From Enterobacteria phage JenP1: DNA of 60,754 bases. Positions 1 to 60,754 of the stretch are shown here, one piece after another. Numbering within the stretch: the first letter of the stretch is position 1; each line of letters starts with the position of its first letter. The stretch is taken from sequence record NC_029028.1; one strand, given 5' to 3'. The notes beneath the pieces were generated by a model. The model saw only the letters and a list, made by a program, of their open reading frames with translations. It was not told the origin of the DNA and did not search any database. Position numbers and translations under genes: made by a program.

Positions 1-552
1 ATGGTAAAGCCTATTCTACCTTGGACACGTAGCATTGAATACGAAGCCGATCTCACTAAAGAAGAGATGGCTATACGTGACTCTGTCGTTGAAGAATATC
101 TGTTCGATTATGATTGGGTTAATGCGTGTAAACGTGTTGGAATGAGCTCCGCAATGGCGTTTGATTATGCCAAACGTTTTCAGGATGATAGCTATTGCCA
201 AAGACGAATCAAAGAACTTCAACAGCAGAAAGCAAGAAGTGCTGAACGTGACCGCAAATATGAAATAGAACAAGAGCGCCAGCGCATCATTGAAGGTCTT
301 AGATTTGAATCCACTTATCGTGGTCCTGGATCTTCTCAAGCTGCTCGTGTTGCTGCATATAAACAATTATGTAGCATCTTTGGATTTGAAGCTCCTAAGC
401 AACAGAAGATGGATGTCGGTGTATCTACTGGTGTTATGCTGGTTCCTATGGTTGGTTCTATGGACGATTGGGAAAGAGTTGCTGGGGAGTCTCAGACTAA
501 GCTGCAAGAGGATACTTTAAATGGACTCAATGATTCAGACACCGTCCACTAA
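1..552 (+). CDS. terminase small subunit (putative)
   Basis: 183-aa ORF immediately upstream of and overlapping the large terminase; charged, helix-rich; ATG at position 1 is served by a Shine-Dalgarno at the window end if the sequence is circular. Confidence 0.5.
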   Translation: MVKPILPWTRSIEYEADLTKEEMAIRDSVVEEYLFDYDWVNACKRVGMSSAMAFDYAKRFQDDSYCQRRIKELQQQKARSAERDRKYEIEQERQRIIEGLRFESTYRGPGSSQAARVAAYKQLCSIFGFEAPKQQKMDVGVSTGVMLVPMVGSMDDWERVAGESQTKLQEDTLNGLNDSDTVH

Positions 553-2119
553 GGTAGTATGGAAACCACATCCGGGATCTCAGGTACTGGCACTAAGTTG
601 TCCAGCAGATGAGATTTTATATCATGGTACTCGTGGCCCTGGAAAGACAGATGCTCAGTTGATGCGTTTTCGTCGTTATGTTGGCATGGGGTATGGTAAA
701 CACTGGCGCGGTATCATTTTTGACCGAGAATACAAAAACTTAGATGACTTAGTTGCAAAGTCACAGCGTTGGTTTCCTGAATTTAATGATGGTTGTAAAT
801 TCTTATCTTCCAAGTCAGATTATAAATGGGTATGGCCTAGCGGCGAAGAACTAATGTTCCGTGTTGCTAAAAAGCCTAAGGATTACTGGCTGTACCACGG
901 TCAGGAATTCCCATTTATTGGGTGGAACGAATTAACTAAATATCCGGATAGTGGACTTTACGAAGCAATGAAGTCCTGTAACCGTACATCCTTTGTTGCA
1001 GAAGAGAACCCGATAATTATTGACGGTGATGTGTATCAGCGAACTGGGCGTCTTGTTCTCGTTCAACCAGATCACGAGTACGCAATGCAGTTCATACTAC
1101 CACCTTTGCCGTTGCAGATCTTCTCTACGACTAACCCATTTGGAGTTGGACATAACTGGGTCAAGAAGTATTTTATTAACTCTTGTCCGTTGGGGTCAAT
1201 GAAGAAGGAAGTGACAAACGTCTTTAACCCGCGTACACAAAAACGGGAAGATGTAATCCGTACTCGCTGTCATATATTTGGTTCATACCGAGAGAACCGC
1301 AACTTGACACCTGAGTATGTTGCACAGCTTGTAAACATCGACGATCCTAACCTCCGCATGGCGTGGCTCGGTGGTAGCTGGGATATTACGTCCGGTGGAA
1401 TGTTCGACGACCTGTGGCGACAGAATATACATGTGGTCAAACCATTCCCGATACCTCACTCCTGGAGAATCGATAGATCATTTGACTGGGGCTCGAGTAA
1501 ACCATTCTCTGTCGGTTGGTGGGCAAGAAGTGATGGTAGTGATATCGTTTATCCAGATGGGCGTCGTGTACGAACTGTACGAGGTGACTTGTTTAGGATC
1601 ATGGAGTGGTATGGTACTAACGGGAAACCGAACGAAGGTTTAAGATTATTGGATTCTGAAATTGCTCGTGGTATCATCGTCAGGGAAATTGAAGCTGGTT
1701 TATACGGTCGCGTAGTTCCAGGCCCTGCTGATAACAGCATTTGGGACGTTAAGGACGGTAACAGTACCGCAGCAACAATGTCTAAACCAATAACTATCAA
1801 TGGTCGGTCTTATCCCGGTGTACAGTGGATTCGAAGTGATAAATCCCCTGGATCTCGTAAAGCAGGTTGGAAACGAATGCGGGAATATTTAGCTGCTTCA
1901 ATTCCGGATCCTAAGGTTGCCGCTTTACGTGAAAGACCTTCTATGTTTATTTTTGACAACTGTCACCACTTTATAGATCTTGTTCCAACTCTTGCCAGAG
2001 ACGAAGATGATCTTGATGATGTCGATACTGATTCTGAAGACCACATTGCTGACGAAGCTCGTTATCGCGTAGCCAACGAAGCACGTGGCGGCAGTATCGG
2101 TAAGACTGTGGGGACATAA
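521..2119 (+). CDS. terL: terminase large subunit
   Basis: 532 aa; Walker A-like GTRGPGKT near N-terminus; position before portal; C-terminal acidic nuclease-like region; start 521 or 530. Confidence 0.8.
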   Translation: MDSMIQTPSTKVVWKPHPGSQVLALSCPADEILYHGTRGPGKTDAQLMRFRRYVGMGYGKHWRGIIFDREYKNLDDLVAKSQRWFPEFNDGCKFLSSKSDYKWVWPSGEELMFRVAKKPKDYWLYHGQEFPFIGWNELTKYPDSGLYEAMKSCNRTSFVAEENPIIIDGDVYQRTGRLVLVQPDHEYAMQFILPPLPLQIFSTTNPFGVGHNWVKKYFINSCPLGSMKKEVTNVFNPRTQKREDVIRTRCHIFGSYRENRNLTPEYVAQLVNIDDPNLRMAWLGGSWDITSGGMFDDLWRQNIHVVKPFPIPHSWRIDRSFDWGSSKPFSVGWWARSDGSDIVYPDGRRVRTVRGDLFRIMEWYGTNGKPNEGLRLLDSEIARGIIVREIEAGLYGRVVPGPADNSIWDVKDGNSTAATMSKPITINGRSYPGVQWIRSDKSPGSRKAGWKRMREYLAASIPDPKVAALRERPSMFIFDNCHHFIDLVPTLARDEDDLDDVDTDSEDHIADEARYRVANEARGGSIGKTVGT

Positions 2120-2131
2120 GGAGTTCAACAG

Positions 2132-3658
2132 ATGGCCATTTCTTCGGTTCATCCTAAATATTTACAGTTTAGTGCATTATGGTTGAAGATGCGGGACTGT
2201 TTCCTTGGAGCTGACCACGTTAAGGCTCAAGGTACTTTGTATCTTCCACCGACACCTGCTATGCGTTATGACGGTATGAAACCAGGCGAAGATGGCTATA
2301 TCCGTTACAACGATTATAAAGACCGTGCAGTGTTCCCGGAGTATGTCGCCGATGCAGTAGTTAATCACAGTGGTATGCTTCATAGTAAGTCAGCTATTAT
2401 TCAGTTGCCTGCTGCAATGGAACCCCTTCGTCAATCTGCTACCAGCAAGCGCGAAGGTTTAGATCAGCTATTACGCCGCATAAACGAGCTACAGCTACGC
2501 GATGGTCGTCTTGGCCTTCTGTTGGAGCTGCCAGCGGGAAGTACCCGTGACACGCTGCCGTACATTGCGGTATACGAGGCGTTAAGTATACGAAACTGGG
2601 ACGACGGTGAGGATGATCTTGGTTCACTTAACCTTAACCTAGTTGTTCTGGATGAGTCCAAAGAAGTAATGGACAAGACTTCATTTGATTGGACTTATAA
2701 AGTTCAATATCGAGTTCTTGTTCTTGGAAGCGCCAATGTAGACGAACCGACAGATAGCGGTTACGTGTATGGGCAGTACATGACAGAACTACTTCCTGGT
2801 GAAGATGACGAACCAGAAGAGGTGAGCTCTGACGTTGTAGTCCCTCAATATAAAGGTACTCCGCTTGAGCAGATACCTTTCGTATTTTGTAACGCTATGG
2901 ACTTAGTCCCAGAACCAGATAAACCACCGCTACTTGCATTAGCAAACAGATGTATTTCCATTTATCAGGGTGAAGCTGATTATCGACAGGCTTTGTTTAT
3001 GCAGAGCCAGGATACGCTGGTTGTTCGTGGTGGTATTACGAACAGTGACGCAGTTGATGATAAAGCTCCTGTTCGTGTCGGTGCTGGTGCTCGTATTGAT
3101 GTATCTCCGGACGGTGATGCCAAATACATTGGTACTAACTCGCAAGGTCTACCGGAGCAACGTAAGGCACTTGAAGCTGATCATAAAGACGCTCAGACCC
3201 GCTCTGGGCATTTGACCAGTGCAGAAAGTGCTGCTCAAGAATCTGGTGATGCGCTGGAAACACGTCTTATCACTAAGACTGCTTCATTGGTCGGTATCGC
3301 TAAGACTGGTGCTGCTGCATTAGAAAAAATCCTTCGTATCTGTGCTATATGGATGGGTCTTGATCCTGAAGAAGTTAAAGTTATACCTAATCTTGACTTC
3401 AGCAAAGCTAACATTGAAGGTCAGGAACTGGTGCAGGTACAGACTGCTAAGAATCTTGGTGCTCCGTTGTGTGCTGAGTCTATGCACAACTGGTTGCAGG
3501 ATAAGGGAATGACCTCTTTGACGTTTGAAGAGGAGATGGAACGACTTGAGAAAGAGCGCGAAGAATATCCATTCCTCCTACCTCAAGTTAAGAATGATCA
3601 GAACCAAATCCAGCAAACAACTGGAAAACAGACGGGGAATGAAAATGCCGATAAGTAA
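2132..3658 (+). CDS. portal protein
   Basis: 508 aa ORF directly after terminase and before scaffold/capsid genes; size and position typical of portal. Confidence 0.7.
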   Translation: MAISSVHPKYLQFSALWLKMRDCFLGADHVKAQGTLYLPPTPAMRYDGMKPGEDGYIRYNDYKDRAVFPEYVADAVVNHSGMLHSKSAIIQLPAAMEPLRQSATSKREGLDQLLRRINELQLRDGRLGLLLELPAGSTRDTLPYIAVYEALSIRNWDDGEDDLGSLNLNLVVLDESKEVMDKTSFDWTYKVQYRVLVLGSANVDEPTDSGYVYGQYMTELLPGEDDEPEEVSSDVVVPQYKGTPLEQIPFVFCNAMDLVPEPDKPPLLALANRCISIYQGEADYRQALFMQSQDTLVVRGGITNSDAVDDKAPVRVGAGARIDVSPDGDAKYIGTNSQGLPEQRKALEADHKDAQTRSGHLTSAESAAQESGDALETRLITKTASLVGIAKTGAAALEKILRICAIWMGLDPEEVKVIPNLDFSKANIEGQELVQVQTAKNLGAPLCAESMHNWLQDKGMTSLTFEEEMERLEKEREEYPFLLPQVKNDQNQIQQTTGKQTGNENADK

Positions 3659-3789
3659 AGGTGTGAGTAAGAAAGTAAAAGACAAGAGTAAAAAATAGTT
3701 GCTTCATTCTTAATGATGTATTAGTCTTTATAGCGCGGTAGAACGGTCTATCGCGCTTTTTAGTGGAACGGTCCACAATGGAGAATTTT

Positions 3790-4668
3790 ATGAACAAGTA
3801 TCACATTCATCTAGCGGTAGCTTATTCTGCTGGCTTCTTCCAGTCCATGCCTCGTTTTGGTGCATTGGAACTTGAATATAATTCTGAAGACGAAATCCCG
3901 GAAAACGCGCGTGAGTATTATTCCCAAGAAGGCGATAAGTGGATCCTCACTGGTGTAAAGGGTGGCGGCAAACAGAATATTGACAGGCTGCAATCCGCAC
4001 TTGAAAAAGAACGCAACGATCATAAAGCGGTCAAGAGTAAGCTAAGTAAGCTGAACGGACGTGATATTGATGAGCTTTTACAGCGCGACGCTGAATACGA
4101 AGAGCTTAAATTGCGTGCGGATAAAGTTGATGATGAAAAGCTGGAGCAAATCATTAACGTGCGTATCCGTAACAAGTTGACTCCGCTTGAGCGTGAACGT
4201 GACGAGCTGAAAAACAAACTTTCTACATATGAGAAGCAAGTAGAAGAGTTGACCACAAAAGAGAAGAACCGCATCGTTAAGACCGCTCTGAGCAAGGCTG
4301 CAATGTCTGCTAAAGTGATCACGGAAGCTATTGACGACGTGGAACTGATTGGTTCTCGTTTGTTTGAGCTCACCGAAGACGGTCAGGTTGTGACACGCGA
4401 CGGTGTGGGCGTAACGCCAGGTATCACACCAGAAATGTGGTTACAGGACATTCAGGATAAGAAACCTCACTGGTTCCCTGGAAACGTCGGCGGTGGTGCT
4501 GGTGGTTCCCGTACTCCTGGCGCTGCCGGTAAGAACCCGTGGAGTGCTGAAGGTTGGAACCTTACTGAGCAGGGTAAAATTCTGCGTGAAAACCCTGAAA
4601 AAGCAGGCCGTTTGGCAGCCATGGCTGGCGTGGACTTGAAGCGTCCAGTACGTCCAGTTAAAAAATAA
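3790..4668 (+). CDS. scaffolding protein (putative)
   Basis: Lys/Glu-rich coiled-coil protein with Gly-rich C-terminus between portal and capsid genes; GGAG 6 nt upstream of ATG 3790 (alternative starts 3763/3778). Confidence 0.5.
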   Translation: MNKYHIHLAVAYSAGFFQSMPRFGALELEYNSEDEIPENAREYYSQEGDKWILTGVKGGGKQNIDRLQSALEKERNDHKAVKSKLSKLNGRDIDELLQRDAEYEELKLRADKVDDEKLEQIINVRIRNKLTPLERERDELKNKLSTYEKQVEELTTKEKNRIVKTALSKAAMSAKVITEAIDDVELIGSRLFELTEDGQVVTRDGVGVTPGITPEMWLQDIQDKKPHWFPGNVGGGAGGSRTPGAAGKNPWSAEGWNLTEQGKILRENPEKAGRLAAMAGVDLKRPVRPVKK

Positions 4669-4806
4669 TAAAATTTGTTGACACTCCCTCCGGTTGGTGT
4701 TAGTTTTACATCAACCGGAGCACGGGCTCCGATCAATCAAGGATTATTGGAGCCTCCCACGGCGGTAGAGTTCCAAAGTAAATCGATTAACTTTGCGGAG
4801 ACTACC

Positions 4807-5910
4807 ATGTCTAAAATTCTGTCAGCTCCGATGCTTAATTTGCGAGCTACCAATTCAATTCTTCTGTCTGCTGTTCGTCGCGGTGCGATCACTGAACTAG
4901 AAAACGTTATCGTTCCAGAAATCTTTGTACCATATGTACAGAACCGCACGACTGAAAAGTCCCGACTGATTCAGTCTGGTGCTATTGAGATCTCTGAACG
5001 TCTGAACGCTGCATTGATGGGTGAAGGTACTACCTTTAACCAGCGTTTCTTCAAAGACCTTGATCGTGACGAAGAAAACGTTTCAAGTGCAAGCGATTCA
5101 ACTGATTCTACTCCTGGTGGTATCAACTCCGGTCGTGAAATTCAGATCCGTCTGTCTCGTAACCATTCCTGGGGTTCTGCAGACCTGCTGGACAGCTTGA
5201 TCTCCCCTGACCCTCTGGATGCTATCATTAATCTGGTGGCAAGTTACCGTCAGAGTCGTCTGCAACGTGCATTCGTTGCGACTGTAAGTGGTGTGTTTGC
5301 TATGAACGCCGCTGCTCCGACTGGTTCCGGTGATAAGAAGTCTACTCACGTTCAGAACGATATGACACACGATATCTCTGGTTCAACTTTCACTGACGGT
5401 GTAACTAACTTCAACCCGGCTGGTGTTATCCTGGCTGCTGGTACTATGGGTGACTCCCTGAACGAGCTGTCCATGATGATGGTTCACAGTGTGGTTTACC
5501 AGCGTATGCAGCTCATGAACCTGATCGACTTCATTCCGGATGCTCGTGCTGAAGTGATGATCCCGACCTACATGGGTCGTGAAGTTATCGTTGATGATAT
5601 GATGCCTCACAATAGCGGTAAGTACGAAACCTGGCTGGTTGGTCGTGGTGCATTCCAGTTGGGTGTTGGTTCACCGAAAGTTCCTGTTGAAACTGAACGT
5701 AAACCTGCATCCTACAAAGGTGGTGGTTCTGAAATCCTGTTCCACCGCTGGGAAAACATCATTCACCCTGTCGGTCACGCATGGGTTGGTACTGCTGCTG
5801 AAGGTGGCCCGGATAACGCCGCTCTGAAGACTGCTACCAACTGGGCTCGTGTATTCCCTGAGCGTAAACAGATTAAGATTGCTCGTCTGATCACTCGCGA
5901 ACATGCTTAA
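4807..5910 (+). CDS. major capsid protein
   Basis: 367 aa ORF after scaffold gene, followed by a strong intrinsic terminator; GGAG upstream of ATG 4807 (ORF track starts at 4675). Confidence 0.7.
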   Translation: MSKILSAPMLNLRATNSILLSAVRRGAITELENVIVPEIFVPYVQNRTTEKSRLIQSGAIEISERLNAALMGEGTTFNQRFFKDLDRDEENVSSASDSTDSTPGGINSGREIQIRLSRNHSWGSADLLDSLISPDPLDAIINLVASYRQSRLQRAFVATVSGVFAMNAAAPTGSGDKKSTHVQNDMTHDISGSTFTDGVTNFNPAGVILAAGTMGDSLNELSMMMVHSVVYQRMQLMNLIDFIPDARAEVMIPTYMGREVIVDDMMPHNSGKYETWLVGRGAFQLGVGSPKVPVETERKPASYKGGGSEILFHRWENIIHPVGHAWVGTAAEGGPDNAALKTATNWARVFPERKQIKIARLITREHA

Positions 5911-5930
5911 TGCTTTAGCCATGTAATTAA

Positions 5931-5955
5931 AGGGGCCTATATGGTCCCTTTTTTG
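5931..5955 (+). terminator. intrinsic terminator after capsid gene
   Basis: hairpin AGGGGCC-tatat-GGTCCCT followed by TTTTTT. Confidence 0.6.
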
Positions 5956-5967
5956 TTAGGAGGAAAC

Positions 5968-6402
5968 ATGCGTTATCAACGTCACTCAAGACATCGTCGT
6001 TATGTACGCCACGAACGTCACGGTTCGGATGCAACACCTAAAGAGAAGATTAAGACTGTAGGTAAAGTCCAGTATTCAGCTGATGGTGAAAGCGGTTGGC
6101 AGGATACAATCCCTGCTGGTCTTATGAAAGTAAGTACACCACTGACTTTCTACATTCGTGCTAAAGAAGTAGATCCAGAGGATGATGGTTCTTATGTTTA
6201 TAAGTTCCAGATTGCTGCTGGAACTGGTGATGCGTTGTCCCTTCAAAATACGGGCGTCAACAAAGCAAAAATCTCTGGTACGGCTCCGGAAGGTATGCTG
6301 AGTAAGACGTTCAGTGTCAACTGTACAGTTGAAGACAGTTATGGGACAGAAGTTACGGGAACTGCATTAACGCAAGCCTGGTCTGCTGCTTCTGTAGTGT
6401 AA
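5968..6402 (+). CDS. hypothetical structural protein, Arg/His-rich N-terminus
   Basis: AGGAGG RBS then ATG 5968; beta-rich Ser/Thr/Gly composition suggests Ig-like decoration domain (guess). Confidence 0.4.
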   Translation: MRYQRHSRHRRYVRHERHGSDATPKEKIKTVGKVQYSADGESGWQDTIPAGLMKVSTPLTFYIRAKEVDPEDDGSYVYKFQIAAGTGDALSLQNTGVNKAKISGTAPEGMLSKTFSVNCTVEDSYGTEVTGTALTQAWSAASVV

Positions 6403-6427
6403 ACGTTAAATTGCTAGATGTTTTAAA

Positions 6428-6462
6428 GGGTGTTACACTTCGCTTGTAACACCTTTTATTTT
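6428..6462 (+). terminator. intrinsic terminator
   Basis: stem GGTGTTACA / TGTAACACC with 7-nt loop followed by TTTTATTTT. Confidence 0.6.
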
Positions 6463-6471
6463 GAGGAATGA

Positions 6472-7143
6472 ATGATGAAAGACAAGATCATTGAAGGGCT
6501 TCGTAAACTCAATGCTGAGAACGACAATCATTGGACTGCCGATGGTCTGCCTAAAATTGAAGCACTGAAGTTTACAGTTGGGCCGTCCGTCACGCGAGAA
6601 GATGTCAATTCTGTTGCGCCTGGGTTCACTCGTTCAAATCCTGTAATTGAGGACGTCGAACATGAAGAAAAGCATGACACTTCCTCATTGCAGGAAACCG
6701 AACAGACGGAAATTGTTGCAGATACCGACAATGCACAATATGAGTCCTTATCTAAGGTTGAAGCAGATAAGGAAACTGTTAACGGTAAATCAATTGTCAC
6801 TACGCGAGTAGCTTTCGACATTAACGCCAGTGACGCGGTTAAGGCAATGCTGAAAGATATCCCGGTTATTGACTTTGACACTGTTTCTGTGGAAGAGCTT
6901 AAAGAATATGAAAAAGTTCTTTCGGAACAAGTTAACGCAGACAACCAGATGTTATCTGCAATGCACGAACTTGTTGAAGCTCGTGCTAAACTGTACGCAA
7001 AAGTCAACACCGAAATTGAACGCCGTAAGCCTAAGACAGAGCTGGCTCACACGTTAGCATCTTTCCGCGACCAGATGGCTCAAGTACAACATGTGGTCAA
7101 TCAACCTCGTATGGTTGTTCGTAACGGTATCCGCACTCGTTAA
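6472..7143 (+). CDS. hypothetical protein (head module)
   Basis: 223 aa acidic ORF with GAGG RBS; no motif recognised. Confidence 0.45.
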   Translation: MMKDKIIEGLRKLNAENDNHWTADGLPKIEALKFTVGPSVTREDVNSVAPGFTRSNPVIEDVEHEEKHDTSSLQETEQTEIVADTDNAQYESLSKVEADKETVNGKSIVTTRVAFDINASDAVKAMLKDIPVIDFDTVSVEELKEYEKVLSEQVNADNQMLSAMHELVEARAKLYAKVNTEIERRKPKTELAHTLASFRDQMAQVQHVVNQPRMVVRNGIRTR

Positions 7144-7151
7144 GGTGACAT

Positions 7152-7481
7152 ATGGCATTTCGAACAGACAAAAAGTTCTTGTTTCATATGATGCAACGTA
7201 ACAGACGTCGTCGAGATGCCACGTTGAACCCTGTAAGCGGTGTCCTGGGGTGGGTAACGCCGCCCCCGTCGACAGGTGTGGTAGATACCGATTACGTTAT
7301 GACGTGGCAGAATGGTCAAACACCTTACGTTGTACAGGTCTTTAAAGATAAAGAATTGGTCTTACAGAATCAGCTTGATTTGCAGACCTTCACAATTAAC
7401 GAATCGTCTGATGCAAGGTACGATATTAAAATTATAAGTGCAGACGGTCAGATTCTTAATGCTACAATAGATATCGCTTGA
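7152..7481 (+). CDS. hypothetical protein
   Basis: 109 aa ORF tightly packed in head-tail module. Confidence 0.4.
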   Translation: MAFRTDKKFLFHMMQRNRRRRDATLNPVSGVLGWVTPPPSTGVVDTDYVMTWQNGQTPYVVQVFKDKELVLQNQLDLQTFTINESSDARYDIKIISADGQILNATIDIA

Positions 7482-7482
7482 G

Positions 7483-7992
7483 GTGCATATGACTATAACT
7501 ATCATTGTTGAAGATGGGTCTTGTGTGCCTAACGCAAATAGCTATATTGATGTTGAATATGCTACGCAGTATTTAGAAGACCGTGGAGTTACGGTTCCCG
7601 CAGAGGATAAGCTGAAACCTATGCTTATCAATGCGATGGATTTTATGGAGAGTCTTAACCGCTATAAGGGTAAGCGCACCAACCAAGATCAGGAACTACA
7701 GTTCCCGCGCAGCGGCTTATACAGCGACGGTGTAGAGATTCCAGGTAACACCATACCCGTAGCAATTAAGCGAGCACAGGCCCAACTGGTCGCGGATACG
7801 GTGCAGAGCGGTAAGCCGTTATTAAGTAACAGTACCAGTTATGCACTGAAAAAGCGTATTCTTGGACCGCTGACGCTTGAATACGCAGTTGGTCAAAGTG
7901 CTGTATTAGAAAGCGCGACACCACACCAGCGTTTCTGGGCTTTGATTAATGACTACCTGCGAAGCTCTAGCTCACAAGGAGTAATGAGATGA
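7483..7992 (+). CDS. head-tail connector/adaptor protein (putative)
   Basis: 169 aa, position between capsid and tail genes; resembles gp6-like connector proteins by size and context only. Confidence 0.4.
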   Translation: MHMTITIIVEDGSCVPNANSYIDVEYATQYLEDRGVTVPAEDKLKPMLINAMDFMESLNRYKGKRTNQDQELQFPRSGLYSDGVEIPGNTIPVAIKRAQAQLVADTVQSGKPLLSNSTSYALKKRILGPLTLEYAVGQSAVLESATPHQRFWALINDYLRSSSSQGVMR

Positions 7993-8363
7993 CAATTGCT
8001 TCAGAATTTATTGCAATGGCACATGAGATGTTGAACGACCAAGAAATTGGTTTTGATGGAACACTCATTGTTAAAGTAAAAGAAGATGGAAGTGAATCAA
8101 AGCCTTGGGCTCCGACTTTTAAAGAACAAGAAATACCACTGCGTTTGTTCTATGACGAGCAGTCAAAGACTAACGTAAACGGTAGTGTAGTTCTTCAAGG
8201 TGAAAAGGTCTTTATCACTTACGAACCGGACGGTATTAGTCTGGAAGATTGCATTGGTTTTAAATTTATTGACCACAAAGGGCGCTCGTTCGTTGTTAAT
8301 GCAGTTGAGCCTATCGGTGCGGGTGGAACTACAATCATTAGTTACGTTAAGGTTGGTTCCTAA
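7989..8363 (+). CDS. hypothetical head-tail protein
   Basis: 124 aa, 4-nt overlap with neighbours (translational coupling). Confidence 0.4.
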   Translation: MTIASEFIAMAHEMLNDQEIGFDGTLIVKVKEDGSESKPWAPTFKEQEIPLRLFYDEQSKTNVNGSVVLQGEKVFITYEPDGISLEDCIGFKFIDHKGRSFVVNAVEPIGAGGTTIISYVKVGS

Positions 8364-8782
8364 TGGCTAAGAAGAGCTTCCGTGATCAGTTTACCAGTGC
8401 TCAATTAAGAGCCATGCAAAAAGCCGCAGGTGAGGTAAAACAAAGACTTTATGGCTTCGTTAGTGCTGTTGTTGATGACACTCCTGTTAAGGACGGTGGA
8501 TTACGCGGAAGTTGGCAGATACAGAAATCACCCGACCTTATTGAGGACAATCTGCCGGAAGACCCGTCCGGAGCTGCTACGAAACAAAGATTGTTTACTA
8601 AAATAAGATATCTCCCAATCCATCAAGATTGGGATATTTATTTTGGTAACGGTAAACCTTATGCTCAAAAGATTGAATATGAGGGTTACAGTAAGCAGGC
8701 TCCGAACGGTATGTTGCGTAAGAACATCGCAAGAGGTGGACAGGCATTCAGTGGATTTAAACTTGGGAGCTTTGATAAATGA
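8363..8782 (+). CDS. head-tail joining protein, HK97 gp10-like (putative)
   Basis: 139 aa with DTPVKDGGLRGSW motif typical of gp10-like neck proteins. Confidence 0.5.
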   Translation: MAKKSFRDQFTSAQLRAMQKAAGEVKQRLYGFVSAVVDDTPVKDGGLRGSWQIQKSPDLIEDNLPEDPSGAATKQRLFTKIRYLPIHQDWDIYFGNGKPYAQKIEYEGYSKQAPNGMLRKNIARGGQAFSGFKLGSFDK

Positions 8783-9246
8783 TCCCGTATCCGTTTCAAT
8801 GGGTCGAAGATACCCTGAAATCACATTTAGTGAATAACTATACTGAAATGTCACACGCTATGGCGTGGAAGAACTTGACATTTGATGCCAGCGGCTTTAA
8901 AGTGTGGTTAAAGATCATCAATACCCCATCCAGTGAAGACCCTGTAACATTAGGCCCTTATGGCGATAATGAAATGCGTGGGTTCTTACAGATCGGTGTA
9001 TATTCACAGTTGAATACTGGTATTGAAGAATCTAATGCTGTTCTTGGACATGTGAGTAAAATCTTTAGTGTACCAAGACAGCTCCAGGCACCTGACGGCT
9101 GCATGTTAAGACTGACAAGAAAGACGTTTTCTCAAGGTGGGCAAACGTCAATTGCAGACTTCACTCGCGGTGGTGTTGAAGGTGTTTGGGATGCTCAATA
9201 TGTAACAATCTACTGGCTCGCACGTGAGCCTAAACAGAGGATATAA
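8779..9246 (+). CDS. tail completion/terminator protein (putative)
   Basis: 155 aa ORF immediately upstream of major tail protein. Confidence 0.4.
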   Translation: MIPYPFQWVEDTLKSHLVNNYTEMSHAMAWKNLTFDASGFKVWLKIINTPSSEDPVTLGPYGDNEMRGFLQIGVYSQLNTGIEESNAVLGHVSKIFSVPRQLQAPDGCMLRLTRKTFSQGGQTSIADFTRGGVEGVWDAQYVTIYWLAREPKQRI

Positions 9247-9248
9247 CG

Positions 9249-10430
9249 ATGGCTGAAGGTTCACGTTATAGTAGCTATTACATCAAAGAACAGACCTCCG
9301 GTGTCACTCCGTCTAGCGGAACTCTGAAGGTCTTTCGTGCTACTAAATCGGGTCTTGATATTAAAATCGCTACTCTGCAATCTGAAGAAATTCGAGATGA
9401 TGCGGAAGTGGCGGATTTCCGTCTTGGTGCTCGTCACGTAGAAGGTACAGCAACGGGTGAACTGTCTTATGAGACATTTGATGACCTGTTGGGTGGTGCA
9501 TTACGTGGTACGTTTGCGGGTGAAGTGTTGACCGCAAGCATTGAGCGCCAGTCTTTTACCTTTATTGACTATAACGCAGACATTCCTGACTTCCCGTATA
9601 CCATTTATCGCGGTTGTGAAGTTAACAGTCTTGCAATTACTGTAAGTGCTGAAGCTATCACCAGCGTGGAATTCGGTATCGTTGGTCGTACAATGGAACA
9701 GGCTGCTACCCTGCCGTCTGGTCTAAGTAAAGGTACTCGTACGACTACGTCACCTATGGATGGCTTCTCTGGTAAGCTGACTATGGGCGATGTGTCCGTC
9801 GATGTTATTACTGAGATGGCTATTAACATTGAGAACGGCATCGAGCCTCGCTTCGTTGTTGGTTCCAAGTTCTCTATTAAGCCAAGCTCTAAACGTCGTC
9901 AGATCAGTGGTACACTGACCGCCTACTACGAAGATAACAAACTGCGTAGTAAGTTCCTGAACGAACAGGAAAGTGACCTGACTATCGATATCCTGGACGG
10001 AACTACTGGTGCTGGTTATCGCTTCAGTATGCCTCGTATCAAGATTACGGAAGCTCCGCGTCCAATCGATGGTGAAGGCGATATCATGCTGAACATGAGT
10101 TATACTGGTCTGTTGGATCAGGAAGAAGGTTACAGCATTCGTATTACCAAACTTCCTCCGATGTCTTTCACTACGGATCTTACCGCCAATAAGACAATCA
10201 CTAAAGGCCAGGCGCTAACACTTTCAGTTGTGGTTAAAGGTGGTGCAGAACCTTATACCTACGTGTGGAAGAAAGGTGGTGTCGTTATTGGAGGTGCTAA
10301 TCAAGCGACATACACTAAGTCTAACGCACAAGAAGCGGATGCTGGTCAGTACGTGTGTGAAGTAACAGATTCACATGGTCGTACTATACCGAGCACACCT
10401 TGTCTTGTTGCTGTTAATCCTGGTGAGTAA
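9249..10430 (+). CDS. major tail protein with C-terminal Ig-like domain
   Basis: 393 aa; C-terminal ~90 aa has Ig-like signature (YVWKKGG...AGQYVCEVTD); followed by terminator then chaperone and tape measure. Confidence 0.65.
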   Translation: MAEGSRYSSYYIKEQTSGVTPSSGTLKVFRATKSGLDIKIATLQSEEIRDDAEVADFRLGARHVEGTATGELSYETFDDLLGGALRGTFAGEVLTASIERQSFTFIDYNADIPDFPYTIYRGCEVNSLAITVSAEAITSVEFGIVGRTMEQAATLPSGLSKGTRTTTSPMDGFSGKLTMGDVSVDVITEMAINIENGIEPRFVVGSKFSIKPSSKRRQISGTLTAYYEDNKLRSKFLNEQESDLTIDILDGTTGAGYRFSMPRIKITEAPRPIDGEGDIMLNMSYTGLLDQEEGYSIRITKLPPMSFTTDLTANKTITKGQALTLSVVVKGGAEPYTYVWKKGGVVIGGANQATYTKSNAQEADAGQYVCEVTDSHGRTIPSTPCLVAVNPGE

Positions 10431-10434
10431 TTGG

Positions 10435-10459
10435 AACGGGGTGTAAACCCCGTTTTATT
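10435..10459 (+). terminator. intrinsic terminator after major tail gene
   Basis: hairpin AACGGGG-tgtaaa-CCCCGTT followed by TTTATT. Confidence 0.6.
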
Positions 10460-10470
10460 AAGGAACGATT

Positions 10471-10899
10471 ATGTCTTCAGAAAACAAACAAGTATCTACT
10501 GAAGTTGCAAAGAAAGCTGTTGGTGCATCTTTCCGTGACTTTAACTTGAAAAAGAAATTAGAAAACGCTCCGCTGCTGCATTACCCGCTTGTTTTTCCAG
10601 GACAGGGCGATACAGGTCACTGGTTGAAAATTCGCAACCGCCATAGCGAAGAATTCCGTCAAGCAGATCTAAAAGCACAACGTCAGATTAGTGCGCTTGT
10701 CGTTGCTAACGGATCTTTTGAAAAGATTGATAAAGACATGCTCGATGATATCAATATGCGGGCGTTCTGTAAACTGGTTGCTTCGTGGAGCTTCGAAGAA
10801 GAATGCAACGAAGACAATCTTATTGAATTCTTTAATAATAACCCATTTGCATATGACGACATTAATCGTCTGGCAGCGCAAGATTCCCTTTTTTTCTAA
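10471..10899 (+). CDS. tail assembly chaperone (gpG-like)
   Basis: 142 aa acidic ORF directly upstream of tape measure gene; ends with slippery heptamer. Confidence 0.6.
   Translation: MSSENKQVSTEVAKKAVGASFRDFNLKKKLENAPLLHYPLVFPGQGDTGHWLKIRNRHSEEFRQADLKAQRQISALVVANGSFEKIDKDMLDDINMRAFCKLVASWSFEEECNEDNLIEFFNNNPFAYDDINRLAAQDSLFF
10890..10896 (+). promoter_or_regulatory. -1 programmed ribosomal frameshift slippery site T_TTT_TTC
   Basis: canonical X_XXY_YYZ heptamer at the last codons of the chaperone ORF; -1 frame is open from here to 11282. Confidence 0.55.
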
Positions 10900-11282
10900 G
10901 ATCCCGCGAAAAGTTAATTGATCACTTACTGCTCGAATGGCAATTGCACAGTTGTCCAGCGGGCAGTAAGACTCCAACAATTAAGCATCTCCAGCACGTT
11001 AAAAAAGTCACTGGTAAGACTCCCTCCTTACTAGCAAAGTACGAATCCAGCTCCGTACCGCACGAACTCAGATACATTTACAAGCTATTTCTTGACTTTT
11101 ATAATGGTGATAAATTCAGTTACAGCGAATTTAACGCCTGGCAAGATTATATAGGTGTAGAACTTGATTTTAGAGAGCGTGAACTAATTCGACAGATTTG
11201 TCTTGAACGACAAGCGTTTGATATTAGGCGTCAACAAGAACTTATAGAACACGCTCAATCAAATAATAAAGGAGGTAAATAA
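10896..11282 (+). CDS. tail assembly chaperone frameshift extension (gpT-like segment of G-T fusion)
   Basis: -1 frame open reading frame with no stop from slippery site to 11282, ending at tape measure start; ORF track begins it at a TTG at 10944. Confidence 0.5.
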   Translation, partial: LRSREKLIDHLLLEWQLHSCPAGSKTPTIKHLQHVKKVTGKTPSLLAKYESSSVPHELRYIYKLFLDFYNGDKFSYSEFNAWQDYIGVELDFRERELIRQICLERQAFDIRRQQELIEHAQSNNKGGK

Positions 11283-14200
11283 TGGCTGATGCAGCTGACA
11301 TCGTCATTAGAGTCCGTGCTGAAGGTATCCAGAATGCTGAAACAGCACTGCGACGCTTGCAAGCGGCAGGTGTAAGAGTTGAGACTGTCAGCTCGCGTAT
11401 GGAGAATGGTTTTCAACGTGCGGCTACAAGTGCTGAAGCATTCCATCATGCCATTAGTGCAATCTATACGGTAATGACTGTGACCACACTGACAACCTAC
11501 GTCGGTGGGCTTGCTAAGTTATCGGATGCGTGGCTTGACGTTACAAACAAACTGGCTAACGCCAACTCTGCAAACGAGCAGATGGTTGATATTCAAGAGC
11601 GCGTATTTGGTATCGCTCAGAGAACTCGTACGAGCTTAGAAGCTACGTCAACTCTTTATGCTCGTATGGAACGTTCACTGAACCAGTACGGTGTGACTGG
11701 TAAACAGGTCGCTCAGATCACTGAAACAATTAACAAGGCAATGATTGTTTCTGGTGCAACCACTGCGGAATCCACTGCCGCTATTATCCAGTTCTCGCAG
11801 GGTCTACAATCTGGTGTGTTACGTGGGGACGAATTCCGTTCTGTAATGGAACAGGCTCCGCGTCTCGGTAAGATGATCGCAGATGGTCTTGGTGTTGGTA
11901 CTGCTGGTCTTCGCCAGATGGCTAATACTGGACAGTTGACCGCTGACGTAGTCATTAACTCCATTTCTAAAGCTGCATCCACCATTGACGATGAGTTTGG
12001 TCGTACGATACCAACGTTCTCGCAGCGTATGGAGATCGCGAACAACAACTTAATTAAATTCGCGGGAACGTCAACCTCAGTACAAACTGTGGTCAATTCT
12101 ATGGGTGCTGTGATCGAAACTGCTACAGAGCACCTTACCTTGTTGTCAAATACGGCAATCGGTGTTGCTGCTATTGTCGGCGGTCGAATGATCACTGCTT
12201 TAGGTGCGCAGATTGCAGCATTCATAAAGCTCAATGCAATACAAGCAAGTAGCTCAGCTATAAACATTAAGACTATTGATGGTATCACACGATCCGCAGT
12301 AGCTCGTTATAACGAAGCACAAGCAACGTTAGCACAAGTTGCAGCCGAGCGCACCAAAATTCAGGCGGCATTGCAAGCCAACCAAACGTATTATAAAGGT
12401 ATAGCGACACTCAACGCATACATGCAGAATACGCGGCAGGTACGCGAAGCTACGGAAGCGGTTGCTATTGCCCAGACTACCATGCAGGCGCGTATGGCTG
12501 CCGCGACTGTAGCGTCCCGTGTGCTTACTGTTACCATGACTGGTCTGCGGACTGTGATGGGCTTGATGGGCGGACCTGTAGGTGTGGTCACTTTGGCTGC
12601 TGCCGCATGGTATATGTGGAGCCAGAACAGTAAACAAGCTGTTCAGGATGCACAGAACCTTGCATCCTCTCAGGATGACTTAAAGAACAAGTTAAAGGAA
12701 ACAACTCTTGAACAGCAACGAGCTCTCAGTGTTCAATTGCAGCGTGCAGCTATTACGCTGGATGAGCAGATTGCCGCTGAAAATACAGAGCTGGCTGAAT
12801 TAAAGAACCGTCTTAGCACTGTAACGCGCTATCAGGCTGAAGCAACTGAAGGTACTAGTGAGTATAACCGTCTCACTAAAGACCGTAAGGAGTTAGAAGG
12901 TGATATTGCAATCAAGATTGGTGAAATATCCGCTCTTGAGCAGAAAGCACAGCAAATTAAATCTAACTTAACGACCGTACTGAACAATTTAACTGCTGCT
13001 GTAATGGGTCATACCACGGCATTGAAGGCGGAAAATGAACAGTTAAATATTAATATCAGTTCTGCTGCTGGTCGTTCACAAGAGCTTGTGAGTGCAATAC
13101 AGGCCCAGAATAACGAGCTTGATGTTGCCCAGTTAAAAATGTCTGGTCAAGCAAGGCAGGCGAGTATCTTAAAAGACGCTCAAACTGCTCTTGGTAAGAA
13201 GTATAAAGAAAACGAAGCATTTATCAAGAACTATATTAGCGGTCATGCTGATGCAACTGCTGTATTAACCGATGAGCAGAGAGGGCTAGTCGAGTTTATC
13301 AACTTGTCTGGAAAGAACTATGACGCTCAGAAGAAGCTACATGACCAGCAAGAAAAAGAACGTCAAGGTAAACGTGACAATAAAGCTGCGGTACGTTACG
13401 CCGAGCAATGGGATAAGGCGTATGAGCGTGTCGAAGCTCGTGGTGCGACAGGACTACAACGTCTTAATTTACAGCAAGAAGCAGAAGTTCGTGCTATCCG
13501 TGATAAAGCTGAGAAAGCTAAAGCATCAGAAGAACAATTACAGAATGCGCTACTTGCTATTCAGCGCAAATATGATTTAAAACGTGCAGAACTGGCAGAG
13601 CAGTATAAACCAGGCGTTGCAATGGTGCGTTCTTATAAGGAAGCGCAGCAAGAGATAAATCAGCTACTCGAAGAAGGGTTGTTGACAGAAGAGCAAGCAT
13701 ATATTGCTAGATTAAATCTTCAGGCTGATTATTATACAAAACGTTCTCAAATGCAATCCGAGCTCAACCCTGCTGGTCGAGCGAAAGATGAAGAAGCCGC
13801 TAAACTTGCAGAACTGAAAGCTCAGTATGAAACAGCCATAGAGTTGGCTGAGGGCAACGAAGAACAGCTAACAGCAATCAAGGAGAATTATGAGCGTAAA
13901 CGTTATGAGATTCAATTAAAATATGCCGAACGGCAAATGATGGCACAGAACCAGACTGCGATGTCTTACATTGAAAGTCTAAGTTCTATAGCTGGTTCAA
14001 TGACCACAATTATGCAAGCTGCTGGAGATGAGTCTTCCACGACTTACAAGGCCATGTTTGCAATGTCTAAAGCCTTTAACATTGCACAAGCGTCTTTGAG
14101 TTTATCTAGTGCGCTTGCTCAGGTATTAGCGGATCCGACTGCTGTTACTCCAGCTCAGAAATTAGCTAACTATGCAACTATTGCAGCGGCCGGTGCAAGT

Positions 14201-14542
14201 CTGATATCCGCAATTAGTAGTGCCACTTTGACAGGTATGGCACATGATGGTATTTCCAATGTACCATCAGAGGGCACATGGTTGCTTAATAAAGGTGAAC
14301 GTGTATTAAGTCCTCAACAGAACGCGGATTTGACATCATTTATGAGACAACAATCTCAGGGCGGGACAAATTCAAGCGGCAATGTTACCATACAGCAACA
14401 TATCATAGTTCAAGGTAATGGAGACGCTGCTCTGAAACAAGCAATGCAGCAAGCGGCTCGAGATGGTGCAGAACAAGGTTATAACAAAGTTCTGCAAGAT
14501 TTCGCAAATCGTGGTTCTATTAGGAAAGTGGCTTTGGGGTAA
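11282..14542 (+). CDS. tape measure protein
   Basis: 1086 aa, Ala/Gln/Glu-rich helical, central hydrophobic segments, position after G/GT chaperone. Confidence 0.85.
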   Translation: MADAADIVIRVRAEGIQNAETALRRLQAAGVRVETVSSRMENGFQRAATSAEAFHHAISAIYTVMTVTTLTTYVGGLAKLSDAWLDVTNKLANANSANEQMVDIQERVFGIAQRTRTSLEATSTLYARMERSLNQYGVTGKQVAQITETINKAMIVSGATTAESTAAIIQFSQGLQSGVLRGDEFRSVMEQAPRLGKMIADGLGVGTAGLRQMANTGQLTADVVINSISKAASTIDDEFGRTIPTFSQRMEIANNNLIKFAGTSTSVQTVVNSMGAVIETATEHLTLLSNTAIGVAAIVGGRMITALGAQIAAFIKLNAIQASSSAINIKTIDGITRSAVARYNEAQATLAQVAAERTKIQAALQANQTYYKGIATLNAYMQNTRQVREATEAVAIAQTTMQARMAAATVASRVLTVTMTGLRTVMGLMGGPVGVVTLAAAAWYMWSQNSKQAVQDAQNLASSQDDLKNKLKETTLEQQRALSVQLQRAAITLDEQIAAENTELAELKNRLSTVTRYQAEATEGTSEYNRLTKDRKELEGDIAIKIGEISALEQKAQQIKSNLTTVLNNLTAAVMGHTTALKAENEQLNINISSAAGRSQELVSAIQAQNNELDVAQLKMSGQARQASILKDAQTALGKKYKENEAFIKNYISGHADATAVLTDEQRGLVEFINLSGKNYDAQKKLHDQQEKERQGKRDNKAAVRYAEQWDKAYERVEARGATGLQRLNLQQEAEVRAIRDKAEKAKASEEQLQNALLAIQRKYDLKRAELAEQYKPGVAMVRSYKEAQQEINQLLEEGLLTEEQAYIARLNLQADYYTKRSQMQSELNPAGRAKDEEAAKLAELKAQYETAIELAEGNEEQLTAIKENYERKRYEIQLKYAERQMMAQNQTAMSYIESLSSIAGSMTTIMQAAGDESSTTYKAMFAMSKAFNIAQASLSLSSALAQVLADPTAVTPAQKLANYATIAAAGASLISAISSATLTGMAHDGISNVPSEGTWLLNKGERVLSPQQNADLTSFMRQQSQGGTNSSGNVTIQQHIIVQGNGDAALKQAMQQAARDGAEQGYNKVLQDFANRGSIRKVALG

Positions 14543-14545
14543 TAA

Positions 14546-15136
14546 ATGGCAATATTAACGTGGCCTGAAGCATTAAGACCGTCAAATATGGAGTGGAAAT
14601 TAACTTCTAACTCCAAGGAATTTACAAGCCCCTTCACTGGGGCTTCACAAGTTGTATCCTGGCCAGGATCTAGATGGTCTATGAGCTTAAAATTTGAGAA
14701 TCTGGATGACTGGGAATCTAGGAAACTCGAAGTGCTTATTGCTAAACTAGACGGTATGGCTGGTATGATCAAAGTTGGAGACTTTGGTCGATGGGGAAGA
14801 CCTCCATTTGGAAAACCAGTTGTAAAAGGTTCAAATAATACTGGAACAGAATTACCTACTCGTGGTTGGGATGCTGGCAGACTCGTACTAAAAGAAGGTG
14901 ATTATATTACAGTTAATGATGAGCTTAAATTAGTAACGGAAGACGTATGGAGCGATGCTCAAGGTTTAGCAACAATAAAAATCTCACCGTTATTAAGAGA
15001 GATGCCGCCGGATGGTGCAACAATTGAAACTCAGAATCCATATGGTATATTCAGACTGAGTAGCAATGAAAACAGCGTAACAAGAGCTCCAGCGTTCAAC
15101 AATACAATCAACCTAGAGTTCAAGGAGACATTTTAA
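14546..15136 (+). CDS. minor tail protein (distal tail candidate)
   Basis: 196 aa ORF immediately after tape measure. Confidence 0.45.
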   Translation: MAILTWPEALRPSNMEWKLTSNSKEFTSPFTGASQVVSWPGSRWSMSLKFENLDDWESRKLEVLIAKLDGMAGMIKVGDFGRWGRPPFGKPVVKGSNNTGTELPTRGWDAGRLVLKEGDYITVNDELKLVTEDVWSDAQGLATIKISPLLREMPPDGATIETQNPYGIFRLSSNENSVTRAPAFNNTINLEFKETF

Positions 15137-15720
15137 TGATATTTAGCCCATTCAGTGAATCCGTGATGGAAGCGATGGACAAGGATGTGGTTACTATGGT
15201 GCTCGCTGTAGCAATTTATTTCGATAGTGGTACAACTAGAGTCCATTCTGGTACTGGCACTATTGTAATAGATGGTCAAACATTTCTTGGTGTCGGTACA
15301 TTGGGTCAAGTGGGTAGTGTTACAGAAGAAAATACTACCAGCTCTAGCACAATGAGCCTTACATTAAGTGGGCTTGATATGACGCTTGTTGGTCAGACAC
15401 TTAACGAAAATTGTATAGGTTCCAATGTGACAGTTTATGTTGGTGTGATGAATGAGCGAGGTCAAGTAGTAAGTGCTAACGTTCTGTTCGAAGGTTTTAT
15501 AAGTGACACCGCAATGCAAGCGGGAAACACTAATGCAATATCCTATGTCGTGTCAAACGTGTTTGAAAAATGGTCGACCGGATTACCGGATCGTTATACA
15601 GATGAAAGCCAACAACGATTACATCCAGGAGACCGCTTTTTCAGATATGTTGCACAAATGGCTGAACGTTCTATTTATTGGGGAAATAAAAAAGACGCTC
15701 CGGGGTTCCATTATGAATAA
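15136..15720 (+). CDS. minor tail protein
   Basis: 194 aa ORF in tail tip region. Confidence 0.45.
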   Translation: MIFSPFSESVMEAMDKDVVTMVLAVAIYFDSGTTRVHSGTGTIVIDGQTFLGVGTLGQVGSVTEENTTSSSTMSLTLSGLDMTLVGQTLNENCIGSNVTVYVGVMNERGQVVSANVLFEGFISDTAMQAGNTNAISYVVSNVFEKWSTGLPDRYTDESQQRLHPGDRFFRYVAQMAERSIYWGNKKDAPGFHYE

Positions 15721-16129
15721 GACACCAGGCTGGCAGACAAGATTGTTGACCACAGTTAAACAGCTTGAGACAGTCCCTTTTGAATGGGGGCAGAATGATT
15801 GTTGCATCTTTGCGGCTAAATGTATTGACGCTCAATATGGTACTGCTATTAGCCAAGATGTTGTTGGTAAGTACAATAGTGAAATTAGCTGCAAACGCTT
15901 TATGATTAGTCGAGTAAAAGACACGTCCTTACCTAAAGTGTTGGATTCCTTTTTACCAGTGCGAGTAGACCCAAGATTAGCTCAGAGGGGCGATGTTGTC
16001 ATGTTTAATACGGACAATGGATTGACAGCCGGTGTATTGTGGACAGGTTGTGTTTGGGCTATGGGCCCGAGTGGGGTCACTACATTTAAGCGTGCCGACA
16101 TAAAATTAATTGACGCATGGAGGGTTTAA
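15713..16129 (+). CDS. tail assembly protein (possible NlpC/P60-like, lambda K-like)
   Basis: ATG 15713 overlaps previous stop; Cys-containing motif GQNDCCIF; ORF track extends upstream to 15503, likely not coding. Confidence 0.35.
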   Translation: MNKTPGWQTRLLTTVKQLETVPFEWGQNDCCIFAAKCIDAQYGTAISQDVVGKYNSEISCKRFMISRVKDTSLPKVLDSFLPVRVDPRLAQRGDVVMFNTDNGLTAGVLWTGCVWAMGPSGVTTFKRADIKLIDAWRV

Positions 16130-16130
16130 T

Positions 16131-18755
16131 ATGCCACCAGCAATAATTGGAGCCGTTGTAGCTGTCGGTGCCGCTGTAGCTGGAGCCATAGGTGTTATCC
16201 CAGCTACAGTGGCACTTGTTGTGACTATTGCCGCTAGTACCGCTGGCGCATTATTGACTAAACCTAAGAGCTATGACTTTGGTTCTTATACGCCTCAGAG
16301 TGAACGTAAACAAGTTATCCGAGCTGCCGCTGCTGCAAGAACAGTTATATATGGGACTACAGTATCTAGTGGTGTTCTTGTATTTGCTGAAGAAGAACCG
16401 GGAGAACAGGACGAAGACGAAAAGTTGACTCTTGTTGTCGCGTTAGCTGGCCATGAACTGACTGAAGTAGGGCAAGTGTGGTTAGGTGACGACACAATTG
16501 AAAGCTACGCTGAAAATGCACAATACGAAGTCTTTAATAACCCGACAAAAGTAAGCCAGAAGATGCTAAAATCATGCCCTTCATGGAAAGAAGATATGAT
16601 TGGTAAAGGTATTTGCTGGTTAAGATTAAGTTTAAAATTTGATTCTGAAAAATTCCCGTCTGGTTTACCTAACGTTAAATGCCTTAAGAAAGGTCGAAAG
16701 GTATTGGATCCAAGATCTAAACAGATGGTGTTCACAGCTAATGCCGCTCTTATTATCTTAGATTACCTTCGTGTGTATTTAAAAAGAACAGACGATCAAA
16801 TTTACTGGGATCAATTCATTGAAGCTGCAAACATTTGCGACGAATATGTTGAAAACGTAGATGGATCATCCGAGCACAGATACACCATTAACGGAGAATT
16901 TGATATAGACGAAGCTCCAGCTAAAGTCTTGGAAGACATGTTGGATGCTTGTGGTGGCGAATTGACTTACATTGGCGGTAAGCACGGGATCTTAGTTGGT
17001 GCATATTATGGGCCTCCACAACACGTATTAGATGAGAGTTGTGTTGCAGGCGATATTAAAATTACACCTGAAACTTCGTTCAAGGATCGCACAAACACTA
17101 TCACTGGTAAATATGTAGATCCAAAACAGAACTATCAGGAAGCTGACTTCCCATCTGTTAGCATCAAAGAATACGTTGATGCAGATGGACAAGAAATTAC
17201 GGAAGACTACGACTATCGCTTTGTTACAAGCCCCTATCAAGCTCAACGTCTTGCAACATTGACACTACGTCGTAAGCGCATCGGTCGTTCTATGGAAATA
17301 CCATGTAACATGAAAGGTTACAAGTTCCGTCCTGGAATGTATATCTATGTGACGATTAAACAGCTTGGAATTGAAAGAGTTGAAATGCGAGTCACTCAAT
17401 GGCAGTTTGATCCACAAGGTGGCGTAACTCTGACATTGAGGCAAGACTTTGCTGAGTTGTGGGATGACGCAGTTGGTAAACCTGTAGAAAGACCAGACCT
17501 AGTTGAATTACCTACTGGTGGAGCTGTTCAACCGCAAAATCTGAAATACGAAGTTCTTGAAATTAGCGACGTAGTTCAGGGTGTTTTATCGTGGCAGAAT
17601 ATTGGCGCTGTAGCCTATAACAGTGTGGTTATTAAGAAAGGTGGTGTAACTGTATTGACAGTGCAAGTACCGGGGCAGAGCACGCGGCTTACTGGGCTTA
17701 TTCGGGGTACTTATACCGCACATGTGAAAGCCACTGCTTACACTGGTGCAACTAGCCCCGAAGGTTACTTGGAATTTAATATTCGAGCACCTTCGACCCC
17801 ATCTTCAGTAGAAGTAACTCAAGGTTATTTTTCAATAACTTTAAAACCAAAATCTGCAGATTTAGCTAACGTTAGTACACAGTATGATTTCTGGACTTCC
17901 GGTGAAACGAGACTTCCATCTGCTTCTGTAGATATTGTAGAAAAACAAGCGACTCGTGCTGGTATGGGTACAACATGGACTTCGGAAGGGTTGCTCAATG
18001 ACCACACTTATTACTGGTACGTGCGAGCAATTAATGCGTTCGGTTCATCAGCATTCATAGAAGTAGCTGCAAAATGCTTTACTGATGCTGCTGGTCTTAT
18101 CCCTCAGATTGACAAGGAATTCAAAGGTACAAACACTTATAAGGAGTTGATGTCCGAGATTGAAGGTGTCAGCGACGGGATTACATCTGTCAATGAAAGC
18201 CTTGTAGACGCAGAAAAGAGACTTAGCCAGAGTATTAACAGTGTTCAGGAGACTGTGAATGGTGTTAGTGCAACTGTGCAGCAAGTCAGTAAAGCTGTCG
18301 TAGACCTAGAAGGTAACGTTAACGCTCAATGGGGTGCTAAAGTTCAAGTTGACAACAAAGGTCAGAAATATGTTGCTGGTATTCAATTAGGTTTAGAGGG
18401 TTCCGGTGGAGCTGTTCAATCTTACTTCATGGTAAGCGCAAACAACTTCGCTGTATATAATCCCACTAACAGTACCGCTGATCTTGCATTTGCTGTCAAA
18501 AACGGTCAAGTGTATATGAAGGCAACGTTCATCGAGAACGGTTCCATAGATAACGCTAAGATCGGTAACTATATTCAATCTAATAACTTCTCTGCTGGCT
18601 ATAGCGGATGGAGATTAAGTAAAGATGGTACATTTGAAAACTACGGGACTCCTACAAGTGAAGGTGCAATGAAGTTCACTAACAGCACGATCAGTGTAAA
18701 AGATTCCAATGGTGTACTCCGTGTACAAATAGGTCGTATAACAGGATCTTGGTAA
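16131..18755 (+). CDS. tail tip host-specificity protein (lambda J-like core with gpI-like hydrophobic N-terminus)
   Basis: GGAGGG RBS before ATG 16131; Gly/Ala-rich hydrophobic N-terminus; C-terminal half matches remembered lambda J segments (HTYYWYVRAINAFGSSAFIE, KGQKYVAGIQLG). Confidence 0.6.
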   Translation: MPPAIIGAVVAVGAAVAGAIGVIPATVALVVTIAASTAGALLTKPKSYDFGSYTPQSERKQVIRAAAAARTVIYGTTVSSGVLVFAEEEPGEQDEDEKLTLVVALAGHELTEVGQVWLGDDTIESYAENAQYEVFNNPTKVSQKMLKSCPSWKEDMIGKGICWLRLSLKFDSEKFPSGLPNVKCLKKGRKVLDPRSKQMVFTANAALIILDYLRVYLKRTDDQIYWDQFIEAANICDEYVENVDGSSEHRYTINGEFDIDEAPAKVLEDMLDACGGELTYIGGKHGILVGAYYGPPQHVLDESCVAGDIKITPETSFKDRTNTITGKYVDPKQNYQEADFPSVSIKEYVDADGQEITEDYDYRFVTSPYQAQRLATLTLRRKRIGRSMEIPCNMKGYKFRPGMYIYVTIKQLGIERVEMRVTQWQFDPQGGVTLTLRQDFAELWDDAVGKPVERPDLVELPTGGAVQPQNLKYEVLEISDVVQGVLSWQNIGAVAYNSVVIKKGGVTVLTVQVPGQSTRLTGLIRGTYTAHVKATAYTGATSPEGYLEFNIRAPSTPSSVEVTQGYFSITLKPKSADLANVSTQYDFWTSGETRLPSASVDIVEKQATRAGMGTTWTSEGLLNDHTYYWYVRAINAFGSSAFIEVAAKCFTDAAGLIPQIDKEFKGTNTYKELMSEIEGVSDGITSVNESLVDAEKRLSQSINSVQETVNGVSATVQQVSKAVVDLEGNVNAQWGAKVQVDNKGQKYVAGIQLGLEGSGGAVQSYFMVSANNFAVYNPTNSTADLAFAVKNGQVYMKATFIENGSIDNAKIGNYIQSNNFSAGYSGWRLSKDGTFENYGTPTSEGAMKFTNSTISVKDSNGVLRVQIGRITGSW

Positions 18756-18758
18756 TTT

Positions 18759-18787
18759 AAATGTGCACACATAATGTGTGCACATTT
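18759..18787. terminator. 29-bp perfect palindrome, bidirectional terminator candidate
   Basis: AAATGTGCACACAT-a-ATGTGTGCACATTT between convergent genes, flanked by A/T runs. Confidence 0.55.
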
Positions 18788-18789
18788 AT

Positions 18790-19404
18790 CTAGTCATATT
18801 TCGATGTGTTAATAACTAGAACCGTGCGCGAATAAATCTTTTTAACATCTCGTGTAATATTTCCGGAATACCACTGGCCGTTATATATTTGGTTTCCAGT
18901 CGCACCTGTCATTGTCACATAAGTAGGCCTGTCATAGTCGGTTCGTCTGTAATTATACACTCCAACCATAGCAGGCATTATTGCACACGGATAACCCATG
19001 TTTATTGTAAATTGCGGATCGGAAATATTAACAAGTTGCGCATCCAAAGGCATCATCTCGCCATGATATACCATCTGACCAGACCTGTTATAAAAAGCAA
19101 CACCATATCCAGAATGTGGTAACACCATATCAGAAAATGCGTAAACTGTTATGACACCTGGGCTACCGTTAACTTGATGTAATCTTAATGCGTTGTAGCC
19201 GTTCCTTTGTTCGTGCATAAACATCATGTTCGCCTTTGCACCGCTTTTTATAAAGAAGAAACATGATTTGTTTGAAGGTATGGATGTTGTAAAAACAGAG
19301 TCCTTTGAAGTTCCCATCGTGCCTTTATTAATTAAGTTCTGAGGTGTGAATTCAGGGCTCAACCACACATTTCCATTCGGTTGAGCAATAGACATCCCAT
19401 ACAT
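18790..19404 (-). CDS. hypothetical protein (inverted cassette in tail module)
   Basis: 204 aa from ATG 19404 (ORF track 223 aa from 19461); GGGGG RBS; shares YG-A-YN-SG motif with upstream ORF. Confidence 0.4.
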   Translation of the reverse strand: MYGMSIAQPNGNVWLSPEFTPQNLINKGTMGTSKDSVFTTSIPSNKSCFFFIKSGAKANMMFMHEQRNGYNALRLHQVNGSPGVITVYAFSDMVLPHSGYGVAFYNRSGQMVYHGEMMPLDAQLVNISDPQFTINMGYPCAIMPAMVGVYNYRRTDYDRPTYVTMTGATGNQIYNGQWYSGNITRDVKKIYSRTVLVINTSKYD

Positions 19405-19406
19405 AA

Positions 19407-19688
19407 TTACCCCCAATAAGTATAAATATAAGATCCAAGGCCCGTATATAAGTTCGACCAACTAATTGTATTACCACTAACTACAACAGACGGAACTGGT
19501 AAGTCTATATAGTTATCGTTGTTAAAAGGAAATATAGACCAGACAGCCTTTAATGTCTTTCCAGGTGGTGGACTGTCGTATGTCTTAGAACCAGAAGATG
19601 CTGTGAATTTATCCAAAAAGAAGATTGGAGTTAAAATACCAGTGACATCTACACCTTTAGAATTGTATACAGCAAAACCGTATTTCAT
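19407..19688 (-). CDS. hypothetical protein (inverted cassette in tail module)
   Basis: 93 aa, opposite strand to flanking tail genes; motif YGFAVYNSKG similar to YGVAFYNRSG in the neighbour. Confidence 0.4.
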   Translation of the reverse strand: MKYGFAVYNSKGVDVTGILTPIFFLDKFTASSGSKTYDSPPPGKTLKAVWSIFPFNNDNYIDLPVPSVVVSGNTISWSNLYTGLGSYIYTYWG

Positions 19689-19840
19689 TTATCACTCCAA
19701 TAATCAAATGTTCAAATCTAATACTACAATAAAGCTGTTACACATTTATATTATATACCTAATGCACATCTGAATACTTGTTATTATACCTGTTTAATTT
19801 TACTATATGTATCTAGTATTCTCAATGTAAAGAGGCGAAC

Positions 19841-29409: not shown

Positions 29410-29890
29410 CGAACTTATTTCCTTTCGATCTGTTCTCGTGCTTTGGTAAATACTGTAAATTACACATTACATGAAGTCCACTTACCAACTCGCCAAGTAG
29501 AGGTATTATATGATCCACTTCATACCCATCTGGGCAATTTTCGTAGAATCGTTTAATCTCTTCTTTCTCTGACCATGCTGGAACTCTTAATAAACGTTGT
29601 GCTCTACAATAGGACGATATACTTCTACATAAATGTTTATTATCTTCATAGAATTGAGATTGTCTAATTCTATTTCTCTCTTTAACATCTGGTCTTTGAA
29701 AATAATCTCTGTTAGCTCTCCTGTATTTTTCAGGATTTTGTTGATAATATTTAATCTGGTCTTCGTTAGCACAAACTACACATCCACCAGTGACATGTCT
29801 TTCTGCTATATGACCTCTCTTACAAGGTTTACCAGTATAATAACGTTTTAGCCCCTTCTCTATAGCTTGTTTTCTAGATATAATGTGCAT
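29402..29890 (-). CDS. HNH endonuclease
   Basis: 162 aa; HNH core EVDHIIPL...GL...N.Q; N-terminal Cys/His cluster; AGGTGA RBS. Confidence 0.65.
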   Translation of the reverse strand: MHIISRKQAIEKGLKRYYTGKPCKRGHIAERHVTGGCVVCANEDQIKYYQQNPEKYRRANRDYFQRPDVKERNRIRQSQFYEDNKHLCRSISSYCRAQRLLRVPAWSEKEEIKRFYENCPDGYEVDHIIPLLGELVSGLHVMCNLQYLPKHENRSKGNKFDV

Positions 29891-29959
29891 TGTTCACCTA
29901 ACAAATAAGCGCCCGTAGGCGCTTATTATATTAAAGATAACGTATGATTCGCAAATCAG

Positions 29960-30559
29960 TTACTTTTTACACGCTTCAAGGAATTCTTTGCGCCAAATGT
30001 AACCGTTCTCAGTTTCCATACCGAAATCACCAATCGCAGTTGCGCCACGGAATGCTTTAGTAATAGTAGAGCTTCCGCATACCTGTTTAACACCGCGCGA
30101 CTCCATACACATATGCTTGGCGTCAATATAAACACACACAGCTTTCGGGTCCAAGTGCTCTACGATGGCATCCGCAATTTGGTTAGTTAGACGCTCTTGG
30201 ACTTGCAAACGACGAGCAAAAGCATCTACGACGCGAGACAGTTTAGAAAGCCCAACAATTTTCCCATTTGGTACATATCCCACAACAGCACGACCGATAA
30301 TGGGAGCCATATGATGCTCACAATGGCTATAAACTGGAATATCACGGACGATGACCATTTCATTACAGTTTTCCCCACCATCTTCAAAGGTCTTGAACAG
30401 AGATGCAATATCAGTATTGTAACCACCGAACCACGTCTCAAATGCTTTAGCAACACGTTCAGGTGTTTCTTCTAACCCTGGACGAAGAGGACCAAAATCA
30501 TTTTCTTCAATCTGACGAAGGATATTTTCAATGTGTTGCGCAATAACAAATTTATTCAT
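29960..30559 (-). CDS. folE: GTP cyclohydrolase I
   Basis: 199 aa; VRDIPVYSHCEHHMAPIIG and GLSKLSRVVDAFARRLQVQERLT closely match E. coli FolE motifs. Confidence 0.85.
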   Translation of the reverse strand: MNKFVIAQHIENILRQIEENDFGPLRPGLEETPERVAKAFETWFGGYNTDIASLFKTFEDGGENCNEMVIVRDIPVYSHCEHHMAPIIGRAVVGYVPNGKIVGLSKLSRVVDAFARRLQVQERLTNQIADAIVEHLDPKAVCVYIDAKHMCMESRGVKQVCGSSTITKAFRGATAIGDFGMETENGYIWRKEFLEACKK

Positions 30560-30585
30560 GGTTTACAGTTTCCTTGTGTGGTCAA

Positions 30586-31101
30586 TCATTTGCAATAGTT
30601 GACATGACATTTGGACGTTTCTTCAATGGTGCATTCTACCAGTTCAACACCATACTCGTCAAGAAGTTGTGGGCCGATTACGTCAACCATATATGCAGCT
30701 AAGTTTTCCGCAGTTGGGTTGAACGGTAAAGATACCAGCGAGTTGTCAAAGTCCCTTACATCACGACCCGTAGTTTCGTCACAAAGTTCACAATCAACTT
30801 GAAGAGCTTTAATCAAAGGATCTTCTTCCCAATGCAGGAATTTATGATCCCAGTTGTCTTCCAGCCATTGACAGAGTGTAGTTTTAACCACACTAAAGTC
30901 AATCACTCGCCCAACAGCGTCCAACTTTCCAGGCTTAGTTGCCATACTTGCTGGCGCTATGCCTGGGATTGTTTCAGGTTTCGGCGCAACTTTAAAATGG
31001 AACTTATAGTTGTGACCGTGAAGGTGGCGACATTTACTTTCATGCCCTACAACACGATGCCCAGCGCAAATCTCATGTGAACGAATGACAGTGTAACCCA
31101 T
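30586..31101 (-). CDS. queD: 6-carboxy-5,6,7,8-tetrahydropterin synthase
   Basis: 171 aa; AGHRV...CRHLHGHNYKF zinc-binding/catalytic motif characteristic of QueD/PTPS. Confidence 0.8.
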   Translation of the reverse strand: MGYTVIRSHEICAGHRVVGHESKCRHLHGHNYKFHFKVAPKPETIPGIAPASMATKPGKLDAVGRVIDFSVVKTTLCQWLEDNWDHKFLHWEEDPLIKALQVDCELCDETTGRDVRDFDNSLVSLPFNPTAENLAAYMVDVIGPQLLDEYGVELVECTIEETSKCHVNYCK

Positions 31102-31103
31102 TT

Positions 31104-32519
31104 TTATTCCTCGTTTTCGTATTTAATAACTTCTTGTGCGTTATTAATATTAAACGCAGTCTGGCGCATCATGCAAGGGCCGCAAGTACCACAATGCAAA
31201 TCCCCGTTACGGTAACAGCTCCAGGTATGCTCAAGCGGGGCCCCTAAACGCAGACCTGTAGCGACAATTTCGTGCTTCATTAAGTTACCTACTGGCATGA
31301 GCACTTCAACGCGCTTACCGTCACCTACAGCGAACGGTAACACTTGATTAAAGCGGTTAATAAACTCAGGCTCATTATCGGGGTAGGCTCCAGCTTCTTC
31401 TAAATTGTTACCAAGAACAATATAGTCAAAACCGTTAGCTTCTGCGTATGCAGTAGCAACAGAAAGCATTACAAGGTTACGAGCTGGAACCCATTCATGC
31501 GCGAACTCAGCGCCTTCTTCACCGCCAGCAATTGCAGCATCTTGATCAAATAATGGGCTATCTTTCTTATCATAAATTGGGATTGGAAATTCAATTAATG
31601 GAACTTCCATCACCTCCGCAATCTTACGAATAGCATACAGCTCATTAGTTTCTGCACGACAACCATATTGGAAGTTAATCAGAGTAACATCTAAACCATT
31701 GGACTTACACATTTGAGCTGCTACTGTGCTGTCCATACCACCACTGGCAACAACTAACGCGCGTTGAGTCTGCTTATTTGGAATAAGATCAACTTCATTG
31801 CATACATCAGTCGATGTGACCACATTGCAGGTGTAAGGTTTCAGCATTTGCTTAATAGCACGGGTTGGTAGCATATCCTCCTGGCTGGCAAAATACATAC
31901 CCGTCTGAGTCTTACCAATCCAAATTGGACGGTAATTACATGCTGCAAACACATACCCAGGAAGTGAATCATGTGTCGCAAGGATCGCGAAGCTACCTTT
32001 CAATTTGCGAACAACTTCATGAAACACACTGTACAGGTAATTAAAGTCAGACAAACACATTTCATCTGCTGAAAGTGTACATTCTGCTAACTGTTCGACA
32101 ATCGCAGCACTATCAATCTTAGTCTGTAGTGCATAGGTACGAAGGTCTTTATCGTTCGCAATAGTACCGTTATGAACAATAGTCCAACCATCCATATGAT
32201 AAGGTTGCTGATCCCACTCATTCTTGTCAACGACCCACTCTGTAGTCGGTTCAGCGCGAGCGTTACCAATCATTGTGAAGCTACCGATAGCTCCAGCATG
32301 AGATGCAATGCGCCCAACTTTAACAAGACGTTCCAGGGATGTTTCCTTACCGACACTAACGATACGTTGCGGGTGCATACTGTGGTCACCATGCGTAAAG
32401 CGTACACCAAGACCATCACGACCACGATTGATACTAGCTTTAATGAGATCGTTGATATCGTTACGAATGATAAGACTTTCAGGTTGACCGTTAGTAATAA
32501 CACCAAAGATAGAGCACAT
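31104..32519 (-). CDS. gat-queC: glutamine amidotransferase (class II)-QueC fusion (Gat-QueC type)
   Basis: N-terminus MCSIFG like asparagine synthetase class II GATase; C-terminal QueC motifs VVASGGMDST, FQYGCRAE, VPARN, CYRNG...CGTCGPC; ATG 32519 (ORF track starts upstream at 32567). Confidence 0.75.
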   Translation of the reverse strand: MCSIFGVITNGQPESLIIRNDINDLIKASINRGRDGLGVRFTHGDHSMHPQRIVSVGKETSLERLVKVGRIASHAGAIGSFTMIGNARAEPTTEWVVDKNEWDQQPYHMDGWTIVHNGTIANDKDLRTYALQTKIDSAAIVEQLAECTLSADEMCLSDFNYLYSVFHEVVRKLKGSFAILATHDSLPGYVFAACNYRPIWIGKTQTGMYFASQEDMLPTRAIKQMLKPYTCNVVTSTDVCNEVDLIPNKQTQRALVVASGGMDSTVAAQMCKSNGLDVTLINFQYGCRAETNELYAIRKIAEVMEVPLIEFPIPIYDKKDSPLFDQDAAIAGGEEGAEFAHEWVPARNLVMLSVATAYAEANGFDYIVLGNNLEEAGAYPDNEPEFINRFNQVLPFAVGDGKRVEVLMPVGNLMKHEIVATGLRLGAPLEHTWSCYRNGDLHCGTCGPCMMRQTAFNINNAQEVIKYENEE

Positions 32520-32520
32520 A

Positions 32521-33282
32521 TTATTTACCTTCTTTAACCATTTCAATTTCACGCTCAACGGATACAATAATGTCGTTGAGGTCTTCTAGCAAGTCTTTAT
32601 GACCTCGCTCACCAGCACACAGCACTTTCTTCAGTGCATGTTGCATGGGCCCACTGGTTACATTGAATGCTTTAATTACGTCGTACACGTCAACCCATAC
32701 ATCAATTTCGATTGGGCTACCATTAATGTCATGGGATTCAAAAGTTTTAATTTTGCGCATATATTTATTTGGACGTGGAGCTTTAATCTCCTGGATACAA
32801 CCCTTGTCGATAAACGTTTCTTTAATGAATACTTCAGGATTGCCTTCTTTGTCACGGTCAACGTTAAAGACATTCATAAGTAGATCGTCCATGATACTGG
32901 TTAATTTCTGAGTAGACGTTGTGTGCTTCACGGTATTCGCTTCCGCTTCTTCTGGCACTTTCTGGCTTCTTCTGGCAGAAGCATTGATTCGCCATTTGTA
33001 AAGTGCATTGCGTGGAGGTGTTACATGCGTGTTGTAGACAGTCTTTAAGTTCATAAGATCGTGTCCATCCATACCTTCAACAAAGACAGTGAGTGCAGGA
33101 CAACTATCGTTCAAAACATCCACTACATATCCTTCTCGAATTACAGATGCAAGAGCTGCATGGGACGCGGCCTGAGAAACTGTGGTTACATAATGTTTTA
33201 CAAATCCGTCTTCATCAAACAGACACTGGTTCAACACATTTTCTGGAACGATTTCACCGAGTAATTGAACGTACTTATTCAT
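32521..33282 (-). CDS. hypothetical protein embedded in 7-deazaguanine cluster
   Basis: 253 aa ORF between queE and gat-queC, translationally coupled to gat-queC; no motif recognised. Confidence 0.45.
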   Translation of the reverse strand: MNKYVQLLGEIVPENVLNQCLFDEDGFVKHYVTTVSQAASHAALASVIREGYVVDVLNDSCPALTVFVEGMDGHDLMNLKTVYNTHVTPPRNALYKWRINASARRSQKVPEEAEANTVKHTTSTQKLTSIMDDLLMNVFNVDRDKEGNPEVFIKETFIDKGCIQEIKAPRPNKYMRKIKTFESHDINGSPIEIDVWVDVYDVIKAFNVTSGPMQHALKKVLCAGERGHKDLLEDLNDIIVSVEREIEMVKEGK

Positions 33283-33394
33283 AATGATTTACCTTATCAG
33301 TTGAACATACCATGTCTTCTAGCGCGTTGACCGTCACCGGCATAATGATCATTAGCCACAGCAATCATCCACGCGTTTTTGAATATGTATAACT

Positions 33395-34102
33395 TCACTC
33401 TACACCTAAATACTTGTGAACCTGTAATTGCACGATGTAATTATGCTTCATTGCATATTTAACGACAGCTTGAGCGTTTGCTTTATTAGCATCGTCGTCC
33501 TGTTCATCCATAGGTTGAAGATAAATTTTACCTTTAAAGTGTACAGGCGGACGTGCGATAAATGGTGTCGCACGGTGATCCAGTGCCTGCAACGGTAATC
33601 CATCTTCCTCGTTGACGTTTCCGCTTTTCATTACATATTTGAAAGCATCTGCTCGAGCGGAAACGCTAGGGTGAACCTTTGCTGCCTTAGGACTACATAC
33701 TACCACACAGTTATAGTTGAGTTCACGCGGGATGGGCATAGTTCCGTTAGTTTCAACCTGTACACGATAACCTTTCATATCGATAAGGTAGTTGATAAAA
33801 TTAACAACTTCGGGTTGACGGAAAGGTTCGCCGCCAGTAATGACAACTAATTTAGTCTTGGCTTCACCAGTGACACGGACAATCTCTTGCCAAATGTCAC
33901 CGTGATTCATCTTCTTACGATTGGACGTATAGTTTGTGTCACATCCTGGGCATTGCAGATTACAACCAGCTAATCGAACAAATACGGCGGGTTGACCACA
34001 AAATGGGCCTTCACCTTGAATGGTATGAAAAATGGAATGTACATCAAGAATACCACGTTCACGAACTAGCTTCTCAGGTTCCTGAGTATTAATAATTTTC
34101 AT
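33395..34102 (-). CDS. queE: 7-carboxy-7-deazaguanine synthase (radical SAM)
   Basis: 236 aa from ATG 34102; motif IQGEGPFCGQPAVFVRLAGCNLQCPGCDT matches QueE. Confidence 0.8.
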   Translation of the reverse strand: MKIINTQEPEKLVRERGILDVHSIFHTIQGEGPFCGQPAVFVRLAGCNLQCPGCDTNYTSNRKKMNHGDIWQEIVRVTGEAKTKLVVITGGEPFRQPEVVNFINYLIDMKGYRVQVETNGTMPIPRELNYNCVVVCSPKAAKVHPSVSARADAFKYVMKSGNVNEEDGLPLQALDHRATPFIARPPVHFKGKIYLQPMDEQDDDANKANAQAVVKYAMKHNYIVQLQVHKYLGVE

Positions 34103-34227
34103 ATGATTTCCAAATTTGGCTTGAGCCCAGTGGTGGGCGATAATGGCTTGTGCAAACATTTGAACCTCGGGGTAAGATAACAAAGGGGCAGTAAATGCCC
34201 CTTCTGAGTTTCCGAAGTATCTACAGA

Positions 34228-35052
34228 TTACTCTGCAGTTTTCTGAGACGGAATTTCTACGTTAGCGGCCGCTTGTGCAATATTAGCAGGTACTGGAACG
34301 GATACGCGACCAGTAATGCCCATGTATTTCTTCCAGCGAGCGTATTCCGCTTTAACGTTCGCTTCGTTCAGGCCTTTGTCCAGTGCAACAGGCAGAACGT
34401 AGCTGATCGGTGCAGTCTGACCCAGCTCCAGGGTGACAGCGTCAAAGATATCCCATGCAGCACGGCACAGAGTACCAACACCAGGCTTACGAATACCGTT
34501 CTGTTCAGGCTCTTTCTTAGCTTCGCGTTCTGCTGCTTTACGAGCACGCTCTTCGTCCTGCAGACGTTTCTTCTCAGCGCGTTGTGCGTCACGTTGCGCT
34601 TTTTCAGCGGCCTTAGTGGCTTCGCGGGCAGCGGATACACGACCTTTAACATCTTTCAGAGTGGATTCGATGGAAGAAACCAGATCTTCAGATGCTGCAA
34701 CGGCAGTTTTCAGCTGATCGTTGTCTTTAACTTTACGTGCGGCCGCTTTGACAGCTTTCAGACCTTCTTTAGCGGTCTTCAGCTGAGCTGTAACTACGCC
34801 TTCAACTGCTTTAACTTCGTCCAGCAATGAACCTTCGTTCAGGGTCGCGAACTGTTCTTTAACAGCGGACACAGCACCTTCGATCACATTGTAACCGGCA
34901 GTGGCTTCGTTCAATGCGGCGTCAACTTTAGCCTGCAATTCACGTGCTGCTTTTTCTTCAGCTTCACGTTTTTTCTTTGCTTCAGCTTCTTTTGCTGCTT
35001 TCTTTGCTGCTTCTTCTGCTTCCAGTTGTTCTGGAGTTTTCTCTTTAGCCAT
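34228..35052 (-). CDS. highly charged Lys/Ala/Glu-rich coiled-coil protein with conserved C-terminal domain, unknown function
   Basis: 274 aa; near-consensus promoter upstream; first gene of the operon leading into queE. Confidence 0.5.
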   Translation of the reverse strand: MAKEKTPEQLEAEEAAKKAAKEAEAKKKREAEEKAARELQAKVDAALNEATAGYNVIEGAVSAVKEQFATLNEGSLLDEVKAVEGVVTAQLKTAKEGLKAVKAAARKVKDNDQLKTAVAASEDLVSSIESTLKDVKGRVSAAREATKAAEKAQRDAQRAEKKRLQDEERARKAAEREAKKEPEQNGIRKPGVGTLCRAAWDIFDAVTLELGQTAPISYVLPVALDKGLNEANVKAEYARWKKYMGITGRVSVPVPANIAQAAANVEIPSQKTAE

Positions 35053-35107
35053 GATTTAAATCCTCACAGTGTGGTTATTGGTTGTGAACTACGTTCTAAG
35101 TGGTTGC

Positions 35108-35136
35108 ACTATAACCCCTCTAAAAGAACTATGCAA
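35108..35136 (-). promoter_or_regulatory. sigma70-like promoter (TTGCAT-17-TATAGT) for leftward operon
   Basis: on minus strand: -35 TTGCAT, 17-bp spacer, -10 TATAGT, then GAGGA RBS and ATG at 35052. Confidence 0.45.
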
Positions 35137-35148
35137 TATTTTAGTTAA

Positions 35149-35871
35149 TTAATTTAAGCCACGTTCTTTTACCCAGACCCCTAATGTATTACTTGATGTA
35201 TTACGCTTCACACCTTGTGCCTCTAAACGATCCATCATTTGTTTTCTAAGCTGAAGGATTTCCTTCTTGTCATGAGGTTCACCAGCTTCTTTCCACATTT
35301 CGTCAGCAACAGCGAAAATAATATCGCGAGTGCCGGCTGTACGCGACGTTGCGGCACGTTTTTCGTTTGCCGGTGTGCTAGTACCTTGCCGCTCTCTTGT
35401 CGGTGTCCATACCCCTTGTATGCCCATATTTGTTTGTACGGTTGGGCCGTCAATGATGGTGGATTCCAATGAACTATCATTCCGTACTTGAATATTAGGC
35501 TCCTCCCCCAAATCTGGAACAGAGCTGCCTTCGCGGTACATGCACTCACCCTCTTTATTACTAGCAATTGCCCAGTCCGCTTGTTCAGCCACATCCGCAT
35601 CTATTACTGTCTCCGGTATTTCATTTAAAAAGTAATGGATGATCTTACTGATCATTTTCTTTGGATATAAAGCACCTTGCTTATTACCCGTTAAGTTGAT
35701 GTACAAAAGTTGCATTTGCACATCATCAAACTCTTTATACAGTTCTTCAACTTCTAACGGAAGAACTACAGAACTTTCGCTACAGCATAGAATTCCATAC
35801 TCATGAAGACGTTGGAAGTTTGGATGCTTAGCTAATATCTGCATCCGATCGTAATCAATTAAGACGTACAT
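35149..35871 (-). CDS. hypothetical protein
   Basis: 240 aa from ATG 35871 (ORF track 35949); start abuts upstream stop. Confidence 0.4.
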   Translation of the reverse strand: MYVLIDYDRMQILAKHPNFQRLHEYGILCCSESSVVLPLEVEELYKEFDDVQMQLLYINLTGNKQGALYPKKMISKIIHYFLNEIPETVIDADVAEQADWAIASNKEGECMYREGSSVPDLGEEPNIQVRNDSSLESTIIDGPTVQTNMGIQGVWTPTRERQGTSTPANEKRAATSRTAGTRDIIFAVADEMWKEAGEPHDKKEILQLRKQMMDRLEAQGVKRNTSSNTLGVWVKERGLN

Positions 35872-35872
35872 G

Positions 35873-36112
35873 TTAATCCTTCCACCACTCGGGCCCACAA
35901 TACATTCCACGTAGTTCTTCACGCATGTAATTTTCAAACTCGTCTTCAATGTTGATTACTTGACTTTCGTGAAAAACTGCCACACCATGAATAAATCGTT
36001 TAGCTCTTTCCCCTTTAATTACACCGTAACCTAACTCCTCCCACTCTTTAAAAGTTTTCCATTCACCTTCTTCCGGTGAATGGTCGTCACTTCTAAACGT
36101 CATCTTTGCCAT
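35873..36112 (-). CDS. hypothetical small protein
   Basis: 79 aa from internal ATG 36112, directly after helicase stop. Confidence 0.35.
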   Translation of the reverse strand: MAKMTFRSDDHSPEEGEWKTFKEWEELGYGVIKGERAKRFIHGVAVFHESQVINIEDEFENYMREELRGMYCGPEWWKD

Positions 36113-36119
36113 ATAAGCC

Positions 36120-38123
36120 TCAAAATGGAATGTCGTCATCAAAATCTGGTGGTAGCTCTTTACCGTTACCAGTAAGAATAGGTTGATTAGACGTAGAATG
36201 CAATACTGTCGTACGGGAATCAGTCTGCTCATCTTCATCAAACTTATTCGTATAACTGCCACCAAACTGGGACAGACCATTCATTGCTGCGATTTGTACA
36301 ACCGGACGTTCGTTGGTTGCCTCTTTCTTACCGAACTCACTACCGTCATAACAACTATTCAACACTTCGGGGAACTTACCCTTCAAGTTGACATAAATGT
36401 GCGTCGGTACACGAAGCTGGCTGACCACATTGAGGGCTTCGTCAATGTTAGCTGGGATTGCCAGGCTGCAATGCTCACGCCACCAGTTACGCGCTTTCTT
36501 ACCCGCAAAGCCGGTATGGAACAGGCAGATATATTGTTGAATAGTTTGTGAGCCACAAAGATAATCGACACGAAGTGTTGGTGGCTTAGAACGGTCACCC
36601 CTGTTCTCGTGACGATAATAACTCACCATATCAACTTTCAACACTTCAGTAACTGGTAAATCATTCTTGATAATAGCTTTCGTACTTGCACTCGCCATCA
36701 GTTTCTTCTCAAAAGTAAACTCATGGCCGCAATAACCAGCACGACACGCTTTATTATTTGTAATGGTATAACCTAATCCTTGTAGATAGAGTATTTCTTC
36801 ATGAGACATGCTGCTTGTGTCGAATGGTTTTAACCCACCACAGAAGCGAACTGACGCATGGTTCCATGTCTTACATATTGGACATTCCTTAACAGGTGCA
36901 GCGGATTTTCCTTTCTGCCCTGGGCGCTTAGGAATGACCGGGTCATTAATAGGCCCAAGACGTCTTGTGTTACCTGCATAATCCAATACAAGACAGTTCT
37001 GTTTATGCGAAGCGGAGATAGCTTGCAAACGACCCTCTGTTGTGGTCAAATCAAAACCATCTGCATAATCAGGTCGCGTACCACGTCCAAGCATCTGAAC
37101 CCACAAACGGGAAGATTGAGATGGTCGCATACCAATTATCAAGTCAAGTCCAGGATGGTCGAAGCCTGTCGTTAATACGTTGTTGTTTGCTATTGCCTGC
37201 AAACGACCAGCTTTAAAATCAATAAGATACTGGTCACGCAAGGCTTTCGGTGTATCACCAGTTACAACTTCACAACTAATACCGCGCTCGTTGAGGTAGT
37301 CTTTGACATCTTTTGCATGGTCTACACCAGCACAAAAGATAAGCCAACTCATTCTATTCTCTTCTTCCGCAATACTAATCGCATCATCTAATAAATGGCG
37401 AGTTACATCAGGATCGTTTACAACCTTTTGAAGCTCACTTTCAATGAACTCACCTCCTCGAGTATGAACACCACTTACATCATACTCTTTCTTTGTTTTA
37501 CGTGGTACTAACGGAACAAGATAACCTTCATCGATGAACCAGTTGAAGCACTCTACGGTACACGCGTTAAATACGATTTCATCAAATAGAGCGTTAGGCG
37601 CATAATCATCTTTGATAATAGAACCAAAACCAAGACGCCAACTCGTAGCAGTAAGACCGATAATCTTTAGATATGGATTCTTTTCACGAATGTGCGCAAA
37701 GAACTTCTGATAACTTGTTTGCTGATTTGGACTAATAAGGTCACATTCGTCAACTATAATAATATCAACGTCCTCAAAGTATTTAGCTTGTTTTGCAACA
37801 GACTGAATACCCGCGAACGTTATCATTGCGTTCTTATCTTTGCGGCCCATACCAGCACTATAAATACCAGTCGGTGCTTCAGGCCACAATTTCTTGAATT
37901 TATCGTGGTTCTGGTCTATTAATTCTTTTACGTGAGTAATTACCATCATGCGGGTACTACCCCAATTATCATGAATTGTCTTTAATAGACCAGCAATTAC
38001 AAGGGACTTACCAGTCCCTGTAGGCAACAAGATAACAGGATTTCCTGACTTTTCACCATGCTTGATGAAATAGCGCAATGTACTATTTACAGCTTCTTGC
38101 TGATAATCACGTAGTTTGAACAT
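36120..38123 (-). CDS. SF2 DNA helicase with C-terminal zinc-finger region and SSB-like C-terminal tip
   Basis: Walker A LLPTGTGKS, DECD box, later helicase motifs; Cys clusters CPICK...C and CRAGYCGHEF; final residues DFDDDIPF. Confidence 0.7.
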   Translation of the reverse strand: MFKLRDYQQEAVNSTLRYFIKHGEKSGNPVILLPTGTGKSLVIAGLLKTIHDNWGSTRMMVITHVKELIDQNHDKFKKLWPEAPTGIYSAGMGRKDKNAMITFAGIQSVAKQAKYFEDVDIIIVDECDLISPNQQTSYQKFFAHIREKNPYLKIIGLTATSWRLGFGSIIKDDYAPNALFDEIVFNACTVECFNWFIDEGYLVPLVPRKTKKEYDVSGVHTRGGEFIESELQKVVNDPDVTRHLLDDAISIAEEENRMSWLIFCAGVDHAKDVKDYLNERGISCEVVTGDTPKALRDQYLIDFKAGRLQAIANNNVLTTGFDHPGLDLIIGMRPSQSSRLWVQMLGRGTRPDYADGFDLTTTEGRLQAISASHKQNCLVLDYAGNTRRLGPINDPVIPKRPGQKGKSAAPVKECPICKTWNHASVRFCGGLKPFDTSSMSHEEILYLQGLGYTITNNKACRAGYCGHEFTFEKKLMASASTKAIIKNDLPVTEVLKVDMVSYYRHENRGDRSKPPTLRVDYLCGSQTIQQYICLFHTGFAGKKARNWWREHCSLAIPANIDEALNVVSQLRVPTHIYVNLKGKFPEVLNSCYDGSEFGKKEATNERPVVQIAAMNGLSQFGGSYTNKFDEDEQTDSRTTVLHSTSNQPILTGNGKELPPDFDDDIPF

Positions 38124-39074
38124 TTACTCACCGTAATAATCTGCTGCTTCGTATTGACCACATGCTGCCATCTGGTCTTCCTTCGTTAACACACCTTCGG
38201 TTCCATCGGTGATGTATGCAGTAGCAGAAGCTACTTTAATTGCACATCTCCAGGTTCCATCTTCAAGCGGATAAGAGTGCTTACAGGTGCGGCAGTTAAC
38301 TTCAGGCATCTTATTGTTGTGACATACCGCCTTGTGGTCACACCATTTGCATTTATAGTAAGACTTACTTTCATTGATCTTAGGTGGTGGGCATTCTGCC
38401 AGTGCAATTACAAATCCACGGTCTTTGTAGCGTTCTGCGGTTTCTTTATCAAACGGTACAAGCTCTGCCCAAATCTCGTCCGTGTTCTTGTTGACTGCAA
38501 TATAAAGAGCGGCTGGGAGTCCATAATACAACATGTATTCCTGCATCTGAACATAGTGTTCCCATTTGGATTCCATCACACCATTAACGACAAGTTTCTT
38601 GAATGAATCGTTATTGTGCGTTTTCATCTCCGTTAAGATTGGTGTAGAAGGTTGTGGCATGTCAGGGCAACCAATGACAATACCATCTATCGCGGAGCCA
38701 AAGTGCCCGTTGAGATAGCTAACTCGATACTGGCTGCCATTTTCGTCTTGTTGGATGACTTGCATACCGGCGGTAAGTAGTAAGGCCACGAAGCGACCTT
38801 CTTCAAGATGCCCGCGATTGAATAGACGTAAGGTTTTACCGTTAAAGTGTGGTTTAGTTGCCCATCGCCATCCGTAGAAGATTGCTCTACTACATTCTTG
38901 CCCGATAAGACTAATCCCAAGATGCGAACGGAATCCGCCATCTCCCTCTCGATATGCGTCTTCAATATGCGGTAATACTTTTCCGAGCCATACTCTGTAA
39001 GCGGATCCTTGATCTCGTTCAATACAGTCATTGAATAACTCCATTGTCCTAGTAGCAGGATAAAAATGTGGCAT
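38124..39074 (-). CDS. PD-(D/E)xK nuclease, RecB-family/Cas4-like with C-terminal Cys cluster (putative exonuclease)
   Basis: motifs AIDGIV, LTEMK, QMQEYMLYY (QxxxY) and multiple C-terminal cysteines. Confidence 0.5.
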   Translation of the reverse strand: MPHFYPATRTMELFNDCIERDQGSAYRVWLGKVLPHIEDAYREGDGGFRSHLGISLIGQECSRAIFYGWRWATKPHFNGKTLRLFNRGHLEEGRFVALLLTAGMQVIQQDENGSQYRVSYLNGHFGSAIDGIVIGCPDMPQPSTPILTEMKTHNNDSFKKLVVNGVMESKWEHYVQMQEYMLYYGLPAALYIAVNKNTDEIWAELVPFDKETAERYKDRGFVIALAECPPPKINESKSYYKCKWCDHKAVCHNNKMPEVNCRTCKHSYPLEDGTWRCAIKVASATAYITDGTEGVLTKEDQMAACGQYEAADYYGE

Positions 39075-39090
39075 ATCATAATCCTATATA

Positions 39091-39117
39091 GAAAAATAAA
39101 GCTCCCGAAGGAGCTTT
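39091..39117 (-). terminator. intrinsic terminator/attenuator
   Basis: minus strand hairpin AAAGCTCC-ttcg-GGAGCTTT followed by ATTTTTC. Confidence 0.5.
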
Positions 39118-39136
39118 ATTATAACATGATTTTTAA

Positions 39137-40084
39137 TTACTGTGCAGCGTCATCGCCTTCAGTGGAACGTTTCCACGGTGGAGTCTTGGTCTGAGCTGCT
39201 TTAGCGATATCGTCCTGGACTTCTGGTTCTGCATGGTTAGCAGTACCAGTATTCTGAGCTTGAGTTTGTGGTTGCTCTGCTCCAGGTTGTACCTGCTGAG
39301 TTGCCCAGTTAGGTTGCTGCTGAGTCTGCTGCTGCGGTTGCTGCGCACCAGTAGCCCACGGTTGAGATTGTGCCGCACTGTTAAAATCAACTGTTCCAGA
39401 CTGCTGAGGTTGCTGCTGTTGCTGTACCGGCTGCTGCGGCTGTTGTTGCTGTTGTTGCTGTTGTTGCTGCTGGAACCCCTGAGTCTGAGGTTGCTGCTGC
39501 TGTTGCTGCTGTTGCTGCGGCTGCTGCCCAAATGCGCCCGGGAAACCCTGCTGCGGTTGCTGCTGTGGCTGCTGAGTACCACCGAACGCACCGCCACCAA
39601 ATGCTGGAGACTGTGCTGCCGCTGCCGGAGTTGATTTAGGCAGGTTAGCCATGTCCGCCTTAGTTGCGTATACAACACCTTCCATATTATCAATTGCTTG
39701 ATAAATCTGAGGTTCGTTGTTTGGCTCATAGCCAGGTTGCTGACGAACTTTCACTTTCAGGTTGAACGGAATACCGTGCAGTTGTTCGGTATCGTTCCAA
39801 ACTGGAACTTTAACAGCACGAGACAGCTCTGCCAGTTCTTCCATTGCAATCTGTACAGCGACAGGGTTTGCGTTCTTGACGTTGTAACCGCCAAACATCA
39901 CACGACCAGCAAAATCACCCTGCATAATCTTAAACTGAAGATTCAGACGCGCACCGCCTGGAGTTTTAGTCGGTTTGATCTCAGAGTTTACAATCTGAAC
40001 AACATACCAACCAGCGGGCATCAAGCTATTGTGTTGACGCTCTGCGTGTTGTCCAGCGTTAAATTGCATTCCTAAACCGGCCAT
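39137..40084 (-). CDS. DUF669-like putative ssDNA-binding protein with long poly-Gln linker
   Basis: N-terminal WYVVQIVNSEIKPTKTPGGARLNLQFKIMQGDFAGRVMFGGYNV resembles DUF669 family; central ~60-residue Q-rich tract; adjacent to Sak4-like ATPase. Confidence 0.5.
   Translation of the reverse strand: MAGLGMQFNAGQHAERQHNSLMPAGWYVVQIVNSEIKPTKTPGGARLNLQFKIMQGDFAGRVMFGGYNVKNANPVAVQIAMEELAELSRAVKVPVWNDTEQLHGIPFNLKVKVRQQPGYEPNNEPQIYQAIDNMEGVVYATKADMANLPKSTPAAAAQSPAFGGGAFGGTQQPQQQPQQGFPGAFGQQPQQQQQQQQQPQTQGFQQQQQQQQQQQPQQPVQQQQQPQQSGTVDFNSAAQSQPWATGAQQPQQQTQQQPNWATQQVQPGAEQPQTQAQNTGTANHAEPEVQDDIAKAAQTKTPPWKRSTEGDDAAQ
39395..39600 (-). repeat. CAG/CAA trinucleotide-rich tract encoding poly-glutamine
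   Basis: runs of CTGCTG/TTGCTG on plus strand giving Q runs on minus strand. Confidence 0.8.
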
Positions 40085-40830
40085 TATTGTACCCCTTTGA
40101 TTTTGTTAATGATTGCACCGAGATGTGGATATTCCATCTGTTCTAACGAACCAGAACGATCTTTACATACATTTGACAGATCTGGTCTGGTCAGCAGATA
40201 ACGAAAATCTGCTTGAGTATTTTGGTCTTTACCAACACTAATTTTGAACACTTCGTCAAAAAAGTATGGTAGTTCTGGACCTAATTTTGCACCAGGCATA
40301 GAAGGACCGTAAGACGTAATACCTGTCAACTCATCCTTGTTACGGGACATTTTAGCTGCCATGTACACGTTAAGTCCAGGGATATCTCGAAAAGCGCGAA
40401 CTAAAGTTTGCATCTTCTCAATAAGATCCCCATAAGCCTGACGCGGATCTTTCACAGTACGCTTCGCATTGTTAAGGCACTTTTCAGCAATCTCAGTAAG
40501 TGAATCCAGCGCAAGAGACTGAAAGCGCGGTAAACCATCTTCACCTACAGGATTGTTTGCAGGGTTAGTCGCCCAAACATAAGCCTGCTCTACATCCTGG
40601 ATATTTTCAACCGTGATGGTTGGAATATCGTAGCAGATATCTGGTCTGTTTTCACCAAATACACGAGCAATGTTATTTGGTGTTAAAGATAAGAGCCCAG
40701 ACTCCGCAGAAATCAGCAACGGTCTTGGAAGAGTTGCTGTAAGCATGGTTTTACCCATACCAGATTCACCATACACAAGCATCTTGACACCAGTGTCCAG
40801 AACTGCTTGAGCGGTAGTTGTAAATTGCAT
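40084..40830 (-). CDS. Sak4-like RecA-fold ATPase (single-strand annealing/recombination)
   Basis: Walker A VYGESGMGKT near N-terminus, ~250 aa, next to DUF669 gene. Confidence 0.55.
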   Translation of the reverse strand: MQFTTTAQAVLDTGVKMLVYGESGMGKTMLTATLPRPLLISAESGLLSLTPNNIARVFGENRPDICYDIPTITVENIQDVEQAYVWATNPANNPVGEDGLPRFQSLALDSLTEIAEKCLNNAKRTVKDPRQAYGDLIEKMQTLVRAFRDIPGLNVYMAAKMSRNKDELTGITSYGPSMPGAKLGPELPYFFDEVFKISVGKDQNTQADFRYLLTRPDLSNVCKDRSGSLEQMEYPHLGAIINKIKGVQ

Positions 40831-40894
40831 AAGTTACCTCTTGTGTGGTTACGGCTGCAATACTAGGACCCAATTACCCTGAATGCAAACGTGA

Positions 40895-41839
40895 TTATTC
40901 ACTAATATCCGTTGGATCACGGAAACTTTGATGCGTAGGAATACGCAATTTGTCCTTCATACCGTGAGCAAAGAATTTCCATTTAGAAATCTTCCCAATA
41001 AATTCATCGGGATGCTCAAAGTAATATTTACGTTCTTCATGCGTAAGACGACCAGCACCTACACGCATTTCTTGTCCAACTTCAATAAGATCTTCAAGAC
41101 CTTCCGGTACTGTAAGAACGCGAACATCAAACGAACCAACCATACCATTCGGTATCATATTAGCTTGGTGGCTTGAACGATACGTCTGCCCTAATTCATT
41201 AATCTGCGCTTCATTCTCGTTGGTGCAACCTTCGATAATACGAATGATCTCACCTTCACCATCAGTAAAACGTTTAATGCGGAGATAACCGCCTTCACGC
41301 TGCGTACTACGACCCCATTTATATTTCGCTTCAAGGTCACGAATGATTACACCTTCGTACCCCATATCAAGCCAAATATTTTCCCACTCCAGGAGTTCTT
41401 GTTCGTTGTTGACCACATACAGCGGCACAACCTTCACGTCCATTAACTCGCCGTTAGCGTGGCATTCGTCCACGTACTTCTTGAGCATGTCATAACGCTC
41501 TTTGTACGGCAGATGTGCAACGTTTGGTTCGCACAAATCGAATACATGCCACGTCCAAACGTATTCACCTTCAATTTTAGATGTTGCACTACTTGTCTTA
41601 CGACATAAGTCAAAGTCCGTCTCTTCTCCAACGGCAAGCTCACCGTCCATGCCATCGTAAATGGAAGATCCAAATACCTTTGCGACCTGCTTATTTGCAA
41701 AAGATTTAAGACTTCGTCCAACAAGCTCCCCGAACGGTTTCATCCCACGAACTCCGTCAATTTTAGGCATGACGCCTACGGGGTATTTCTGTTTAGCTGA
41801 ATCCCAATCTGTTGCTAGATAAGGTTTAAATCGAGCCAT
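40895..41839 (-). CDS. ATP-dependent DNA ligase
   Basis: adenylation motif KIDGVRG near N-terminus, ~314 aa. Confidence 0.75.
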   Translation of the reverse strand: MARFKPYLATDWDSAKQKYPVGVMPKIDGVRGMKPFGELVGRSLKSFANKQVAKVFGSSIYDGMDGELAVGEETDFDLCRKTSSATSKIEGEYVWTWHVFDLCEPNVAHLPYKERYDMLKKYVDECHANGELMDVKVVPLYVVNNEQELLEWENIWLDMGYEGVIIRDLEAKYKWGRSTQREGGYLRIKRFTDGEGEIIRIIEGCTNENEAQINELGQTYRSSHQANMIPNGMVGSFDVRVLTVPEGLEDLIEVGQEMRVGAGRLTHEERKYYFEHPDEFIGKISKWKFFAHGMKDKLRIPTHQSFRDPTDISE

Positions 41840-42416
41840 TGAAATTTACCTTTGTGTGTTCCCGAACAAGAAGTTTTAACTTCCTAACCCAAGATTGCTG
41901 TTTCTCAATGTTAACTTTCTTCGGTTTAGGAATAACGGATTTTGCTGTATCTACTTTCAATTTATCGTAGTCCATGCGACGTCTACCTGTTCGCATGTGC
42001 ATACCCGCAATTTCATCGCACTTGTCTTGTGCAAGGCTACGGGAATCCATCCTACCTGAATGACCTTTAACATGACGGAACTGGAAACTAAGTCTATTCT
42101 CAACAATAGTATCCATGAACCATTTATAAATTTGTTGCTCTTCTCCTCTTGGTGGACGTTTACCTTCGAACATATGGATAGCTGCTTTGCAATCCGTCTG
42201 GAACAATATAACGTCGTTTGTGTAGATAAGTCCAGCCTCTATACCGTGATATAAACCGTTAGCTACTGCAATACATTCAACTACGGTATTATCCGTGTGA
42301 CCATGTGCAGGGCCACCAAAAGCCTTCTTACCCCGTTTGGAGGCTACCCAAATTCCATAGCCTCCACATTTAGTACGGTGACAGAACGACGCATCCGATA
42401 TTATCGTGATGAGCAT
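41826..42416 (-). CDS. ribonuclease H
   Basis: ISDASF...GGYGI and FRHVKGHSG...DKCDEIA resemble RNase HI catalytic motifs. Confidence 0.65.
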   Translation of the reverse strand: MLITIISDASFCHRTKCGGYGIWVASKRGKKAFGGPAHGHTDNTVVECIAVANGLYHGIEAGLIYTNDVILFQTDCKAAIHMFEGKRPPRGEEQQIYKWFMDTIVENRLSFQFRHVKGHSGRMDSRSLAQDKCDEIAGMHMRTGRRRMDYDKLKVDTAKSVIPKPKKVNIEKQQSWVRKLKLLVREHTKVNFNGSI

Positions 42417-42842
42417 TCAACCCTTCTTAACAGCGATCTTAACCTGTGGAGAACCTGGAGTTGTGGTCACGCATTCGTCAAAGATCGCCAACTGTTCAGC
42501 TGTGAGCTTACGATATGCAGCCACACGGAGTTCTACTTTAGTTTCAGTAACTTCGTTGACATCCACACCAGCTTCAATAAGATCTGGTAAGATCTGACTA
42601 AAGATCGCCTTATCAACTTTACGCGTATAAGGTTGAGTAACAACAAGATCGTCACCTGTATCAAGTTTGATCTTATTAGTGTTTTCGTTAAGACCATCAG
42701 GAAAGAACACGCTAACCACACTTTGACGCAGTGCGCGTTCTTGCGCTTGCACTTTGGCTAATTCTTCTTTCTTAGAATACCAGTTATAAAGAAGTTCGTA
42801 TTTCTGCTCTTCAGTTAAGTTCATTTCTGGTAACTGGACCAT
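42417..42842 (-). CDS. hypothetical protein
   Basis: 141 aa ORF, no motif recognised. Confidence 0.4.
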   Translation of the reverse strand: MVQLPEMNLTEEQKYELLYNWYSKKEELAKVQAQERALRQSVVSVFFPDGLNENTNKIKLDTGDDLVVTQPYTRKVDKAIFSQILPDLIEAGVDVNEVTETKVELRVAAYRKLTAEQLAIFDECVTTTPGSPQVKIAVKKG

Positions 42843-42917
42843 GTTATTGCCCTCGTTGTTTGCTAATAGGGGTATAATACTTAGAATTAAATTCCTTGTA
42901 AATACCCCTAAATATGA

Positions 42918-43460
42918 TTACAACTTACCAGTAGAACCAAAACCCCCGCGGCCTGTTTCTTCTACAATACCAGAAACAATACGCGTACGAACCAACTCCA
43001 CAAGACGTGCCTGTGCAATACGTTCGCCAACCTGAACTGTGTAAGGTGCATAAGAGTCGTTGTGCAGACGTATTTTTAACTCATCTCGGTAATCGTGATC
43101 AATGATACCTGTACAGTTACCTAAACGAATCCCGTGTTTAAACCCATGACCGCTACGTGAATAGACTTCCATACCGTAACCATGAGGGATCTGCAGCTTA
43201 ATACCCGTGTTGAACGTGTACGCACGACCAGCATAGATTGTCACAGGTTCAGGTTCATCTGCGTAGATGTCGAAGCACATAGAACCAGGAGTAGCAAATC
43301 GTGGCATTTGAGCAGTGTCAGTAAGAAGCTCCACAATTAGCTGTTCCACAGTAATACCTTTCACAGCACCGTCTTCGACTACAATAGTACCTTTGACAGT
43401 TGCATCTTTAATAACATTAGACATATCGTCTTTCTTATTCATGTTTTTCACTCTCTTCAT
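42918..43460 (-). CDS. dut: dUTP diphosphatase
   Basis: motifs YSRSGHGFKHGIRLGN, GIIDHDYRDE, GERIAQ, GRGGFGSTG; start codon uncertain (several in-frame ATGs). Confidence 0.8.
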   Translation of the reverse strand: MKRVKNMNKKDDMSNVIKDATVKGTIVVEDGAVKGITVEQLIVELLTDTAQMPRFATPGSMCFDIYADEPEPVTIYAGRAYTFNTGIKLQIPHGYGMEVYSRSGHGFKHGIRLGNCTGIIDHDYRDELKIRLHNDSYAPYTVQVGERIAQARLVELVRTRIVSGIVEETGRGGFGSTGKL

Positions 43461-43590
43461 TAGTTAGACGTTGTTCCCATTGTTGCTTTAACTGATAATA
43501 ACGATAAGCATCCTCACCAGTTTCAGCTTCCCGTTGCATACGTTCACACCATTGAACGGGACTTTCCTCACAACTCACTTCTTACACCTC

Positions 43591-44052
43591 CTAAGCGTGA
43601 CCATTCCTCTTGATATATTCATAGGCATGTGATTTAAAGATTATCCGAAAATCTTCCAGGGATATTTCACATCTCGGCGGATCTTCGGGGTGATGTTTCG
43701 CTTCATCAGCGAAAAGCATGATAGGATTCATATACAGGACTACGCGCCAGGGCTTTTTATTCTGACGGTACATAAGAACTGGAAACTTGTCTGCTTCTAA
43801 TGCACTCTTAACACACTGTGCCCACCATGTGTTAATTGATAACTGTTCCTGGCGTTTAACTTCCACCGCATAGAAACAGGTATTTGTGATATCGCAACCA
43901 CCTACGGCACTCTGATTCTGGTTACGCTGCGCTATGGGCTTTTCTGGATAAGTCATTCCAAGAGCGGCGTAAATTTCTTCGTAGATATCATTAAAGAATT
44001 TACAAATCTCACGCTCGCCTGTCTGACCTTTAGTACGAGGATTAGCTCCCAT
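43591..44052 (-). CDS. putative PD-(D/E)xK-type endonuclease (resolvase-like), weak
   Basis: GGAG RBS before ATG 44052; acidic residues GCDIT...AVEVKRQE compatible with D...ExK; terminator hairpin immediately upstream. Confidence 0.3.
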   Translation of the reverse strand: MGANPRTKGQTGEREICKFFNDIYEEIYAALGMTYPEKPIAQRNQNQSAVGGCDITNTCFYAVEVKRQEQLSINTWWAQCVKSALEADKFPVLMYRQNKKPWRVVLYMNPIMLFADEAKHHPEDPPRCEISLEDFRIIFKSHAYEYIKRNGHA

Positions 44053-44071
44053 GTTATAAATCTCCATCTAA

Positions 44072-44100
44072 AAAATAGGGGGTACACAAGTACCCCCGAA
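44072..44100 (-). terminator. intrinsic terminator on minus strand
   Basis: minus strand GGGGGTAC-ttgt-GTACCCCC followed by TATTTTTT. Confidence 0.6.
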
Positions 44101-44238
44101 AGCGAAGCATATAATAGATAATAACATGTCAGCGAGAGACAGCCTTCGAAAAGGGGTAATCTACCAACCACTCTCGCAAATAATGTTAACCTGTTTACGT
44201 GTTTGATTACAATACACGAATTCGTCAGAATTCACAGG

Positions 44239-44514
44239 TCATACCGTACATTTTTGCCAATGGCCCATAGAAAATGACAGCGAAGTGCAAACAACTTCCA
44301 GCCCGTTATCATCACGTACCACAGGCAAAGCTAGGCCGCTACGGACATTGTGTACCGTGCGGTGAACTCTATACACAGAGTTATGCGTAAAGCGCCGCGT
44401 GTTCGCGTTTGTGCAGCGTAATAACGCTCCGATATGTACAAGTGGCGCAGGCATAGTAAAGCCAATCATCATGTCCTTTTCTTTCTTATTAGGCTGGCGT
44501 ACAGTTACATTCAT
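44239..44514 (-). CDS. hypothetical protein
   Basis: 91 aa; ATGA overlap with upstream small ORF. Confidence 0.4.
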   Translation of the reverse strand: MNVTVRQPNKKEKDMMIGFTMPAPLVHIGALLRCTNANTRRFTHNSVYRVHRTVHNVRSGLALPVVRDDNGLEVVCTSLSFSMGHWQKCTV

Positions 44515-44690
44515 TGTGTCGTCTCCTCATTTAAAGATTCCAGGCGCTCACCTAACAGAATGAGCGATTTAATTTGATGTGGCTTCTTGCCAAGATGTTC
44601 AGCAATGTGGTTATAAGTAAAACCTTTCTCCCGCATACGATAAGCAGTAATAGCGGCATTGCGATTGCGGATATCGGTTTTCTTACTCAT
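44511..44690 (-). CDS. small helix-turn-helix protein (not in ORF track, 59 aa)
   Basis: ATG 44690 to TGA 44511; MSKKTDIRNRNAAITAYRMREKGFTYNHIAEHLGKK... has HTH-like pattern. Confidence 0.4.
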   Translation of the reverse strand: MSKKTDIRNRNAAITAYRMREKGFTYNHIAEHLGKKPHQIKSLILLGERLESLNEETTQ

Positions 44691-44995
44691 GGTAAACTAA
44701 TTCTCCTTAATTTAGCTTCAATACGATTAATTAACATGGACATGCTACGATCTGCAATCATATGATGCGGTTCGTAGTAACCATATGCCCAATAGTTTAC
44801 CTCTTGCCCACAATGATTACAATTAATCTGTGACTCGCACACAGGCGAATAGTAACCATCAGCTTGAGCTACAACAGTCTCTGTAAACTCAGTGTGACCA
44901 CACTTTGGGCATCGTATACACTTCATTTCCTTGTCGTAGTTTGAGCGAAAAGTATAAGGCTTCCACCCCAACACCTTGTATATTTTACTAGGCAT
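44687..44995 (-). CDS. zinc-ribbon protein
   Basis: 102 aa with CIRCPKCGH and CNHCGQ Cys pairs. Confidence 0.45.
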   Translation of the reverse strand: MPSKIYKVLGWKPYTFRSNYDKEMKCIRCPKCGHTEFTETVVAQADGYYSPVCESQINCNHCGQEVNYWAYGYYEPHHMIADRSMSMLINRIEAKLRRISLP

Positions 44996-45219
44996 TAGTG
45001 TAGATTCTCTTTAGGTTGTTCTTCGCTCGTCATAAGACTTAACAAGACGCGGCACGTATTTGAGTTTCTCCAAGCTACCTCAATTTCATCTAACGAGGAT
45101 TCTGGTTTACATAAGCGATAGGCTTCCATGAAGGAATTCTGGGCTGCTTCAACGATTGCCAGAGACACCAACACTCTTTCGTCTATCATTGTCATCATTT
45201 CTTCACATTTATCACACAT
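44995..45219 (-). CDS. hypothetical protein
   Basis: 74 aa ORF in early array. Confidence 0.35.
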   Translation of the reverse strand: MCDKCEEMMTMIDERVLVSLAIVEAAQNSFMEAYRLCKPESSLDEIEVAWRNSNTCRVLLSLMTSEEQPKENLH

Positions 45220-45236
45220 ATTATTTCTCCAGTGTC

Positions 45237-45458
45237 TTAATCATCAATTAATGTGATATCATCCACAAAAAATAAGCTATCATTCTGGATACATTTACGT
45301 CGATTAATAATATCGTCGACATTGTAGTCCATCAAGGAAGGGTACTCGACCTCATCCTTCATACAAGGCCCATACACACTTAGACCTAACTCAGCCAAAT
45401 GCTGCATGAATCCTTCAAGAGATTTTTTAGTATAAATTGTCGTTTTTAATTTACCCAT
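45237..45458 (-). CDS. hypothetical protein
   Basis: 73 aa ORF in early array. Confidence 0.35.
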   Translation of the reverse strand: MGKLKTTIYTKKSLEGFMQHLAELGLSVYGPCMKDEVEYPSLMDYNVDDIINRRKCIQNDSLFFVDDITLIDD

Positions 45459-45494
45459 CGCCCACTCCTTAAATCTTTAATGACAAACTGGAAG

Positions 45495-45692
45495 TTAAAA
45501 GAACGTACCAGTAAGCACATACAGCACAGCGTCACGCAGTGTTGGTAACAAAGGTGAGCAGTTAGGAACGCTGTAGAATTTACGTGATCCCACTTTAACA
45601 CTCACTATTGTAATAGAACGTTTATTGCGCTCTACTGCGTAGAGACCACCACCAAGACGACGGACTTTATATAGAGGTTGATGCTTTTGCAT
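45495..45692 (-). CDS. hypothetical protein
   Basis: 65 aa ORF in early array. Confidence 0.35.
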   Translation of the reverse strand: MQKHQPLYKVRRLGGGLYAVERNKRSITIVSVKVGSRKFYSVPNCSPLLPTLRDAVLYVLTGTFF

Positions 45693-45709
45693 GTTTTAAC
45701 TCCTTTCGT

Positions 45710-45988
45710 TTATTTGCTAACACGTATGGCTCTACCTGTTAAGAAGGTGTATTCACAGTGCCGCATTAAGTCACGTTCTTCTATTACACTTCGTAACTGG
45801 CGTGACAGCGTTTCATAGTAAGGACGGGCCTCGTTCCTACTAATAGCTAAAGCATAGGCGAACAGTTGCTCCGAGTCAATACGATTAGACTTGATTCTTT
45901 TGATTGCTTGCTCAATTCCTGGGAACTCCTCATCCTGGTATAGAGCACCGTACACAATTTTAATAGCTGCTAGATTGTAACTGGACAT
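45710..45988 (-). CDS. hypothetical protein
   Basis: 92 aa ORF in early array. Confidence 0.35.
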   Translation of the reverse strand: MSSYNLAAIKIVYGALYQDEEFPGIEQAIKRIKSNRIDSEQLFAYALAISRNEARPYYETLSRQLRSVIEERDLMRHCEYTFLTGRAIRVSK

Positions 45989-46023
45989 TTGACCCTCGGA
46001 CGTAAAATAATTCTTGATACCTA

Positions 46024-46051
46024 TTGCATTCCTAAGGAAATGCTCTATAGT
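46024..46051 (+). promoter_or_regulatory. sigma70-like promoter (TTGCAT-16-TATAGT)
   Basis: near-consensus hexamers upstream of GGAGGAA RBS and ATG 46087. Confidence 0.45.
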
Positions 46052-46086
46052 ATGTATTATACAGTTTGTAAGCGGAGGAACACAAA

Positions 46087-46317
46087 ATGACTCACCAAGA
46101 TCTTATAAAAAGAAACATCAGAACTACAATGAACAAATCAGAGGAATTCTCACATAACTGTACCGATGGTACTCATAAAATTAGATATGAATATATGGGA
46201 TCCTCAACTGTGGTTACATTTGAGAAAGATGAGTATCACGTTGGAGATTTTTCAACACCAGATTACGACGAGATGTTTGAATACGTTGTATGTGGGTTCT
46301 TAAAATTGCACGAATAA
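46087..46317 (+). CDS. hypothetical protein, stand-alone transcription unit
   Basis: 76 aa; own promoter, strong RBS and terminator; opposite orientation to flanking genes. Confidence 0.5.
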   Translation: MTHQDLIKRNIRTTMNKSEEFSHNCTDGTHKIRYEYMGSSTVVTFEKDEYHVGDFSTPDYDEMFEYVVCGFLKLHE

Positions 46318-46321
46318 TATA

Positions 46322-46349
46322 ATGGGCGCATATAGCGCCCATTTTTTTT
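46322..46349 (+). terminator. intrinsic terminator
   Basis: stem ATGGGCGC / GCGCCCAT followed by TTTTTTTT. Confidence 0.65.
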
Positions 46350-48897
46350 ATAACTTAATAATCTTCTCCATACGTTCGATATCCACTAAATAACACTTCA
46401 TTCTCGGTGGTACAAAATCAGGACCGAATAAACTTGAGAAGTCCATAGGCCTCATTTCAGCAAGAACTTCCATAGACATCAGACCATAAATTGTATTGTC
46501 TATGACCTGCAATATGTTGTCGTTTCTTGTCTGCTTGAACGCTTTAAATTGCCTACAATAAGTACATAAATCACTCCGTGTAACTATAAACGAGTCCTTG
46601 AACATTGGGAATTTATCATACACATAAGCCTTCACTTCCCCGTCCAGGAATCTTTTTATAGTGGCAAGCATTATCTTCTCACGGCTTGTACTGTCTGTAG
46701 ACCCAATTTGCCCACTATTACGCTTCTCTAAGAAACGCTCGTTACCCTGATCAATAAAGGACTCAGCCCAACGATAATGTTCCATAGTAACAACAGGTCG
46801 TTCACTGTTATCCGCCACAGCAAGAAGAGAGGCGATACGCAATACCTTCAACGCCTTCCTTGTGTACATCTGACGAATTACTTCGTCTTGCACCTGCTCA
46901 CCATCATTGCCGCTGTTCAGGAACTTCGCAACAACATTATCAAGATTATCAAACGCTTCGTGTACCTCTGCTTCCATTTCAACATAACACGGAGCAGTCC
47001 CTGACATAATACGCACAGCTTGTTTATAGATAGCTCCAATAGTGCGTAGAATTGCTTCTGGATATTCCAGGAGCATACTTTTATTCATCAACGGTCTGTC
47101 AGCTGTACATTCCCATGCGATAATACGGGACATGAAGCCACTCGACATCATGCGGTCATCAACGTTCCCGTAAAATTCATCCGGTGTCGTTTCACCTGCA
47201 AAACTATACGCCTTGACCTTACCGCCAGCAGTCGTATTATCTTTACTAGAGTGCTTTGAACCACCAGAGAAAGCATAGAAATGCCCCTTGTCATAAAGGG
47301 AAAGCATTTCATCCATAATGTCTTTAGCTTTACCGACTTCCATCTTACCGTTACGGAAAAATGCACCGACTTCAGTCTTATAGTTGATGGATGAGCCACA
47401 AGACATAACGGACGTATCCATTATGACGTCCTTGCGCAATGCAGCGTCAGACGCATAGGTACTTGTATCCAAGACACGTTCGATACCAAATATCTGCTGA
47501 CCGTCTTGACCGCCATAATTGGATACTTGAGAAAGAATAGTTTCAATGTTGGAGCGAAACGCTTCTTTACCAATACCAGAACGTGCAATTAGTACAAAGT
47601 AGTTATTCAAACCACTTCGTGTAACTGTGTTCCACGCCTTACCGCACATACCACTAAATAAAGCAAGAGCAGACAGAATACTAATGTCTTTAATAGGCAA
47701 CAAGCTCGCTTTATACATATTACGCGCAACCTCGCCCATAAAGCCCGGAGGCCAAGCCAAACCGTCTGCCTGCTCTTCAGTGTAATTGCCATCTGTGGTC
47801 AACACTTCTTCTGGTGGGCGTTCTGGTGTAGTTGCTTGACGTAGTTTTTCCGTGCGCTCTATAGCTGCATTAACGTTATTCTGAACTATCTGCATAAGTC
47901 CCATAGATTTAACATGGGCATCATAGCGGTAGTTGCGAATCATTCTATCCAGGTGATACGGACGTTTGATTTTTTCACCAGGCAGACGACGGGAATCATC
48001 GTAACGACTACTCATTGGCGAATACATGAACAGACGTCTTACCTGGAAATTGTACTTACTCTTAAAGCAAAGAAAGTCAATTAATGCAAACTCTGCTTCA
48101 GACTGAGAAGGGAAACAACGTTCACCGATAGAAGTATCAACTTCTTCATCTCTCCAACGACCTTCCCATAGCTGCTTAAACAATGTTCCGTTTTCTTGTT
48201 CACACAACTGAATATAAACATCCTGGTCTTCCATTGCATATGGGTCGTTACTAAAATCTTCTTCAGTAAGTTCCAGCATTTGGAAGCCATCAGACTCATT
48301 AATCTCACTCATCTCAGACATAAGCTGATGAATGAGATTAGCGATATACCCTTCGCTTTCACTGCCTGGAGCACCAGACACAGTACGCGGAGTAATATCC
48401 CAGTGATCACCTGTACAGATAATAAAGCGATACTGTGAATACACTTCCACACCATCGCGGCGCTTACCAGCCTGAGGTATGGAATAAATCCATGTGTGCA
48501 ACCCATCACCGCTTCTGGAAATTTCCGTATAGCTATGGAACGATTCAACAATCTTCTTATATCGCTCACCAGCAACTTTCTTTTCCATTTCAGACATGGT
48601 ATCTTTAATGTCCATGTCGATACAACAGAACGGGTCACTTGAAAGTAGATAGAAACCTAAACGCAAGTTATGGCCAATCTCGTTATAATAACGAACGCAG
48701 CGTTCAGCATCTTCAAAAGACATAAGTAAATGCAGGTTAGACGGTTTCTTATCGTTGCCGTCTTTACGAAGTGGGACCATATCCCCTAAATCATCGTCCC
48801 ATACATAAGGTTGTTTTTCTGATGATGTACCTGGATGGAAACCGCAGACAGCCCACTGTTCGTATTGTTTAATTTCTTGAGGAAAAAGTTCCAGCAT
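46348..48897 (-). CDS. DNA primase-polymerase (AEP/Prim-Pol superfamily) with large C-terminal domain
   Basis: 849 aa; N-terminal motifs CIDMDIKD (DxD) and SRSGDGLHTW (sxH). Confidence 0.55.
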   Translation of the reverse strand: MLELFPQEIKQYEQWAVCGFHPGTSSEKQPYVWDDDLGDMVPLRKDGNDKKPSNLHLLMSFEDAERCVRYYNEIGHNLRLGFYLLSSDPFCCIDMDIKDTMSEMEKKVAGERYKKIVESFHSYTEISRSGDGLHTWIYSIPQAGKRRDGVEVYSQYRFIICTGDHWDITPRTVSGAPGSESEGYIANLIHQLMSEMSEINESDGFQMLELTEEDFSNDPYAMEDQDVYIQLCEQENGTLFKQLWEGRWRDEEVDTSIGERCFPSQSEAEFALIDFLCFKSKYNFQVRRLFMYSPMSSRYDDSRRLPGEKIKRPYHLDRMIRNYRYDAHVKSMGLMQIVQNNVNAAIERTEKLRQATTPERPPEEVLTTDGNYTEEQADGLAWPPGFMGEVARNMYKASLLPIKDISILSALALFSGMCGKAWNTVTRSGLNNYFVLIARSGIGKEAFRSNIETILSQVSNYGGQDGQQIFGIERVLDTSTYASDAALRKDVIMDTSVMSCGSSINYKTEVGAFFRNGKMEVGKAKDIMDEMLSLYDKGHFYAFSGGSKHSSKDNTTAGGKVKAYSFAGETTPDEFYGNVDDRMMSSGFMSRIIAWECTADRPLMNKSMLLEYPEAILRTIGAIYKQAVRIMSGTAPCYVEMEAEVHEAFDNLDNVVAKFLNSGNDGEQVQDEVIRQMYTRKALKVLRIASLLAVADNSERPVVTMEHYRWAESFIDQGNERFLEKRNSGQIGSTDSTSREKIMLATIKRFLDGEVKAYVYDKFPMFKDSFIVTRSDLCTYCRQFKAFKQTRNDNILQVIDNTIYGLMSMEVLAEMRPMDFSSLFGPDFVPPRMKCYLVDIERMEKIIKL

Positions 48898-48906
48898 GTT
48901 ATTACC

Positions 48907-49143
48907 TTAAAACGTAGCGGGATTAATTTCAAATAACGAACGTGATGGTACAACATCAAAGTTGACATCTACCAGCTTAAAAGAATTCGTGTAAACACAC
49001 CATGTACCAACTTTTTCATTAAAGACGGGCTTGTCATTATTAAATGCGTACACGCAACCATCAGAATCTGTTGCAATATATCTTGTGTCTTTTGGTACTT
49101 CTACATCTGAACCATAATAGTGAACGGTAATTAAATCTGACAT
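48907..49143 (-). CDS. hypothetical protein
   Basis: 78 aa ORF. Confidence 0.35.
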   Translation of the reverse strand: MSDLITVHYYGSDVEVPKDTRYIATDSDGCVYAFNNDKPVFNEKVGTWCVYTNSFKLVDVNFDVVPSRSLFEINPATF

Positions 49144-49216
49144 GTTATTCTCCTACGATCCATTAGGACACACATAGTATATACTGATGGATCGCAGGGG
49201 GCTAACCCCCTGCAAA

Positions 49217-49630
49217 TTATGGTACTAAGACCCAACGACAGGTGATAGGTTTACACATTATCTCTTCTTTAGAGATGTTTATACGATCCTTAAAAATAAT
49301 TCTTGGATAAAAATATTTCATATAGTTATCAGAAGCTACCTTATATTCTGTCTTTAATATACGAGCACTAACAACAAATTTTAAATCTTCCCAATCTTTC
49401 ATAGAGTCAGCAAAAGACAAGATACGCCCATTTCCACGGACTTTTGCTGAAGACTGAGAAGGCAACTTGTGGTTAATGTCACATGGTAGATCTAAGGATT
49501 TATCTTTAAAGAATTTACTTCCACCATTAAAAAATTTACTCACATCAAAAGAGCCAATTTCCAAAGTATGGATATTTTGACCTTTAATTGGTTCTTCAAA
49601 CTTAACATCGACAACGAGTTTGACTAACAT
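49217..49630 (-). CDS. hypothetical protein
   Basis: 137 aa ORF. Confidence 0.4.
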   Translation of the reverse strand: MLVKLVVDVKFEEPIKGQNIHTLEIGSFDVSKFFNGGSKFFKDKSLDLPCDINHKLPSQSSAKVRGNGRILSFADSMKDWEDLKFVVSARILKTEYKVASDNYMKYFYPRIIFKDRINISKEEIMCKPITCRWVLVP

Positions 49631-49644
49631 AACTTACCCTATAA

Positions 49645-49914
49645 TCACCATAAAATTTCTACACTTTCAGTATCCATCTGACTCAATGGTTGCTTGTATG
49701 AGATTGTATATCCAAATGATACCAGTTGTTCAGTCACCTTTCTCATTGCAGGACGTGCATTAGGACTACCAATTTCACTATATGGCTTTTCAAATAATTT
49801 AATATGATCCCTGCCATCTAGAGACGCTTTAGTAATCCATTTATCCAAATCATCAAGATATGCACTTGTATCCAAGTTTTCACTATTTGTACGAGCTTCT
49901 TGTGCTGTGATCAT
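49645..49914 (-). CDS. hypothetical protein
   Basis: 89 aa ORF. Confidence 0.35.
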   Translation of the reverse strand: MITAQEARTNSENLDTSAYLDDLDKWITKASLDGRDHIKLFEKPYSEIGSPNARPAMRKVTEQLVSFGYTISYKQPLSQMDTESVEILW

Positions 49915-49916
49915 AA

Positions 49917-50132
49917 TTATTGCTCCATAGCTTGTTTGATCAATGCGTCATAAATACATTTCGCACTAGACGCGTTCCACAGTTGTTCGTCTGTCTGAAC
50001 TTCCTGGCTCCATTGCTTGTCAAATAAACCTTCTTCATACGCGTCTTTAATACGCTCGCACAAAGTAAAGATGTCGGTCTGAAGAATATCAATTTCTTCT
50101 TGGGTTAACGCAACCTGGAGTTCTTTATTCAT
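49917..50132 (-). CDS. hypothetical protein
   Basis: ATG 50132 preceded by AAGGTGA RBS (ORF track 50162). Confidence 0.4.
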   Translation of the reverse strand: MNKELQVALTQEEIDILQTDIFTLCERIKDAYEEGLFDKQWSQEVQTDEQLWNASSAKCIYDALIKQAMEQ

Positions 50133-50568
50133 CTGTATCACCTTCTTTATTCTGTTGACCACATGCTGGTGTCCATTGTCCGTTCAATGTGCGCTTAAGA
50201 TCGTCCTTGCGCATACGTTCGAACCATTCAGTGTGGTCATGTGGATTGTCGTTCACTGGTAAAATGTTACCTGCGAAATATGTACGCATAGTGTGCAACA
50301 ATTCGTCGTCCACTTCGGACTCAATACTAACACACGTTTCTTTGAAATCCATACCTTCCAGGTCCACGTTATAACAGATATCGATTTCAATACCAGGCTC
50401 AGTTAATACCCAAAAACCATCGCCATTAATACATTCACACCAACGAGGCTCATTCTCAAACGCGGTTAAAGTACCGTCCTCGTCGACCGCAAGGTATTTC
50501 GCCCACACTGGAACAAACAATACTTCACCGAAGTATCGCACAGCCTTCTGAGTAAGATTAATTTGCAT
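50125..50568 (-). CDS. hypothetical acidic protein
   Basis: ATG 50568 preceded by GGGAGGTGA RBS. Confidence 0.4.
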   Translation of the reverse strand: MQINLTQKAVRYFGEVLFVPVWAKYLAVDEDGTLTAFENEPRWCECINGDGFWVLTEPGIEIDICYNVDLEGMDFKETCVSIESEVDDELLHTMRTYFAGNILPVNDNPHDHTEWFERMRKDDLKRTLNGQWTPACGQQNKEGDTDE

Positions 50569-50911
50569 GTTCACCTCCCGTTACCAGTTCCAAAGTCTCA
50601 CGAAGTAGACGTTCGACCTTCGATTTATTTTTGATAAGCTGATATTGCCGATCCACCACAAGCGCCTTCTCGCGGTTACGCATAAGGTATTCGAACGCAC
50701 TTTGAAAATCTTCGACATTACCCGTGTAACCTAAAGCCTTGGCGACGTGCGACACACGATGGAACAGAAAGTCCGCAAAGTCCATAATTTCCATCGCATT
50801 GACAATAGCGTCAAGTAAATCCGGATTTGTATTCGGGTCAACCTTTTTAGCTTGTTCAAGAAGTTGCACCTTTGCTTTATATAAAGGTGAATTGCTTACT
50901 GTTTGCATCAC
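50558..50911 (-). CDS. hypothetical protein
   Basis: 117 aa ORF. Confidence 0.4.
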   Translation of the reverse strand: MMQTVSNSPLYKAKVQLLEQAKKVDPNTNPDLLDAIVNAMEIMDFADFLFHRVSHVAKALGYTGNVEDFQSAFEYLMRNREKALVVDRQYQLIKNKSKVERLLRETLELVTGGEHAN

Positions 50912-51177
50912 TTCCTCCAGATATCACGCGATTCTTCAATACGGATGTTGTACCGTATAAGTTGTTGCATAACTTTATGCAGGTCATCCAGATGCTTCCT
51001 TAAACGAAGACGTTTCTTGATAGCCCACAGTTTCTTCATATCCGTCCGGTGAAGCTCCTCCCTTAAATACAATGAAAAGTCAGTCTGCTGATCTAAGATA
51101 AATTGGATACGCATCAAAGTATCTGACTTACGATAATCAGGATACCACTTAGGAAGCAGATCTTGTTCGCCAATCAT
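50908..51177 (-). CDS. hypothetical protein
   Basis: ATG 51177 with GGAGCG RBS, just after upstream stop (ORF track 51291 overlaps upstream gene). Confidence 0.4.
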   Translation of the reverse strand: MIGEQDLLPKWYPDYRKSDTLMRIQFILDQQTDFSLYLREELHRTDMKKLWAIKKRLRLRKHLDDLHKVMQQLIRYNIRIEESRDIWRK

Positions 51178-51178
51178 C

Positions 51179-51799
51179 TTACGCTCCAAACTGATCAATG
51201 TATTCAATGAGCTCTTGCAATTCTTGCTGTAACTGCACATTACCACTATTATTCGTCTGAAGTCTAACGAGGCGTTCTTTGATATGTGCAATGTGGTTAC
51301 TGCTCATCCGACGCTTCTGTACATCACACCAACGAACAACACCATCTTCAATATACGCACGACGCGCTTTACCACGCGGGTATCGCAACGGCCGAACTTC
51401 ACACTTATCGTCCACCCACTTAAAGCCCAGGATCATAACAGCGTTACCTTCCGTATCAGGACACACGTCAAAGCAACTGTTGAACCCTTTACTGCGCATA
51501 TATTCGTTCAGCGGAATCACACAATCCACCTCTAACAACCAGTATCCGAAGTAAATGTCAACAGTGAACATCATCCCTAACATCGGAGCCGACCAGCACA
51601 TATACATCCGCCCGTCATCCAACTTCTTGACCGCATTCGGCCGCAACACGAGGCCAGCCGCCTTCCACGCTTTGACCACATTACTTAGGCTGTCTTTGTG
51701 CTGTTCTAATATGGCTACCGCTTTGGCGTACATTTGTTCGTCATAACCGAACATTTCCTGTACGTGTGCGTGCGTTATTTCAATATTACGATTCCGCAT
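51179..51799 (-). CDS. hypothetical protein, first gene after leftward control region
   Basis: 206 aa ORF, no motif recognised. Confidence 0.45.
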   Translation of the reverse strand: MRNRNIEITHAHVQEMFGYDEQMYAKAVAILEQHKDSLSNVVKAWKAAGLVLRPNAVKKLDDGRMYMCWSAPMLGMMFTVDIYFGYWLLEVDCVIPLNEYMRSKGFNSCFDVCPDTEGNAVMILGFKWVDDKCEVRPLRYPRGKARRAYIEDGVVRWCDVQKRRMSSNHIAHIKERLVRLQTNNSGNVQLQQELQELIEYIDQFGA

Positions 51800-51859
51800 A
51801 ACCTCACCCTTGATAATAATAAATCGACTGATTTTGAAATTCAGTTGCCAAGTTTTAAT

Positions 51860-52010
51860 TTATGCAAAGTTTTTGCTATTTGCAACCGTGATATTTTGCG
51901 GTGTTTGTATGTGCAATGTTTTTGCTTTTGCAAAAATTACAGCAGTCTGAAGGTGAGAAATTGCAAATTTATAAAGATCGGTGAAAAAATGCACAATTTA
52001 TAAAGATCCA
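51860..52010. repeat. AT-rich region with direct repeats (AATTTATAAAGATC x2, TTGCAA-type motifs)
   Basis: two exact 14-mers at 51966-51979 and 51995-52008; multiple TTTGC/GCAAA elements. Confidence 0.6.
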
Positions 52011-52681
52011 GCAACATACGAACCAGTGAAGCGAAGTGTATGAAAAATAAGGGAAAATTTCGAGGGTTGGGAGGTTTGTATGAATTTATATTATTTATAA
52101 AGGGGTCCCGTAGGGGTCGTCAGTAGACAACTCAAAAATAAAAAAATCTTTATAAAATTTATATAAATACACACACATACACATTTTTACCTTATTTTTC
52201 ATGCACTTACCTCCTTTCATTTCGTTTATTAAGCGACTATATATGAGCAATATGACATATATTTGTTGCGCAACGACTGTGTGTTTTCTAACCAATCGAA
52301 AGATTACTTTATATACGTCCGCGCGTCTAACACAAAAGAAAAGTGGATTGCAAGTGATTTTTGCTGAGGTAACTCTCGAAGTGAAAGCGATTTGCGAGTT
52401 TGAAATTTTGTAGCCCGAAAACGATTCTATTTTATGGTATAAATGTCGGATTTTTCGGGCAAAGCCGGCTTTTCGGTGAGGTTGGGTGGCTGGGATCTGG
52501 GTAACGGGTAGCCCATAAATCGAAAATAGCCGCGAAAACGGGGCACGCAGCGCGATTAAATGGTTGGATCAGTGTAAGGGTGGCGGTGAGGGGCGAAAAT
52601 GCCGCAAATTGCCGCTTTTTAACGCTTAAATCTGGTGACATAATGTACTATTATTGATATGAAAATAGTTCGCGACAGAAT

Positions 52682-52711
52682 TTGCTATCAAGAATCGCGG
52701 GTTGGTATAAT
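52682..52711 (+). promoter_or_regulatory. sigma70-like promoter with extended -10 (TTGCTA-18-TGgTATAAT)
   Basis: consensus TATAAT at 52706-52711 with TG two bases upstream; followed by GGAGG RBS and ATG 52741. Confidence 0.45.
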
Positions 52712-52740
52712 GCACTTGTCAATAATAACGGGAGGTAACA

Positions 52741-53213
52741 TGGACTGGAGTAATTATTTTGAATATAAGGATGGTAAATTATTCTCTAAGGTAACTAGAG
52801 GGAAAGTAAAGGAAGGTGACGAAGTTGGCACGCTGGACGCGAACGGTTACAAGGTGTTTTCGTTCAAGGGCAGACGGTATTATGTGCATCGCGTTATATA
52901 TGAGATGCACTACGGTCCAATTCCGACCGGTATGGTGGTAGACCATATTTGGCGCAACCGTGCGGACAACCGAATTGAGAATATACGTGTGGTCACCAAG
53001 AGTGATAATGCAAAGAACGCAAAATTGTATAGTAATAATTCAAGCGGCGTGACAGGTGTAAGATGGGATAGTCAACTTGGCAAATATTACGCCTATATTA
53101 AAGCAGACGGTAAATTAAAAAGTTTGGGACTATTTGAAAGCAAAGAGGAAGCAATAAAAGCCCGTAAAGATGCAGAGGTCAAATATTGCTTCCATGAGAA
53201 TCACGGTAAATAG
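52741..53213 (+). CDS. HNH homing endonuclease with AP2-like DNA-binding domain
   Basis: YVHRVIYEMHYGPIP...VVDHI.RNRADNRIENIRVVT..N (HNH) then GVTGVRWD...GKYYAYI (AP2-like); ORF track starts at 52659. Confidence 0.65.
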
Positions 53214-53462
53214 TTATTTATTATCTAATAGTACAGCCCAGGTATTATCTGGAAGCGTACCAATTCCAAGCGGTTTAACTTGCTTGTCTTTTTGCTGCAT
53301 ATTGTAGTCGTCAATTAACTGCTGCGCGGCGAACATGGCGTTCGCTTTAGCGTCCAGAGCGTAGTCTATATCTTCCACCTTGCACATATTCAGACCGACA
53401 GCTTTGAAGCGAGTACCACGGGACATAGTTGGAGCCAGGGTCTTGACATGAATAGCTTGCAT
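53214..53462 (-). CDS. hypothetical protein
   Basis: 82 aa ORF. Confidence 0.35.
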   Translation of the reverse strand: MQAIHVKTLAPTMSRGTRFKAVGLNMCKVEDIDYALDAKANAMFAAQQLIDDYNMQQKDKQVKPLGIGTLPDNTWAVLLDNK

Positions 53463-53530
53463 AATAATTTCCTCAGTTAACTATGCGAAGTGCATATTAT
53501 TGCCCACTGTTACTATGGGCAATGTATATG

Positions 53531-53695
53531 TCACTCAGCGGACATATATTCTAACGCTTCTGATAGTGTAGCGAAGTGACCATCACTTACCAGATTAATA
53601 GCGTACTCAAGTTGATCGCGGGTTAGGTTGCGAAACTTGTTGCGGATGTGATAGCAACGACCGCGATAAATAAACTGGAAATAGTTGCGTTCCAT
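53531..53695 (-). CDS. hypothetical small protein
   Basis: ATG 53695 with AAGGTGA RBS (ORF track 53773 overlaps upstream gene). Confidence 0.35.
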   Translation of the reverse strand: MERNYFQFIYRGRCYHIRNKFRNLTRDQLEYAINLVSDGHFATLSEALEYMSAE

Positions 53696-53705
53696 AATTA
53701 TCACC

Positions 53706-53951
53706 TTATTGAATAATAAACGCGTAACCGCTCTGGTCCGGTAGCTCTCCACCAGCGAGGATCTCAAACTCAACGCCCGCTTTGGCGTTTAACTTTTTGA
53801 TAAGCTCTTCCGCTGCTGCGCGGTGGTTGCCTATGATGTCTAATCTATAATCCCAGCCAACGGTAACTTTACTGTTCCAACTTTTAGCGACAACGCGCGG
53901 TCCGAGAGTGTTAGTAGCAGCCAGGAATTTGGTGATGATAGCTTGAGCCAT
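53706..53951 (-). CDS. hypothetical protein
   Basis: 81 aa ORF. Confidence 0.4.
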   Translation of the reverse strand: MAQAIITKFLAATNTLGPRVVAKSWNSKVTVGWDYRLDIIGNHRAAAEELIKKLNAKAGVEFEILAGGELPDQSGYAFIIQ

Positions 53952-53956
53952 GATAA

Positions 53957-54142
53957 TTACTCCGGTAAAATTACAGTGACGTTAATATTTGCAATGCGAG
54001 CGCACTCGCGGAAACCTTTTACATACGCATCCATTTCGTCATAGGATGCGAAAGTTGCGTGCGGGACTGGACCACTGTTAATATTCACGCAATATTCGTA
54101 TTCTTCCAGGTCAACCCAGCAGTGTAGAACTATAGTTTCCAT
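53957..54142 (-). CDS. hypothetical small protein
   Basis: ATG 54142 with GGAGGG RBS (ORF track 54175). Confidence 0.4.
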   Translation of the reverse strand: METIVLHCWVDLEEYEYCVNINSGPVPHATFASYDEMDAYVKGFRECARIANINVTVILPE

Positions 54143-54220
54143 ATTATTTGCCCTCCGTATAGTACAGACCTGCAACTATTGGAGCGCCGAACACTAAGAA
54201 GGCCAATAAGTAGAACATAA

Positions 54221-54715
54221 TTAGTTGCCCCCTTTATTGTTGAGCGCGTGGAATTTACGCCATGCGTAGAATTCAATCGTTGCATTATTAATATTCCAAC
54301 CATTAGCTTTCGCAAGGTCACGGACGTTACCAATAGTTGGCACACCATTAGGCAACATATTATCCAGAGCGTTCCAAACGTCTGCGCATTTACCTTTAAT
54401 CGGCCGACGAACCCCGTTGCGCGTTTCGCTGCGTGCTTTACTTTTAGCGGGAGCGACCGGAGCTTGTTGTGTGGTCACTTCCACGACAGTCGCTTTATCA
54501 GCTTCAACCAGATCGTTAGCTGCCTTATTAACCGCGCTTTCGCTGAACCAGTAGCGGCCACCGTCTTCATGCGGCTCCTGGTGAATAAAGCTGTTAGCTG
54601 TCGCAGTGTCCACATCCAGAACCTTTTTCAAGGCACGGCGAGCGTTAGACATATTGGTGAAGAAGCGAGCATCTTTTGCTACGCGAGTGATAGTAGCCAT
54701 TGTGATTATCTCCAT
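54221..54715 (-). CDS. hypothetical protein
   Basis: 164 aa ORF. Confidence 0.4.
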   Translation of the reverse strand: MEIITMATITRVAKDARFFTNMSNARRALKKVLDVDTATANSFIHQEPHEDGGRYWFSESAVNKAANDLVEADKATVVEVTTQQAPVAPAKSKARSETRNGVRRPIKGKCADVWNALDNMLPNGVPTIGNVRDLAKANGWNINNATIEFYAWRKFHALNNKGGN

Positions 54716-54776
54716 GTTGTTCTAGCGGATTGCTAGTGGGAGCCCACTGTGACAATGGGCAACCATTAGCACGCTA

Positions 54777-55082
54777 TTATTGCTGGATAGCTTTAGCTAT
54801 CATTGTGATGAAGCAGAACACAGACCAAAGGCTATTCGCTTGGCATACTGGTCTACCGTACATTACGCTATAAGAGCTGACAGTGCCGTCCTCGTTAATG
54901 CGAATATATAACGCGGTGCTGGAATATTTTTCGTTGCCCGGGAGCATTACCAGATACTCGTCAAAACCCCAATCCCCTTCAACCTTTTCCGCAGTAAGGC
55001 CCAGTTGGTGCAGGCGCTTGCCGATAATACGTTTGGTGATCTGAGACTGGGACATGGAACGCGGTAAATAGATAATAGACAT
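54777..55082 (-). CDS. hypothetical protein
   Basis: ATG 55082 with AAGGGAG RBS (ORF track 55151). Confidence 0.4.
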   Translation of the reverse strand: MSIIYLPRSMSQSQITKRIIGKRLHQLGLTAEKVEGDWGFDEYLVMLPGNEKYSSTALYIRINEDGTVSSYSVMYGRPVCQANSLWSVFCFITMIAKAIQQ

Positions 55083-55175
55083 AATGCAATCTCCCTTCGG
55101 GTGAAGCGGGCGCGGAACCCGTGTCCCGCTTGAAAACCCCCTTAACCCCACGCGTTTATAATACGAATTTTAGAT

Positions 55176-55205
55176 GTTGGATGCAAGTAGCATCCAACAA
55201 TTTTT
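55176..55205 (+). terminator. terminator-like hairpin (plus-strand orientation)
   Basis: stem GTTGGATG / CATCCAAC followed by TTTTTATTATTTTTT. Confidence 0.35.
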
Positions 55206-55213
55206 ATTATTTT

Positions 55214-55522
55214 TTAGCCCGGTAGCTTACCAATATCCCCGTTGATAGCTAGATAGCTGGGAGCTATTTGGTTGCTAAAAATAACGCTGGTATATTGTGC
55301 ATCCGGTAAAATAAACACCTCTAAATAATCACACTGTAAAACTATTTCCTCCTCATCCATTTGTGTTGTTGTAAAGCCCACTGCGTTGGGCGCGTTAACT
55401 AGCGCGGTGGTGTGCTGCGCGGGCACCTGGTAACTAATATGCAGGCCGCTACCATAACCGTCCACGGCGTGCTGTGTGCTGTATTTGCGGATGGTGGTGT
55501 GCATAACGTGTAAAGTAACCAT
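55214..55522 (-). CDS. hypothetical protein, first gene of leftward early array
   Basis: 102 aa; RBS AAAGGGGG 7 nt upstream of ATG. Confidence 0.45.
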   Translation of the reverse strand: MVTLHVMHTTIRKYSTQHAVDGYGSGLHISYQVPAQHTTALVNAPNAVGFTTTQMDEEEIVLQCDYLEVFILPDAQYTSVIFSNQIAPSYLAINGDIGKLPG

Positions 55523-55798
55523 ATAAAACCCCCTTTTGGTATGTATACTTGCCCAACTAGTATGGTAGTTTAAAAAACGCTACCCCCTGGGCCCAATGGA
55601 GTAGCGTTACGCAACGCTTGCACGCTGCGTAAGTGCTGCGCGTGGGGGTGTACCCCCACACAGCACGGGTATTATAACGCATCCAGTGGATGTAAAAAAC
55701 TAGTATTCAAAAATAGTCTTGTAAATTTTTAAGTCCTACTATTAAAAGCAATCCGCATAGTAACCGACGCAACTATGCAAACGTATATAGCAACGATG

Positions 55799-55987
55799 TG
55801 TATAATAACAGACATTACTATATAGTCCGTTATGGTAGGCTGTGCCACTATCCATAGGTTATACTATGTGCATGTATATAGTAACGGATGTAATAATACT
55901 GGACATTACAGTATGGTGATGCAATAGATAGCACACTAATCTAATAAAAAATAATAACGCGTGTAATAATAAACAACGTTACAATAG
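55799..55987. repeat. three imperfect ~27-bp direct repeats (TGTAATAATA-n-GACATTAC-n-TAT) in divergent control region
   Basis: copies at about 55799-55825, 55889-55916, 55963-55987. Confidence 0.55.
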
Positions 55988-56350
55988 AACACACAACAGT
56001 CACATGACGTAACAATCACCTCACTGACGATCACGGGACGTTATAGTAACGCCGCGGGGCGGCTCTTAGATCTCTGCCAAGGATTCTTCGTTTGTAGATT
56101 ATCTCGTCACTAGACACTTTATATCCTCACCTCACATGTCCTATATTGTTCGTATAAAGTTAGTTCCGTATGTAAATACTCGAGAGACGATTTAAAACAT
56201 TCGGTTTGCCGGTATGCGTAACGGATTCTGCGGCACCATGAATTAAAGCACACGAGACGACTAACTGTGGTTATTAATTGTTGCGGTCACGTATGTTAAT
56301 CAACTTGCGTATCCTGTTATAGTTATTCCGTTAACGTTAAAGGGGGTTAT

Positions 56351-56713
56351 ATGAACGAGAATATAGTTAAAGCCTGGTCTATGTTAAGACCACAGCTAAA
56401 AGACGATCGCGTCGCTTTTACTTTGTGTCCGACTAACGAGTATCGCCGACAGCTTGAAGAAGTGTTGCGCGAAGATCCTGAGTTTGTTCGCTGTGTGCAA
56501 CTGTCGCGTGAGTCATCCGTAGTACAGTTCGATCGCTTCCACCTTCGTTTGGTTTCTCATCACAGAGCCTCGTATGAAGACACTGTTATTCGTACGAGCG
56601 GCTTCCATTGTGACATTGCAATTCTTGATTGCAAATTGGACATTGAGCAGAAACAAGATTTATATAATCTCGCTCATGAACGTCACGGTGAACTGTTAAT
56701 TGTGGAAGTGTAA
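56351..56713 (+). CDS. hypothetical protein, first gene of rightward array
   Basis: 120 aa; RBS AAGGGGG before ATG. Confidence 0.45.
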   Translation: MNENIVKAWSMLRPQLKDDRVAFTLCPTNEYRRQLEEVLREDPEFVRCVQLSRESSVVQFDRFHLRLVSHHRASYEDTVIRTSGFHCDIAILDCKLDIEQKQDLYNLAHERHGELLIVEV

Positions 56714-56715
56714 TA

Positions 56716-57054
56716 ATGGCCAAAGATATCGTTATTCCGAAAATGTATTGTCAGCTCCGTGATGCTTTGTTACAGAGCGGTTGGATTATTAGTCACAGCG
56801 ATGTAAATGACACTTATATTGTTCTTATACCACCTGAAGGGACGATATCCTGCATTCTGCACTATATGCCCGAAGCGAAGACGGTTTACCCGAACGGTTC
56901 ATTCTTGCTACGCTTGCGCTCCGATACATGGAAGATCCAGACGGATACCTGTGCAATTGACGAGAATACCAGTAAAGAGTTTATTCGTAAGCTGAAGCAG
57001 ATGAATAAAATTTACGAGCATGTTAAATTTGACTTATTTAAGGAAGTTTTCTAA
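56716..57054 (+). CDS. hypothetical protein
   Basis: 112 aa ORF. Confidence 0.4.
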   Translation: MAKDIVIPKMYCQLRDALLQSGWIISHSDVNDTYIVLIPPEGTISCILHYMPEAKTVYPNGSFLLRLRSDTWKIQTDTCAIDENTSKEFIRKLKQMNKIYEHVKFDLFKEVF

Positions 57055-57494
57055 TGATTACCATGAAAGACCGTATCACCCATAAAACTCAGCAAAGCAT
57101 GATGGCTTGCATTCCTACCTGCCTTGCTATGCTTCTTGACAAAGACCCTAAGCAGGTGGATGACGAGTTCACAACGGATTATATTCGTGGTTTTACTGAC
57201 GTGTCGAACTATCTGTATAAGCACGGTGTCTTTGCGCAACCACATATCACCGCTGGTATGCACCAGATTCGACCTGGGCGCTTGTATCTTGCCACTGTAC
57301 CCTCTTTGCAGTTACCTGGGCTTTTCCATCAGATCATTATCGACGCTCGTTTTGATGGTGTAACCGTATACGATCCAGCGAAAGGTCTGGAAGGGAAACA
57401 ATACTATTCCTATGACCACATTGCAGAGGATAATGAGTTGGCATATCCTCTGCGGTCTTTCCTGATTGATTACGAAATTATATTACCGGAGTGA
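57054..57494 (+). CDS. papain-fold cysteine peptidase domain protein (C39-like)
   Basis: 146 aa; Q...MACIPTCLAML (Gln/Cys region) and downstream H/D-P arrangement HQIIIDARFDGVTVYDP resemble C39 peptidase domain. Confidence 0.45.
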   Translation: MITMKDRITHKTQQSMMACIPTCLAMLLDKDPKQVDDEFTTDYIRGFTDVSNYLYKHGVFAQPHITAGMHQIRPGRLYLATVPSLQLPGLFHQIIIDARFDGVTVYDPAKGLEGKQYYSYDHIAEDNELAYPLRSFLIDYEIILPE

Positions 57495-57497
57495 TTT

Positions 57498-57860
57498 ATG
57501 AGCTTGCAACGTTTTGACAATGCAGAACTCGCGTGTGAATTTGCAAAGCGCAAGTTCGCTAAAACAGGTACGCCGCGATGCGTGCACGCGGCTGTAGCGC
57601 AAAATGGGGCGAAATACTGGTACGTCGGTACGGTAGCTCAGATCAAGCGAAGATTCGCGACTACGCCCGAAATGCGCCGGCTTGTATCTGCCGCACTTGT
57701 ACGAAACAGACACTTGGATAAAGAGGAAATTTATCGGTTTCTTAGAAATTATACTGGTAAAGGGAATAGATTCCAGGTCGCGGCGAACGAATTTAATATT
57801 GGTCTTTCAACTGCTTATAAAATTTATTATGAATATCGGAAGACGAGCTTCAACAAATAA
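57498..57860 (+). CDS. putative DNA-binding protein with C-terminal helix-turn-helix
   Basis: 120 aa; C-terminal FQVAANEFNIGLSTAYKIYYEYRK HTH-like. Confidence 0.4.
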   Translation: MSLQRFDNAELACEFAKRKFAKTGTPRCVHAAVAQNGAKYWYVGTVAQIKRRFATTPEMRRLVSAALVRNRHLDKEEIYRFLRNYTGKGNRFQVAANEFNIGLSTAYKIYYEYRKTSFNK

Positions 57861-58122
57861 AACATGTTTATTTGTATGTAACCACGGTGATGAAATCGTC
57901 GGCATTGAAGCTCATCGCTGTGGTTGGAATGTCATTAAACGTCTTGCGAATAAGAAGTTTAAGTTTCGTCGTAAAGGGCAAGAAGTAACAATCTCCGTGT
58001 TTCACATAGAGAAACCGGAGGTTGCCAAGCGGGCGATTGATACATGCGTCGCTAAGTATAACATCAAAGACCGTAAGATTTATCACAATGATATTATCGG
58101 TCTTATTCTTGGAGATAAATAA
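57829..58122 (+). CDS. hypothetical protein
   Basis: first in-frame ATG 57829 (ORF track 57682 overlaps upstream gene); ~97 aa. Confidence 0.3.
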   Translation: MNIGRRASTNKTCLFVCNHGDEIVGIEAHRCGWNVIKRLANKKFKFRRKGQEVTISVFHIEKPEVAKRAIDTCVAKYNIKDRKIYHNDIIGLILGDK

Positions 58123-58616
58123 TGACTGCAATTGCTTATCGCAATGGGATACTAGCTGTAGATCGTCAGGTTACATGGGGTAATGTTGCAACAACTACAA
58201 ATAAAGTTCATACTGTCAATATTCCAGGGATTGGACTGTGCCTTGTTGCAATGTCTGGTAAACTACGTCCTGTAGATGATATTGTAGAACATCTGAAAAC
58301 TACGGTTCGTGGTCGTAAAGAACCTTTCTCGGATTTAAATCCAGATTCCCGTTATGGTATTGCAGTGACGCAGGAACTTGTCGTGTATCCTATCTACGGG
58401 GATGGTAAATTAGGCCTACCGGACACCAACGAATTTATTGCCGAAGGTAGTGCGTTTGAGTTCTTGATGGGCACAATGGCGGCAGGTTGCACCGCCGAAG
58501 AAGCTGTACAATTGGCCTGCCAGTATTGTGATAGCTGTGGTCAGGGTGTCAACTTCTATGACGTAGCTTATACTCTTAAAATGGCTCAGTGTACAACCGA
58601 GGAGGAACCATTTTGA
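58122..58616 (+). CDS. HslV/proteasome beta-subunit-like Ntn-hydrolase (threonine peptidase fold)
   Basis: N-terminus MTAIAYRNGILAVDRQVTWGN parallels HslV [24 protein letters not shown]; Thr directly after Met; internal Lys and GSA motif in register. Confidence 0.55.
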   Translation: MTAIAYRNGILAVDRQVTWGNVATTTNKVHTVNIPGIGLCLVAMSGKLRPVDDIVEHLKTTVRGRKEPFSDLNPDSRYGIAVTQELVVYPIYGDGKLGLPDTNEFIAEGSAFEFLMGTMAAGCTAEEAVQLACQYCDSCGQGVNFYDVAYTLKMAQCTTEEEPF

Positions 58617-58804
58617 AGAAACCTAAGACTGGTCTGTTCCTTTGTATTGGTGGACCTTTTGACGGTAAGCGTATACGCTTAACAACATCAGATCTATATC
58701 CAAGTTCCTCCGTTTTCTCTGTTCCATCCTATAAAAATGGTGAGAAGGGGAAATACGTTTGGAATGATGAAATTCGAAATAGTGTAATCTGGAGAACATC
58801 ATGA
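58613..58804 (+). CDS. hypothetical small protein (TTG start?)
   Basis: ORF overlapping end of HslV-like gene. Confidence 0.3.
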   Translation: MKKPKTGLFLCIGGPFDGKRIRLTTSDLYPSSSVFSVPSYKNGEKGKYVWNDEIRNSVIWRTS

Positions 58805-59025
58805 GCGATCCTTCTAACGCACAATTAGCGGCTGCAAGAGTGTATATGCGCGGAGCTGCCGCTGAGATTGAGGTCTTGCCACAATTCGAGAAGCACGTAC
58901 AGCAACTCGAAGATAAATTCAAGGCCCTTAAAGACTTATGGGATAAGAAAGATGCTATAGCCTTTCTTCTTGCGATTCAATACTTGTCTATGGGAATTGG
59001 TGAGAAGGTATGTTCCTTAGAATAA
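58801..59025 (+). CDS. hypothetical small protein
   Basis: 74 aa ORF. Confidence 0.35.
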   Translation: MSDPSNAQLAAARVYMRGAAAEIEVLPQFEKHVQQLEDKFKALKDLWDKKDAIAFLLAIQYLSMGIGEKVCSLE

Positions 59026-59507
59026 TTAGTAAGGTTGCGCCTTGGATACTACTTGTCCTAATTGTTATTCTAGCCAACTGGGCTTATGACAATGCCATAG
59101 AAACAGCTAGAAAGGAGGGTTTCGATGCCGGTGTGTCGTACCAAAAAGAAACTCAGAAAGCGGTTGATTTCGAGGAGGAGAAACGAAGAGCATATGAGAA
59201 AGACGCTATCGAACGTCAGTACCAATCTCGCATTGAGTCTTTGGTTGCCGATCTTAATGATTATCGCGCTACTAATGACAGGTTGCACAACGAAATCGCA
59301 ACCATCCGTAAGTACCTCGGTGACGCTACCGGCCCTCAGCCCGACAGCAAGACAACCGCCCAGATCGCCCGTGTGCTCACCGAGCTGTATTCAGAAAGCG
59401 TCACAGAATACAGACAAGTGGCAGAAGAGGCTGAAAAGTATCGTCTTGCCGGCGAGCAGTGCGAACTACAGTATGATGCAATGCGAAATCCGCATAAAGA
59501 AAAGTGA
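59010..59507 (+). CDS. i-spanin (Rz-like) lysis protein
   Basis: N-terminal TM helix APWILLVLIVILANWA followed by charged coiled-coil periplasmic domain; o-spanin ORF overlaps in +1 frame. Confidence 0.65.
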   Translation: MFLRIISKVAPWILLVLIVILANWAYDNAIETARKEGFDAGVSYQKETQKAVDFEEEKRRAYEKDAIERQYQSRIESLVADLNDYRATNDRLHNEIATIRKYLGDATGPQPDSKTTAQIARVLTELYSESVTEYRQVAEEAEKYRLAGEQCELQYDAMRNPHKEK

Positions 59508-59538
59508 TAAAATACAAAGTCCTTGCCGGATTGCGTAA
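59194..59538 (+). CDS. o-spanin (Rz1-like) outer-membrane lipoprotein, overlapping i-spanin
   Basis: signal peptide ending in lipobox LLMTGC, Pro-rich mature region; start 59194 or 59257. Confidence 0.6.
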   Translation: MRKTLSNVSTNLALSLWLPILMIIALLMTGCTTKSQPSVSTSVTLPALSPTARQPPRSPVCSPSCIQKASQNTDKWQKRLKSIVLPASSANYSMMQCEIRIKKSDKIQSPCRIA

Positions 59539-59629
59539 CTAAACGTTCGATCTTAATTGCACATAATTGATTGTGTGCGTGTGATAATTCAACTATGCTC
59601 TATTCGGTTTAACTGAATGGAGCTTTTTT

Positions 59630-60064
59630 ATGACTGTGCAACCACGAGGCATCCGGAATAACAATCCTGGAAATATTCGTTGGGGGGATAATTGGAAAGG
59701 TCTTGTTCCAGAAGACAAACGAACTGACCGTTCTTTCTGTCAATTTATCGATGTAAAATACGGTATTCGCGCCATTGCGCGTATTCTACTAAACTACCGC
59801 AATCGCGAAGGGATGAAGCGCGTCGGTAATAAGGGAATTGACACTGTACGGGAAATTATTTCGCGCTGGGCTCCGCCGAATGAAAATAACACTGAAGCCT
59901 ATATTCAATCCGTGTCTAAGGCTTGTGGTGTTGGTGCAGAACAGCCGATTTCATTGACCGATGATAAGCTCATGTTGAAGATTGTGAAAGCGATTATCAA
60001 ACATGAGAACGGTGTACAACCTTATTCTGATGAAGTCTTGCTCGCGGGTATCCACATGGCATAG
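59630..60064 (+). CDS. hypothetical protein, candidate endolysin by position in lysis cassette
   Basis: 144 aa with conserved-looking RGIRNNNPGNIRWG N-terminal motif; between spanin and holin genes. Confidence 0.3.
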   Translation: MTVQPRGIRNNNPGNIRWGDNWKGLVPEDKRTDRSFCQFIDVKYGIRAIARILLNYRNREGMKRVGNKGIDTVREIISRWAPPNENNTEAYIQSVSKACGVGAEQPISLTDDKLMLKIVKAIIKHENGVQPYSDEVLLAGIHMA

Positions 60065-60077
60065 TAAGGGGTTACAA

Positions 60078-60386
60078 GTGTCGCCGAACTGGGATTGGAA
60101 TATAGTCTTTATTCTCACTGCCATCGCGATGGTAGGGGGTTCCCTTGGCTACGCTGCAAGAACCCATGATGCTAAAGAAAGGTTCAGACTCAGCGCCTTC
60201 ATTCAAGAGGGTGCTTTTTCTGCATTCTTTGGTTTCTTGATAGGTGTAATTAACGTGGAACATGGTGTCCCACTGGGACTCAGTGGGGCGTTCATAGGCG
60301 TGTTATCTTGGTCAGGTTCAAGAACCATGCTAAAGTTTCTACGGAGAAAAACGCAAGCATGTGACCGAGAAAAGGAAAGAGGTTAA
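60078..60386 (+). CDS. holin (putative, three TM segments)
   Basis: GTG 60078 preceded by AAGGGG; TM segments and charged C-terminus KFLRRKTQACDREKERG; start uncertain (ORF track 60003). Confidence 0.5.
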   Translation: MSPNWDWNIVFILTAIAMVGGSLGYAARTHDAKERFRLSAFIQEGAFSAFFGFLIGVINVEHGVPLGLSGAFIGVLSWSGSRTMLKFLRRKTQACDREKERG

Positions 60387-60388
60387 TT

Positions 60389-60625
60389 ATGCGTCACTTC
60401 ATCAATGATCTTCTTATATTGTGTAAGAAACCGCGATTGCTTTTCATCTATATGATGATTGGACTTGCACAAATTGGAGTCAGTGCTATCGCCATTGATC
60501 AGATGCACAAGAGACACAGGGTAAATATCCGACCTTCGACGCCACCTGTTTATGTGGTCAACAAGGTCGAACAAATCAGACAAGACATCCGGGAGATAAC
60601 GTACATTCCTAAAGCTGAAATGTAG
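60389..60625 (+). CDS. small membrane protein (possible antiholin/lysis regulator)
   Basis: 78 aa with single TM helix LLFIYMMIGLAQIGVSAIAI. Confidence 0.35.
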   Translation: MRHFINDLLILCKKPRLLFIYMMIGLAQIGVSAIAIDQMHKRHRVNIRPSTPPVYVVNKVEQIRQDIREITYIPKAEM

Positions 60626-60639
60626 ATTGGTTTATAAGT

Positions 60640-60680
60640 AAAGCCCGCTCCTTGAATTTATATCGAGCGGGCTTTTTATT
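60640..60680 (+). terminator. intrinsic terminator after lysis cassette
   Basis: 11-bp stem AAAGCCCGCTC / GAGCGGGCTTT followed by TTTTATT. Confidence 0.65.
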
Positions 60681-60697
60681 GACATTTACTATAACCC

Positions 60698-60726
60698 TTG
60701 CAATTACTTAATCCACCGCTTATATT
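60698..60726 (+). promoter_or_regulatory. sigma70-like promoter (TTGCAA-17-TATATT) followed by AGGAG RBS at window end
   Basis: -35 at 60698-60703, -10 at 60721-60726, AGGAG at 60743-60747 placed 7 nt before the ATG at position 1 if the ends are joined. Confidence 0.4.
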
Positions 60727-60754
60727 CGTGTCAAGAATCGACAGGAGTAATGTT

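Follow-up and report, generated by a model that had tools for sequence, protein, structure and literature searches.

Bacterial genome maintenance relies on the C-terminal tip of SSB as its central docking site, and this tip is being pursued as an antibiotic target. The genome of Enterobacteria phage JenP1, a Nonagvirus (9g/JenK1-like), raises the question of why the same tip should end a phage helicase, and what it would bind there. The window analysed here is the whole 60,754-nt stretch of record NC_029028.1. An earlier note, made from the sequence alone, had reported that a 667-aa SF2 helicase in this window ends in DFDDDIPF, the octapeptide that ends E. coli SSB, and had proposed that the phage might hijack host SSB partners through it.

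A RadD-like helicase with the C-terminus of E. coli SSB

The helicase gene lies on the minus strand at 36120–38123, starting with ATG and including the stop codon (36120–36122), and is identified by the ORF list, Pfam, phrog_16 and RadD homology. Its SF2 assignment bears out the earlier call: three Pfam domains match within residues 2–350 (ResIII, 1.7e-21; DEAD, 2.3e-13; Helicase_C, 1.3e-12), and the protein has two RecA-like domains with a Walker A motif, a DExx box and a conserved C-terminal helicase domain. The Walker A GTGKS (residues 36–40) and the DExx box DECD (125–128) are invariant in the alignments. The C-terminus reads ...NGKELPPDFDDDIPF followed by the stop codon, while that of E. 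coli K-12 SSB, translated from NC_000913.3, reads ...SNEPPMDFDDDIPF. The tip (residues 660–667; 36123–36146, minus strand) matches the SSB end at 8/8 positions, as had been claimed, and a nearby Pro-Pro is also common to the two tails. The possibility of a sequence error or frame artefact, raised in the same note, is ruled out by 16 deposited Nonagvirus records that carry the helicase full-length at 94–98% nucleotide identity.

Alignments to RadD place the RecA-like motor domains RD1 and RD2 at residues 1–390 (36954–38123, minus strand). A zinc-ribbon region follows at residues ~411–470 (36714–36893, minus strand), with C414, C417, C428 and C465 invariant in both alignments; a zinc ribbon of RadD is described in PMC9049331. 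Next comes a folded C-terminal domain (residues ~490–618; 36270–36656, minus strand), delimited by consensus sequences and by AlphaFold2 pLDDT of ~90 or more. A family-conserved element of the ...VWVNKKYPEIL type closes this domain, and tail-less relatives stop just past it. AlphaFold2, given the full-length helicase with a 112-sequence alignment, returned pLDDT above 90 for most of residues 1–618 and 39–50 for residues 619–667, which are disordered. The linker proper (residues 619–659; 36147–36269, minus strand; pLDDT below 50) is hypervariable in relatives. The stretch before the tip had been described as disordered and Gly/Gln/Ser-rich; the disorder holds, and the composition holds only in part, since the 45 residues preceding the tip are Thr/Ser/Gly/Asn-rich with only 3 Gln.

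Sequence searches link the helicase to RadD. The PDB RadD entry 6jde matches residues 2–388 (E=6.8e-65), and E. coli RadD aligns by BLASTP at 37% identity over 431 aa (E=4e-74), from the motor into the beginning of the zinc ribbon; the phage protein also has four zinc-ribbon Cys and conservatively keeps a hydrophobic pocket floor and one basic rim residue. The score against the NCBIfam profile RadD_YejH (NF053632) is 294.6 bits, below the cut-off of 720, and the match covers only profile positions 1–389 of 573; on this sub-cut-off score we class the helicase as RadD-like and not as a RadD equivalog. In a Foldseek search of the PDB, the best eight matches are all RadD with ~650 aligned columns, and RadD leads the structural matches over the full length of the chain. 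TM-scores are only 0.43–0.53 at an rmsd of ~20 Å, suggesting that domain orientation differs between the modelled phage helicase and RadD. No OB-fold was found in the helicase, for which Pfam gave helicase domains only and the best structural matches were all RadD; the carrier is not an SSB. RadD ends ...FRLAHELRG and lacks a tip; it acts as a receptor for the SSB tip and not as a carrier.

The resemblance to SSB-Ct (MDFDDDIPF in E. coli) goes beyond the last eight residues to the acidic run, the free Pro-Phe and the disordered linker, with D-D-D-I-P-F and a free carboxylate at the very end. E. coli SSB, in contrast, is an OB-fold ssDNA-binding tetramer with four tails, whereas the phage carrier is a monomer-type SF2 helicase with one, and the SSB linker is Gly/Gln/Pro-rich where the phage linker is Thr/Ser/Gly/Asn-rich. 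Within the window, the helicase is the only six-frame ORF to end in [ILV]PF. By hand arithmetic from typical residue frequencies, the chance of such a tip is ~4e-11 per protein C-terminus, and a chance origin is negligible.

Conservation and mobility of the tip

The helicase belongs to a 90% cluster of 205 member sequences. Among 112 relatives that are 44–83% identical to it, 108 end in PF and 107 in [IV]PF. Right-anchored entropy in this set is 2.0, 0.9, 1.4, 0.9, 0.1 and 0.3 bits over the last six positions and about 3.8–4.1 bits over the preceding 50, so that only the last six show low entropy. Past the conserved G598, the linkers of relatives range from 15 to 112 residues (median 44) and are unconserved in sequence. 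In the closest clade (helicases 69–99% identical), the conserved block extends to [VL]P-x-DF[DE]DDIPF, again with an unconserved linker directly upstream, and four copies carry PMDFDDDIPF, a 10-residue match to SSB. The enterobacterial-phage clade thus keeps P-x-DFDDDIPF, more host sequence than the core six residues. Judged from these alignments, the tip is under strong purifying selection. Because the tail is real, host-identical, borne on a disordered tether and apparently under such selection, its role as a protein-docking peptide is well supported at the level of sequence.

Some carriers have tips that drift from the host consensus (DYVPF, EVPF, ECPF and DDPPF). The Seuratvirus helicases, from sister phages with the same host, end in DDPDYVPF, and EVPF, ECPF and DDPPF occur on mini-proteins in prophages of Alpha- and Betaproteobacteria. 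The actinobacterial SSB tip resembles DDPPF, and we considered that DDPPF on GC-rich contigs might be an actinobacterial tip; we dropped this idea, as a genome scan places the loci in Beta-/Alphaproteobacteria (Limnohabitans, Accumulibacter). A DDLPF variant (P0090) was likewise set aside as a case of host tracking: the tail protein of its contig is similar to tail proteins from phages of Pseudomonas, Salmonella and Vibrio and carries no host signal. Every cultured full-length relative infects Proteobacteria, which makes host tracking by the tip a weak test.

The tip is found on different proteins in different phages. The helicase is the carrier in Nonagvirus, Seuratvirus, Nipunavirus and BUCT626. 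Relatives with a tail-less helicase carry a similar tip on a beta-clamp-like processivity factor (Kakheti25, whose gp28 ends NYEDDIPF, and loci L026, L047, L074 and L088) or on a mini-protein of phrog_23504 or DUF6511 directly after the helicase (S144, RHph_Y55, PH669 and many metagenomic loci). Tip carriers are either fused to the helicase gene or encoded in frames that overlap or directly adjoin it. An x-P-F end was found on 81 of the 646 ORFs that stop within 700 nt past the helicase stop, versus 12 of 22,756 elsewhere (odds ratio 272, p ~1e-114). Each tip-bearing locus has one carrier, with L092 the single exception, and about 40 related loci have no tip at all. On this distribution, the tip is best described as a movable docking peptide, nearly always with one carrier per locus. 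If the carriers can replace one another, the receptor is probably some other protein.

The small ORF after the helicase in the window (35873–36109, minus strand) has one Cys, no tip and is not a zinc ribbon of the phrog_23504 type. For DUF6511 in cultured phages, tblastn gave just two weak matches in Synechococcus phages. For distant helicases that match only in the motor (Mycobacterium Arbiter, Corynebacterium phi674, Lactococcus P087, Bacteroides BS-TP2, Serratia Ulliraptor, Brucella Tb and Vibrio 1268), no tip was seen either on the protein itself or within 1.5 kb of it.

The helicase is part of a cassette with a Sak4 annealase, a DUF669 SSB and a Cas4 nuclease, accompanied here by a family-B polymerase and a beta-like clamp. 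The Cas4/RecB-type exonuclease gene (38124–39074, minus strand; from the ORF and the JenK1 annotation) ends with a stop codon that abuts the helicase start, and it adjoins the helicase in nearly all related loci. The DUF669 SSB-like protein (39137–40084, minus strand; 315 aa with a Gln-rich linker) is recognized by Pfam and by phrog_6015, annotated 'single strand DNA binding protein'. Its C-terminus, ...TPPWKRSTEGDDAAQ, has TPPW 13 residues before the end and lacks an SSB tip, and its end ...PPWKRSTEGDDAAQ differs from the helicase tail. A PF tip is absent from all DUF669 relatives examined (0/128), and 125/128 have a Trp, mostly in a Pro-Trp motif, within the last 7 residues. A Sak4-like (AAA_24) single-strand annealing ATPase follows at 40084–40830 (minus strand; Pfam AAA_24 and the JenK1 annotation). 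Farther away lies a 330-aa beta-clamp-like 'DNA polymerase processivity factor' (27455–28447, minus strand; phrog_947), which matches DnaN weakly (TIGR00663, E=8.7e-6) and ends ...VIVGFRL, with no tip. The JenK1 annotation lists a family-B polymerase and a DnaN-like factor, and over JenK1 positions 20000–60747 it names no clamp loader.

Candidate receptors of the tip

The reading we favour, at somewhat less than an even chance, puts the main receptors among the host proteins whose usual docking partner is the SSB tip. The last 8 residues would form a functional SSB-Ct-type docking peptide, and the disordered linker of about 40 residues would keep it away from the RadD-like helicase, leaving the free Pro-Phe carboxylate to plug into SSB-Ct-binding pockets. 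Because the cassette's own SSB lacks a tip, a single tip would be placed on one non-SSB protein of the cassette, in JenP1 the helicase. Through the helicase, host genome-maintenance factors would then reach phage DNA that a non-host SSB coats. Chi, a subunit of the host clamp loader, is one candidate receptor; this is a guess, prompted by the clamp-like factor and missing clamp loader in the related JenK1 annotation. Both binding by the helicase tip and the choice of pocket are what we infer from the sequence.

Observations fall on both sides of host docking. Consistent with it are the 8/8 identity to E. coli SSB, the P-x-DFDDDIPF block and the tip-less DUF669 SSB, and the AlphaFold2 model leaves residues 619–667 free, not docked on the helicase. 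Strict mimicry predicts host-like tips throughout, and the divergent tips of sister phages and mini-proteins count against it. Other points against host docking are the single tail per helicase, without the four-tail avidity of the SSB tetramer, the descent of the helicase from an SSB-Ct receptor with much of the pocket kept, and the tip-less related loci. On the side of docking, recognition of SSB tails by phage annealases has precedents: Redbeta binds SSB-Ct peptide with a Kd of 11 uM, and HK620 Sak4 requires the tail of its cognate SSB. The hijack of host partners suggested by the earlier note is plausible from sequence, and the feature is indeed not commonly annotated: we found no paper or annotation describing the helicase tail.

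A broader version of host docking is conceivable, if doubtful. The tip may be a portable plug, normally present once in a very widespread phage replication/recombination cassette, that links a replisome with a tip-less SSB to the host SSB interactome. The cassette would comprise a RadD-like helicase, a Cas4 nuclease and a DUF669 SSB, while Sak4, a family-B polymerase and a beta-like clamp would be optional members. For example, the host clamp loader could be recruited via chi and load the phage clamp without a phage loader. If true, the hub function of SSB would have been separated from SSB.

In RadD itself, a pocket on motor domain 1 accommodates the SSB tip, and the peptide by itself is enough to stimulate the RadD ATPase (PMC10238739). 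The pocket has a floor of T16, L17, F20, L44, L113 and L147 framed by R21, R49 and R145, and each of these arginines was shown to be essential (PMC10238739). Given the RadD homology and the drift of tips from the host consensus, a phage-internal receptor stays in play, and it is possible, though we lean against it, that the tip is a ligand of the helicase's own RadD-type pocket. The cassette would then supply an activating or recruiting peptide, as DUF669-coated ssDNA offers no such tip; the peptide would act in cis or between helicase molecules here and come from the clamp or mini-protein in relatives. This proposal draws strength from a pocket and a peptide stimulation that are experimentally established for a homologue (PMC10238739), from tip carriers that are so closely coupled to the helicase gene, and from the drift of the tightly coupled mini-protein tips, as expected for a co-evolving phage pair.

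The alignments give the pocket a mixed record. Its phage counterpart comprises T15, L16, F19, L46, I121, I155, K153 and R58, with the hydrophobic floor conservatively kept at 6/6 aligned positions. R145 of RadD aligns to K153 (K/R in 111/112 sequences), R21 to a variable site, and R49 to S56, a non-basic variable site, with R58 (K/R in 108/112) two residues away. The K153 and R58 positions are K/R at a frequency of 78–100% in all alignment groups, irrespective of the tip carrier, which favours a retained pocket. However, two of the three essential Arg of RadD are not conserved at the aligned positions, R145 alone being kept. Co-variation of pocket and tip did not discriminate, as the positions are equally conserved whether the tip is on the helicase's own tail, on a neighbouring carrier or absent. 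Docking of the tail in cis found no support as a stable intramolecular complex, since AlphaFold2 left it undocked with pLDDT below 50, which also weighs against the self-pocket proposal as a whole. Moreover, for a bridging receptor, a tip on the helicase is not equivalent to a tip on the clamp, and a private pocket leaves the conserved host-identical residues at -7, -8 and -10 unexplained.

Docking on another phage protein, whether the family-B polymerase, primase-helicase, Cas4 nuclease, Sak4 or DUF669 SSB, is a less likely explanation. A receptor outside the three carriers would fit their interchangeability, T7 offers a precedent (PMC1616965), and HK620 Sak4 depends on the last six residues, NDYPPF, of its cognate DUF669 SSB. 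However, a private phage pair needs no 8–10 residue identity with host SSB, and DUF6511-type loci are tipped with no polymerase or clamp gene seen within 10 kb. The DUF669 proteins also have a conserved tail of their own, of the Pro-Trp type, which probably corresponds to the HK620 Sak4 handle. Sak4 was rejected as the receptor on this ground: the HK620 SSB is itself a DUF669 protein and the DUF669 protein here keeps its Pro-Trp tail, so by analogy Sak4 probably already has its handle.

We consider it improbable that the tip is a decoy that competes for SSB-tip pockets of host nucleases and helicases (ExoI, RecQ, RecJ and others), shielding phage intermediates or disturbing host repair, or that defence systems sensing phage SSB-like proteins either read it or are evaded by means of it. 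The phage SSB-like protein Bas52_0087, which ends FDDDIPF, triggers DRT10, and competition with SbcB has been proposed for it (bioRxiv 10.64898/2026.04.29.721553). Micromolar, monovalent binding would, however, demand very high helicase levels, and the location of the tip on a clamp or on a mini-protein coupled to the helicase is more in keeping with local assembly than with bulk titration. Chance resemblance, or a functionless frame or assembly artefact, merits virtually no credence and is refuted by conservation of the tip, with the gene the same in 16 independent genomes, the tip retained, after unconserved linkers, by more than 100 diverged relatives, and its enrichment beside the helicase at p ~1e-114.

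Precedents and reach

The tails of the T7 gp4 helicase, which works at the replication fork, and of the gp2.5 SSB are acidic and Phe-terminated and engage phage polymerase and replisome contacts. The gp4 tail is the closest precedent for the JenP1 helicase, being an acidic, SSB-tail-like C-terminus with a terminal aromatic residue on a phage helicase, as is the tail found here. The two differ in that gp4 is a hexameric SF4 enzyme with a tail like that of its own phage SSB, gp2.5, whereas the JenP1 carrier is SF2 and its tail copies the host SSB. The C-terminal tail of the gp4 helicase-primase is treated in PMC1616965.

The HK620 cassette is alike in setting Sak4 beside a DUF669 SSB whose short Pro-aromatic C-terminal tail is a partner handle. 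In HK620 the phage SSB bears the tail, which binds Sak4, whereas in JenP1 the DUF669 tail is Pro-Trp plus a few residues and the host-type tip is on the helicase. Tip carriers that we found described in the literature are SSBs and SSB-like proteins, and our search found no description of a helicase or clamp carrying an SSB-Ct.

Two features set this tip apart: it sits on an enzyme descended from one of the tip's own receptors, and in related phages it hops among the helicase, the sliding clamp and mini-proteins of the phrog_23504 and DUF6511 families. It offers a testable handle on how phages with non-canonical SSBs join or avoid the host SSB interactome, and likewise on the role of phage RadD-like helicases and the function of the two mini-protein families. 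C-terminal x-Pro-Phe tips are worth scanning when phage replication genes are annotated, and proteins bearing them may matter to defence systems that sense phage SSBs. Bas52_0087 resembles the helicase as a phage protein with a host SSB tip and a suspected SbcB-type partner interface. Its architecture is that of an SSB-like OB-fold, whereas the carrier in the window is a helicase and those in relatives are a clamp or a zinc-ribbon mini-protein.

An SSB-type tip on a RadD-like helicase

The window approximates a complete Nonagvirus genome (9g/JenK1-like, Queuovirinae, an E. coli siphophage) and shares the gene order of JenK1. Its helicase ORF (36120..38123, minus strand) encodes 667 aa that end in ...NGKELPPDFDDDIPF before the stop, and the gene has full-length matches at 94–98% nucleotide identity in 16 deposited phage records. 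E. coli K-12 SSB, translated from the genome record, ends in ...SNEPPMDFDDDIPF. Comparison of the two C-termini therefore establishes that the eight-residue identity claimed in the earlier note is exact, and the interval it gave, 36120-36146, is the stop codon plus eight codons. Among six-frame ORFs of the whole window, no further one has an [ILV]PF ending. A 165-aa ORF ending at 58616 (plus strand), the counterpart of JenK1's annotated HslV-family peptidase, terminates in ...CTTEEEPF, an acidic run plus Pro-Phe that lacks a hydrophobic residue at -3. Downstream of the helicase, a 79-codon ORF (35873-36109, minus strand) begins 10 nt past the stop and overlaps the start of a longer ORF (35149-35949, minus strand), the counterpart of an annotated hypothetical gene of JenK1. 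A 7-deazaguanine DNA-modification cluster (28456-34183, minus strand; TGT/DpdA-like, GTP cyclohydrolase, QueD, amidotransferase gene, QueE), expected for Queuovirinae, separates the helicase cassette from the polymerase/clamp genes.

The SF2 assignment holds, with Pfam placing ResIII, DEAD and Helicase_C at residues 2-350. Among solved structures, E. coli RadD is the nearest by sequence (E=6.8e-65), and direct comparison of the two proteins puts their identity at 37% across 431 residues. The eight top PDB matches of an AlphaFold2 model (112-relative alignment, mean pLDDT 87.9) are all RadD, over about 650 aligned columns. Cysteines 414, 417, 428 and 465 are invariant in the relatives' alignments, consistent with RadD's zinc ribbon. 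Because the protein scores 294.6 bits against the NCBI RadD equivalog model, below the cut-off of 720, we class it as RadD-like rather than RadD. The relationship matters because experiments have established RadD as an SSB-tip receptor: R21, R49 and R145 frame the binding pocket, which lies on motor domain 1, and the tip peptide on its own stimulates RadD ATPase (PMC10238739). E. coli RadD itself, however, ends in ...FRLAHELRG, without the tip that the phage helicase has.

Like SSB, the helicase runs from a folded part through a disordered tether (about 40 residues) to the tip. Residues 1-618 are modeled with pLDDT mostly above 90, and residues 619-667, tip included, with 39-50. The disorder claimed for this stretch is thus borne out, but its composition is Thr/Ser/Gly/Asn-rich, not Gly/Gln-rich. 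Nearly all of the best 120 database relatives (44-99% identical) end in an acidic run plus [IV]PF. Among 112 of these that were aligned, PF is the ending of 108 sequences, [IV]PF of 107, DDDIPF of 48 and DFDDDIPF of 12. For the last six positions the right-anchored entropy is 2.0/0.9/1.4/0.9/0.1/0.3 bits, against about 3.8-4.1 bits over the fifty positions upstream, and linker length past the last conserved folded residue varies from 15 to 112 residues. The closest clade keeps the block [VL]P-x-DF[DE]DDIPF, which in four cases reads PMDFDDDIPF and so matches SSB at ten residues. By this pattern, strong purifying selection acts on the tip as a short linear motif; its conservation among relatives rules out chance resemblance to the SSB end.

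Several relatives contain an internal second motif copy, which suggests from sequence that tails grow by duplication, with the older copy then decaying. In P0060, P0077, P0098, P0110 and P0124, DDDIPF occurs twice in the tail, about 20-25 residues apart, and the internal copy can have no free carboxylate. Many relatives (P0032, P0124, P0127, P0137 and others) are 800-1583 aa, 300-900 residues longer than the rest, and P0032 contains PF05203, PF05204 and PF14528, which we take to be homing-endonuclease/intein families. These long relatives suggest that the helicase gene is a frequent intein target.

Carriers of the tip across related loci

An exhaustive search of 1.84 billion representatives returned 25,674 helicase relatives. 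Of the 150 top-ranking ones, each representing a cluster at 50% identity, about 27 have the tip and the others terminate directly past a conserved ...VWVNKKYPEIL element; judged by these C-termini, the tip is no fixed feature of the family. In cultured phages with full-length relatives, the helicase is the carrier in Nonagvirus, Seuratvirus (DDPDYVPF), Nipunavirus PaMx25 (DLDDDIPF) and Stenotrophomonas phage BUCT626 (YEDDDIPF). The full-length helicases of Kakheti25, RHph_Y55, S144 and PH669 lack it, and in all four phages a neighboring protein has it.

In Kakheti25 the neighbor is the beta-clamp-like processivity factor gp28 (25739-26881, minus strand), ending in NYEDDIPF. Clamps of this family (phrog_947) also end in DDIPF in loci L026 (6945-8012), L047 (12630-13736), L074 (3242-4399) and L088 (6511-7689), on C-terminal extensions reaching roughly 15-75 residues beyond tip-less clamps; the clamp in the window (27455-28447) has no such extension or ending. 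In S144 (5634-5867), RHph_Y55 (5679-5933) and PH669 (5661-5888), ...YDIPF or ...GDIPF ends a Cys-rich mini-protein (about 75-85 aa) whose gene comes directly behind that of the helicase; in S144 and RHph_Y55 it overlaps the end of the helicase gene. The S144 and RHph_Y55 products match phrog_23504, annotated as of unknown function and, from its Cys pattern, probably a zinc ribbon. The family (roughly 65-100 aa, ending ...GC-x(3-5)-[DE]-x-IPF) recurs behind tail-less helicase genes in many of loci L021-L103, with several members across the whole set overlapping the helicase stop.

We surveyed 160 further loci, 80 from IMG/VR and 80 from bacterial genomes (mostly Alpha- and Betaproteobacteria prophages). 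A strict tip ([ILVM]PF closely preceded by two or more acidic residues; ORFs of at least 40 aa) ends 37 of 8,039 ORFs in the viral loci. All but one share the strand of the helicase, and each of these 36 terminates 0-3.5 kb past the helicase stop codon in the downstream direction. Carriers in the survey are the helicase, the phrog_23504 mini-protein, the extended clamp and a DUF6511 protein of roughly 100-130 aa (read stop to stop) ending in EVPF, ECPF or DDPPF. Pfam DUF6511 proteins directly follow the helicase in L031, L036, L046, L049, L054 and L105-L176, including prophages of Rhodobacterales, Sphingomonadales and Limnohabitans, and which of these endings they bear appears to follow host lineage or helicase subgroup. 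Under a looser definition, the carrier in 155 loci with a complete helicase N-terminus is a small downstream ORF in 89, the helicase in 14 and the clamp in three; 40 have none and nine are undecidable. The roughly 40 tip-less loci are mostly Acetobacteraceae prophages. [ILVMPCA]PF ends 81 of 646 ORFs stopping within 700 nt past the helicase stop, versus 12 of 22,756 control ORFs located upstream, far downstream or on the opposite strand; the odds ratio is 272 (p about 1e-114), computed on phylogenetically related loci and mechanically called ORFs. No more than one carrier was seen per locus save in L092, with a second candidate on the opposite strand 6 kb off.

The cassette's own SSB, a DUF669 protein (39137..40084, minus strand), ends differently. 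In HK620 a protein of this family has been shown to be a genuine SSB, and it recruits Sak4 through its final six residues, NDYPPF. Across 128 DUF669 relatives (including genes in L003-L008 and L018-L177) a PF tip occurs in none, and 125 have Trp within the last seven residues, mostly as PPW, APW or KPW and then 1-6 residues that are often basic; in the window protein, 13 residues follow TPPW. This Pro-Trp tail looks like the counterpart of NDYPPF. Together, these counts suggest that the phage SSB has its own private handle, with the host-type tip supplied from elsewhere in the cassette.

Candidate receptors of the tip

We consider it very probable that the tip is a functional, tethered docking peptide of the SSB type and a portable element of the replication/recombination cassette. 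What it docks onto is a more tentative matter, and we lean cautiously toward host SSB-interacting proteins. In the enterobacterial-phage clade, conservation of the host sequence reaches beyond the six core residues, the AlphaFold2 model leaves the tip free, and the interchangeability of the carriers points to a receptor distinct from all of them. Without the tip, a phage template coated with DUF669 protein would be invisible to host factors. One target could, speculatively, be the chi subunit of the clamp loader of the host: in the annotation of the closely related JenK1 (positions 20000-60747), a family-B polymerase and a DnaN-like factor appear but no clamp loader.

In the main rival reading, which we regard as rather unlikely, the tip would be a ligand of the RadD-type pocket on the helicase itself, acting as activator or recruiter. 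Every helicase subgroup keeps the hydrophobic floor, K153 (RadD R145) and R58, genes for the carriers abut that of the helicase or are fused to it, and mini-protein tips drift from the host consensus; but two of the three essential RadD arginines are not conserved at aligned positions, and AlphaFold2 leaves the tail undocked. It is improbable that the tip, as in T7, contacts a different protein of the phage replisome, and a decoy or defense-related role is highly improbable.

An SSB-like acidic tail has already been described on the T7 helicase, and recognition of SSB tails by annealases of phages is on record too. Host-type tips are also known from SSB-like proteins of phages (bioRxiv 10.64898/2026.04.29.721553). 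We found no literature description of the tip on an SF2/RadD-like helicase, a clamp or mini-proteins, or of its movement between carriers. Conceivably, though this is doubtful, SSB-hub function has here been detached from SSB and plugs the phage replisome into the host interactome. The records examined label the carriers simply helicase, processivity factor or hypothetical protein.

Follow-up and report, generated by a model that had tools for sequence, protein, structure and literature searches.

A Sak4, DUF669 SSB, Cas4-like nuclease and helicase cassette of phage JenP1 and its length-variable Q/P-rich SSB tail

We analysed a 60,754-nt stretch of DNA from Enterobacteria phage JenP1 (Nonagvirus; NC_029028.1), in the following called the window. 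The locus under study lies on the minus strand and comprises, in this order, genes for a Sak4-type ATPase and a DUF669-type single-strand DNA-binding protein (SSB), a hairpin, and genes for a Cas4/RecB-family nuclease and an SF2 helicase. Table 1 lists the coordinates of these genes and of the features within them.

Table 1. Features of the JenP1 cassette, with positions in the window.
Feature	Position	Strand	Basis or remark
DUF7173 protein	42417..42842	-	PF23791 2e-37
Sak4-type (AAA_24) RecA-core-like ATPase, 248 aa	40084..40830	-	PF13479 and phrog_124
Walker A GESGMGKT, residues 21-28 of Sak4	40747..40770	-	invariant residues
DUF669-type phage single-strand DNA-binding protein (predicted), 315 aa	39137..40084	-	PF05037, phrog_6015
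OB-fold DNA-binding domain (predicted) and conserved N-terminal arm, residues 1-150 of SSB	39635..40084	-	
Predicted intrinsically disordered tail, residues 151-315 of SSB (165 residues)	39140..39634	-	pLDDT
Core Q/P-rich tract, residues 170-228 of SSB	39401..39577	-	mixed CAG/CAA codons; indel hotspot
Second short Q patch, residues 247-258 of SSB, between two Trp motifs	39311..39346	-	Tandem Repeats Finder, indels
PPW motif, residues 302-304 of SSB	39173..39181	-	sole strongly conserved tail element family-wide
Terminator-like hairpin with T-run	39095..39120	-	directly after SSB stop codon
Cas4/RecB-family PD-(D/E)XK nuclease, 316 aa	38124..39074	-	phrog_1990, fold, motifs
SF2 helicase (ResIII/DEAD and Helicase_C), last gene of the cassette	36120..38123	-	Pfam, phrog_16
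Helicase C-terminal octapeptide DFDDDIPF	36123..36146	-	identical to E. coli K-12 SSB tip

The product of the first gene matches PF13479 (Pfam AAA_24; 6.8e-23, 82 bits vs. a cutoff of 27, residues 14-226) as well as phrog_124 'Sak4-like ssDNA annealing protein' (1.4e-54). The AAA_24 profile spans nearly all of its 248 residues, i.e., the protein has the size of the core only and carries neither the C-terminal domain of RecA nor the N-terminal domain of Rad51. The stretch VYGESGMGKT corresponds to residues 19-28, and D109 within LALDS is the Walker B Asp; all 22 aligned Sak4 proteins, that of HK620 included, share G24, G26, K27, T28 and D109. While the SP8 and JenK1 proteins are 100% identical to it, the Septimatrevirus Sak4 aligns over 98% of the length with 28% identity (4e-17). 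Searches of PDB sequences yielded little: a profile of the Sak4 alignment gave only sub-threshold matches, to P-loop proteins as well as to KaiC and RadA (the latter two with E 0.4-0.8, from Walker A to Walker B), and the single sequence retrieved only weak matches to NAM7 helicase (E >= 0.14). By analogy to studied Sak4 proteins, we predict an ATP-dependent ssDNA annealing protein.

The SSB start codon overlaps the Sak4 stop codon by one base (TAATG), and the two genes are therefore probably translationally coupled. The SSB is identical to YP_009220014.1, the RefSeq 'single strand DNA binding protein [Enterobacteria phage JenP1]', and matches both PF05037 (DUF669; 1.4e-8, 35.3 bits vs. the Pfam cutoff of 21, residues 14-116) and phrog_6015 'single strand DNA binding protein' (3.4e-93). 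Its structure model shows an OB fold at residues ~10-150, with PrgE as the nearest solved structure. An exhaustive search with the OB domain, needed given that a word-indexed search returned 7 proteins only, found 5437 representatives at E <= 0.001. In a single-sequence PDB search, the sole match was to the Shaker channel in its poly-Gln region, which we discarded as a compositional artefact. With regard to the canonical bacterial SSB (PF00436), the protein shows neither a Pfam match nor OB-domain similarity in tblastn. Profile matches and model together point to a predicted ssDNA-binding protein.

Directly downstream, the hairpin consists of an 11-bp stem with a TTCG loop followed by TTTTC, and a terminator is annotated at the equivalent place in SP8 and HdSG1. 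Since this terminator-like element lies between them, the SSB gene and the nuclease gene may not form one strict operon.

The nuclease matches phrog_1990 'Cas4-domain exonuclease' (7.9e-115), while no Pfam Cas4 or PDDEXK profile matches it even at E <= 1, and PF12705 is precomputed on only one distant homologue. The Cas4/RecB assignment is supported by fold and motifs. The AF2 model (pLDDT 90.9, pTM 0.88) retrieves with Foldseek the Cas4 proteins SSO0001 (1.6e-6) and Pcal_0546 (2.8e-4), lambda exonuclease (2.6e-5) and LHK-Exo (6.5e-5), with further matches to Exo5, MGME1 and RecE. Across 54 homologues, the D...ExK and QxxxY residues (D130, E149, K151, Q176 and Y180) do not vary. Also invariant are C61, C242, C245 and C251, a putative Cas4/AddB-type Cys quartet (an N-terminal Cys plus CxxCx5C), as well as an extra C-terminal Cys cluster (C261, C264, C277 and C305). 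Sequence searches of the PDB were of no help, i.e., the single sequence gave no match, and the alignment profile gave ankyrin matches that we rejected as spurious; fold comparison was needed instead.

The sequence-only reading had named a Sak4-type ATPase with the motif VYGESGMGKT, a DUF669-like neighbour and a RecB-family nuclease at 38124-39074, and had combined them into a single-strand annealing system. The ATPase is borne out by motif and profiles, the neighbour by a score above the Pfam threshold, the SSB PHROG, the OB-fold model and a disordered tail, and the nuclease by an ORF at exactly this position with Cas4/RecB fold and invariant motifs. The combined system is supported in each of its elements, with the qualification that the terminator-like hairpin lies between the SSB gene and the nuclease gene.

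The helicase matches Pfam ResIII (1.7e-21) and Helicase_C (1.3e-12) as well as phrog_16, and follows the nuclease in 6/6 genera inspected. A direct comparison of its end with the ssb product of NC_000913.3 sets ...NEPPMDFDDDIPF against ...KELPPDFDDDIPF.

The order Sak4-DUF669-Cas4-helicase recurs in at least five other genera (Seuratvirus, Kleczkowskavirus, Loughboroughvirus, Septimatrevirus and Lokivirus). The DUF7173 gene stands directly upstream of Sak4 in Kakheti25 (Septimatrevirus) and IME_AB3 (Lokivirus), and Nonagvirus has RNase H and ligase genes between the two. RefSeq gene names for JenP1 and its relatives already match this reading of the cassette. The cassette is real but ordinary for its phage group, and the reading of it is correct, of a known kind and of modest interest.

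Our main reading is that the locus is a conserved cassette of a lytic Nonagvirus for recombination and recombination-dependent replication, with the Q/P tract of the SSB acting as a flexible spacer of weakly constrained exact length. We assign to this reading, including the mechanism proposed below, a probability of roughly 0.78.

Alternatively, the DUF669 protein could chiefly serve replication as the SSB of the phage in general, with the AAA_24 ATPase as a replication accessory that, e.g., loads a helicase or polymerase or helps to restart forks. The two would then not constitute a system dedicated to single-strand annealing, and recombination would be incidental. The surroundings fit this view, as the cassette sits among genes for ligase, RNase H, dUTPase, RusA and helicase. 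Furthermore, a search of the window for a further SSB OB domain came up empty (tblastn with the E. coli SSB OB domain, nothing below E = 2; a small ArdC-N-like ORF at 35873-36112 is borderline with 22.3 bits vs. 22.6), and Kazlauskas et al. (PMC4889955) predicted that DUF669 proteins act as replicative SSBs in viruses without other SSBs. Recombineering activities of Sak4 proteins are also weak in the reports so far (PMC5928155, PMC2896510). On the other hand, Sak4, SSB and a Cas4-like exonuclease form a typical annealase-plus-exonuclease arrangement, and HK620 Sak4 anneals DNA in vitro (PMC5928155). Moreover, the two roles are compatible in phages that replicate by recombination-dependent initiation. 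We consider a mainly replicative role possible, but rather unlikely.

Residues 151-315 of the SSB have a pLDDT of about 45-59 and no secondary structure in the model, and 61 of these 165 residues are Gln. Of the 59 residues in the core tract, 40 are Q and 8 are P (binomial P for Q about 3e-40 given the Q background of 4.4% in the window's other ORFs >= 150 aa), and GFPGAFG and QGF motifs break up the tract. CAG and CAA codons are interleaved, and the longest pure codon run is (CAG)3. That is, the tract holds no long uninterrupted single-codon repeat, and the slippage rate may be modest since at most three identical codons follow each other. Tandem Repeats Finder reports arrays of period 3/9/18 at 39409-39527 and shorter arrays at 39311-39344 and 39548-39574; the array at 39311-39344, which lies in the second Q patch, is a 12-nt repeat with in-frame indels among isolates.

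Among 13 Nonagvirus isolates, all of which keep the tract, we find 8 SSB lengths between 301 and 315 aa, such that the length polymorphism that had been set as a check on the repeat is indeed present. JenP1 has the longest protein, its unit count being read from the assembled sequence. Every indel preserves the frame and falls within residues 170-228 or 247-258; within the core tract, gaps occur in 21/68 alignment columns and comprise whole codons only. Tandem duplications are among them (9 nt in JenP1, 15 nt in HdSG1), and JenP2 carries the GFPGAFG unit twice. Sak4, by comparison, is 100% identical in some of these phages. We attribute the length differences to the repetitive CAG/CAA coding, which favours slippage in frame as well as tandem duplications and conversion within the gene. 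The isolates hence provide a natural linker-length series (301 to 315 aa) inside one genus, for a tract that is documented as real and in frame.

Many DUF669 relatives have long tails of low complexity with a near-invariant PPW motif at the end, and the JenP1 tail is therefore typical of its family. In the 102 long tails considered, the commonest residue is Ala in 43, Gln in 32, Pro in 22 and Glu in 3. The JenP1 tail carries nine aromatic residues (F162, F167, F181, F185, F204, F234, W243, W260 and W304). W304, i.e., the Trp of the PPW motif, recurs in 90% or more of 143 aligned homologues, and weaker PPW-like copies are found at W243 (SQPW) and W260 (QPNW). PPW falls inside the last 15 residues in 94/149 representatives, and [PAGS]W or P-x-W is present in 139/149. 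In JenP1, the C-terminus ...TPPWKRSTEGDDAAQ ends with ...GDDAAQ, i.e., without a terminal aromatic residue, and PPW is located 11 residues from the end; the last 35 residues comprise 7 D/E vs. 4 K/R.

These data also qualify how the tail had been described from the sequence alone. The proposed poly-Gln linker of about 60 residues has a real 59-residue core, but it is a Q/P-rich spacer within a tail with conserved aromatic motifs rather than pure poly-Gln. Its suggested resemblance to the linker of bacterial SSB applies to composition, for which the E. coli SSB linker GGWGQPQQPQGGNQF is indeed similar, but to nothing beyond it. Finally, the C-terminus called acidic is only weakly so and lacks a terminal Phe; what is conserved near the end is PPW rather than an acidic terminal peptide.

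By analogy to other SSBs, PPW is a candidate partner-docking motif. The analogy is uncertain because 11 residues follow PPW, while the Phe of E. coli and HK620 SSB is strictly terminal. PPW offers a concrete target for the question of Sak4 recruitment.

The tail could be more than a spacer. The Q-rich sequence may act as a functional multivalent 'sticker and spacer' array that supports cooperative binding or condensates of SSB-coated DNA, in which case length changes would tune the function and be under selection. The nine aromatics of the JenP1 tail stand at spaced positions, and 92 of the 102 long tails of relatives contain 2-6 Trp, often in repeated GGAWGG or xPWAQ units. In addition, a Klebsiella relative has QGW at positions equivalent to QGF in JenP1, and the compositionally similar linker of E. 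coli SSB reportedly underlies both cooperativity and phase separation (PMC11947617; bioRxiv 10.1101/2022.01.17.476650). However, the composition of the spacer varies within the family, which argues against a Gln-specific role, and the indels among isolates resemble products of neutral slippage. Thus, a selected role of this kind is conceivable, though we tend to doubt it.

Far less probable is that the repeat serves as a contingency locus, i.e., as an on/off switch driven by slippage or as the source of an alternative-frame product. Two other frames are open over the tail (e.g., ORFs 39133-39729 on the minus strand and 39233-39634 on the plus strand), but CAG-type repeats are expected to leave alternative frames open. 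We rejected both ORFs as genes; the CAG/CAA repeat is free of stop codons in every frame, and reading it in these frames yields sequence rich in Ser/Asn/Arg or in Leu. The SSB frame is kept in 13/13 isolates with all indels being multiples of three, the PPW motif encoded beyond the tract is conserved, and pure codon runs do not exceed three units. While low-complexity repeats are generally prone to misassembly, an assembly or sequencing artefact is the least credible explanation, as the tract is in frame with conserved coding sequence on both sides and occurs in 13 independently sequenced isolates as well as in metagenomic contigs.

Given family membership and analogy, we propose the following mechanism for the recombination cassette. 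Judging from its family, the Cas4-like nuclease would resect DNA ends to provide single strands. The DUF669 protein would coat these via its OB domain and may polymerise like 'beads on a string' via the conserved N-terminal arm, in a PrgE-like manner. The PPW motif in the tail probably recruits the co-translated Sak4 onto SSB-coated DNA, given that the last six residues of HK620 SSB (NDYPPF) are required for Sak4 loading (PMC5928155). Sak4, predicted to comprise a RecA core only, would then anneal complementary strands with ATP, as suggested by the Sak4 proteins of HK620 and PA73, and the SF2 helicase might remodel the resulting branched intermediates.

A more speculative extension concerns the division of labour between SSB tail and helicase tip. 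Rather than mere spacers, DUF669 tails might generally be multivalent docking scaffolds, in which several copies of a short Pro/Gly-Trp motif, with the near-invariant PPW as the last, alternate with low-complexity spacers that evolve freely. The PPW of the SSB would then address phage partners only (e.g., Sak4), while the DFDDDIPF of the helicase would connect to, or compete with host SSB for, the host SSB-interaction network (e.g., Pol III chi, PriA, RecQ or Exo I). We regard this scheme as improbable. If functional, the helicase tip would neatly illustrate how a phage protein can take over an interaction peptide of its host. A literature search of limited coverage found neither a paper describing a DDDIPF tail in a phage helicase nor one dealing with the tails of DUF669 proteins, by which novelty is not proven.

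The best-studied counterpart is the pair of HK620 (Hutinet et al. 2018, PMC5928155), in which an AAA_24/Sak4 gene likewise lies upstream of, and overlaps, a gene for a non-canonical SSB. There, Sak4 anneals ssDNA with ATP and is stimulated by the neighbouring DUF669-type SSB; furthermore, about 80% of sak4 genes adjoin an ssb gene (PMC5928155). As this partnership has already been worked out biochemically in HK620, the finding in JenP1 carries little weight as a discovery. Both Sak4 proteins match PF13479 and phrog_124 and share the Walker A/B residues, with the BLAST alignment between them covering the P-loop only. Both SSB tails have a Pro-Pro-aromatic motif (PPF in HK620, PPW in JenP1). Similarity between the two SSBs is not detectable (BLASTP E 18; hhalign probability 2.7%), and HK620 SSB matches no Pfam family, DUF669 included, at E <= 0.01, such that its link to DUF669 rests on published HHpred analysis (PMC5928155). 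HK620 SSB has 195 aa and a short tail ending in NDYPPF, compared to 315 aa and a Q-rich tail of 165 residues in JenP1. Moreover, HK620 is temperate and its module is paired with Abc2 (anti-RecBCD), while that of JenP1 comes with a Cas4-like nuclease and an SF2 helicase.

In gene order, the Septimatrevirus phages (PA73/Kakheti25) are alike, with DUF7173, Sak4, DUF669 SSB, Cas4 nuclease and SF2 helicase; for PA73 Sak4, low-level annealing has been observed in vivo (Lopes et al. 2010, PMC2896510). Their SSB has a tail rich in Q, G and P, in which Trp motifs recur and whose last residues are ...APWGQR; the spacer there is Q/G-rich compared to Q/P-rich in JenP1. Unlike that of JenP1, the Septimatrevirus helicase has no DDDIPF tail.

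PrgE of plasmid pCF10 (PDB 8S4S/8S4T) shares with JenP1 SSB an N-terminal arm ahead of the barrel, and it binds DNA as a filament via this N-terminal tail (PMC11137577). Sequence identity is only 12-14%, and PrgE, with 144 aa, has neither a long disordered tail nor PPW. It is a conjugation-operon protein without a link to Sak4.

With E. coli SSB (PF00436), the JenP1 protein shares the layout, i.e., an OB domain, a disordered Gly/Gln/Pro-rich linker with GW/QF aromatics and a near-terminal partner-binding motif, which in JenP1 is a candidate. The OB domains show no sequence similarity and a weak similarity of fold (E 0.01-0.1). The part following the OB domain has about 65 residues in E. coli and 165 in JenP1, where Gln dominates in place of Gly. 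The terminal DDDIPF is absent from the JenP1 SSB and present on the JenP1 helicase instead.

Finally, lambda Exo/Red-beta and RecE/RecT also combine a gene for a PD-(D/E)XK exonuclease with an adjoining one for an annealing protein, and the lambda-exonuclease-like fold recurs in the JenP1 nuclease. The predicted annealase of JenP1 is a putative RecA-core ATPase, whereas that of the lambda/RecET type is a Rad52-like ring protein. In contrast to these systems, the JenP1 nuclease has the putative Cas4-type Cys quartet, and the cassette adds a dedicated SSB and a helicase.

The genes discussed here are all encoded on the minus strand (listed in transcription order below), and the Nonagvirus relatives (9g, JenP2, JenK1, SE1, PD328 and others) show 95-97% identity to JenP1 across the region. 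The three protein assignments of the sequence-only reading, i.e., Sak4, DUF669 and nuclease, all stand, and its interpretation as a recombination module is supported. The module is of a known, already annotated kind: the RefSeq labels 'Sak4-like ssDNA annealing protein', 'single strand DNA binding protein' and 'Cas4-domain exonuclease' are present, and about 80% of sak4 genes adjoin an ssb gene (PMC5928155). The parts worth experiment are the PPW motif of the SSB tail and the helicase's copy of the SSB tip; otherwise, interest is modest.

Features of the cassette region in JenP1 and DUF7173 genes of related loci
Feature	Sequence	Position	Strand	Remark
DUF7173 protein	JenP1	42417-42842	-	
RNase H	JenP1	41826-42416	-	
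ATP-dependent ligase	JenP1	40895-41839	-	
AAA_24 ATPase	JenP1	40084-40830	-	Pfam AAA_24, PHROG 124
DUF669 protein, 315 aa	JenP1	39137-40084	-	PF05037, SSB PHROG
316-aa nuclease	JenP1	38124-39074	-	PHROG 1990, AlphaFold2 model
SF2 helicase	JenP1	36120-38123	-	
Core Q tract	JenP1	39401-39577		residues 170-228
PPW motif	JenP1	39173-39181	-	DUF669 tail near C-terminus
Hairpin and T-run	JenP1	39095-39120	-	
DFDDDIPF tail	JenP1	36123-36146	-	last 8 helicase residues
DUF7173 protein	L020 (related locus)	3994-4434		
DUF7173 protein	L021 (related locus)	3979-4452		
DUF7173 protein	L017 (related locus)	1334-1744		

The order Sak4, DUF669 SSB, Cas4-like nuclease, SF2 helicase is also found in Seuratvirus, Kleczkowskavirus, Loughboroughvirus, Septimatrevirus and Lokivirus; in three of these five genera, one or two small ORFs lie between these genes. 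A DUF7173 protein travels with the cassette, either immediately upstream of Sak4 (Septimatrevirus, Lokivirus) or with the RNase H and ligase genes in between (Nonagvirus, Seuratvirus).

The ATPase, with its P-loop VYGESGMGKT, matches Pfam AAA_24 (6.8e-23) and PHROG 124 'Sak4-like ssDNA annealing protein' (1.4e-54); HK620 Sak4, from a biochemically characterised Sak4-SSB pair, matches both less strongly. Walker A residues G24, G26, K27 and T28 as well as Walker B D109 are invariant in 22 aligned Sak4 proteins including that of HK620, and the protein is 100% identical among JenP1, SP8 and JenK1. A profile search against PDB sequences for a RecA-like fold yielded KaiC/RadA matches alone, all sub-threshold. 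Identity to the Septimatrevirus Sak4 is 28% over 98% of the length, where Kakheti25 was used in place of PA73, which we take to belong to the same genus. For PA73 Sak4, low-level annealing in vivo has been reported (PMC2896510).

The 315-aa protein, an exact match to YP_009220014.1, scores 35.3 bits against PF05037 (Pfam threshold 21) and 3.4e-93 against the SSB PHROG. AlphaFold2, run with an alignment of 143 homologues, models residues ~20-140 at pLDDT > 90 in the order strand-strand-strand-helix-strand-strand, i.e., an OB fold, followed by residues 151-315 at about 45-59 and without secondary structure. The E. coli SSB OB domain has no tblastn match within the window; DUF669 proteins have been argued to be the SSBs of viruses without other SSBs (PMC4889955). 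Its start shares one base with the ATPase stop (TAATG), so that the two genes are probably translationally coupled, and a Shine-Dalgarno-like GGGG run is found a little upstream. Directly 3' of its stop and before the nuclease gene, an 11-bp hairpin (AATAAAGCTCC-TTCG-GGAGCTTTATT) precedes a T-run, and a terminator is annotated at the equivalent spot in two related records. This terminator-like hairpin suggests that the Sak4-SSB pair may be expressed above nuclease and helicase.

The nuclease has no Pfam match even at E <= 1; it matches PHROG 1990 'Cas4-domain exonuclease' at 7.9e-115. Its model (pLDDT 90.9) resembles Cas4 SSO0001 (1.6e-6) and lambda exonuclease (2.6e-5), with further fold matches to Cas4 Pcal_0546, Exo5, MGME1 and RecE. 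Among 54 homologues, D130, E149, K151, Q176 and Y180 (the RecB-family D...ExK and QxxxY motifs) are invariant, as are C61, C242, C245 and C251, i.e., the Cas4/AddB-type C...CxxCx5C quartet. Four further C-terminal cysteines (C261, C264, C277, C305), also invariant in this set, suggest a zinc-ribbon-like module absent from Cas4 proper. A Trm112p-like domain is mentioned in the 9g record for residues ~242-305 (38124-38350, minus strand).

The helicase ends in ...KELPPDFDDDIPF, and its last eight residues are identical to those of E. coli K-12 SSB (NC_000913.3; ...NEPPMDFDDDIPF). The SE1 helicase has the DFDDDIPF tail, too, and that of Seurat ends in DDPDYVPF; in the three more distant cassettes inspected, the helicase has no such tail. 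This suggests that the helicase, not the phage SSB, may bear the peptide recognised by host SSB-binding proteins, possibly as a mimic of the host SSB interaction tip. Our literature search found no paper on a helicase with an SSB-tip tail. According to a recent paper, an SF2 helicase of this type, present in Nonagvirus and Seuratvirus, resembles T4 UvsW and T5 D10 only distantly (13-14% identity), and the Seuratvirus version triggers Retron-Eco11, as UvsW and D10 do (PMC12746101). Just past the helicase, a 79-aa ORF (35873-36112, minus strand) falls just short of the cutoff for the ArdC N-terminal ssDNA-binding domain (PF08401, 22.3 bits, cutoff 22.6), and its SE1 counterpart is annotated 'ssDNA-binding domain-containing protein'. 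The ORF 33395-34183 (minus strand) carries a CxxxCxxC-type motif (CNLQCPGC) and, judged by this motif, may encode a QueE-like radical-SAM enzyme; this identity would fit the 7-deazaguanine DNA modification for which 9g-like phages are known.

Within the DUF669 protein, 40 of the 59 residues of the core tract are Gln and 8 are Pro (for Gln, binomial P ~ 3e-40 given 4.4% Gln in the window's other long ORFs), and a second, short Q patch spans residues 247-258. Coordinates, P-loop and repeat agree with the first reading (arrays of period 3, 9 and 18 at 39409-39527, Tandem Repeats Finder), but the tract is not pure poly-Gln: GFPGAFG and QGF interrupt it, and CAG and CAA interleave with pure runs of at most three codons. 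Likewise, the C-terminus described as acidic is only mildly so, ending in ...TPPWKRSTEGDDAAQ. The ORFs 39133-39729 (minus; Ser/Asn/Arg-rich) and 39233-39634 (plus; Leu-rich) are by-products expected of a CAG/CAA repeat and were rejected as genes.

Codon-by-codon alignment of the gene from 13 Nonagvirus isolates gives 13 distinct proteins of eight lengths (301-315 aa, JenP1 having the longest tract). Gap columns occur solely in Q tracts, namely in 21 of 68 columns for residues 170-228 and in 9 of 35 for residues 229-262, all nine inside the 247-258 patch. The OB domain (4 of 150 residues variable) and the final 53 residues show none. Several of the indels have the appearance of slippage products: an additional CAG-CAA-CAG stands beside an identical unit in JenP1, HdSG1 has a tandem duplication of a 15-nt QQPVQ unit, and BRET an additional 9-nt unit. 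In JenP2, a second GFPGAFG copy replaces QQPVQQQ, which looks like intragenic conversion. On this alignment, in which all indels are whole-codon, we reject an assembly artefact and a frameshift switch. Because these indels are confined to Q tracts and several are slippage-like, the proposed slippage hotspot is supported at the level of length polymorphism between isolates.

A Q-rich tail is typical of the family. An exhaustive search with the first 150 residues yielded 5437 cluster representatives at E <= 0.001, and in 102 of the best 149 (P0008-P0156), the tail past the OB domain is 60 residues or longer. The commonest residue of these long tails is Ala (43), Gln (32) or Pro (22); in 24, Gln accounts for at least 30% of the tail. 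Most long tails carry 2-6 Trp, often within short motifs that recur between spacers rich in Q, A, P or G, e.g., GGAWGG in Kakheti25 and IME_AB3, xPWxQ in Seurat and RHEph06, and SQPW, QPNW and TPPW in JenP1. A Trp among the final 15 residues, following Pro, Ala, Gly or Ser or with Pro one further back, is found in 139/149 (PPW form in 94/149), and W304 is conserved in at least 90% of a 143-sequence alignment. PPW is the sole strongly conserved element of the tails, their composition not being conserved.

Family membership, folds, motifs, gene order, coupling and polymorphism are results of the analysis; from these, we infer the activities of the cassette as follows. The nuclease would resect ends and the DUF669 SSB coat the single strand, its tail offering PPW and related motifs that would recruit Sak4; Sak4 would use ATP in annealing complementary strands, and the helicase would process the resulting branches, feeding repair and recombination-dependent replication. 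In this model, the Q/P tract would be a flexible spacer with loose constraints on its length. The main rival, a Sak4-SSB pair serving general replication, is compatible with this recombination model rather than exclusive of it. Alternatively, the tail could drive cooperativity or condensation as a sticker-and-spacer region, a role that has been reported for the linker of E. coli SSB (PMC11947617); the spaced aromatic residues of the tail fit this idea, but spacer composition varies freely and Gln is not singled out.

For recruitment via PPW as the recombination model has it, the comparison system is HK620, whose SSB needs its terminal NDYPPF for Sak4 loading on SSB-coated DNA and for annealing stimulation (PMC5928155). 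NDYPPF has the JenP1 PPW as its obvious counterpart. In JenP1, however, 11 residues follow the motif, and no sequence similarity is detectable between the two SSBs; Sak4 docking via PPW is therefore inferred by analogy to HK620.

What the first reader, a model, noticed from the sequence alone, without database searches (positions are those of the whole stretch)
46024..46349. Self-contained opposite-strand mini-unit: promoter, 76-aa ORF, terminator
Within the leftward early array, a plus-strand unit carries a TTGCAT-16-TATAGT promoter, GGAGGAA RBS, a 76-aa ORF and a strong terminator whose T-run overlaps the stop of the convergent primase gene. This moron-like layout is typical of accessory genes such as regulators or anti-defence proteins.
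Basis: seen in the sequence. Interest (0 to 1): 0.45.

Follow-up and report, generated by a model that had tools for sequence, protein, structure and literature searches.

The report
Conserved small phage gene with own promoter
A real, conserved small gene of a 9g-like E. coli phage (JenP1 gp59) sits backwards between the primase gene and a block of host-takeover genes, with its own promoter and a terminator shared with the primase; its small acidic protein has no known function, so this is a well-built but fairly ordinary "unknown" phage gene.

Summary
The window is phage JenP1 (Nonagvirus). The ORF is gp59, the ortholog of 9g gp24 (PHROG 17131), and every relative annotates it as hypothetical. 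TTGCAT-16-TATAGT, GGAGGA, the 76-aa ORF and a -16.6 kcal/mol hairpin whose T8 run overlaps the primase stop are all at the stated coordinates.

The promoter match alone (8/12) is no better than chance. However, promoter, SD, ORF and hairpin keep their positions in seven lineages sharing only 24-38% protein identity. The 98-nt intergenic region is 97% invariant across 13 Nonagvirus genomes, and dN/dS is mostly 0.06-0.28.

It is not a sporadic moron. It is in all 16 Nonagvirus records and in a sister genus. Seuratvirus and Vid5 carry an analogous acidic ORF in the same slot.

Two readings are inferred from sequence only:
- The promoter looks like half of a compact bidirectional promoter. The minus-strand half (TTGTGT-18-TATAAT) would restart a leftward small-gene operon that includes an N4 gp8-like replication inhibitor.
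- The hairpin looks like a bidirectional terminator that also ends the primase operon.

The parts
46003..46013 (+). Conserved A/T-rich block (TAAAATAATTC). It is a candidate UP element for the rightward promoter and lies in the leader of the predicted leftward mRNA.
   Evidence: An A/T-rich block is kept at the same position in 7 lineages. It lies about 41-53 nt upstream of the predicted rightward start. Its function is inferred.
46024..46029 (+). P_R -35 hexamer, TTGCAT
   Evidence: Read directly. TTGCA(T/A) is at the same position, 16-17 nt from the -10, in 7 lineages. It is invariant in about 20 Nonagvirus sequences.
46046..46051 (+). P_R -10 hexamer, TATAGT. The predicted start is about 46056-46059.
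   Evidence: TATAnT is kept in 7 lineages and only the fifth position varies. The transcription start is inferred, not mapped.
46056..46061 (-). Predicted P_L -10 hexamer (TATAAT on the minus strand). The predicted leftward start is about 46048-46051.
   Evidence: The minus strand reads TATAAT, TATAAT, TATGCT, TATAGT, TATACT, TATACT and TACACT at the same position (-26..-31 from the ATG) in 7 lineages. Three of them have an upstream TG. In CAjan the leftward promoter lies apart from the small ORF's, as TTGCAT-16-TATACT with a TG two bases upstream, next to a leftward gene. Inferred.
46080..46085 (-). Predicted P_L -35 hexamer (TTGTGT on the minus strand, spacer 18). It overlaps the conserved ACACAA before the ORF's ATG.
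   Evidence: TTG(T/C)nn is kept in 7 lineages. The same bases could instead be conserved for translation initiation. Inferred.
46074..46079 (+). Shine-Dalgarno sequence, GGAGGA
   Evidence: Read directly. A GGA core followed by (C/T)(A/G)CAAAATG is conserved in all lineages, including CAjan and Vid5.
46087..46317 (+). 76-aa ORF (JenP1 gp59, AVU34_gp59; ortholog of 9g gp24; PHROG 17131). The protein is acidic with a predicted alpha-beta4-alpha fold.
   Evidence: identity. Codon-position variability is 13/15/37. dN/dS is mostly 0.06-0.28. pI is 5.2 and net charge -6. The AlphaFold2 model has pLDDT 78.
46147..46188 (+). Hypervariable segment (codons 21-34), the loop between helix 1 and strand 1. 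In SP8, BRET and JenP2 it is replaced by a different, 2-codon-shorter cassette.
   Evidence: This is the most variable 30-nt bin of the 1.9-kb alignment, with 67% variable columns. The cassette swap is visible. It is also the lowest-pLDDT part of the model.
46321..46349 (.). Intrinsic terminator: a 9-bp hairpin with 6 G-C pairs, followed by a T run. It is shared by the convergent ORF and the primase gene and is probably bidirectional.
   Evidence: Folding energy is -16.6 kcal/mol on the plus strand and -16.8 on the minus strand, z about -4.7. A hairpin flanked by an A tract and a T tract sits at the same place in 10 lineages. The fourth stem pair changes on both sides: C-G, A-U or U-A. In the window the minus-side tail is only AUUAUAUUAUU, so leftward termination may be partial.
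46348..48897 (-). Convergent primase/helicase gene (849 aa, AEP plus DUF3987), given for context.
44239..45988 (-). Divergent leftward block of 7 small genes, which the predicted P_L would drive. It includes an N4 gp8-type host replication inhibitor at 45495-45692.
   Evidence: ORFs. PF25713 N4_GP8 at E = 1.5e-18, above the curated cut-off. PHROG matches. The operon boundaries are inferred.
44078..44097 (-). Next strong minus-strand terminator (GGGGGTAC-TTGT-GTACCCCC, then TATTTTTT), the likely end of the leftward small-gene operon.

Best explanation
This is a genuine protein-coding transcription unit, fixed in the 9g-like phages. It forms an operon boundary inside the leftward replication/early region.

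Shown by sequence and comparison:
- A sigma-70-type promoter (TTGCAT-16-TATAGT), a strong SD, a 76-aa ORF under purifying selection, and a G+C hairpin with a T run.
- All of these keep their positions in seven lineages whose proteins are only 24-38% identical to the window's.

Inferred about how it works:
1. Host RNA polymerase fires the rightward promoter P_R without phage factors. It makes a roughly 290-nt mRNA with a ~29-nt leader.
2. The hairpin stops this mRNA. Because it is flanked by A and T tracts, it also stops, at least partly, the convergent primase operon.
3. Leftward transcription is restarted by a second promoter on the other strand (TTGTGT-18-TATAAT). Its -10 lies 4 bp from the P_R -10, so the two starts are about 9-10 bp apart and diverge. 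RNA polymerase could then occupy only one orientation at a time.
4. This leftward promoter (P_L) would drive a ~1.9-kb operon of seven small genes. One is an N4 gp8-type inhibitor of host DNA replication. gp59 would therefore be made at the same time as the host-takeover genes.
5. The protein has no enzyme or DNA-binding signature. It is acidic (net charge -6), has one fast-changing loop, and can be lost by frameshift. I take it to act by binding, and probably inhibiting, a host protein. That could be a defence factor or part of the transcription/replication machinery. The phage would need it only in some hosts.

My confidence in each step:
- The unit is real: about 0.95.
- The terminator is shared or bidirectional: about 0.75.
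- The promoters are interlocked and bidirectional: about 0.55.
- The protein is a binder or inhibitor: about 0.4.
- Any specific target: under 0.2.
For: Anatomy.

Identity: JenP1 gp59, PHROG 17131 at E = 2.8e-55.

The gene is real:
- It is intact in 11 of 12 distinct GenBank relatives and in 8 IMG/VR loci.
- There is an excess of third-position variation.
- dN/dS is mostly 0.06-0.28.

Promoter region:
- 97% of the 98 intergenic positions are invariant, against 12-35% variable columns in the neighbouring coding DNA.
- The P_R and P_L boxes are positionally conserved in 7 lineages, each with the typical TATAnT profile.
- In CAjan the leftward promoter lies apart from the small ORF's, as TTGCAT-16-TATACT (TG two bases upstream) next to a leftward gene.
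- A 10-bp spacing class of bidirectional bacterial promoters is described in PMC12825309.

Terminator:
- It folds strongly on both strands.
- A-tract/hairpin/T-tract symmetry and compensatory stem changes are seen in 10 lineages.

Synteny: the order N4gp8-like, 92-aa gene, then the ORF on the other strand, then primase is found in every lineage.

Operon content: PF25713 at E = 1.5e-18, with the next minus-strand terminator at 44097-44078.

Protein:
- pI is 4.2-5.2 in all members.
- The model is alpha-beta4-alpha at pLDDT 78.
- There is a hypervariable loop.
- Frameshift alleles occur in FritzHoffmann, L022 and P0005.
- Bas20, which carries one, forms plaques (PMC8594841).
Against: - No transcript data exist for any of these phages. 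Both start sites, the leftward promoter and termination in either direction are sequence inferences.
- P_R is a weak consensus match (8/12). P_L has an 18-nt spacer and a 3/6 match at -35, and its -35 coincides with the ORF's translation start context, which could explain that conservation.
- The box I read as the P_L -10 could instead be the initial transcribed region of P_R or an operator.
- In the window's genus the minus-side U tract is poor. The primase transcript may therefore read through, antisense to the ORF.
- Vid5 shows no convincing leftward promoter at the equivalent place.
- The protein's function rests on general properties only. There is no significant sequence or fold relative.
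- Bas20 (frameshifted) is not reported as more restriction-sensitive than Bas19 (intact).
- Constant adjacency to the primase could mean a replication role instead.
Confidence: 0.5

Rival explanations
1. gp59 is a transcription regulator of the divergent promoter. It would bind the ultra-conserved intergenic region, or RNA polymerase itself, to set the balance between its own synthesis and the host-takeover operon, in the way acrR/acrA or soxR/soxS pairs work. Alternatively it would reprogram host RNA polymerase like T7 Gp2 or T4 AsiA.
For: - The gene is divergent from an operon and shares an interlocked promoter with it, the classic layout for regulators.
- The intergenic region is more conserved than coding DNA.
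- The N-terminal helix is basic (KRNIRTTMNK).
- The 9g GenBank note says 'similar with transcription elongation factors'.
- A UniRef name calls the 9g ortholog 'DUF1797 family protein'.
Against: - No HTH, RHH or other DNA-binding domain was found.
- Net charge is -5 to -8.5 in all members.
- No dyad operator conserved across lineages was found, and there is no exact inverted repeat in 45960-46140.
- The DUF1797 label is not reproducible with Pfam or NCBIfam.
- hhalign against YkuJ gives E = 0.22.
Confidence: 0.2
2. gp59 is an accessory factor of the phage primase/helicase or replisome. The constant adjacency to the primase gene would reflect a functional partnership.
For: - A 73-97-aa acidic ORF lies convergent to the primase in Nonagvirus, the sister genus, metagenomic lineages, Seuratvirus and Vidquintavirus.
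- The neighbouring operon also targets replication (N4 gp8-like).
Against: - It is not co-transcribed with the primase: it is on the opposite strand with its own promoter.
- Null frameshift alleles exist, one in a plaque-forming phage.
- The Seuratvirus protein in this slot shows no sequence or fold similarity. A Vid5 match is insignificant (hhalign E 0.021, probability 2.3%). A conserved partner of a conserved primase would be expected to stay recognisable.
- Adjacency is explained equally well by the shared terminator.
Confidence: 0.12
3. The main function is in cis. Convergent transcription plus the hairpin would insulate the primase operon from the small-gene operon by transcriptional interference or collision. 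The peptide would be secondary or dispensable.
For: - The slot and its DNA signals (-10, leader, SD context, terminator) are conserved even where the protein is unrecognisable, as in CAjan and Vid5.
- Frameshift alleles keep the promoter and terminator intact.
Against: - There is strong purifying selection on the protein, with dN/dS mostly 0.06-0.28.
- Motifs such as DYDxMF are conserved across lineages with 24-38% identity.
- About 95% of sampled alleles are intact: clusters of 109 and 20 members against a handful of truncated ones.
Confidence: 0.12
4. It is a recently acquired moron, that is, a horizontally inserted accessory cassette.
For: - It has its own promoter and terminator.
- It is on the opposite strand.
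- Its GC content is low: 34.2% against 43.2%.
Against: - It is present at the same site in every relative examined.
- Its regulatory DNA is homologous as far out as Vidquintavirus.
- No relative was found in which the 92-aa gene directly abuts the primase.
Confidence: 0.05

Closest known systems
Phage morons (autonomous promoter-gene-terminator cassettes, as defined for lambdoid phages by Hendrix and colleagues; from my own knowledge)
   Same: It is a single small gene with its own sigma-70-type promoter and intrinsic terminator. It is oriented against the surrounding operon and has lower GC than the genome.
   Different: It shows no presence/absence polymorphism and is fixed across a genus and beyond. 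The phage is virulent rather than a prophage. The promoter and terminator are shared with the neighbouring operons rather than private.
Prokaryotic bidirectional promoters (Grainger laboratory; divergent starts 10, 18 or 23 bp apart; PMC12825309)
   Same: Two -10 hexamers lie on opposite strands within about 16 bp. The predicted divergent starts are about 9-10 bp apart. The region sits between divergent protein-coding genes, and RNA polymerase binding would be mutually exclusive.
   Different: The starts are not mapped here. Each half also has its own -35. This is a phage setting in which one arm is a single small gene and the other a host-takeover operon.
Bidirectional intrinsic terminators between convergent genes (from my own knowledge of Term-seq/SEnd-seq studies in E. 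coli)
   Same: A G+C hairpin flanked by an A tract and a T tract lies in the 30-nt gap between two convergent stop codons. One stop codon lies inside the T run.
   Different: In the window's genus the leftward U tract is degenerate (AUUAUAUUAUU), so termination may be asymmetric.
YkuJ / DUF1797 (PDB 2FFG), an uncharacterised Bacillus protein that co-elutes with RNA polymerase
   Different: Identity is 9%. hhalign gives E = 0.22. Pfam and NCBIfam give no hit. Many unrelated folds score almost as well.
Small acidic phage inhibitors of host proteins (T7 Gp2, Ocr, anti-CRISPRs, N4 gp8)
   Same: It shares their size, acidity and lack of catalytic motifs. It is apparently expressed early from a host-type promoter, it is dispensable, and it has a fast-evolving surface loop.
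   Different: There is no homology to any of them. The target and any inhibitory activity are untested.

Membership tests
PHROG 17131 (unknown function) | Full-length match to the family HMM | tested here: met
   E = 2.8e-55, residues 1-76 against profile positions 1-76.
Moron | Own promoter and own terminator flanking a single gene | tested here: met
   The sequence elements are present and positionally conserved. Transcription is not measured.
Moron | Present in some close relatives and absent from others (an insertion between otherwise adjacent genes) | tested here: not met
   It is present in 16 of 16 Nonagvirus records, 3 sister-genus phages and all metagenomic relatives at the same site. 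No empty site was found.
Moron | Base composition different from the surrounding genome | tested here: met
   GC is 34.2% against 43.2%, in the lowest 3% of 231-nt windows.
Bidirectional promoter (10-bp class) | -10 elements on both strands arranged so that divergent starts lie about 10 bp apart | tested here: inconclusive
   Plus strand TATAGT at 46046-51 and minus strand TATAAT at 46061-56. This geometry is kept in 7 lineages. The starts are not mapped.
Bidirectional intrinsic terminator | Stable G+C hairpin followed by a U tract on both strands, between convergent genes | tested here: inconclusive
   The hairpin criterion is met on both strands. The U tract is strong on the plus strand (T8) and weak on the minus strand in the window. 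It is symmetric in the other lineages.
YkuJ-like / DUF1797 (PF08796) | Match to the family HMM or profile-level sequence similarity | tested here: not met
   No Pfam or NCBIfam hit even at E <= 10. hhalign of the family profile against YkuJ gives E = 0.22.
YkuJ-like / DUF1797 (PF08796) | Same fold | tested here: inconclusive
DNA-binding transcription regulators (HTH, RHH, Cro/CI-like) | Recognisable DNA-binding domain | tested here: not met
   No Pfam, NCBIfam or PDB-sequence hit. The protein is acidic.
Known anti-defence proteins (anti-CRISPR, Ocr/Ard and others) | Sequence or fold homology to a characterised member | tested here: not met
Known anti-defence proteins (anti-CRISPR, Ocr/Ard and others) | Inhibition of a defence system | not testable with these tools
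   This needs plating of intact against frameshifted alleles on defence-system panels.

The most novel reading that the evidence does not exclude
The slot between the primase and the host-takeover operon would be an ancient, conserved expression site in Queuovirinae-like phages. It would host a fast-evolving, replaceable acidic inhibitor of a host RNA-polymerase-, replication- or defence-associated protein. Its synthesis would be hard-wired to compete with the host-takeover operon through a 10-bp-class bidirectional promoter, giving a built-in either/or choice at each polymerase binding event.
Probability: 0.12. Interest if true: 0.55.

Novelty: new member of a known kind. Interest (0 to 1): 0.3.

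Why it matters
If the reading is right, this locus is a compact, natural example of a bidirectional promoter and a bidirectional terminator framing a single small gene. It would partition a phage replication region into separately timed operons, and it would be cheap to test. gp59 would be a candidate host-factor or defence inhibitor from a phage group already used in the BASEL collection, where a natural frameshift allele (Bas20) is at hand for comparison. Otherwise it is one more small phage gene of unknown function that is already annotated.

Tried and rejected
**Searches for relatives of the protein, all negative**
- Pfam, NCBIfam and PDB-sequence searches with the protein and with a 24-member family profile found nothing.
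- An exhaustive profile search of 1.84 billion representatives returned 10 small family proteins and fragments, plus 5 large repeat proteins that share only a TDYDxM-like motif.
- The AlphaFold database library was unavailable.

**The 'DUF1797/YkuJ' label**
- One source gives the 9g ortholog this name. It could not be reproduced.

**Homology to the slot proteins of other genera**
- The CAjan slot protein showed no sequence or fold similarity.
- A Vid5 match over TDYD plus the C-terminal helix was not significant: hhalign E 0.021, probability 2.3%.

**A non-coding RNA**
- Rfam gave nothing above the gathering score; the sub-threshold hits cluster around the ORF's 3' end and the hairpin.

**An operator-like inverted repeat**
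- No exact inverted repeat was found in the intergenic region. By eye there is only an imperfect GCATTCC/GAAATGC dyad in the P_R spacer, and it is not conserved in other lineages.

**The two overlapping ORFs annotated in other frames in Bas19 and Bas20**
- They are rejected because substitutions fall on the third position of the 76-aa frame.

**Other attempts**
- A formal pair count on the hairpin alignment was dropped because MAFFT shifted one lineage by a base. The compensatory changes are read.
- A genome-contig scan could not be run with the family alignment.
- The 9g genome paper and the BASEL paper say nothing specific about this gene.

Full report
**What the window is**

The 1-kb region around the finding matches 16 phage records, all of genus Nonagvirus (9g-like, Queuovirinae), at 89-98% identity. 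An exact look-up of the 76-aa protein identifies it as AVU34_gp59 of Enterobacteria phage JenP1, whose genome length equals the window's 60,754 bp. The ORF is the ortholog of 9g gp24. Every relative annotates it as a hypothetical protein. It matches PHROG 17131, function unknown, at E = 2.8e-55.

**Checking the observation**

Every element is at the stated place:
- TTGCAT at 46024-29, 16 nt, then TATAGT at 46046-51.
- GGAGGA at 46074-79.
- ATG at 46087 to TAA at 46317.
- A 9-bp hairpin at 46321-43.
- A run of eight T at 46342-49, whose last two bases are part of the primase stop codon (46348-50).

A crude ORF map shows the gene as a lone plus-strand ORF between long minus-strand blocks, 33395-45988 and 46348-50911.

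The promoter is an 8/12 match. It falls below the scan's own threshold, and such sites are no commoner here than in shuffled sequence. The hairpin is clearly non-random: -16.6 kcal/mol, z = -4.8.

**Evidence that it is a real gene and a real unit**

Among 13 Nonagvirus genomes:
- The 98-nt intergenic region has only 3 variable columns, against 12-35% in the flanking coding DNA.
- Within the ORF, variable columns fall 13/15/37 on codon positions 1/2/3.
- Pairwise dN/dS is mostly 0.06-0.28; one pair spanning the swapped cassette reaches 0.58.
- The only length variant is an in-frame 6-nt difference, inside a swapped cassette at codons 21-34. That cassette is the most variable stretch of the whole 1.9-kb alignment.

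Weak tblastn hits (31% identity) at the syntenic place in a sister genus led to a wider family. An exhaustive profile search of 1.84 billion representatives found only a handful of clusters of 74-97-aa proteins. Wherever enough flanking DNA was recovered, the gene lies in the same arrangement: N4 gp8-like gene and a ~90-100-aa gene on one strand, the ORF on the other, then a DUF3987 primase convergent with it.

Upstream regions from seven lineages (protein identity 24-38% to the window) align without gaps when anchored on the ATG. Only discrete boxes are conserved: TTGCA, TATAnT, a second TATAnCA box, ACAC, GGA and CAAAATG. The downstream hairpin is kept, with changes on both sides of the fourth stem pair: C-G, A-U and U-A.

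**Not a sporadic moron**

- The ORF is present in all 16 Nonagvirus records and in 8 IMG/VR contigs.
- The divergent 92-aa neighbour was found in the same 16 Nonagvirus records and 3 sister-genus phages.
- Seuratvirus CAjan and Vidquintavirus Vid5 also have a 73-74-aa acidic ORF convergent with the primase, with the same kind of terminator.
- Their -10, leader, SD and ACAAAATG start context are visibly homologous to those of the gp59 family.
- The CAjan protein shows no sequence or fold similarity. A Vid5 match is not significant (hhalign E 0.021, probability 2.3%).
- The slot and its signals are therefore old, while the protein has either diverged beyond recognition or been replaced.
- The low GC of the ORF (34.2% against 43.2%) is the one moron-like feature, besides the layout, that does hold.

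**The cis architecture (inferred)**

On the minus strand, all seven lineages carry a -10-like hexamer at -26..-31 from the ATG: TATAAT, TATAAT, TATGCT, TATAGT, TATACT, TATACT and TACACT. Three have an upstream TG. All have a TTG(T/C)nn hexamer 18 nt further upstream. In the window these are 46061-46056 and 46085-46080.

Both -10 boxes show the usual profile, with positions 1, 2 and 6 fixed and position 5 free. The predicted starts (plus about 46058, minus about 46049) diverge and lie about 9-10 bp apart. This corresponds to the 10-bp class of bacterial bidirectional promoters, in which one polymerase binding event excludes the other (PMC12825309).

In CAjan the leftward promoter lies apart from the small ORF's, as TTGCAT-16-TATACT (TG two bases upstream) directly upstream of a leftward gene. 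This supports the idea that leftward transcription is restarted downstream of the small ORF.

A restart would be needed because the hairpin is flanked by an A tract and a T tract in all lineages, so it should also stop the primase operon. In the window's genus the leftward U tract is weak, so some read-through is likely.

The leftward unit so defined runs through seven small genes (45988 to 44239) to the next strong minus-strand terminator at 44097-44078. It includes a clear homolog of the N4 gp8 host replication inhibitor (PF25713, E = 1.5e-18). The other six genes have no known function.

None of this has been checked against transcript data. I found no such data.

**The protein**

- The AlphaFold2 model (pLDDT 78) is a helix, a four-stranded meander and a helix.
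- It is acidic, with pI 5.2 and net charge -6. All family members and both slot analogs have pI 4.2-5.2.
- The YkuJ link fails the HMM and profile tests, so it is only a lead.

Null alleles exist:
- A +1 G in a GGG run in FritzHoffmann/Bas20, and in a metagenomic genome with the other cassette type (L022).
- A frameshift right after the GDF codons that removes the conserved DYDEMF helix (P0005).

Bas20 is a plaque-forming phage. The BASEL paper names only Bas19 and Bas25 among Queuovirinae as showing some sensitivity to type I/II restriction systems, so Bas20 is not reported as more sensitive than Bas19 (PMC8594841). Intact alleles greatly outnumber truncated ones, with clusters of 109 and 20 members.

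Taken together, the protein is under purifying selection, acidic and non-enzymatic. It has a hypervariable loop, is occasionally lost, and is predicted to be expressed alongside host-takeover genes. This points to a conditionally useful binding or inhibitor protein. The target is unknown.

**Verdict**

The layout and the accessory character hold. However, the unit is an ancient, fixed part of an operon boundary and shares its promoter region and terminator with its neighbours. It is an already-annotated orphan gene of a known general kind. The interlocked promoter and the shared terminator are the most testable new points. Interest is modest.

Noticed in passing
window 45495-45692 (-): The 65-aa ORF is a clear homolog of the phage N4 gp8 inhibitor of host DNA replication (PF25713, E = 1.5e-18, above the cut-off). 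The related GenBank records I looked at label it only as hypothetical. The same Pfam family is recorded for the gene at this position in three metagenomic relatives (L015, L018/L019, L022).
   Followed up: partly
window 45710-45988 (-): The 92-aa gene is labelled 'putative cysteine protease (calpain domain PF00648)' or 'protease' in 9g, RefSeq and PHROG 17339. It shows no Pfam protease match here; the only hit is Med4 at E = 0.057. The label looks like a propagated annotation. The gene was found in the same phage records as gp59, plus one more sister-genus phage (Kpn2-P2), which also carries the sister-type ORF.
   Followed up: partly
L004 (FritzHoffmann) about 2000; L022 about 1610; protein P0005: Frameshifts recur in this gene at short homopolymers. 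GGG becomes GGGG in two genomes with different cassette types, and a further frameshift falls right after the GDF codons. Bas19 and Bas20 are annotated with two short ORFs in other frames instead of the 76-aa ORF.
   Followed up: partly
window 35108-35136 (-) and 55158-55186 (-): Two further minus-strand sites have the same unusual -35 hexamer: TTGCAT-17-TATAGT and TTGCAT-17-TATTAT. TTGCAT may be this phage's preferred -35. The second site sits beside a hairpin at 55175-55199.
   Followed up: no
window 39095-39146 (-): A strong minus-strand terminator (AATAAAGCTCC-TTCG-GGAGCTTTATT, then TTTC) overlaps a promoter-like site with an extended -10 (TGCACA-17-TATAAT). This may be another terminator/promoter boundary in the leftward array.
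   Followed up: no
L008 (HdK1) 2147-3805; L009 (SE1) 2147-3999: The primase gene is annotated in two or three pieces in HdK1 and SE1, whereas it is one 849-aa ORF in the window. This could reflect frameshifts, insertions or annotation artefacts.
   Followed up: no
window 46342-46349 and relatives: The T run of the terminator varies from 5 to 11 T among Nonagvirus genomes, while the hairpin is almost invariant (one change at the stem's edge in SP8). This could tune termination efficiency without touching the primase protein.
   Followed up: no
cluster of the 9g ortholog (P0049, P0053): The identical protein is recorded on 74 contigs, including NCBI assemblies labelled Shigella sonnei. This suggests phage carry-over or carriage in bacterial isolates, which recalls the pseudolysogeny discussed in the 9g paper.
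   Followed up: no
L032 (CAjan) about 3990-4070, primase-direction strand: There is an unannotated 25-codon hydrophobic ORF (MFEILKLFAGAIFVAGYFWFMYIL) with a good SD, directly downstream of the CAjan leftward promoter.
   Followed up: no

Follow-up and report, generated by a model that had tools for sequence, protein, structure and literature searches.

The noncoding gap of about 940 bp found in Enterobacteria phage JenP1, a 9g-like coliphage of the genus Nonagvirus (sequence record NC_029028.1, whose full 60,754 nucleotides are referred to here as the window) is best interpreted as a composite region, a reading to which we assign a probability of roughly 75%. It would bring together the left boundary of a direct terminal repeat, the control region of a leftward operon, a conserved cis element and an inserted HNH gene. 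Based on sequence comparison, the boundary at positions 52094-52097 is most likely a physical end of the virion DNA.

The gap is delimited on the left by a minus-strand gene (51179-51799; 206-aa product) and on the right by an HNH gene whose start ATG lies at 52740, and comparison with relatives revealed no conserved ORF in 51800-52739. A previous inspection of the DNA letters, hereafter the sequence-only reading, had described these ~940 bp as one region without convincing ORFs. The gap is real but is not a single unit, homology with all relatives ending at 52608: the segment 51800-52608 is the only part common to about 20 Nonagvirus relatives, and 52609-53213, which includes a near-consensus promoter, is specific to the window. 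Megablast searches using the gap region gave matches of 86-94% identity, every one of them to a Nonagvirus (Queuovirinae) phage, the relatives being 9g, JenK1, JenP2, BRET, HdSG1, HdK1, Bas19, Bas20, ESCO3, SE1, SP8 and PD328. In these phages the gap measures ~1040 bp and is flanked by two minus-strand genes within a long leftward array of early and replication genes. Searches for distant relatives by blastn, and by tblastn with the flanking 206-aa protein, returned Nonagvirus only, and a pattern scan of IMG/VR recovered only close relatives. The 206-aa protein itself has no match in Pfam or PDB and belongs to a PHROG of unknown function; its AF2 model (pLDDT 50.8) was unusable. No tRNA was found, and k-mers of at least 11 nt are shared between the region and other parts of the genome no more than chance would allow.

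The terminal repeat became apparent from two records, those of HdSG1 and HdK1, which are ~3.4 kb longer than the others and were each matched twice by the query. HdSG1 carries an exact direct terminal repeat of 3363 bp and HdK1 one of 3367 bp, both with 0 mismatches between the two end copies. The ends of these genomes were set by their authors where most reads stopped abruptly, and the exact repeats could in principle be the product of hand editing of the GenBank records. The left ends (a followed by the break and TTTATAAAGGGGTC in HdSG1; ttt followed by the break and ATAAAGGGGTC in HdK1) map 3 nt apart, to window positions 52094 and 52097 respectively, on the third copy of the 10-mer ATTTATAAAG. 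The window carries the homologous left boundary, TATATTA followed by TTTATAAAGGGGTC from 52094 onward. There is no redundancy within the JenP1 record itself, the repeat being visible in the records of relatives only; the JenP1 record starts with the terminase genes, small subunit (1-552) and large subunit, and therefore not at the physical ends of the DNA. Among the Logan and ENA contigs containing the flanking gene, no break occurs at the terminus.

The presumed end lies within a terminus core (52086-52140, plus strand), where the boundary falls between 52093 and 52094 according to HdSG1, or between 52096 and 52097 according to HdK1; either way it lies in the palindrome TTTATAAA (52094-52101). 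On the plus strand the palindrome is followed by a pair of GGGGTC boxes spaced 11 bp apart, at 52102-52107 and 52113-52118. The first ~150 bp of the repeat (52094-52245) are AT-rich and highly conserved; they contain an inverted copy of the motif (52146-52156) and, at 52168-52184, the CA-rich run that the sequence-only reading had pointed out. Over 52077-52205 the A+T content reaches 73.6%, against 56.8% genome-wide. A nested imperfect inverted repeat (52034-52208) surrounds the terminus, with 24-nt outer arms (52034-52057 and 52185-52208) that are 92% complementary and inner arms TTTATAAAGAT and ATCTTTATAAA. Folded as single-stranded DNA, 52020-52225 yields a z-score of -3.3, and 0/200 shuffled sequences fold as well.

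The motif found at the terminus recurs in the unique DNA immediately to its left. Two exact copies of AATTTATAAAGATC on the plus strand, 29 bp apart at 51966-51979 and 51995-52008, were already noted from the letters, and are there. Their shared 10-mer ATTTATAAAG occurs three times in the whole 60.7-kb window, at 51967, 51996 and 52093, all within 136 bp inside the gap; 0.29 copies would be expected per window, and 0/100 shuffles reach three. The third copy at 52093 and the inverted copy had escaped the sequence-only reading, and with them the terminal-repeat boundary, the best-supported identity of the region, which sits on that third copy of a repeat it had noticed.

Nucleotide diversity, computed across 13 genomes, changes abruptly at the boundary. 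It falls from 0.24 in the 34 bp to the left of the terminus (52060-52093) to 0.051 in the first 152 bp inside the repeat (52094-52245), which amounts to a sharp rise in conservation. Further left, 51936-52059 shows a diversity of 0.064. To the right, the spacer 52246-52334 exists as three haplotypes with indels of 8 and 10 nt, and its diversity of 0.27 is neutral-like; beyond it, 52335-52608 is again conserved (0.062). For comparison, third codon positions reach 0.164 in gene 51179-51799 and 0.299 in gene 53214-53462, and second codon positions of gene 51179-51799 reach 0.054.

A more diverged lineage, L022/L023, retrieved from Logan assemblies, helps to separate the terminus from its surroundings. 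Its flanking 206-aa protein is only 71% identical, and the divergence covers the 206-aa gene and the unique 295 bp as a single cassette, homology resuming ~8 nt to the left of the terminus; these two parts appear to evolve as one cassette. The expectation that the direct repeats would be conserved in relatives was borne out among the close ones, where the AATTTATAAAGATC pair and the three direct TTTATAAAG copies are retained in 17/17, but not in L022/L023, from which the pair is absent. There, AAATTAACA-type repeats occupy the place where the AATTTATAAAGATC copies would stand, and the copy at the terminus is the only motif copy kept. L022 has also lost the inverted motif copy and the left outer arm of the inverted repeat, and has kept the CGAAAA block described below. 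Since L022 does without the AATTTATAAAGATC pair, the inverted copy and the outer arm, these three elements may be unrelated to end formation. On the strength of the same comparison, we ascribe the terminus function to ~52086-52140 and, tentatively, the AATTTATAAAGATC pair, the neighboring palindromes and the best minus-strand promoter to operon control.

The 295 bp of unique DNA at 51800-52093 would accordingly lie upstream of the leftward operon of replication genes and control it, holding a sigma-70-like promoter amid TTTGC/GCAAA palindromes along with the two AATTTATAAAGATC repeats. The TTTGC/GCAAA elements listed by the sequence-only reading resolve into a module (51852-51935) consisting of two 29-nt direct units (51852-51880 and 51901-51929) and two palindromes, GCAAAGTTTTTGC at 51864 and TTTTGCAAAA at 51926. 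This module looks operator-like and overlaps a candidate sigma-70 promoter on the minus strand (51857-51885), composed of a -35 element TTGCAA (51885-51880), a 17-nt spacer and a -10 element TAAATT (51862-51857). This combination obtained the top minus-strand PWM score (12.6) in 51700-52800 and precedes the ATG at 51799 by ~50 nt, making it a candidate for driving the operon that begins with gene 51179-51799. The diversity of the module is intermediate (0.109); the sequence of the candidate promoter differs in HdSG1, HdK1, ESCO3 and L022, and the L022 lineage carries other sequence in place of the module. The suggestion that the gap acts as a regulatory hub is therefore plausible for this left part, where a sigma-70-like promoter amid palindromes precedes the gene starting at 51799; it does not extend to the near-consensus promoter, which belongs to the HNH cassette.

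That promoter, TTGCTA-18-TATAAT with a TG extension (52682-52711, plus strand), is indeed the best sigma-70 match of the region, as the sequence-only reading had recognized. It resides in a free-standing cassette of 605 bp (52609-53213, plus strand) that also comprises the RBS GGGAGG and the CDS 52740-53213, whose product matches Pfam HNH_3 (E 2.4e-21) and, weakly, AP2. An HNH protein equipped with its own expression signals is thus present in one genome and missing from otherwise collinear relatives: the cassette is absent from 12/12 GenBank relatives as well as from the loci found in IMG/VR and Logan, and it takes the place of ~230 bp of G-rich DNA together with an intrinsic terminator, located on the minus strand in all relatives. 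The best explanation is that 52609-53213 is a recently inserted, predicted HNH homing-endonuclease cassette and the source of the near-consensus promoter. Because this segment is window-specific, the promoter is attributed to the mobile endonuclease cassette, the arrival of which would have removed a conserved terminator, and not to the conserved noncoding DNA.

Between the variable spacer and the cassette lies the conserved block 52335-52608, G-rich on the plus strand, which we regard as a probable, strongly conserved cis element inside the terminal repeat. The recurring CGAAAA hexamers with inverted copies reported from the letters are found here, four direct (52416, 52521, 52533 and 52594) and two inverted (52452 and 52470), all in 52416-52599. 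These six of the 28 genomic copies fall within 184 bp, where 0.067 would be expected (Poisson P ~1e-10). The block also includes an almost invariant extended -10-like site, TGgTATAAA (52435-52443, plus strand), identical in 18/20 relatives and flanked by the inverted repeat CCCGAAAA (52414-52421) and TTTTCGGG (52452-52459). GC skew amounts to +0.35 to +0.45 in the block and extends ~230 bp further in relatives.

These features invite the interpretation that the region is, or contains, a replication origin, in which the CGAAAA hexamers would be initiator-binding repeats beside an AT-rich palindromic segment or, alternatively, transcription from TGgTATAAA would proceed rightward through ~500 bp of G-rich non-template DNA and leave an R-loop primer. 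We consider an origin unlikely, although it would be compatible with a terminal-repeat boundary in the same region. The density of the hexamers, the strong purifying selection on the block and the onset of the GC skew just downstream of the -10-like site all speak for it, as do the replication genes immediately to the left, a cumulative GC-skew minimum near 52 kb and an adjacent AT-rich segment suitable for unwinding, with its nested inverted repeat, at 52077-52205. Nevertheless, an array of at least three phased direct repeats of ~12-22 bp, as in iteron origins, was not found: the hexamers occur in both orientations, at intervals of 36, 18, 51, 12 and 61 bp, and the 14-bp AATTTATAAAGATC pair is absent from L022. 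No DnaA box (TTATCCACA with at most one mismatch) is present in 51800-52740, and the 206-aa neighbor, lacking a Pfam or PDB match, offers no cognate initiator. The skew minimum is confounded by the plus-strand HNH gene, the orientation of the genes and the G-rich block itself; ~230 bp of the G-rich tract are deleted in this viable isolate; and the sole canonical G-quadruplex motif of the genome, which lies here, is conserved in only 4/13 sequences. Likewise, neither IHF consensus sites nor a Chi site occur in the region. As a class, iteron-type and transcription-primed origins (lambda ori, P4 ori/crr, the T7 primary origin, ColE1) resemble the region in their cluster of short repeats by an AT-rich, inverted-repeat-rich segment near replication genes and in a possible promoter feeding a G-rich tract; they differ from it by the irregularity of its 6-mers and its lack of DnaA boxes.

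The other end of the terminal repeat connects the region to published work. The right boundary (56029-56065, plus strand) has its last base at 56065, where GCCGCGGGGCGGCTC is followed by TTAGATC, as it is in HdSG1 and HdK1, so that the repeat spans 52094/52097 to 56065 in the window, or 3972 bp including the HNH insertion. Position 56065 corresponds to the nucleotide to 9g nt 28243, an end mapped by read starts and run-off sequencing (PMC4276943, PMC5567051). Kulikov et al. (2014) reported that 9g read starts have one hot spot only, at 28243 (PMC4276943), and Tsai et al. (2017) a run-off stop in 33-50% of 9g templates, preceded by two repeats with the core SRYCRCGGGRCG (PMC5567051). Both published 'pac' core repeats are exact in the window, GATCACGGGACG at 56029-56040 and CGCCGCGGGGCG at 56050-56061. 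The 9g 'pac site' is hence the same system, with the same cut and the same 12-bp core repeats. Where the two accounts part is the second cut: Tsai et al. proposed that packaging is headful, with ~3.0-3.2 kb of redundancy and non-specific end cuts (PMC5567051), and the evidence gathered here points to a fixed second end in the gap, which those papers did not map.

Physical data on 9g allow this difference to be weighed. Its DraI digest showed a '~8.4 kb doublet' and lacked a 5.2-kb fragment (PMC5567051). When the left end of 9g is set at the homologous nt 25160, the recomputed repeat is 3084 bp long, and under the fixed-end model the two terminal DraI fragments measure 8363 and 8238 bp and there is no 5.2-kb fragment; the published doublet, the missing fragment and the 3.0-3.2 kb redundancy are therefore all reproduced. 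A fixed terminal repeat predicts both a cut fraction of ~50% and a discrete band. The independent mapping of 9g thus agrees with a fixed second end in its DraI pattern; what speaks against it is that Kulikov et al. reported no second read-start hot spot. Variable ends or variable redundancy, the hallmark of headful packaging, were not observed, the left ends lying within 3 nt, the repeats measuring 3363 and 3367 bp and the 9g end fragment being discrete. The Nonagvirus terminase belongs to PHROG 2/979 with a weak match to Pfam Terminase_6N. In favor of a terminal repeat, the Nonagvirus TerL shares a larger clade with that of phage iggy, whose direct terminal repeat measures 1091 bp. Comparison of the two repeat boundaries by eye revealed no convincing common motif.

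Taken as a terminal-repeat boundary, the region would function as follows. The terminase would start at the pac repeats, cut at 56065 and package leftward, a direction that the 9g papers also concluded. It would pass the first copy of 52094 uncut and, after about one genome plus the repeat, would make a sequence-specific cut at 52094-52097, probably gated by head filling by analogy with T7 and lambda. The packaged DNA would begin at the palindrome TTTATAAA, followed by GGGGTC-N5-GGGGTC, with the same 4 kb repeated at the right end.

A bolder version, decidedly doubtful in our view, holds that the published headful model is wrong and that the gene-carrying repeat of 3-4 kb arises through two sequence-specific cuts, snap-back priming and a new cis element made of the CGAAAA repeats. 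The left cut would be placed in TTTATAAA, and the nested inverted repeat would serve as a snap-back primer duplicating the repeat from single-copy concatemer junctions. The ultra-conserved, G-skewed CGAAAA block, near the DNA end presumed to enter first, might then be a transcription-primed origin or a signal for entry or end protection. A hairpin-primed duplication model for the T7-type repeat was reportedly put forward by Chung, Nardone and Hinkle in 1990. We give little weight to a comparable hairpin-type duplication at the nested inverted repeat because L022 does not retain the outer arm of that repeat.

The converse position, that the gap is an ordinary intergenic control region, with a terminator, promoters and operators separating an early from a middle operon, and that packaging proceeds headfully from pac at 56065 toward an imprecise other end, with an accidental coincidence between the motif and the mapped ends, is that of the published 9g model, and we judge it quite improbable. 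It draws on the headful interpretation and ~3.0-3.2 kb redundancy of Tsai et al., on the single hot spot of Kulikov et al., on the intrinsic terminator located on the minus strand at the right side of the gap in every relative and on the candidate promoter at the left side. It leaves to chance that the left ends of two independent phages agree to within 3 nt, with repeats that measure 3363 and 3367 bp, that the left-end DraI fragment of 9g is discrete and of the size expected from a fixed end, that the conservation step falls exactly at the boundary, and that the copy at the terminus is the sole survivor of the motif in the diverged lineage.

A fixed-end reading finds parallels in well-known phages. 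T7 and T3 have a 160-bp terminal repeat, with pacB and pacC and with the short-repeat arrays SRL and SRR beside the repeat. As in T7/T3, fixed sequence-specific ends would produce an exact direct terminal repeat with two boundaries of differing sequence, short repeated motifs and an inverted repeat stand beside a boundary, and virion DNA would mix cut and uncut copies of each boundary. Unlike in T7/T3, the repeat carries genes and is ~25 times longer (3.1-4.0 kb), the phage is a siphovirus with an unrelated terminase, and there is no sequence similarity; transcription-coupled processing and hairpin intermediates are part of the T7/T3 picture. T5-like phages possess a direct terminal repeat of 10.2 kb that contains the pre-early genes and a repeat-rich noncoding region. 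They share with Nonagvirus a siphovirus morphology, a kilobase-scale exact repeat whose small early genes are read in the direction of the end of the genome, and large repeat-rich noncoding regions bounding the repeat. In contrast, no homology was detected between them, the Nonagvirus repeat is 2.5-3 times shorter, and two-step DNA transfer and nicks are T5 features. Finally, lambda cos (cosQ-cosN-cosB) generates 12-nt cohesive ends and no terminal repeat, and its terminating cut needs a nearly full head. A sequence-specific cut at a partly palindromic site and the gating of that cut constitute the logic proposed here, whereas the JenP1 region, unlike lambda cos, has no IHF consensus.

Terminal-repeat boundaries are a known kind of feature, and in this case two GenBank records already contain the repeat, one end of which has been published. 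A description of the left end of any Nonagvirus, or of its conflict with the headful model, was not found in the searchable literature. The reading favored here, that of a terminal-repeat boundary, would locate the second physical genome end of Nonagvirus, a group with archaeosine-modified DNA of which one end had been mapped before. If the repeat is indeed fixed at ~3-4 kb, the virion genome of JenP1 would measure ~64.7 kb instead of 60.75 kb, and the repeat would define the genes that are present in two copies and are probably the first to enter the cell. It would also bear on the assembly, annotation and engineering of these therapy-relevant phages, because the terminus core and the pac repeats must be kept.

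The proposal that the gap encodes a small RNA fared poorly. Some appeal is lent to a small or structured non-coding RNA by 52094-52245 and 52335-52608, two blocks whose conservation matches that of second codon positions, and by the almost invariant extended -10-like site (52435-52443), from which a rightward transcript could be driven. A covariance-model scan against Rfam returned nothing relevant, either over the whole window at gathering thresholds or over 51600-53300 at E ≤ 1. The fold of 52335-52608 gave z-scores of -0.46 (plus strand) and -1.15 (minus strand), and RNAalifold applied to 19 relatives gave a covariation term of -1.69, with almost no compensatory pairs beyond the invariant terminator hairpin. 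Such an RNA is accordingly very improbable.

That the gap encodes small proteins is more improbable still: a 35-aa minus-strand ORF (ATG at 52199, stop at 52095) does possess a strong Shine-Dalgarno sequence (AAGGAGGT-N6-ATG), a 28-aa ORF lies on the plus strand at 52040-52126, and short hypothetical CDSs have been placed in the gap in several GenBank records, but these annotations differ in position and frame between records, single-nucleotide indels fall inside the ORFs, and frameshifts, premature stops and a lost start codon leave the relatives with ORFs of anything between 7 and 80 aa. Both small ORFs begin with MKNK because their starts sit in the two arms of the inverted repeat.

In JenP1, about 230 bp, corresponding to gap positions of about 810-1040 in the equivalent loci of relatives (L001-L014), has been replaced by the HNH cassette (52609-53213), a window-specific insertion that comprises a promoter, a ribosome-binding site and an HNH_3 gene. 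The replaced segment included a minus-strand intrinsic terminator, consisting of GCGCCCTGTTGAAGTCCAACGGGGCG and a T-tract, which is invariant in the relatives (19/19). The leftward early transcripts of JenP1 have no obvious terminator ahead of the conserved block (52335-52608), and would run antisense across the HNH gene. Within this block, a G-skewed tract (52460-52608, extending about 230 bp beyond in relatives) starts immediately downstream of the almost invariant motif TGgTATAAA (52435-52443). The strand asymmetry is strong: GC skew ranges from +0.35 to +0.45 across roughly 500 bp, the plus strand being rich in G. RNA transcribed leftward over the tract would have a rut-like composition, C-rich and G-poor; a rightward transcript would be rich in G. 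The genome has a single canonical G-quadruplex motif, at 52484, and this motif is not conserved.

Comparison of the window (51175-52608) with loci 4965-6633 of L022/L023, a diverged lineage recovered from Logan assemblies (SRR6474906/7), revealed a mosaic whose breakpoint lies approximately 8 nt left of the boundary of the proposed terminal repeat. The divergent cassette, which shares about 75% identity, consists of the 206-aa gene left of the gap (51179-51799, minus strand) and 290 bp upstream of it; outside this cassette, identity is 91-96%. Three copies of the direct repeat AAATTAACA are particular to the L022/L023 cassette. An HNH_3 gene is also found in L022/L023, immediately after a 210-aa gene.

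Both arms of an inverted repeat (52034-52057 and 52185-52208) contain ATGAAAAATAAGG, and as a result two convergent pseudo-ORFs each begin with MKNK. The right one is preceded by a near-perfect Shine-Dalgarno sequence (AAGGAGGT); neither pseudo-ORF is conserved.

The opposite edge of the terminal repeat falls in a second large region devoid of genes (55523-56350). This region encompasses the 12-bp core pac repeats published for phage 9g (56029-56040 and 56050-56061) and the right boundary of the terminal repeat at 56065, together with numerous AT-rich direct and inverted repeats, such as GTAACGGATGTAATAATA and CATTACTATATAGTCCGTTA. Divergent early and late promoters are presumed to be located there.

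If the repeat (52094-56065) is real, each virion would carry two copies of the HNH gene with its strong promoter, and likewise of the minus-strand small genes of unknown function at 53214-55522, where six ORFs of at least 50 aa and annotated homologues, including PHROGs 3199 and 17772, were found. The virion DNA would then measure approximately 64.7 kb. The JenP1 genome announcement prints the size as 607,454 bp (PMC4505120), evidently a typographical error for 60,754 bp, the length of the window.

Follow-up and report, generated by a model that had tools for sequence, protein, structure and literature searches.

The concatemer junctions of T7 and T3 and the cosN/cosB region of lambda, with its R-site repeats, share a fixed, partially dyad cleavage site beside accessory repeats, which is used by the terminase on concatemers. 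In comparison with the locus analyzed here, the repeats of T7 are about 160 bp long, lambda has cohesive ends instead of terminal repeats, and the sites show no homology. A locus equivalent to the one studied here, with divergent gene arrays, has been described in phage 9g. At position 28,243 of 9g, 91 read starts and 23 read ends were found together with reads crossing this point, and therefore a terminal repeat was implied (Kulikov et al. 2014, PMC4276943). The 9g paper does not contain a repeat length, an invariant core, repeat arrays or a 13-mer common to the boundaries, and its promoters Pl and Pr are BPROM predictions only (PMC4276943). For the related phages HdSG1 and HdK1 (MK373795, MK373794), the ends were placed where most reads stopped abruptly, and both records carry perfect terminal repeats, which are not discussed by Korf et al. 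2019 (PMC6563267). Iggy, a related member of the subfamily, combines mapped terminal repeats with a bidirectional genome. In T5, the untranslated 'Repeat Region 3', which is rich in repeats and palindromes, is located at the inner end of the terminal repeat and holds the injection-stop signal (Davison, bioRxiv 10.1101/866236).

The window analyzed here (60,754 nt, record NC_029028.1) is the complete genome of the 9g-like coliphage JenP1, genus Nonagvirus. The whole genome is bidirectional and transcription must diverge at the noncoding gap at 55523-56350 (828 bp): the leftward genes begin at 55522 and the rightward genes at 56351, and ORFs within the gap do not exceed 44 aa. The two first genes indeed share the RBS AAAGGGGG, at 55529 on the minus strand and at 56339 on the plus strand, with three copies in the whole genome. 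All sequence features listed in the initial annotation were found again in place; their interpretation as an early promoter/operator cluster or a replication origin, however, missed what appears to be the dominant feature of the gap, the physical end of the virion DNA. Alignment to relatives revealed a mosaic structure. Homology to 9g, JenK1 and PD328 ends at 55166 and restarts at 55867, and because of these breaks the gap cannot be regarded as one unit. It is a composite of three joined segments, the conserved centre of which is probably a chromosome-end site and not a promoter cluster or an origin:

55523-55866, minus strand: left 344 bp of the gap, comprising upstream and leader sequence of a lineage-specific cassette
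55867-56194: block kept in all relatives, which holds the predicted genome end
56195-56350, plus strand: probable remnant of a lost small gene, and after it the promoter-proximal part of the gene that opens the rightward array

A layout of this kind, an end site together with the start regions of two outward gene sets, has already been described for 9g, and therefore the gap is largely ordinary. In comparison with 9g, the window has an additional 700-bp cassette with a 102-aa orphan gene beside the repeats, and it lacks the 95-aa gene 9g_00039.

The position of the end was derived from three relatives. Base 28,243 of 9g maps exactly to window position 56065, and the flanking sequence is identical. 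The HdSG1 record contains a perfect terminal repeat of 3363 bp (1-3363 = 60233-63595, 100% identity), and the HdK1 record one of 3367 bp (1-3367 = the last 3367 bases, 100% identity). Both repeats end with ...GCCGCGGGGCGGCTC, at the same base as window 56065, their left boundaries map to 52094/52097, and 51 nt around the cut are invariant. Because the sequence is identical to that of relatives with mapped ends, we infer that the physical genome end lies at 56065|56066 of the window, at the right boundary of a direct terminal repeat. The window record itself was deposited without the repeat and has no terminal redundancy; the repeat was therefore deduced, and is predicted to span 52094-56065 (~3.97 kb). 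The cassette and an HNH gene make this repeat-equivalent longer than the repeats of HdSG1 and HdK1. A direct terminal repeat of ~3.4-4 kb has been shown in the virion DNA of the relatives and is predicted for JenP1. As expected for a fixed end, the relatives exhibit a mapped read pile-up and the same block at both ends of the virion DNA, the boundary is more constrained than its surroundings, and a 13-mer is common to both boundaries. With respect to the predicted boundary, 543 bp of the gap are inside the repeat and 285 bp outside, and the ~4-kb repeat with its about nine small genes would be present twice per virion. As the gap is predicted to contain the chromosome end, linearisation of the genome at 52094 and 56065 is advisable, and a plain label of promoter region or origin would be inadequate for the gap.

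The following elements are located at and around the two boundaries:

56008-56086: nearly invariant core of 79 bp, spanning the end
56010-56033: box TAACAATCACCTCACTGACGATCA, in the core
56038-56050: palindrome CGTTA-TAG-TAACG, in the core
56051-56063: GC-rich dyad GCCGCgggGCGGC, in the core
56104-56116, plus strand: 13-mer TCGTCACTAGACA, 38 nt after the right cut
52117-52129, plus strand: 13-mer twin TCGTCAGTAGACA, 23 nt after the left repeat boundary
56016-56024 and 56127-56135, plus strand: direct repeat TCACCTCAC, with one copy on either side of the cut and no others in the genome (2 versus 0.24 expected)

In the core, 76 of 79 columns were invariant in 15 genomes, and the mean pairwise identity was 99.2%, compared with 89.7% for the coding sequence at 56351-57494. 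Not one of 1066 coding windows of 79 nt was as conserved as the core, the maximum being 69. The box was retained, as TAACwATCACCTCACyGAyGATCA, even in distant relatives whose gp42 is only 45-47% identical. A GC-rich palindrome directly 5' of the cut was also present in distant relatives; its sequence differs (GCCGCgggGCGGC, GCCCGGGC, GCCGCGGC), and it is palindromic throughout. An RNA structure or hairpin as the cause of core conservation was considered and dropped, as folding of the single strand gave no signal (z = 0.0) and Rfam yielded no match, neither at gathering thresholds in the whole window nor at E<=1 in 51700-56500. The lack of single-strand structure and of an Rfam match in the core points to recognition as duplex DNA. 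No tRNA genes were detected.

The 13-mer, TCGTCA(G/C)TAGACA, occurs exactly twice in the genome, both times on the plus strand and to the right of a boundary, and no match was found in 100 shuffles. Its geometry is the same in 10 relatives, including the offsets in HdSG1 and HdK1, and the distant relatives L028-L030 have one or two copies after the presumptive cut. Beyond the 13-mer, the left and right cut sites have little sequence in common, and the distance between 13-mer and cut differs (23 versus 38 nt). In L028, a shorter version of the direct repeat, CACCTCAC, is present on both sides of the presumptive cut. An inverted 8-mer, TCGTCAGT at 56023-56030, seemed to mirror the 13-mer, but it was discarded as a chance-level match that is lost in L028. 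The 13-mer, the direct repeat TCACCTCAC and the ATARTAAC motif described below were chosen after looking at the sequence, and thus the P-values for these three motifs are optimistic.

The part of the gap inside the terminal repeat contains two families of repeats:

55787-55822, plus strand: R1, in the cassette-specific segment; conserved in L021, the closest cassette-bearing relative
55878-55913, plus strand: R2, the head of which, ATAGTAAC, is invariant and is found 188 nt ahead of the cut in every relative
55951-55986, plus strand: R3, with the everted pair TAACG-N14-CGTTA, preceded by an A-rich tract at 55943-55952
55757, 55802, 55878, 55951 and 56043 (span 55757-56050), plus strand: array of five same-strand copies of ATARTAAC

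The three direct repeats that had been noticed at 55799, 55889 and 55963 turned out to be a 36-nt family (D1) starting at 55787, 55878 and 55951, in which the other two copies are 67% and 75% identical to the reference copy. The family is above chance: the best pair of 36-mers matches at 27/36 and the best three-copy family at 25/36 positions, and 0 of 300 dinucleotide shuffles reached either value. R1-R3 are positioned 80-280 bp inside the end of the terminal repeat. R2 and R3 are conserved, and every relative has the head of R3 at 115 nt ahead of the cut, whereas R1 is absent from the 9g-type relatives and is replaced there by three copies of ATACCAGGTARC. For ATARTAAC, five copies compare with 0.19 expected from the rest of the genome, the last copy (56043) ends 15 nt before the cut, and a 21-nt extended pattern is absent elsewhere in the genome. 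Twelve relatives have kept the copies at -188, -115 and -23, in position and in strand; their fourth copy, at -326, belongs to a variable segment of their own. The distant relative L028 also has a same-strand RTAAC array. As the conserved block was inherited without indels, the fixed motif positions in close relatives cannot be counted as independent evidence. In one metagenomic relative, 16 nt are deleted between R3 and the core; thus, the distance from R3 to the cut is not strictly required.

Repeats that are all in one orientation, an 82% AT stretch between R2 and R3 (55937-55976) and a phage primase-helicase encoded at 46348-48897 (identified by the HdSG1 annotation) would be in agreement with an iteron-type replication origin, in which the primase-helicase or another initiator binds the repeats beside an AT-rich unwinding element. 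However, the spacing is irregular (45, 76, 73 and 92 bp), unlike iteron phasing, no initiator gene adjoins the repeats, and there is no IHF consensus site. The sole DnaA-like box belongs to R1, which is specific to the cassette, and L021 has lost this box. Furthermore, the minimum of the cumulative GC skew is near 52 kb and not near 56 kb, and the skew follows gene orientation anyway. Conservation is also highest around the mapped DNA end and not around the repeats. The origin proposed in the initial annotation has very little probability.

The repeats might, on the other hand, have a role in DNA entry. In T5, Repeat Region 3 straddles the inner boundary of a long early-gene repeat and is better conserved than the neighbouring genes (10.1101/866236), and both characteristics are shared by the gap. 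A T5-style signal, the counterpart of the injection-stop region, would let DNA entry pause once the repeat with the small early genes is inside the cell. Several features resemble this arrangement: the long terminal repeat carries small, variable early genes; the large untranslated region, rich in repeats and palindromes, is mostly inside the repeat and overruns the boundary by 285 bp (270 bp in T5); it is better conserved than the neighbouring genes; and the adjacent genes contain many indels, with HNH insertions nearby. However, the likeness is by layout alone, as there is no sequence similarity to T5 and the repeat is 4 kb long, compared with 10 kb. A conserved, repeat-rich untranslated region at the inner repeat end was thus found, but the eight ordered DnaA boxes of the T5 region were not. 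We give the entry-pause signal only a small chance of being correct.

The reading that we prefer is that the centre of the gap is a packaging end site flanked by promoters, and we consider this likely. During packaging from concatemers, the terminase would recognise the core and the 13-mer and would cut at both repeat boundaries, so that each packaged genome would have the repeat at both ends. The subunits are encoded at the left end of the window:

1-552: gene of the small terminase subunit, with the gene of the large subunit at 521-2119

The 36-nt repeats and the ATARTAAC array, 23-310 bp inside the end, would most likely be accessory protein-binding sites for packaging or for handling of the DNA tip. 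Ordinary host-type promoters would flank the end site and drive the small early genes of the repeat and the rightward gene set. A more far-reaching version is put forward only tentatively and with somewhat less than even confidence: the conserved block and its partner region at 51800-52658 may together comprise all cis-acting elements that are needed to form the two ends of a long-terminal-repeat siphovirus genome. In this version, the 13-mer would be the terminase recognition element, the GC-rich dyad would mark the right cut, and the array of ATARTAAC and 36-nt repeats would have a second function at the DNA tip, as binding sites for the small terminase subunit or as an entry-pause signal like that of T5. 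To our knowledge, such an end site has not been defined for any long-terminal-repeat siphovirus, and the literature examined for the subfamily describes none. For the deazaguanine-modified Queuovirinae, the invariant core and the 13-mer are a concrete candidate for what specifies packaging with fixed ends and a long repeat. In practical terms, the value is modest and concerns the design of packaging-competent vectors and the engineering of these phages without destroying the end site.

To the right of the end, and for the gene that follows on the left, the candidate transcription signals and neighbouring elements are as follows:

56118-56147, plus strand: candidate distal rightward promoter TTTATA-18-TATATT, score 9.16, 99.87th percentile
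56172-56186, plus strand: conserved island GTAAATACTCGAGAG
56195-56265, plus strand: probable deletion remnant of the 95-aa membrane-protein gene (9g_00039)
56296-56323, plus strand: candidate proximal rightward promoter TTAATC-16-TGT-TATAGT with an extended -10, score 8.68
56329-56336: palindrome CGTTAACG, which separates the candidate -10 from the RBS that precedes the first rightward gene
56339-56346, plus strand: RBS AAAGGGGG, followed by ATG at 56351
55158-55186, minus strand: candidate leftward promoter of the next gene, TTGCAT-17-TATTAT

The putative distal promoter is conserved except in HdK1. The island is located directly 5' of a small membrane-protein gene in relatives, with GAGAGGAG as its RBS, and is 89% identical over 28 nt in L028-L030. 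The remnant form of 9g_00039 is common to PD328, ESCO3, BRET and L021, whereas HdK1 has an HNH endonuclease gene in its place. The segment 56296-56350 is nearly invariant in relatives, and CTGyTATAGTTA and AAAGGGG are kept in L028. The literature search yielded no transcription-start data and no terminase-site study for the genus Nonagvirus.

These candidates bear on the proposal that the gap is an early divergent promoter/operator cluster, in which the 36-nt repeats and the TAACGGA/TCCGTTA motifs are operators for a phage regulator that switches both directions. The gene arrays diverge at the gap, and in the 9g study the predicted promoters Pl and Pr were placed in the homologous gap of 603 bp, where partial repression was suspected (PMC4276943). 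Short dyads are present in R2 and R3 (TGTAAT-N10-ATTACA and TAACG-N14-CGTTA), and the palindrome CGTTAACG is invariant. To this extent, the promoter part of the initial annotation is in line with the data. However, the density of promoter-like sites equals chance. A consensus scan for sigma-70-like sites found 4 in the gap versus 4.1 expected, and a scan with a weight matrix, the frequencies of which are approximate, gave 3 matches above the 99.9th percentile versus 2.7 expected, two of them within genes. R1-R3 do not overlap the best promoter candidates, although R2 and R3 are conserved, and only CGTTAACG is in an operator-like position. When both strands of the repeats were read by eye as sigma-70 promoters, no acceptable -35/-10 geometry was found. 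In relatives, moreover, the leftward promoter adjoins the first gene, ~370 bp from the repeats.

The TAACGGA/TCCGTTA motifs were present at 55826, 55882, 56219 and 56327, and they are locally enriched, with 4 of the 15 genome copies within 828 bp versus ~0.2 expected from the genome-wide density. As a conserved motif, however, they did not hold: three of the four copies are changed to TAACAGA or TAACCGA even in the closest cassette-bearing relative, L021, and two of the three alignable copies are altered in other relatives. The HTH proteins that had been suspected nearby were not found either. Among the ten proteins flanking the gap there was no match to any Pfam family, their PHROG families are all of unknown function, and no DNA-binding protein emerged; the 'TetR' and 'sigma factor' labels of the 9g record were not reproduced by Pfam or PHROG on the neighbouring proteins. 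A search for deeper homologues of the first rightward gene yielded only members of the same genus, and the AlphaFold model of its protein (pLDDT 61, from a shallow alignment of 7 sequences) was too poor for a fold search. The control region between PL and PR of lambda is similar in that divergent arrays surround a noncoding gap with short dyads, but in the window no repressor gene was identified, the operator-like motifs are poorly conserved, and the gap contains the predicted DNA end. Because an operator cluster would also leave the invariant core at the mapped end and the 13-mer at both boundaries unexplained, we regard it as unlikely.

Left of the conserved block, the putative packaging end site is bordered by the cassette, which contains the following elements:

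55167-55866: whole cassette, 700 bp, in place of 191 bp in the 9g-type relatives; the 102-aa orphan ORF occupies 55214-55522
55671-55699, minus strand: candidate leftward cassette promoter, the -10 of which is perfect (TATAAT, 55671-55676 on the plus strand) and the -35 of which is poor
55642-55659, minus strand: GC hairpin GTGGGGGT-GT-ACCCCCAC, within the predicted 5' leader of the cassette transcript
55570-55608, minus strand: terminator-like hairpin with a run of six T's after it, in the leader of the cassette (inverted repeat I6)

No DNA match and no tblastn or protein match to the cassette was found in the phage collection or in IMG/VR, nor was there an exact-sequence record, and the orphan ORF belongs to neither a Pfam nor a PHROG family. 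Apart from JenP1, the cassette was seen only in two metagenomic Logan contigs, with 91-95% amino acid identity. The putative cassette promoter has a weight-matrix score of 8.85 (99.84th percentile genome-wide) and is identical in L021. The GC-rich hairpin that had been reported near 55643 does exist, with -8.7 kcal/mol, but its z-score is modest (-1.65). In L021 it is 4 nt shorter, with pairing still possible as GGGG-CGTA-CCCC, and it is missing from all other relatives. The terminator-like hairpin (-15.9 kcal/mol, z = -2.36) is conserved in L021 and has no Rfam match; it might act as an attenuator or terminate a ~95-nt RNA. The cassette shows that new small genes insert right beside the end site without disturbing it.

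The gap between the divergent first genes (55523-56350) had been described in the initial annotation as a control region, a candidate promoter/operator cluster or replication origin. Each of the features listed there was confirmed. The gap contains no ORF longer than 44 aa, and the same RBS, AAAGGGGG, is found upstream of each first gene, with three genome copies in all. As previously proposed for phage 9g, the locus is a divergent control region; the main feature that had been missed is a terminal-repeat boundary. The region was matched at 90-94% identity in 13 distinct Nonagvirus phages (9g, JenK1, JenP2, SE1, HdSG1, HdK1, BRET and others). The deposited records of HdSG1 and HdK1 (MK373795 and MK373794) include perfect terminal repeats, 3363 and 3367 bp long, respectively, and their ends were placed by the authors at points where most reads broke off abruptly. 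The right end of both repeats, ...GCCGCGGGGCGGCTC, corresponds to window 56051-56065, and the left ends map to 52094 (HdSG1) and 52097 (HdK1). For 9g, a hot spot of read starts and ends was reported at 28,243, and crossing reads imply a terminal repeat (Kulikov et al. 2014, PMC4276943). This base is exactly window 56065, and the evidence is independent of HdSG1 and HdK1. From the identical sequence, we infer that the conserved centre of the gap is the physical genome end, i.e. the right terminal-repeat boundary, also in JenP1. A boundary at 56065 divides the gap into 543 bp that belong to the terminal repeat and 285 bp that lie beyond it. The 9g study also reported about 1.5-fold higher read coverage across the early-gene half of the genome, with an abrupt change precisely at the mapped end (PMC4276943); this difference is not explained by a 3.4-kb repeat.

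The sequence around the cut (56065|56066) is exceptionally conserved. In 15 genomes, 76 of the 79 columns of the core (56008-56086) were invariant, the longest invariant run (51 nt) extends across the cut, and the mean pairwise identity was 99.2%, versus 89.7% in the next 1.1 kb of genes. The best 79-nt window within genes had 69 invariant columns, and none came near the 76 of the core. Because the core showed neither unusual single-strand folding (z = 0.0) nor an Rfam match, the constraint would be best explained by its recognition as duplex DNA. The metagenomic relative L017 (IMGVR_UViG_3300000289_000015) has a 16-nt deletion of the bases matching window 55992-56007, directly left of the core, which delimits the strictly conserved site on its left side. 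Three distant IMG/VR contigs, in which the gp42 homologue is just 45-47% identical, retain a 24-nt box (TAACwATCACCTCACyGAyGATCA), RTAACGCCGC, the island GTAAATACTCGAGAG, and an extended -10 (CTGyTATAGTTA) with an AAAGGGG RBS. Directly 5' of their presumptive cut, a GC-rich palindrome has changed in sequence and retained its palindromy.

Both repeat boundaries share a 13-mer, TCGTCA(G/C)TAGACA, which has exactly two copies in 60.7 kb; an exact match was obtained in 0 of 100 shuffles:
52117 (+): 13-mer, 23 nt right of the left boundary
56104 (+): 13-mer, 38 nt right of the right cut
Its geometry is identical in ten relatives, and the distant contigs contain one or two copies after the presumptive cut. 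In addition, TCACCTCAC has two copies in all, one on either side of the right cut. Around the left boundary, noncoding sequence is conserved as well, over about 860 bp (51800-52658), and this second region contains repeats of its own:
51968, 51997 and 52094: copies of TTTATAAAG
52148: inverted copy of TTTATAAAG
The left end is bracketed by an inverted repeat (52034-52057/52185-52208), and 52330-52610 is highly conserved. Adjacent to this region, a homing endonuclease gene with HNH_3 and AP2 domains (52659-53213, +) is inserted in the terminal-repeat equivalent, and it is missing at the same spot from all compared relatives.

The closest functional analogy may be the untranslated repeat region that T5 has where its terminal repeat ends on the inner side, which likewise spans a boundary, exceeds its neighbouring genes in conservation and adjoins variable small genes (Davison, bioRxiv 10.1101/866236). 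The window lacks the DnaA-box array found in T5, and a two-step DNA entry would be hypothetical for this phage. The invariant core and the repeat array, together with the 13-mer common to both boundaries, add useful new detail and do not amount to a new kind of system.

The three direct repeats noted initially were recovered as a 36-nt family at 55787 (R1), 55878 (R2) and 55951 (R3). The best pair matched at 27 of 36 positions and the three-copy family at 25 of 36, and either value was reached in 0 of 300 dinucleotide shuffles. An iteron-type replication origin is poorly supported: the repeats are irregularly spaced, the region lacks host-factor sites, no initiator gene adjoins it, and the cumulative GC-skew minimum lies near 52 kb, within 51800-52658. 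Conservation in relatives was divided: R2 and R3 are kept at 93.6%, R1 is part of a lineage-specific cassette, and TAACGGA is mostly not kept. All three repeats are headed by ATARTAAC, which has five same-strand copies at -309, -264, -188, -115 and -23 from the cut versus 0.19 expected for this motif, picked after the data had been seen. The copies at -188, -115 and -23 are fixed in all relatives, whose own variable segment holds a fourth. A 21-nt extended pattern does not occur elsewhere in the genome and was therefore rejected as a general phage promoter. In 9g (2390-2470) and at the same place in 11 relatives, R1 is replaced by a triple direct repeat, ATACCAGGTARC, and at the equivalent place in the distant contig L028, ACAGGG(G/T) is present in many copies; therefore, the repeat array distal to R2 is specific to each lineage. 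TAACGGA/TCCGTTA is indeed present at 55826, 55882, 56219 and 56327 (about 0.2 expected), but three of the four copies are TAACAGA or TAACCGA in the Logan contig L021, and two of three alignable copies are altered in other relatives. The sole copy kept lies within the invariant palindrome CGTTAACG, upstream of the rightward RBS. R2, R3 and this palindrome may serve as operators; however, an operator cluster would be without a regulator and without conserved operators, and it leaves the invariant end site unexplained.

The density of sigma-70-like sites in the gap was no higher than chance, and no transcription-start data for Nonagvirus were found in the literature. The best candidate promoters are:
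55158-55186, leftward: TTGCAT-17-TATTAT, for the conserved next gene
55671-55676, leftward: TATAAT, for the cassette gene
56118-56147, rightward: TTTATA-18-TATATT
56296-56323, rightward: TTAATC-16-TGT-TATAGT

The gap is mosaic in structure. Homology to relatives ends at 55166 and restarts at 55867, and the intervening 700 bp stand in place of 191 bp in the relatives. This cassette, for which neither the phage collection nor IMG/VR gave a match, comprises:
55214-55522 (-): 102-aa orphan ORF
55523-55866: left 344 bp of the gap
55671-55676 (-): perfect TATAAT of the leader
55642-55659 (-): the GC hairpin noted initially
55570-55608 (-): terminator-like hairpin and T-run
The ORF belongs to no Pfam or PHROG family and has no homologue among 50,697 phage records; its protein is otherwise encoded only by two contigs from Logan metagenomes, SRR28368670 being the source of one. 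Of the two contigs, L021, an 18-kb fragment of a Nonagvirus, has the arrangement seen in the window and keeps the leader 55570-55665 (-), in which the last of three hairpins is followed by six T's (z = -2.36). The leader has no Rfam match and could be a small RNA of about 95 nt or an attenuator. A strong hairpin with T-runs between the ORF and the next gene (55175-55199) is terminator-like on the plus strand, and on the minus strand it is the source of the TTGCAT -35 of the next gene's candidate promoter; therefore, the insertion would have rebuilt the promoter that it interrupted.

To the right of the cut, 9g, JenK1 and SE1 carry a gene for a 95-aa membrane protein, of which 56195-56265 looks like the remainder. 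The position is occupied by an HNH endonuclease gene in HdK1, and the window, PD328, ESCO3 and BRET have only a 70-bp remnant there. This insertion/deletion hot spot, about 130 bp beyond the repeat boundary, corresponds to 2820-3107 in 9g and 3536-4015 in L006.

On the genome scale, the terminase genes, small then large subunit, open the window, and the genes run rightward at 1-24 kb and leftward at 25-52 kb, in agreement with the bidirectional layout already described for the subfamily. Within a leftward gene, 39287-39575 (-) contains a run of CTG/CTGTTG-type coding repeats of 9 and 12 nt, which probably give a Gln-rich low-complexity protein segment.
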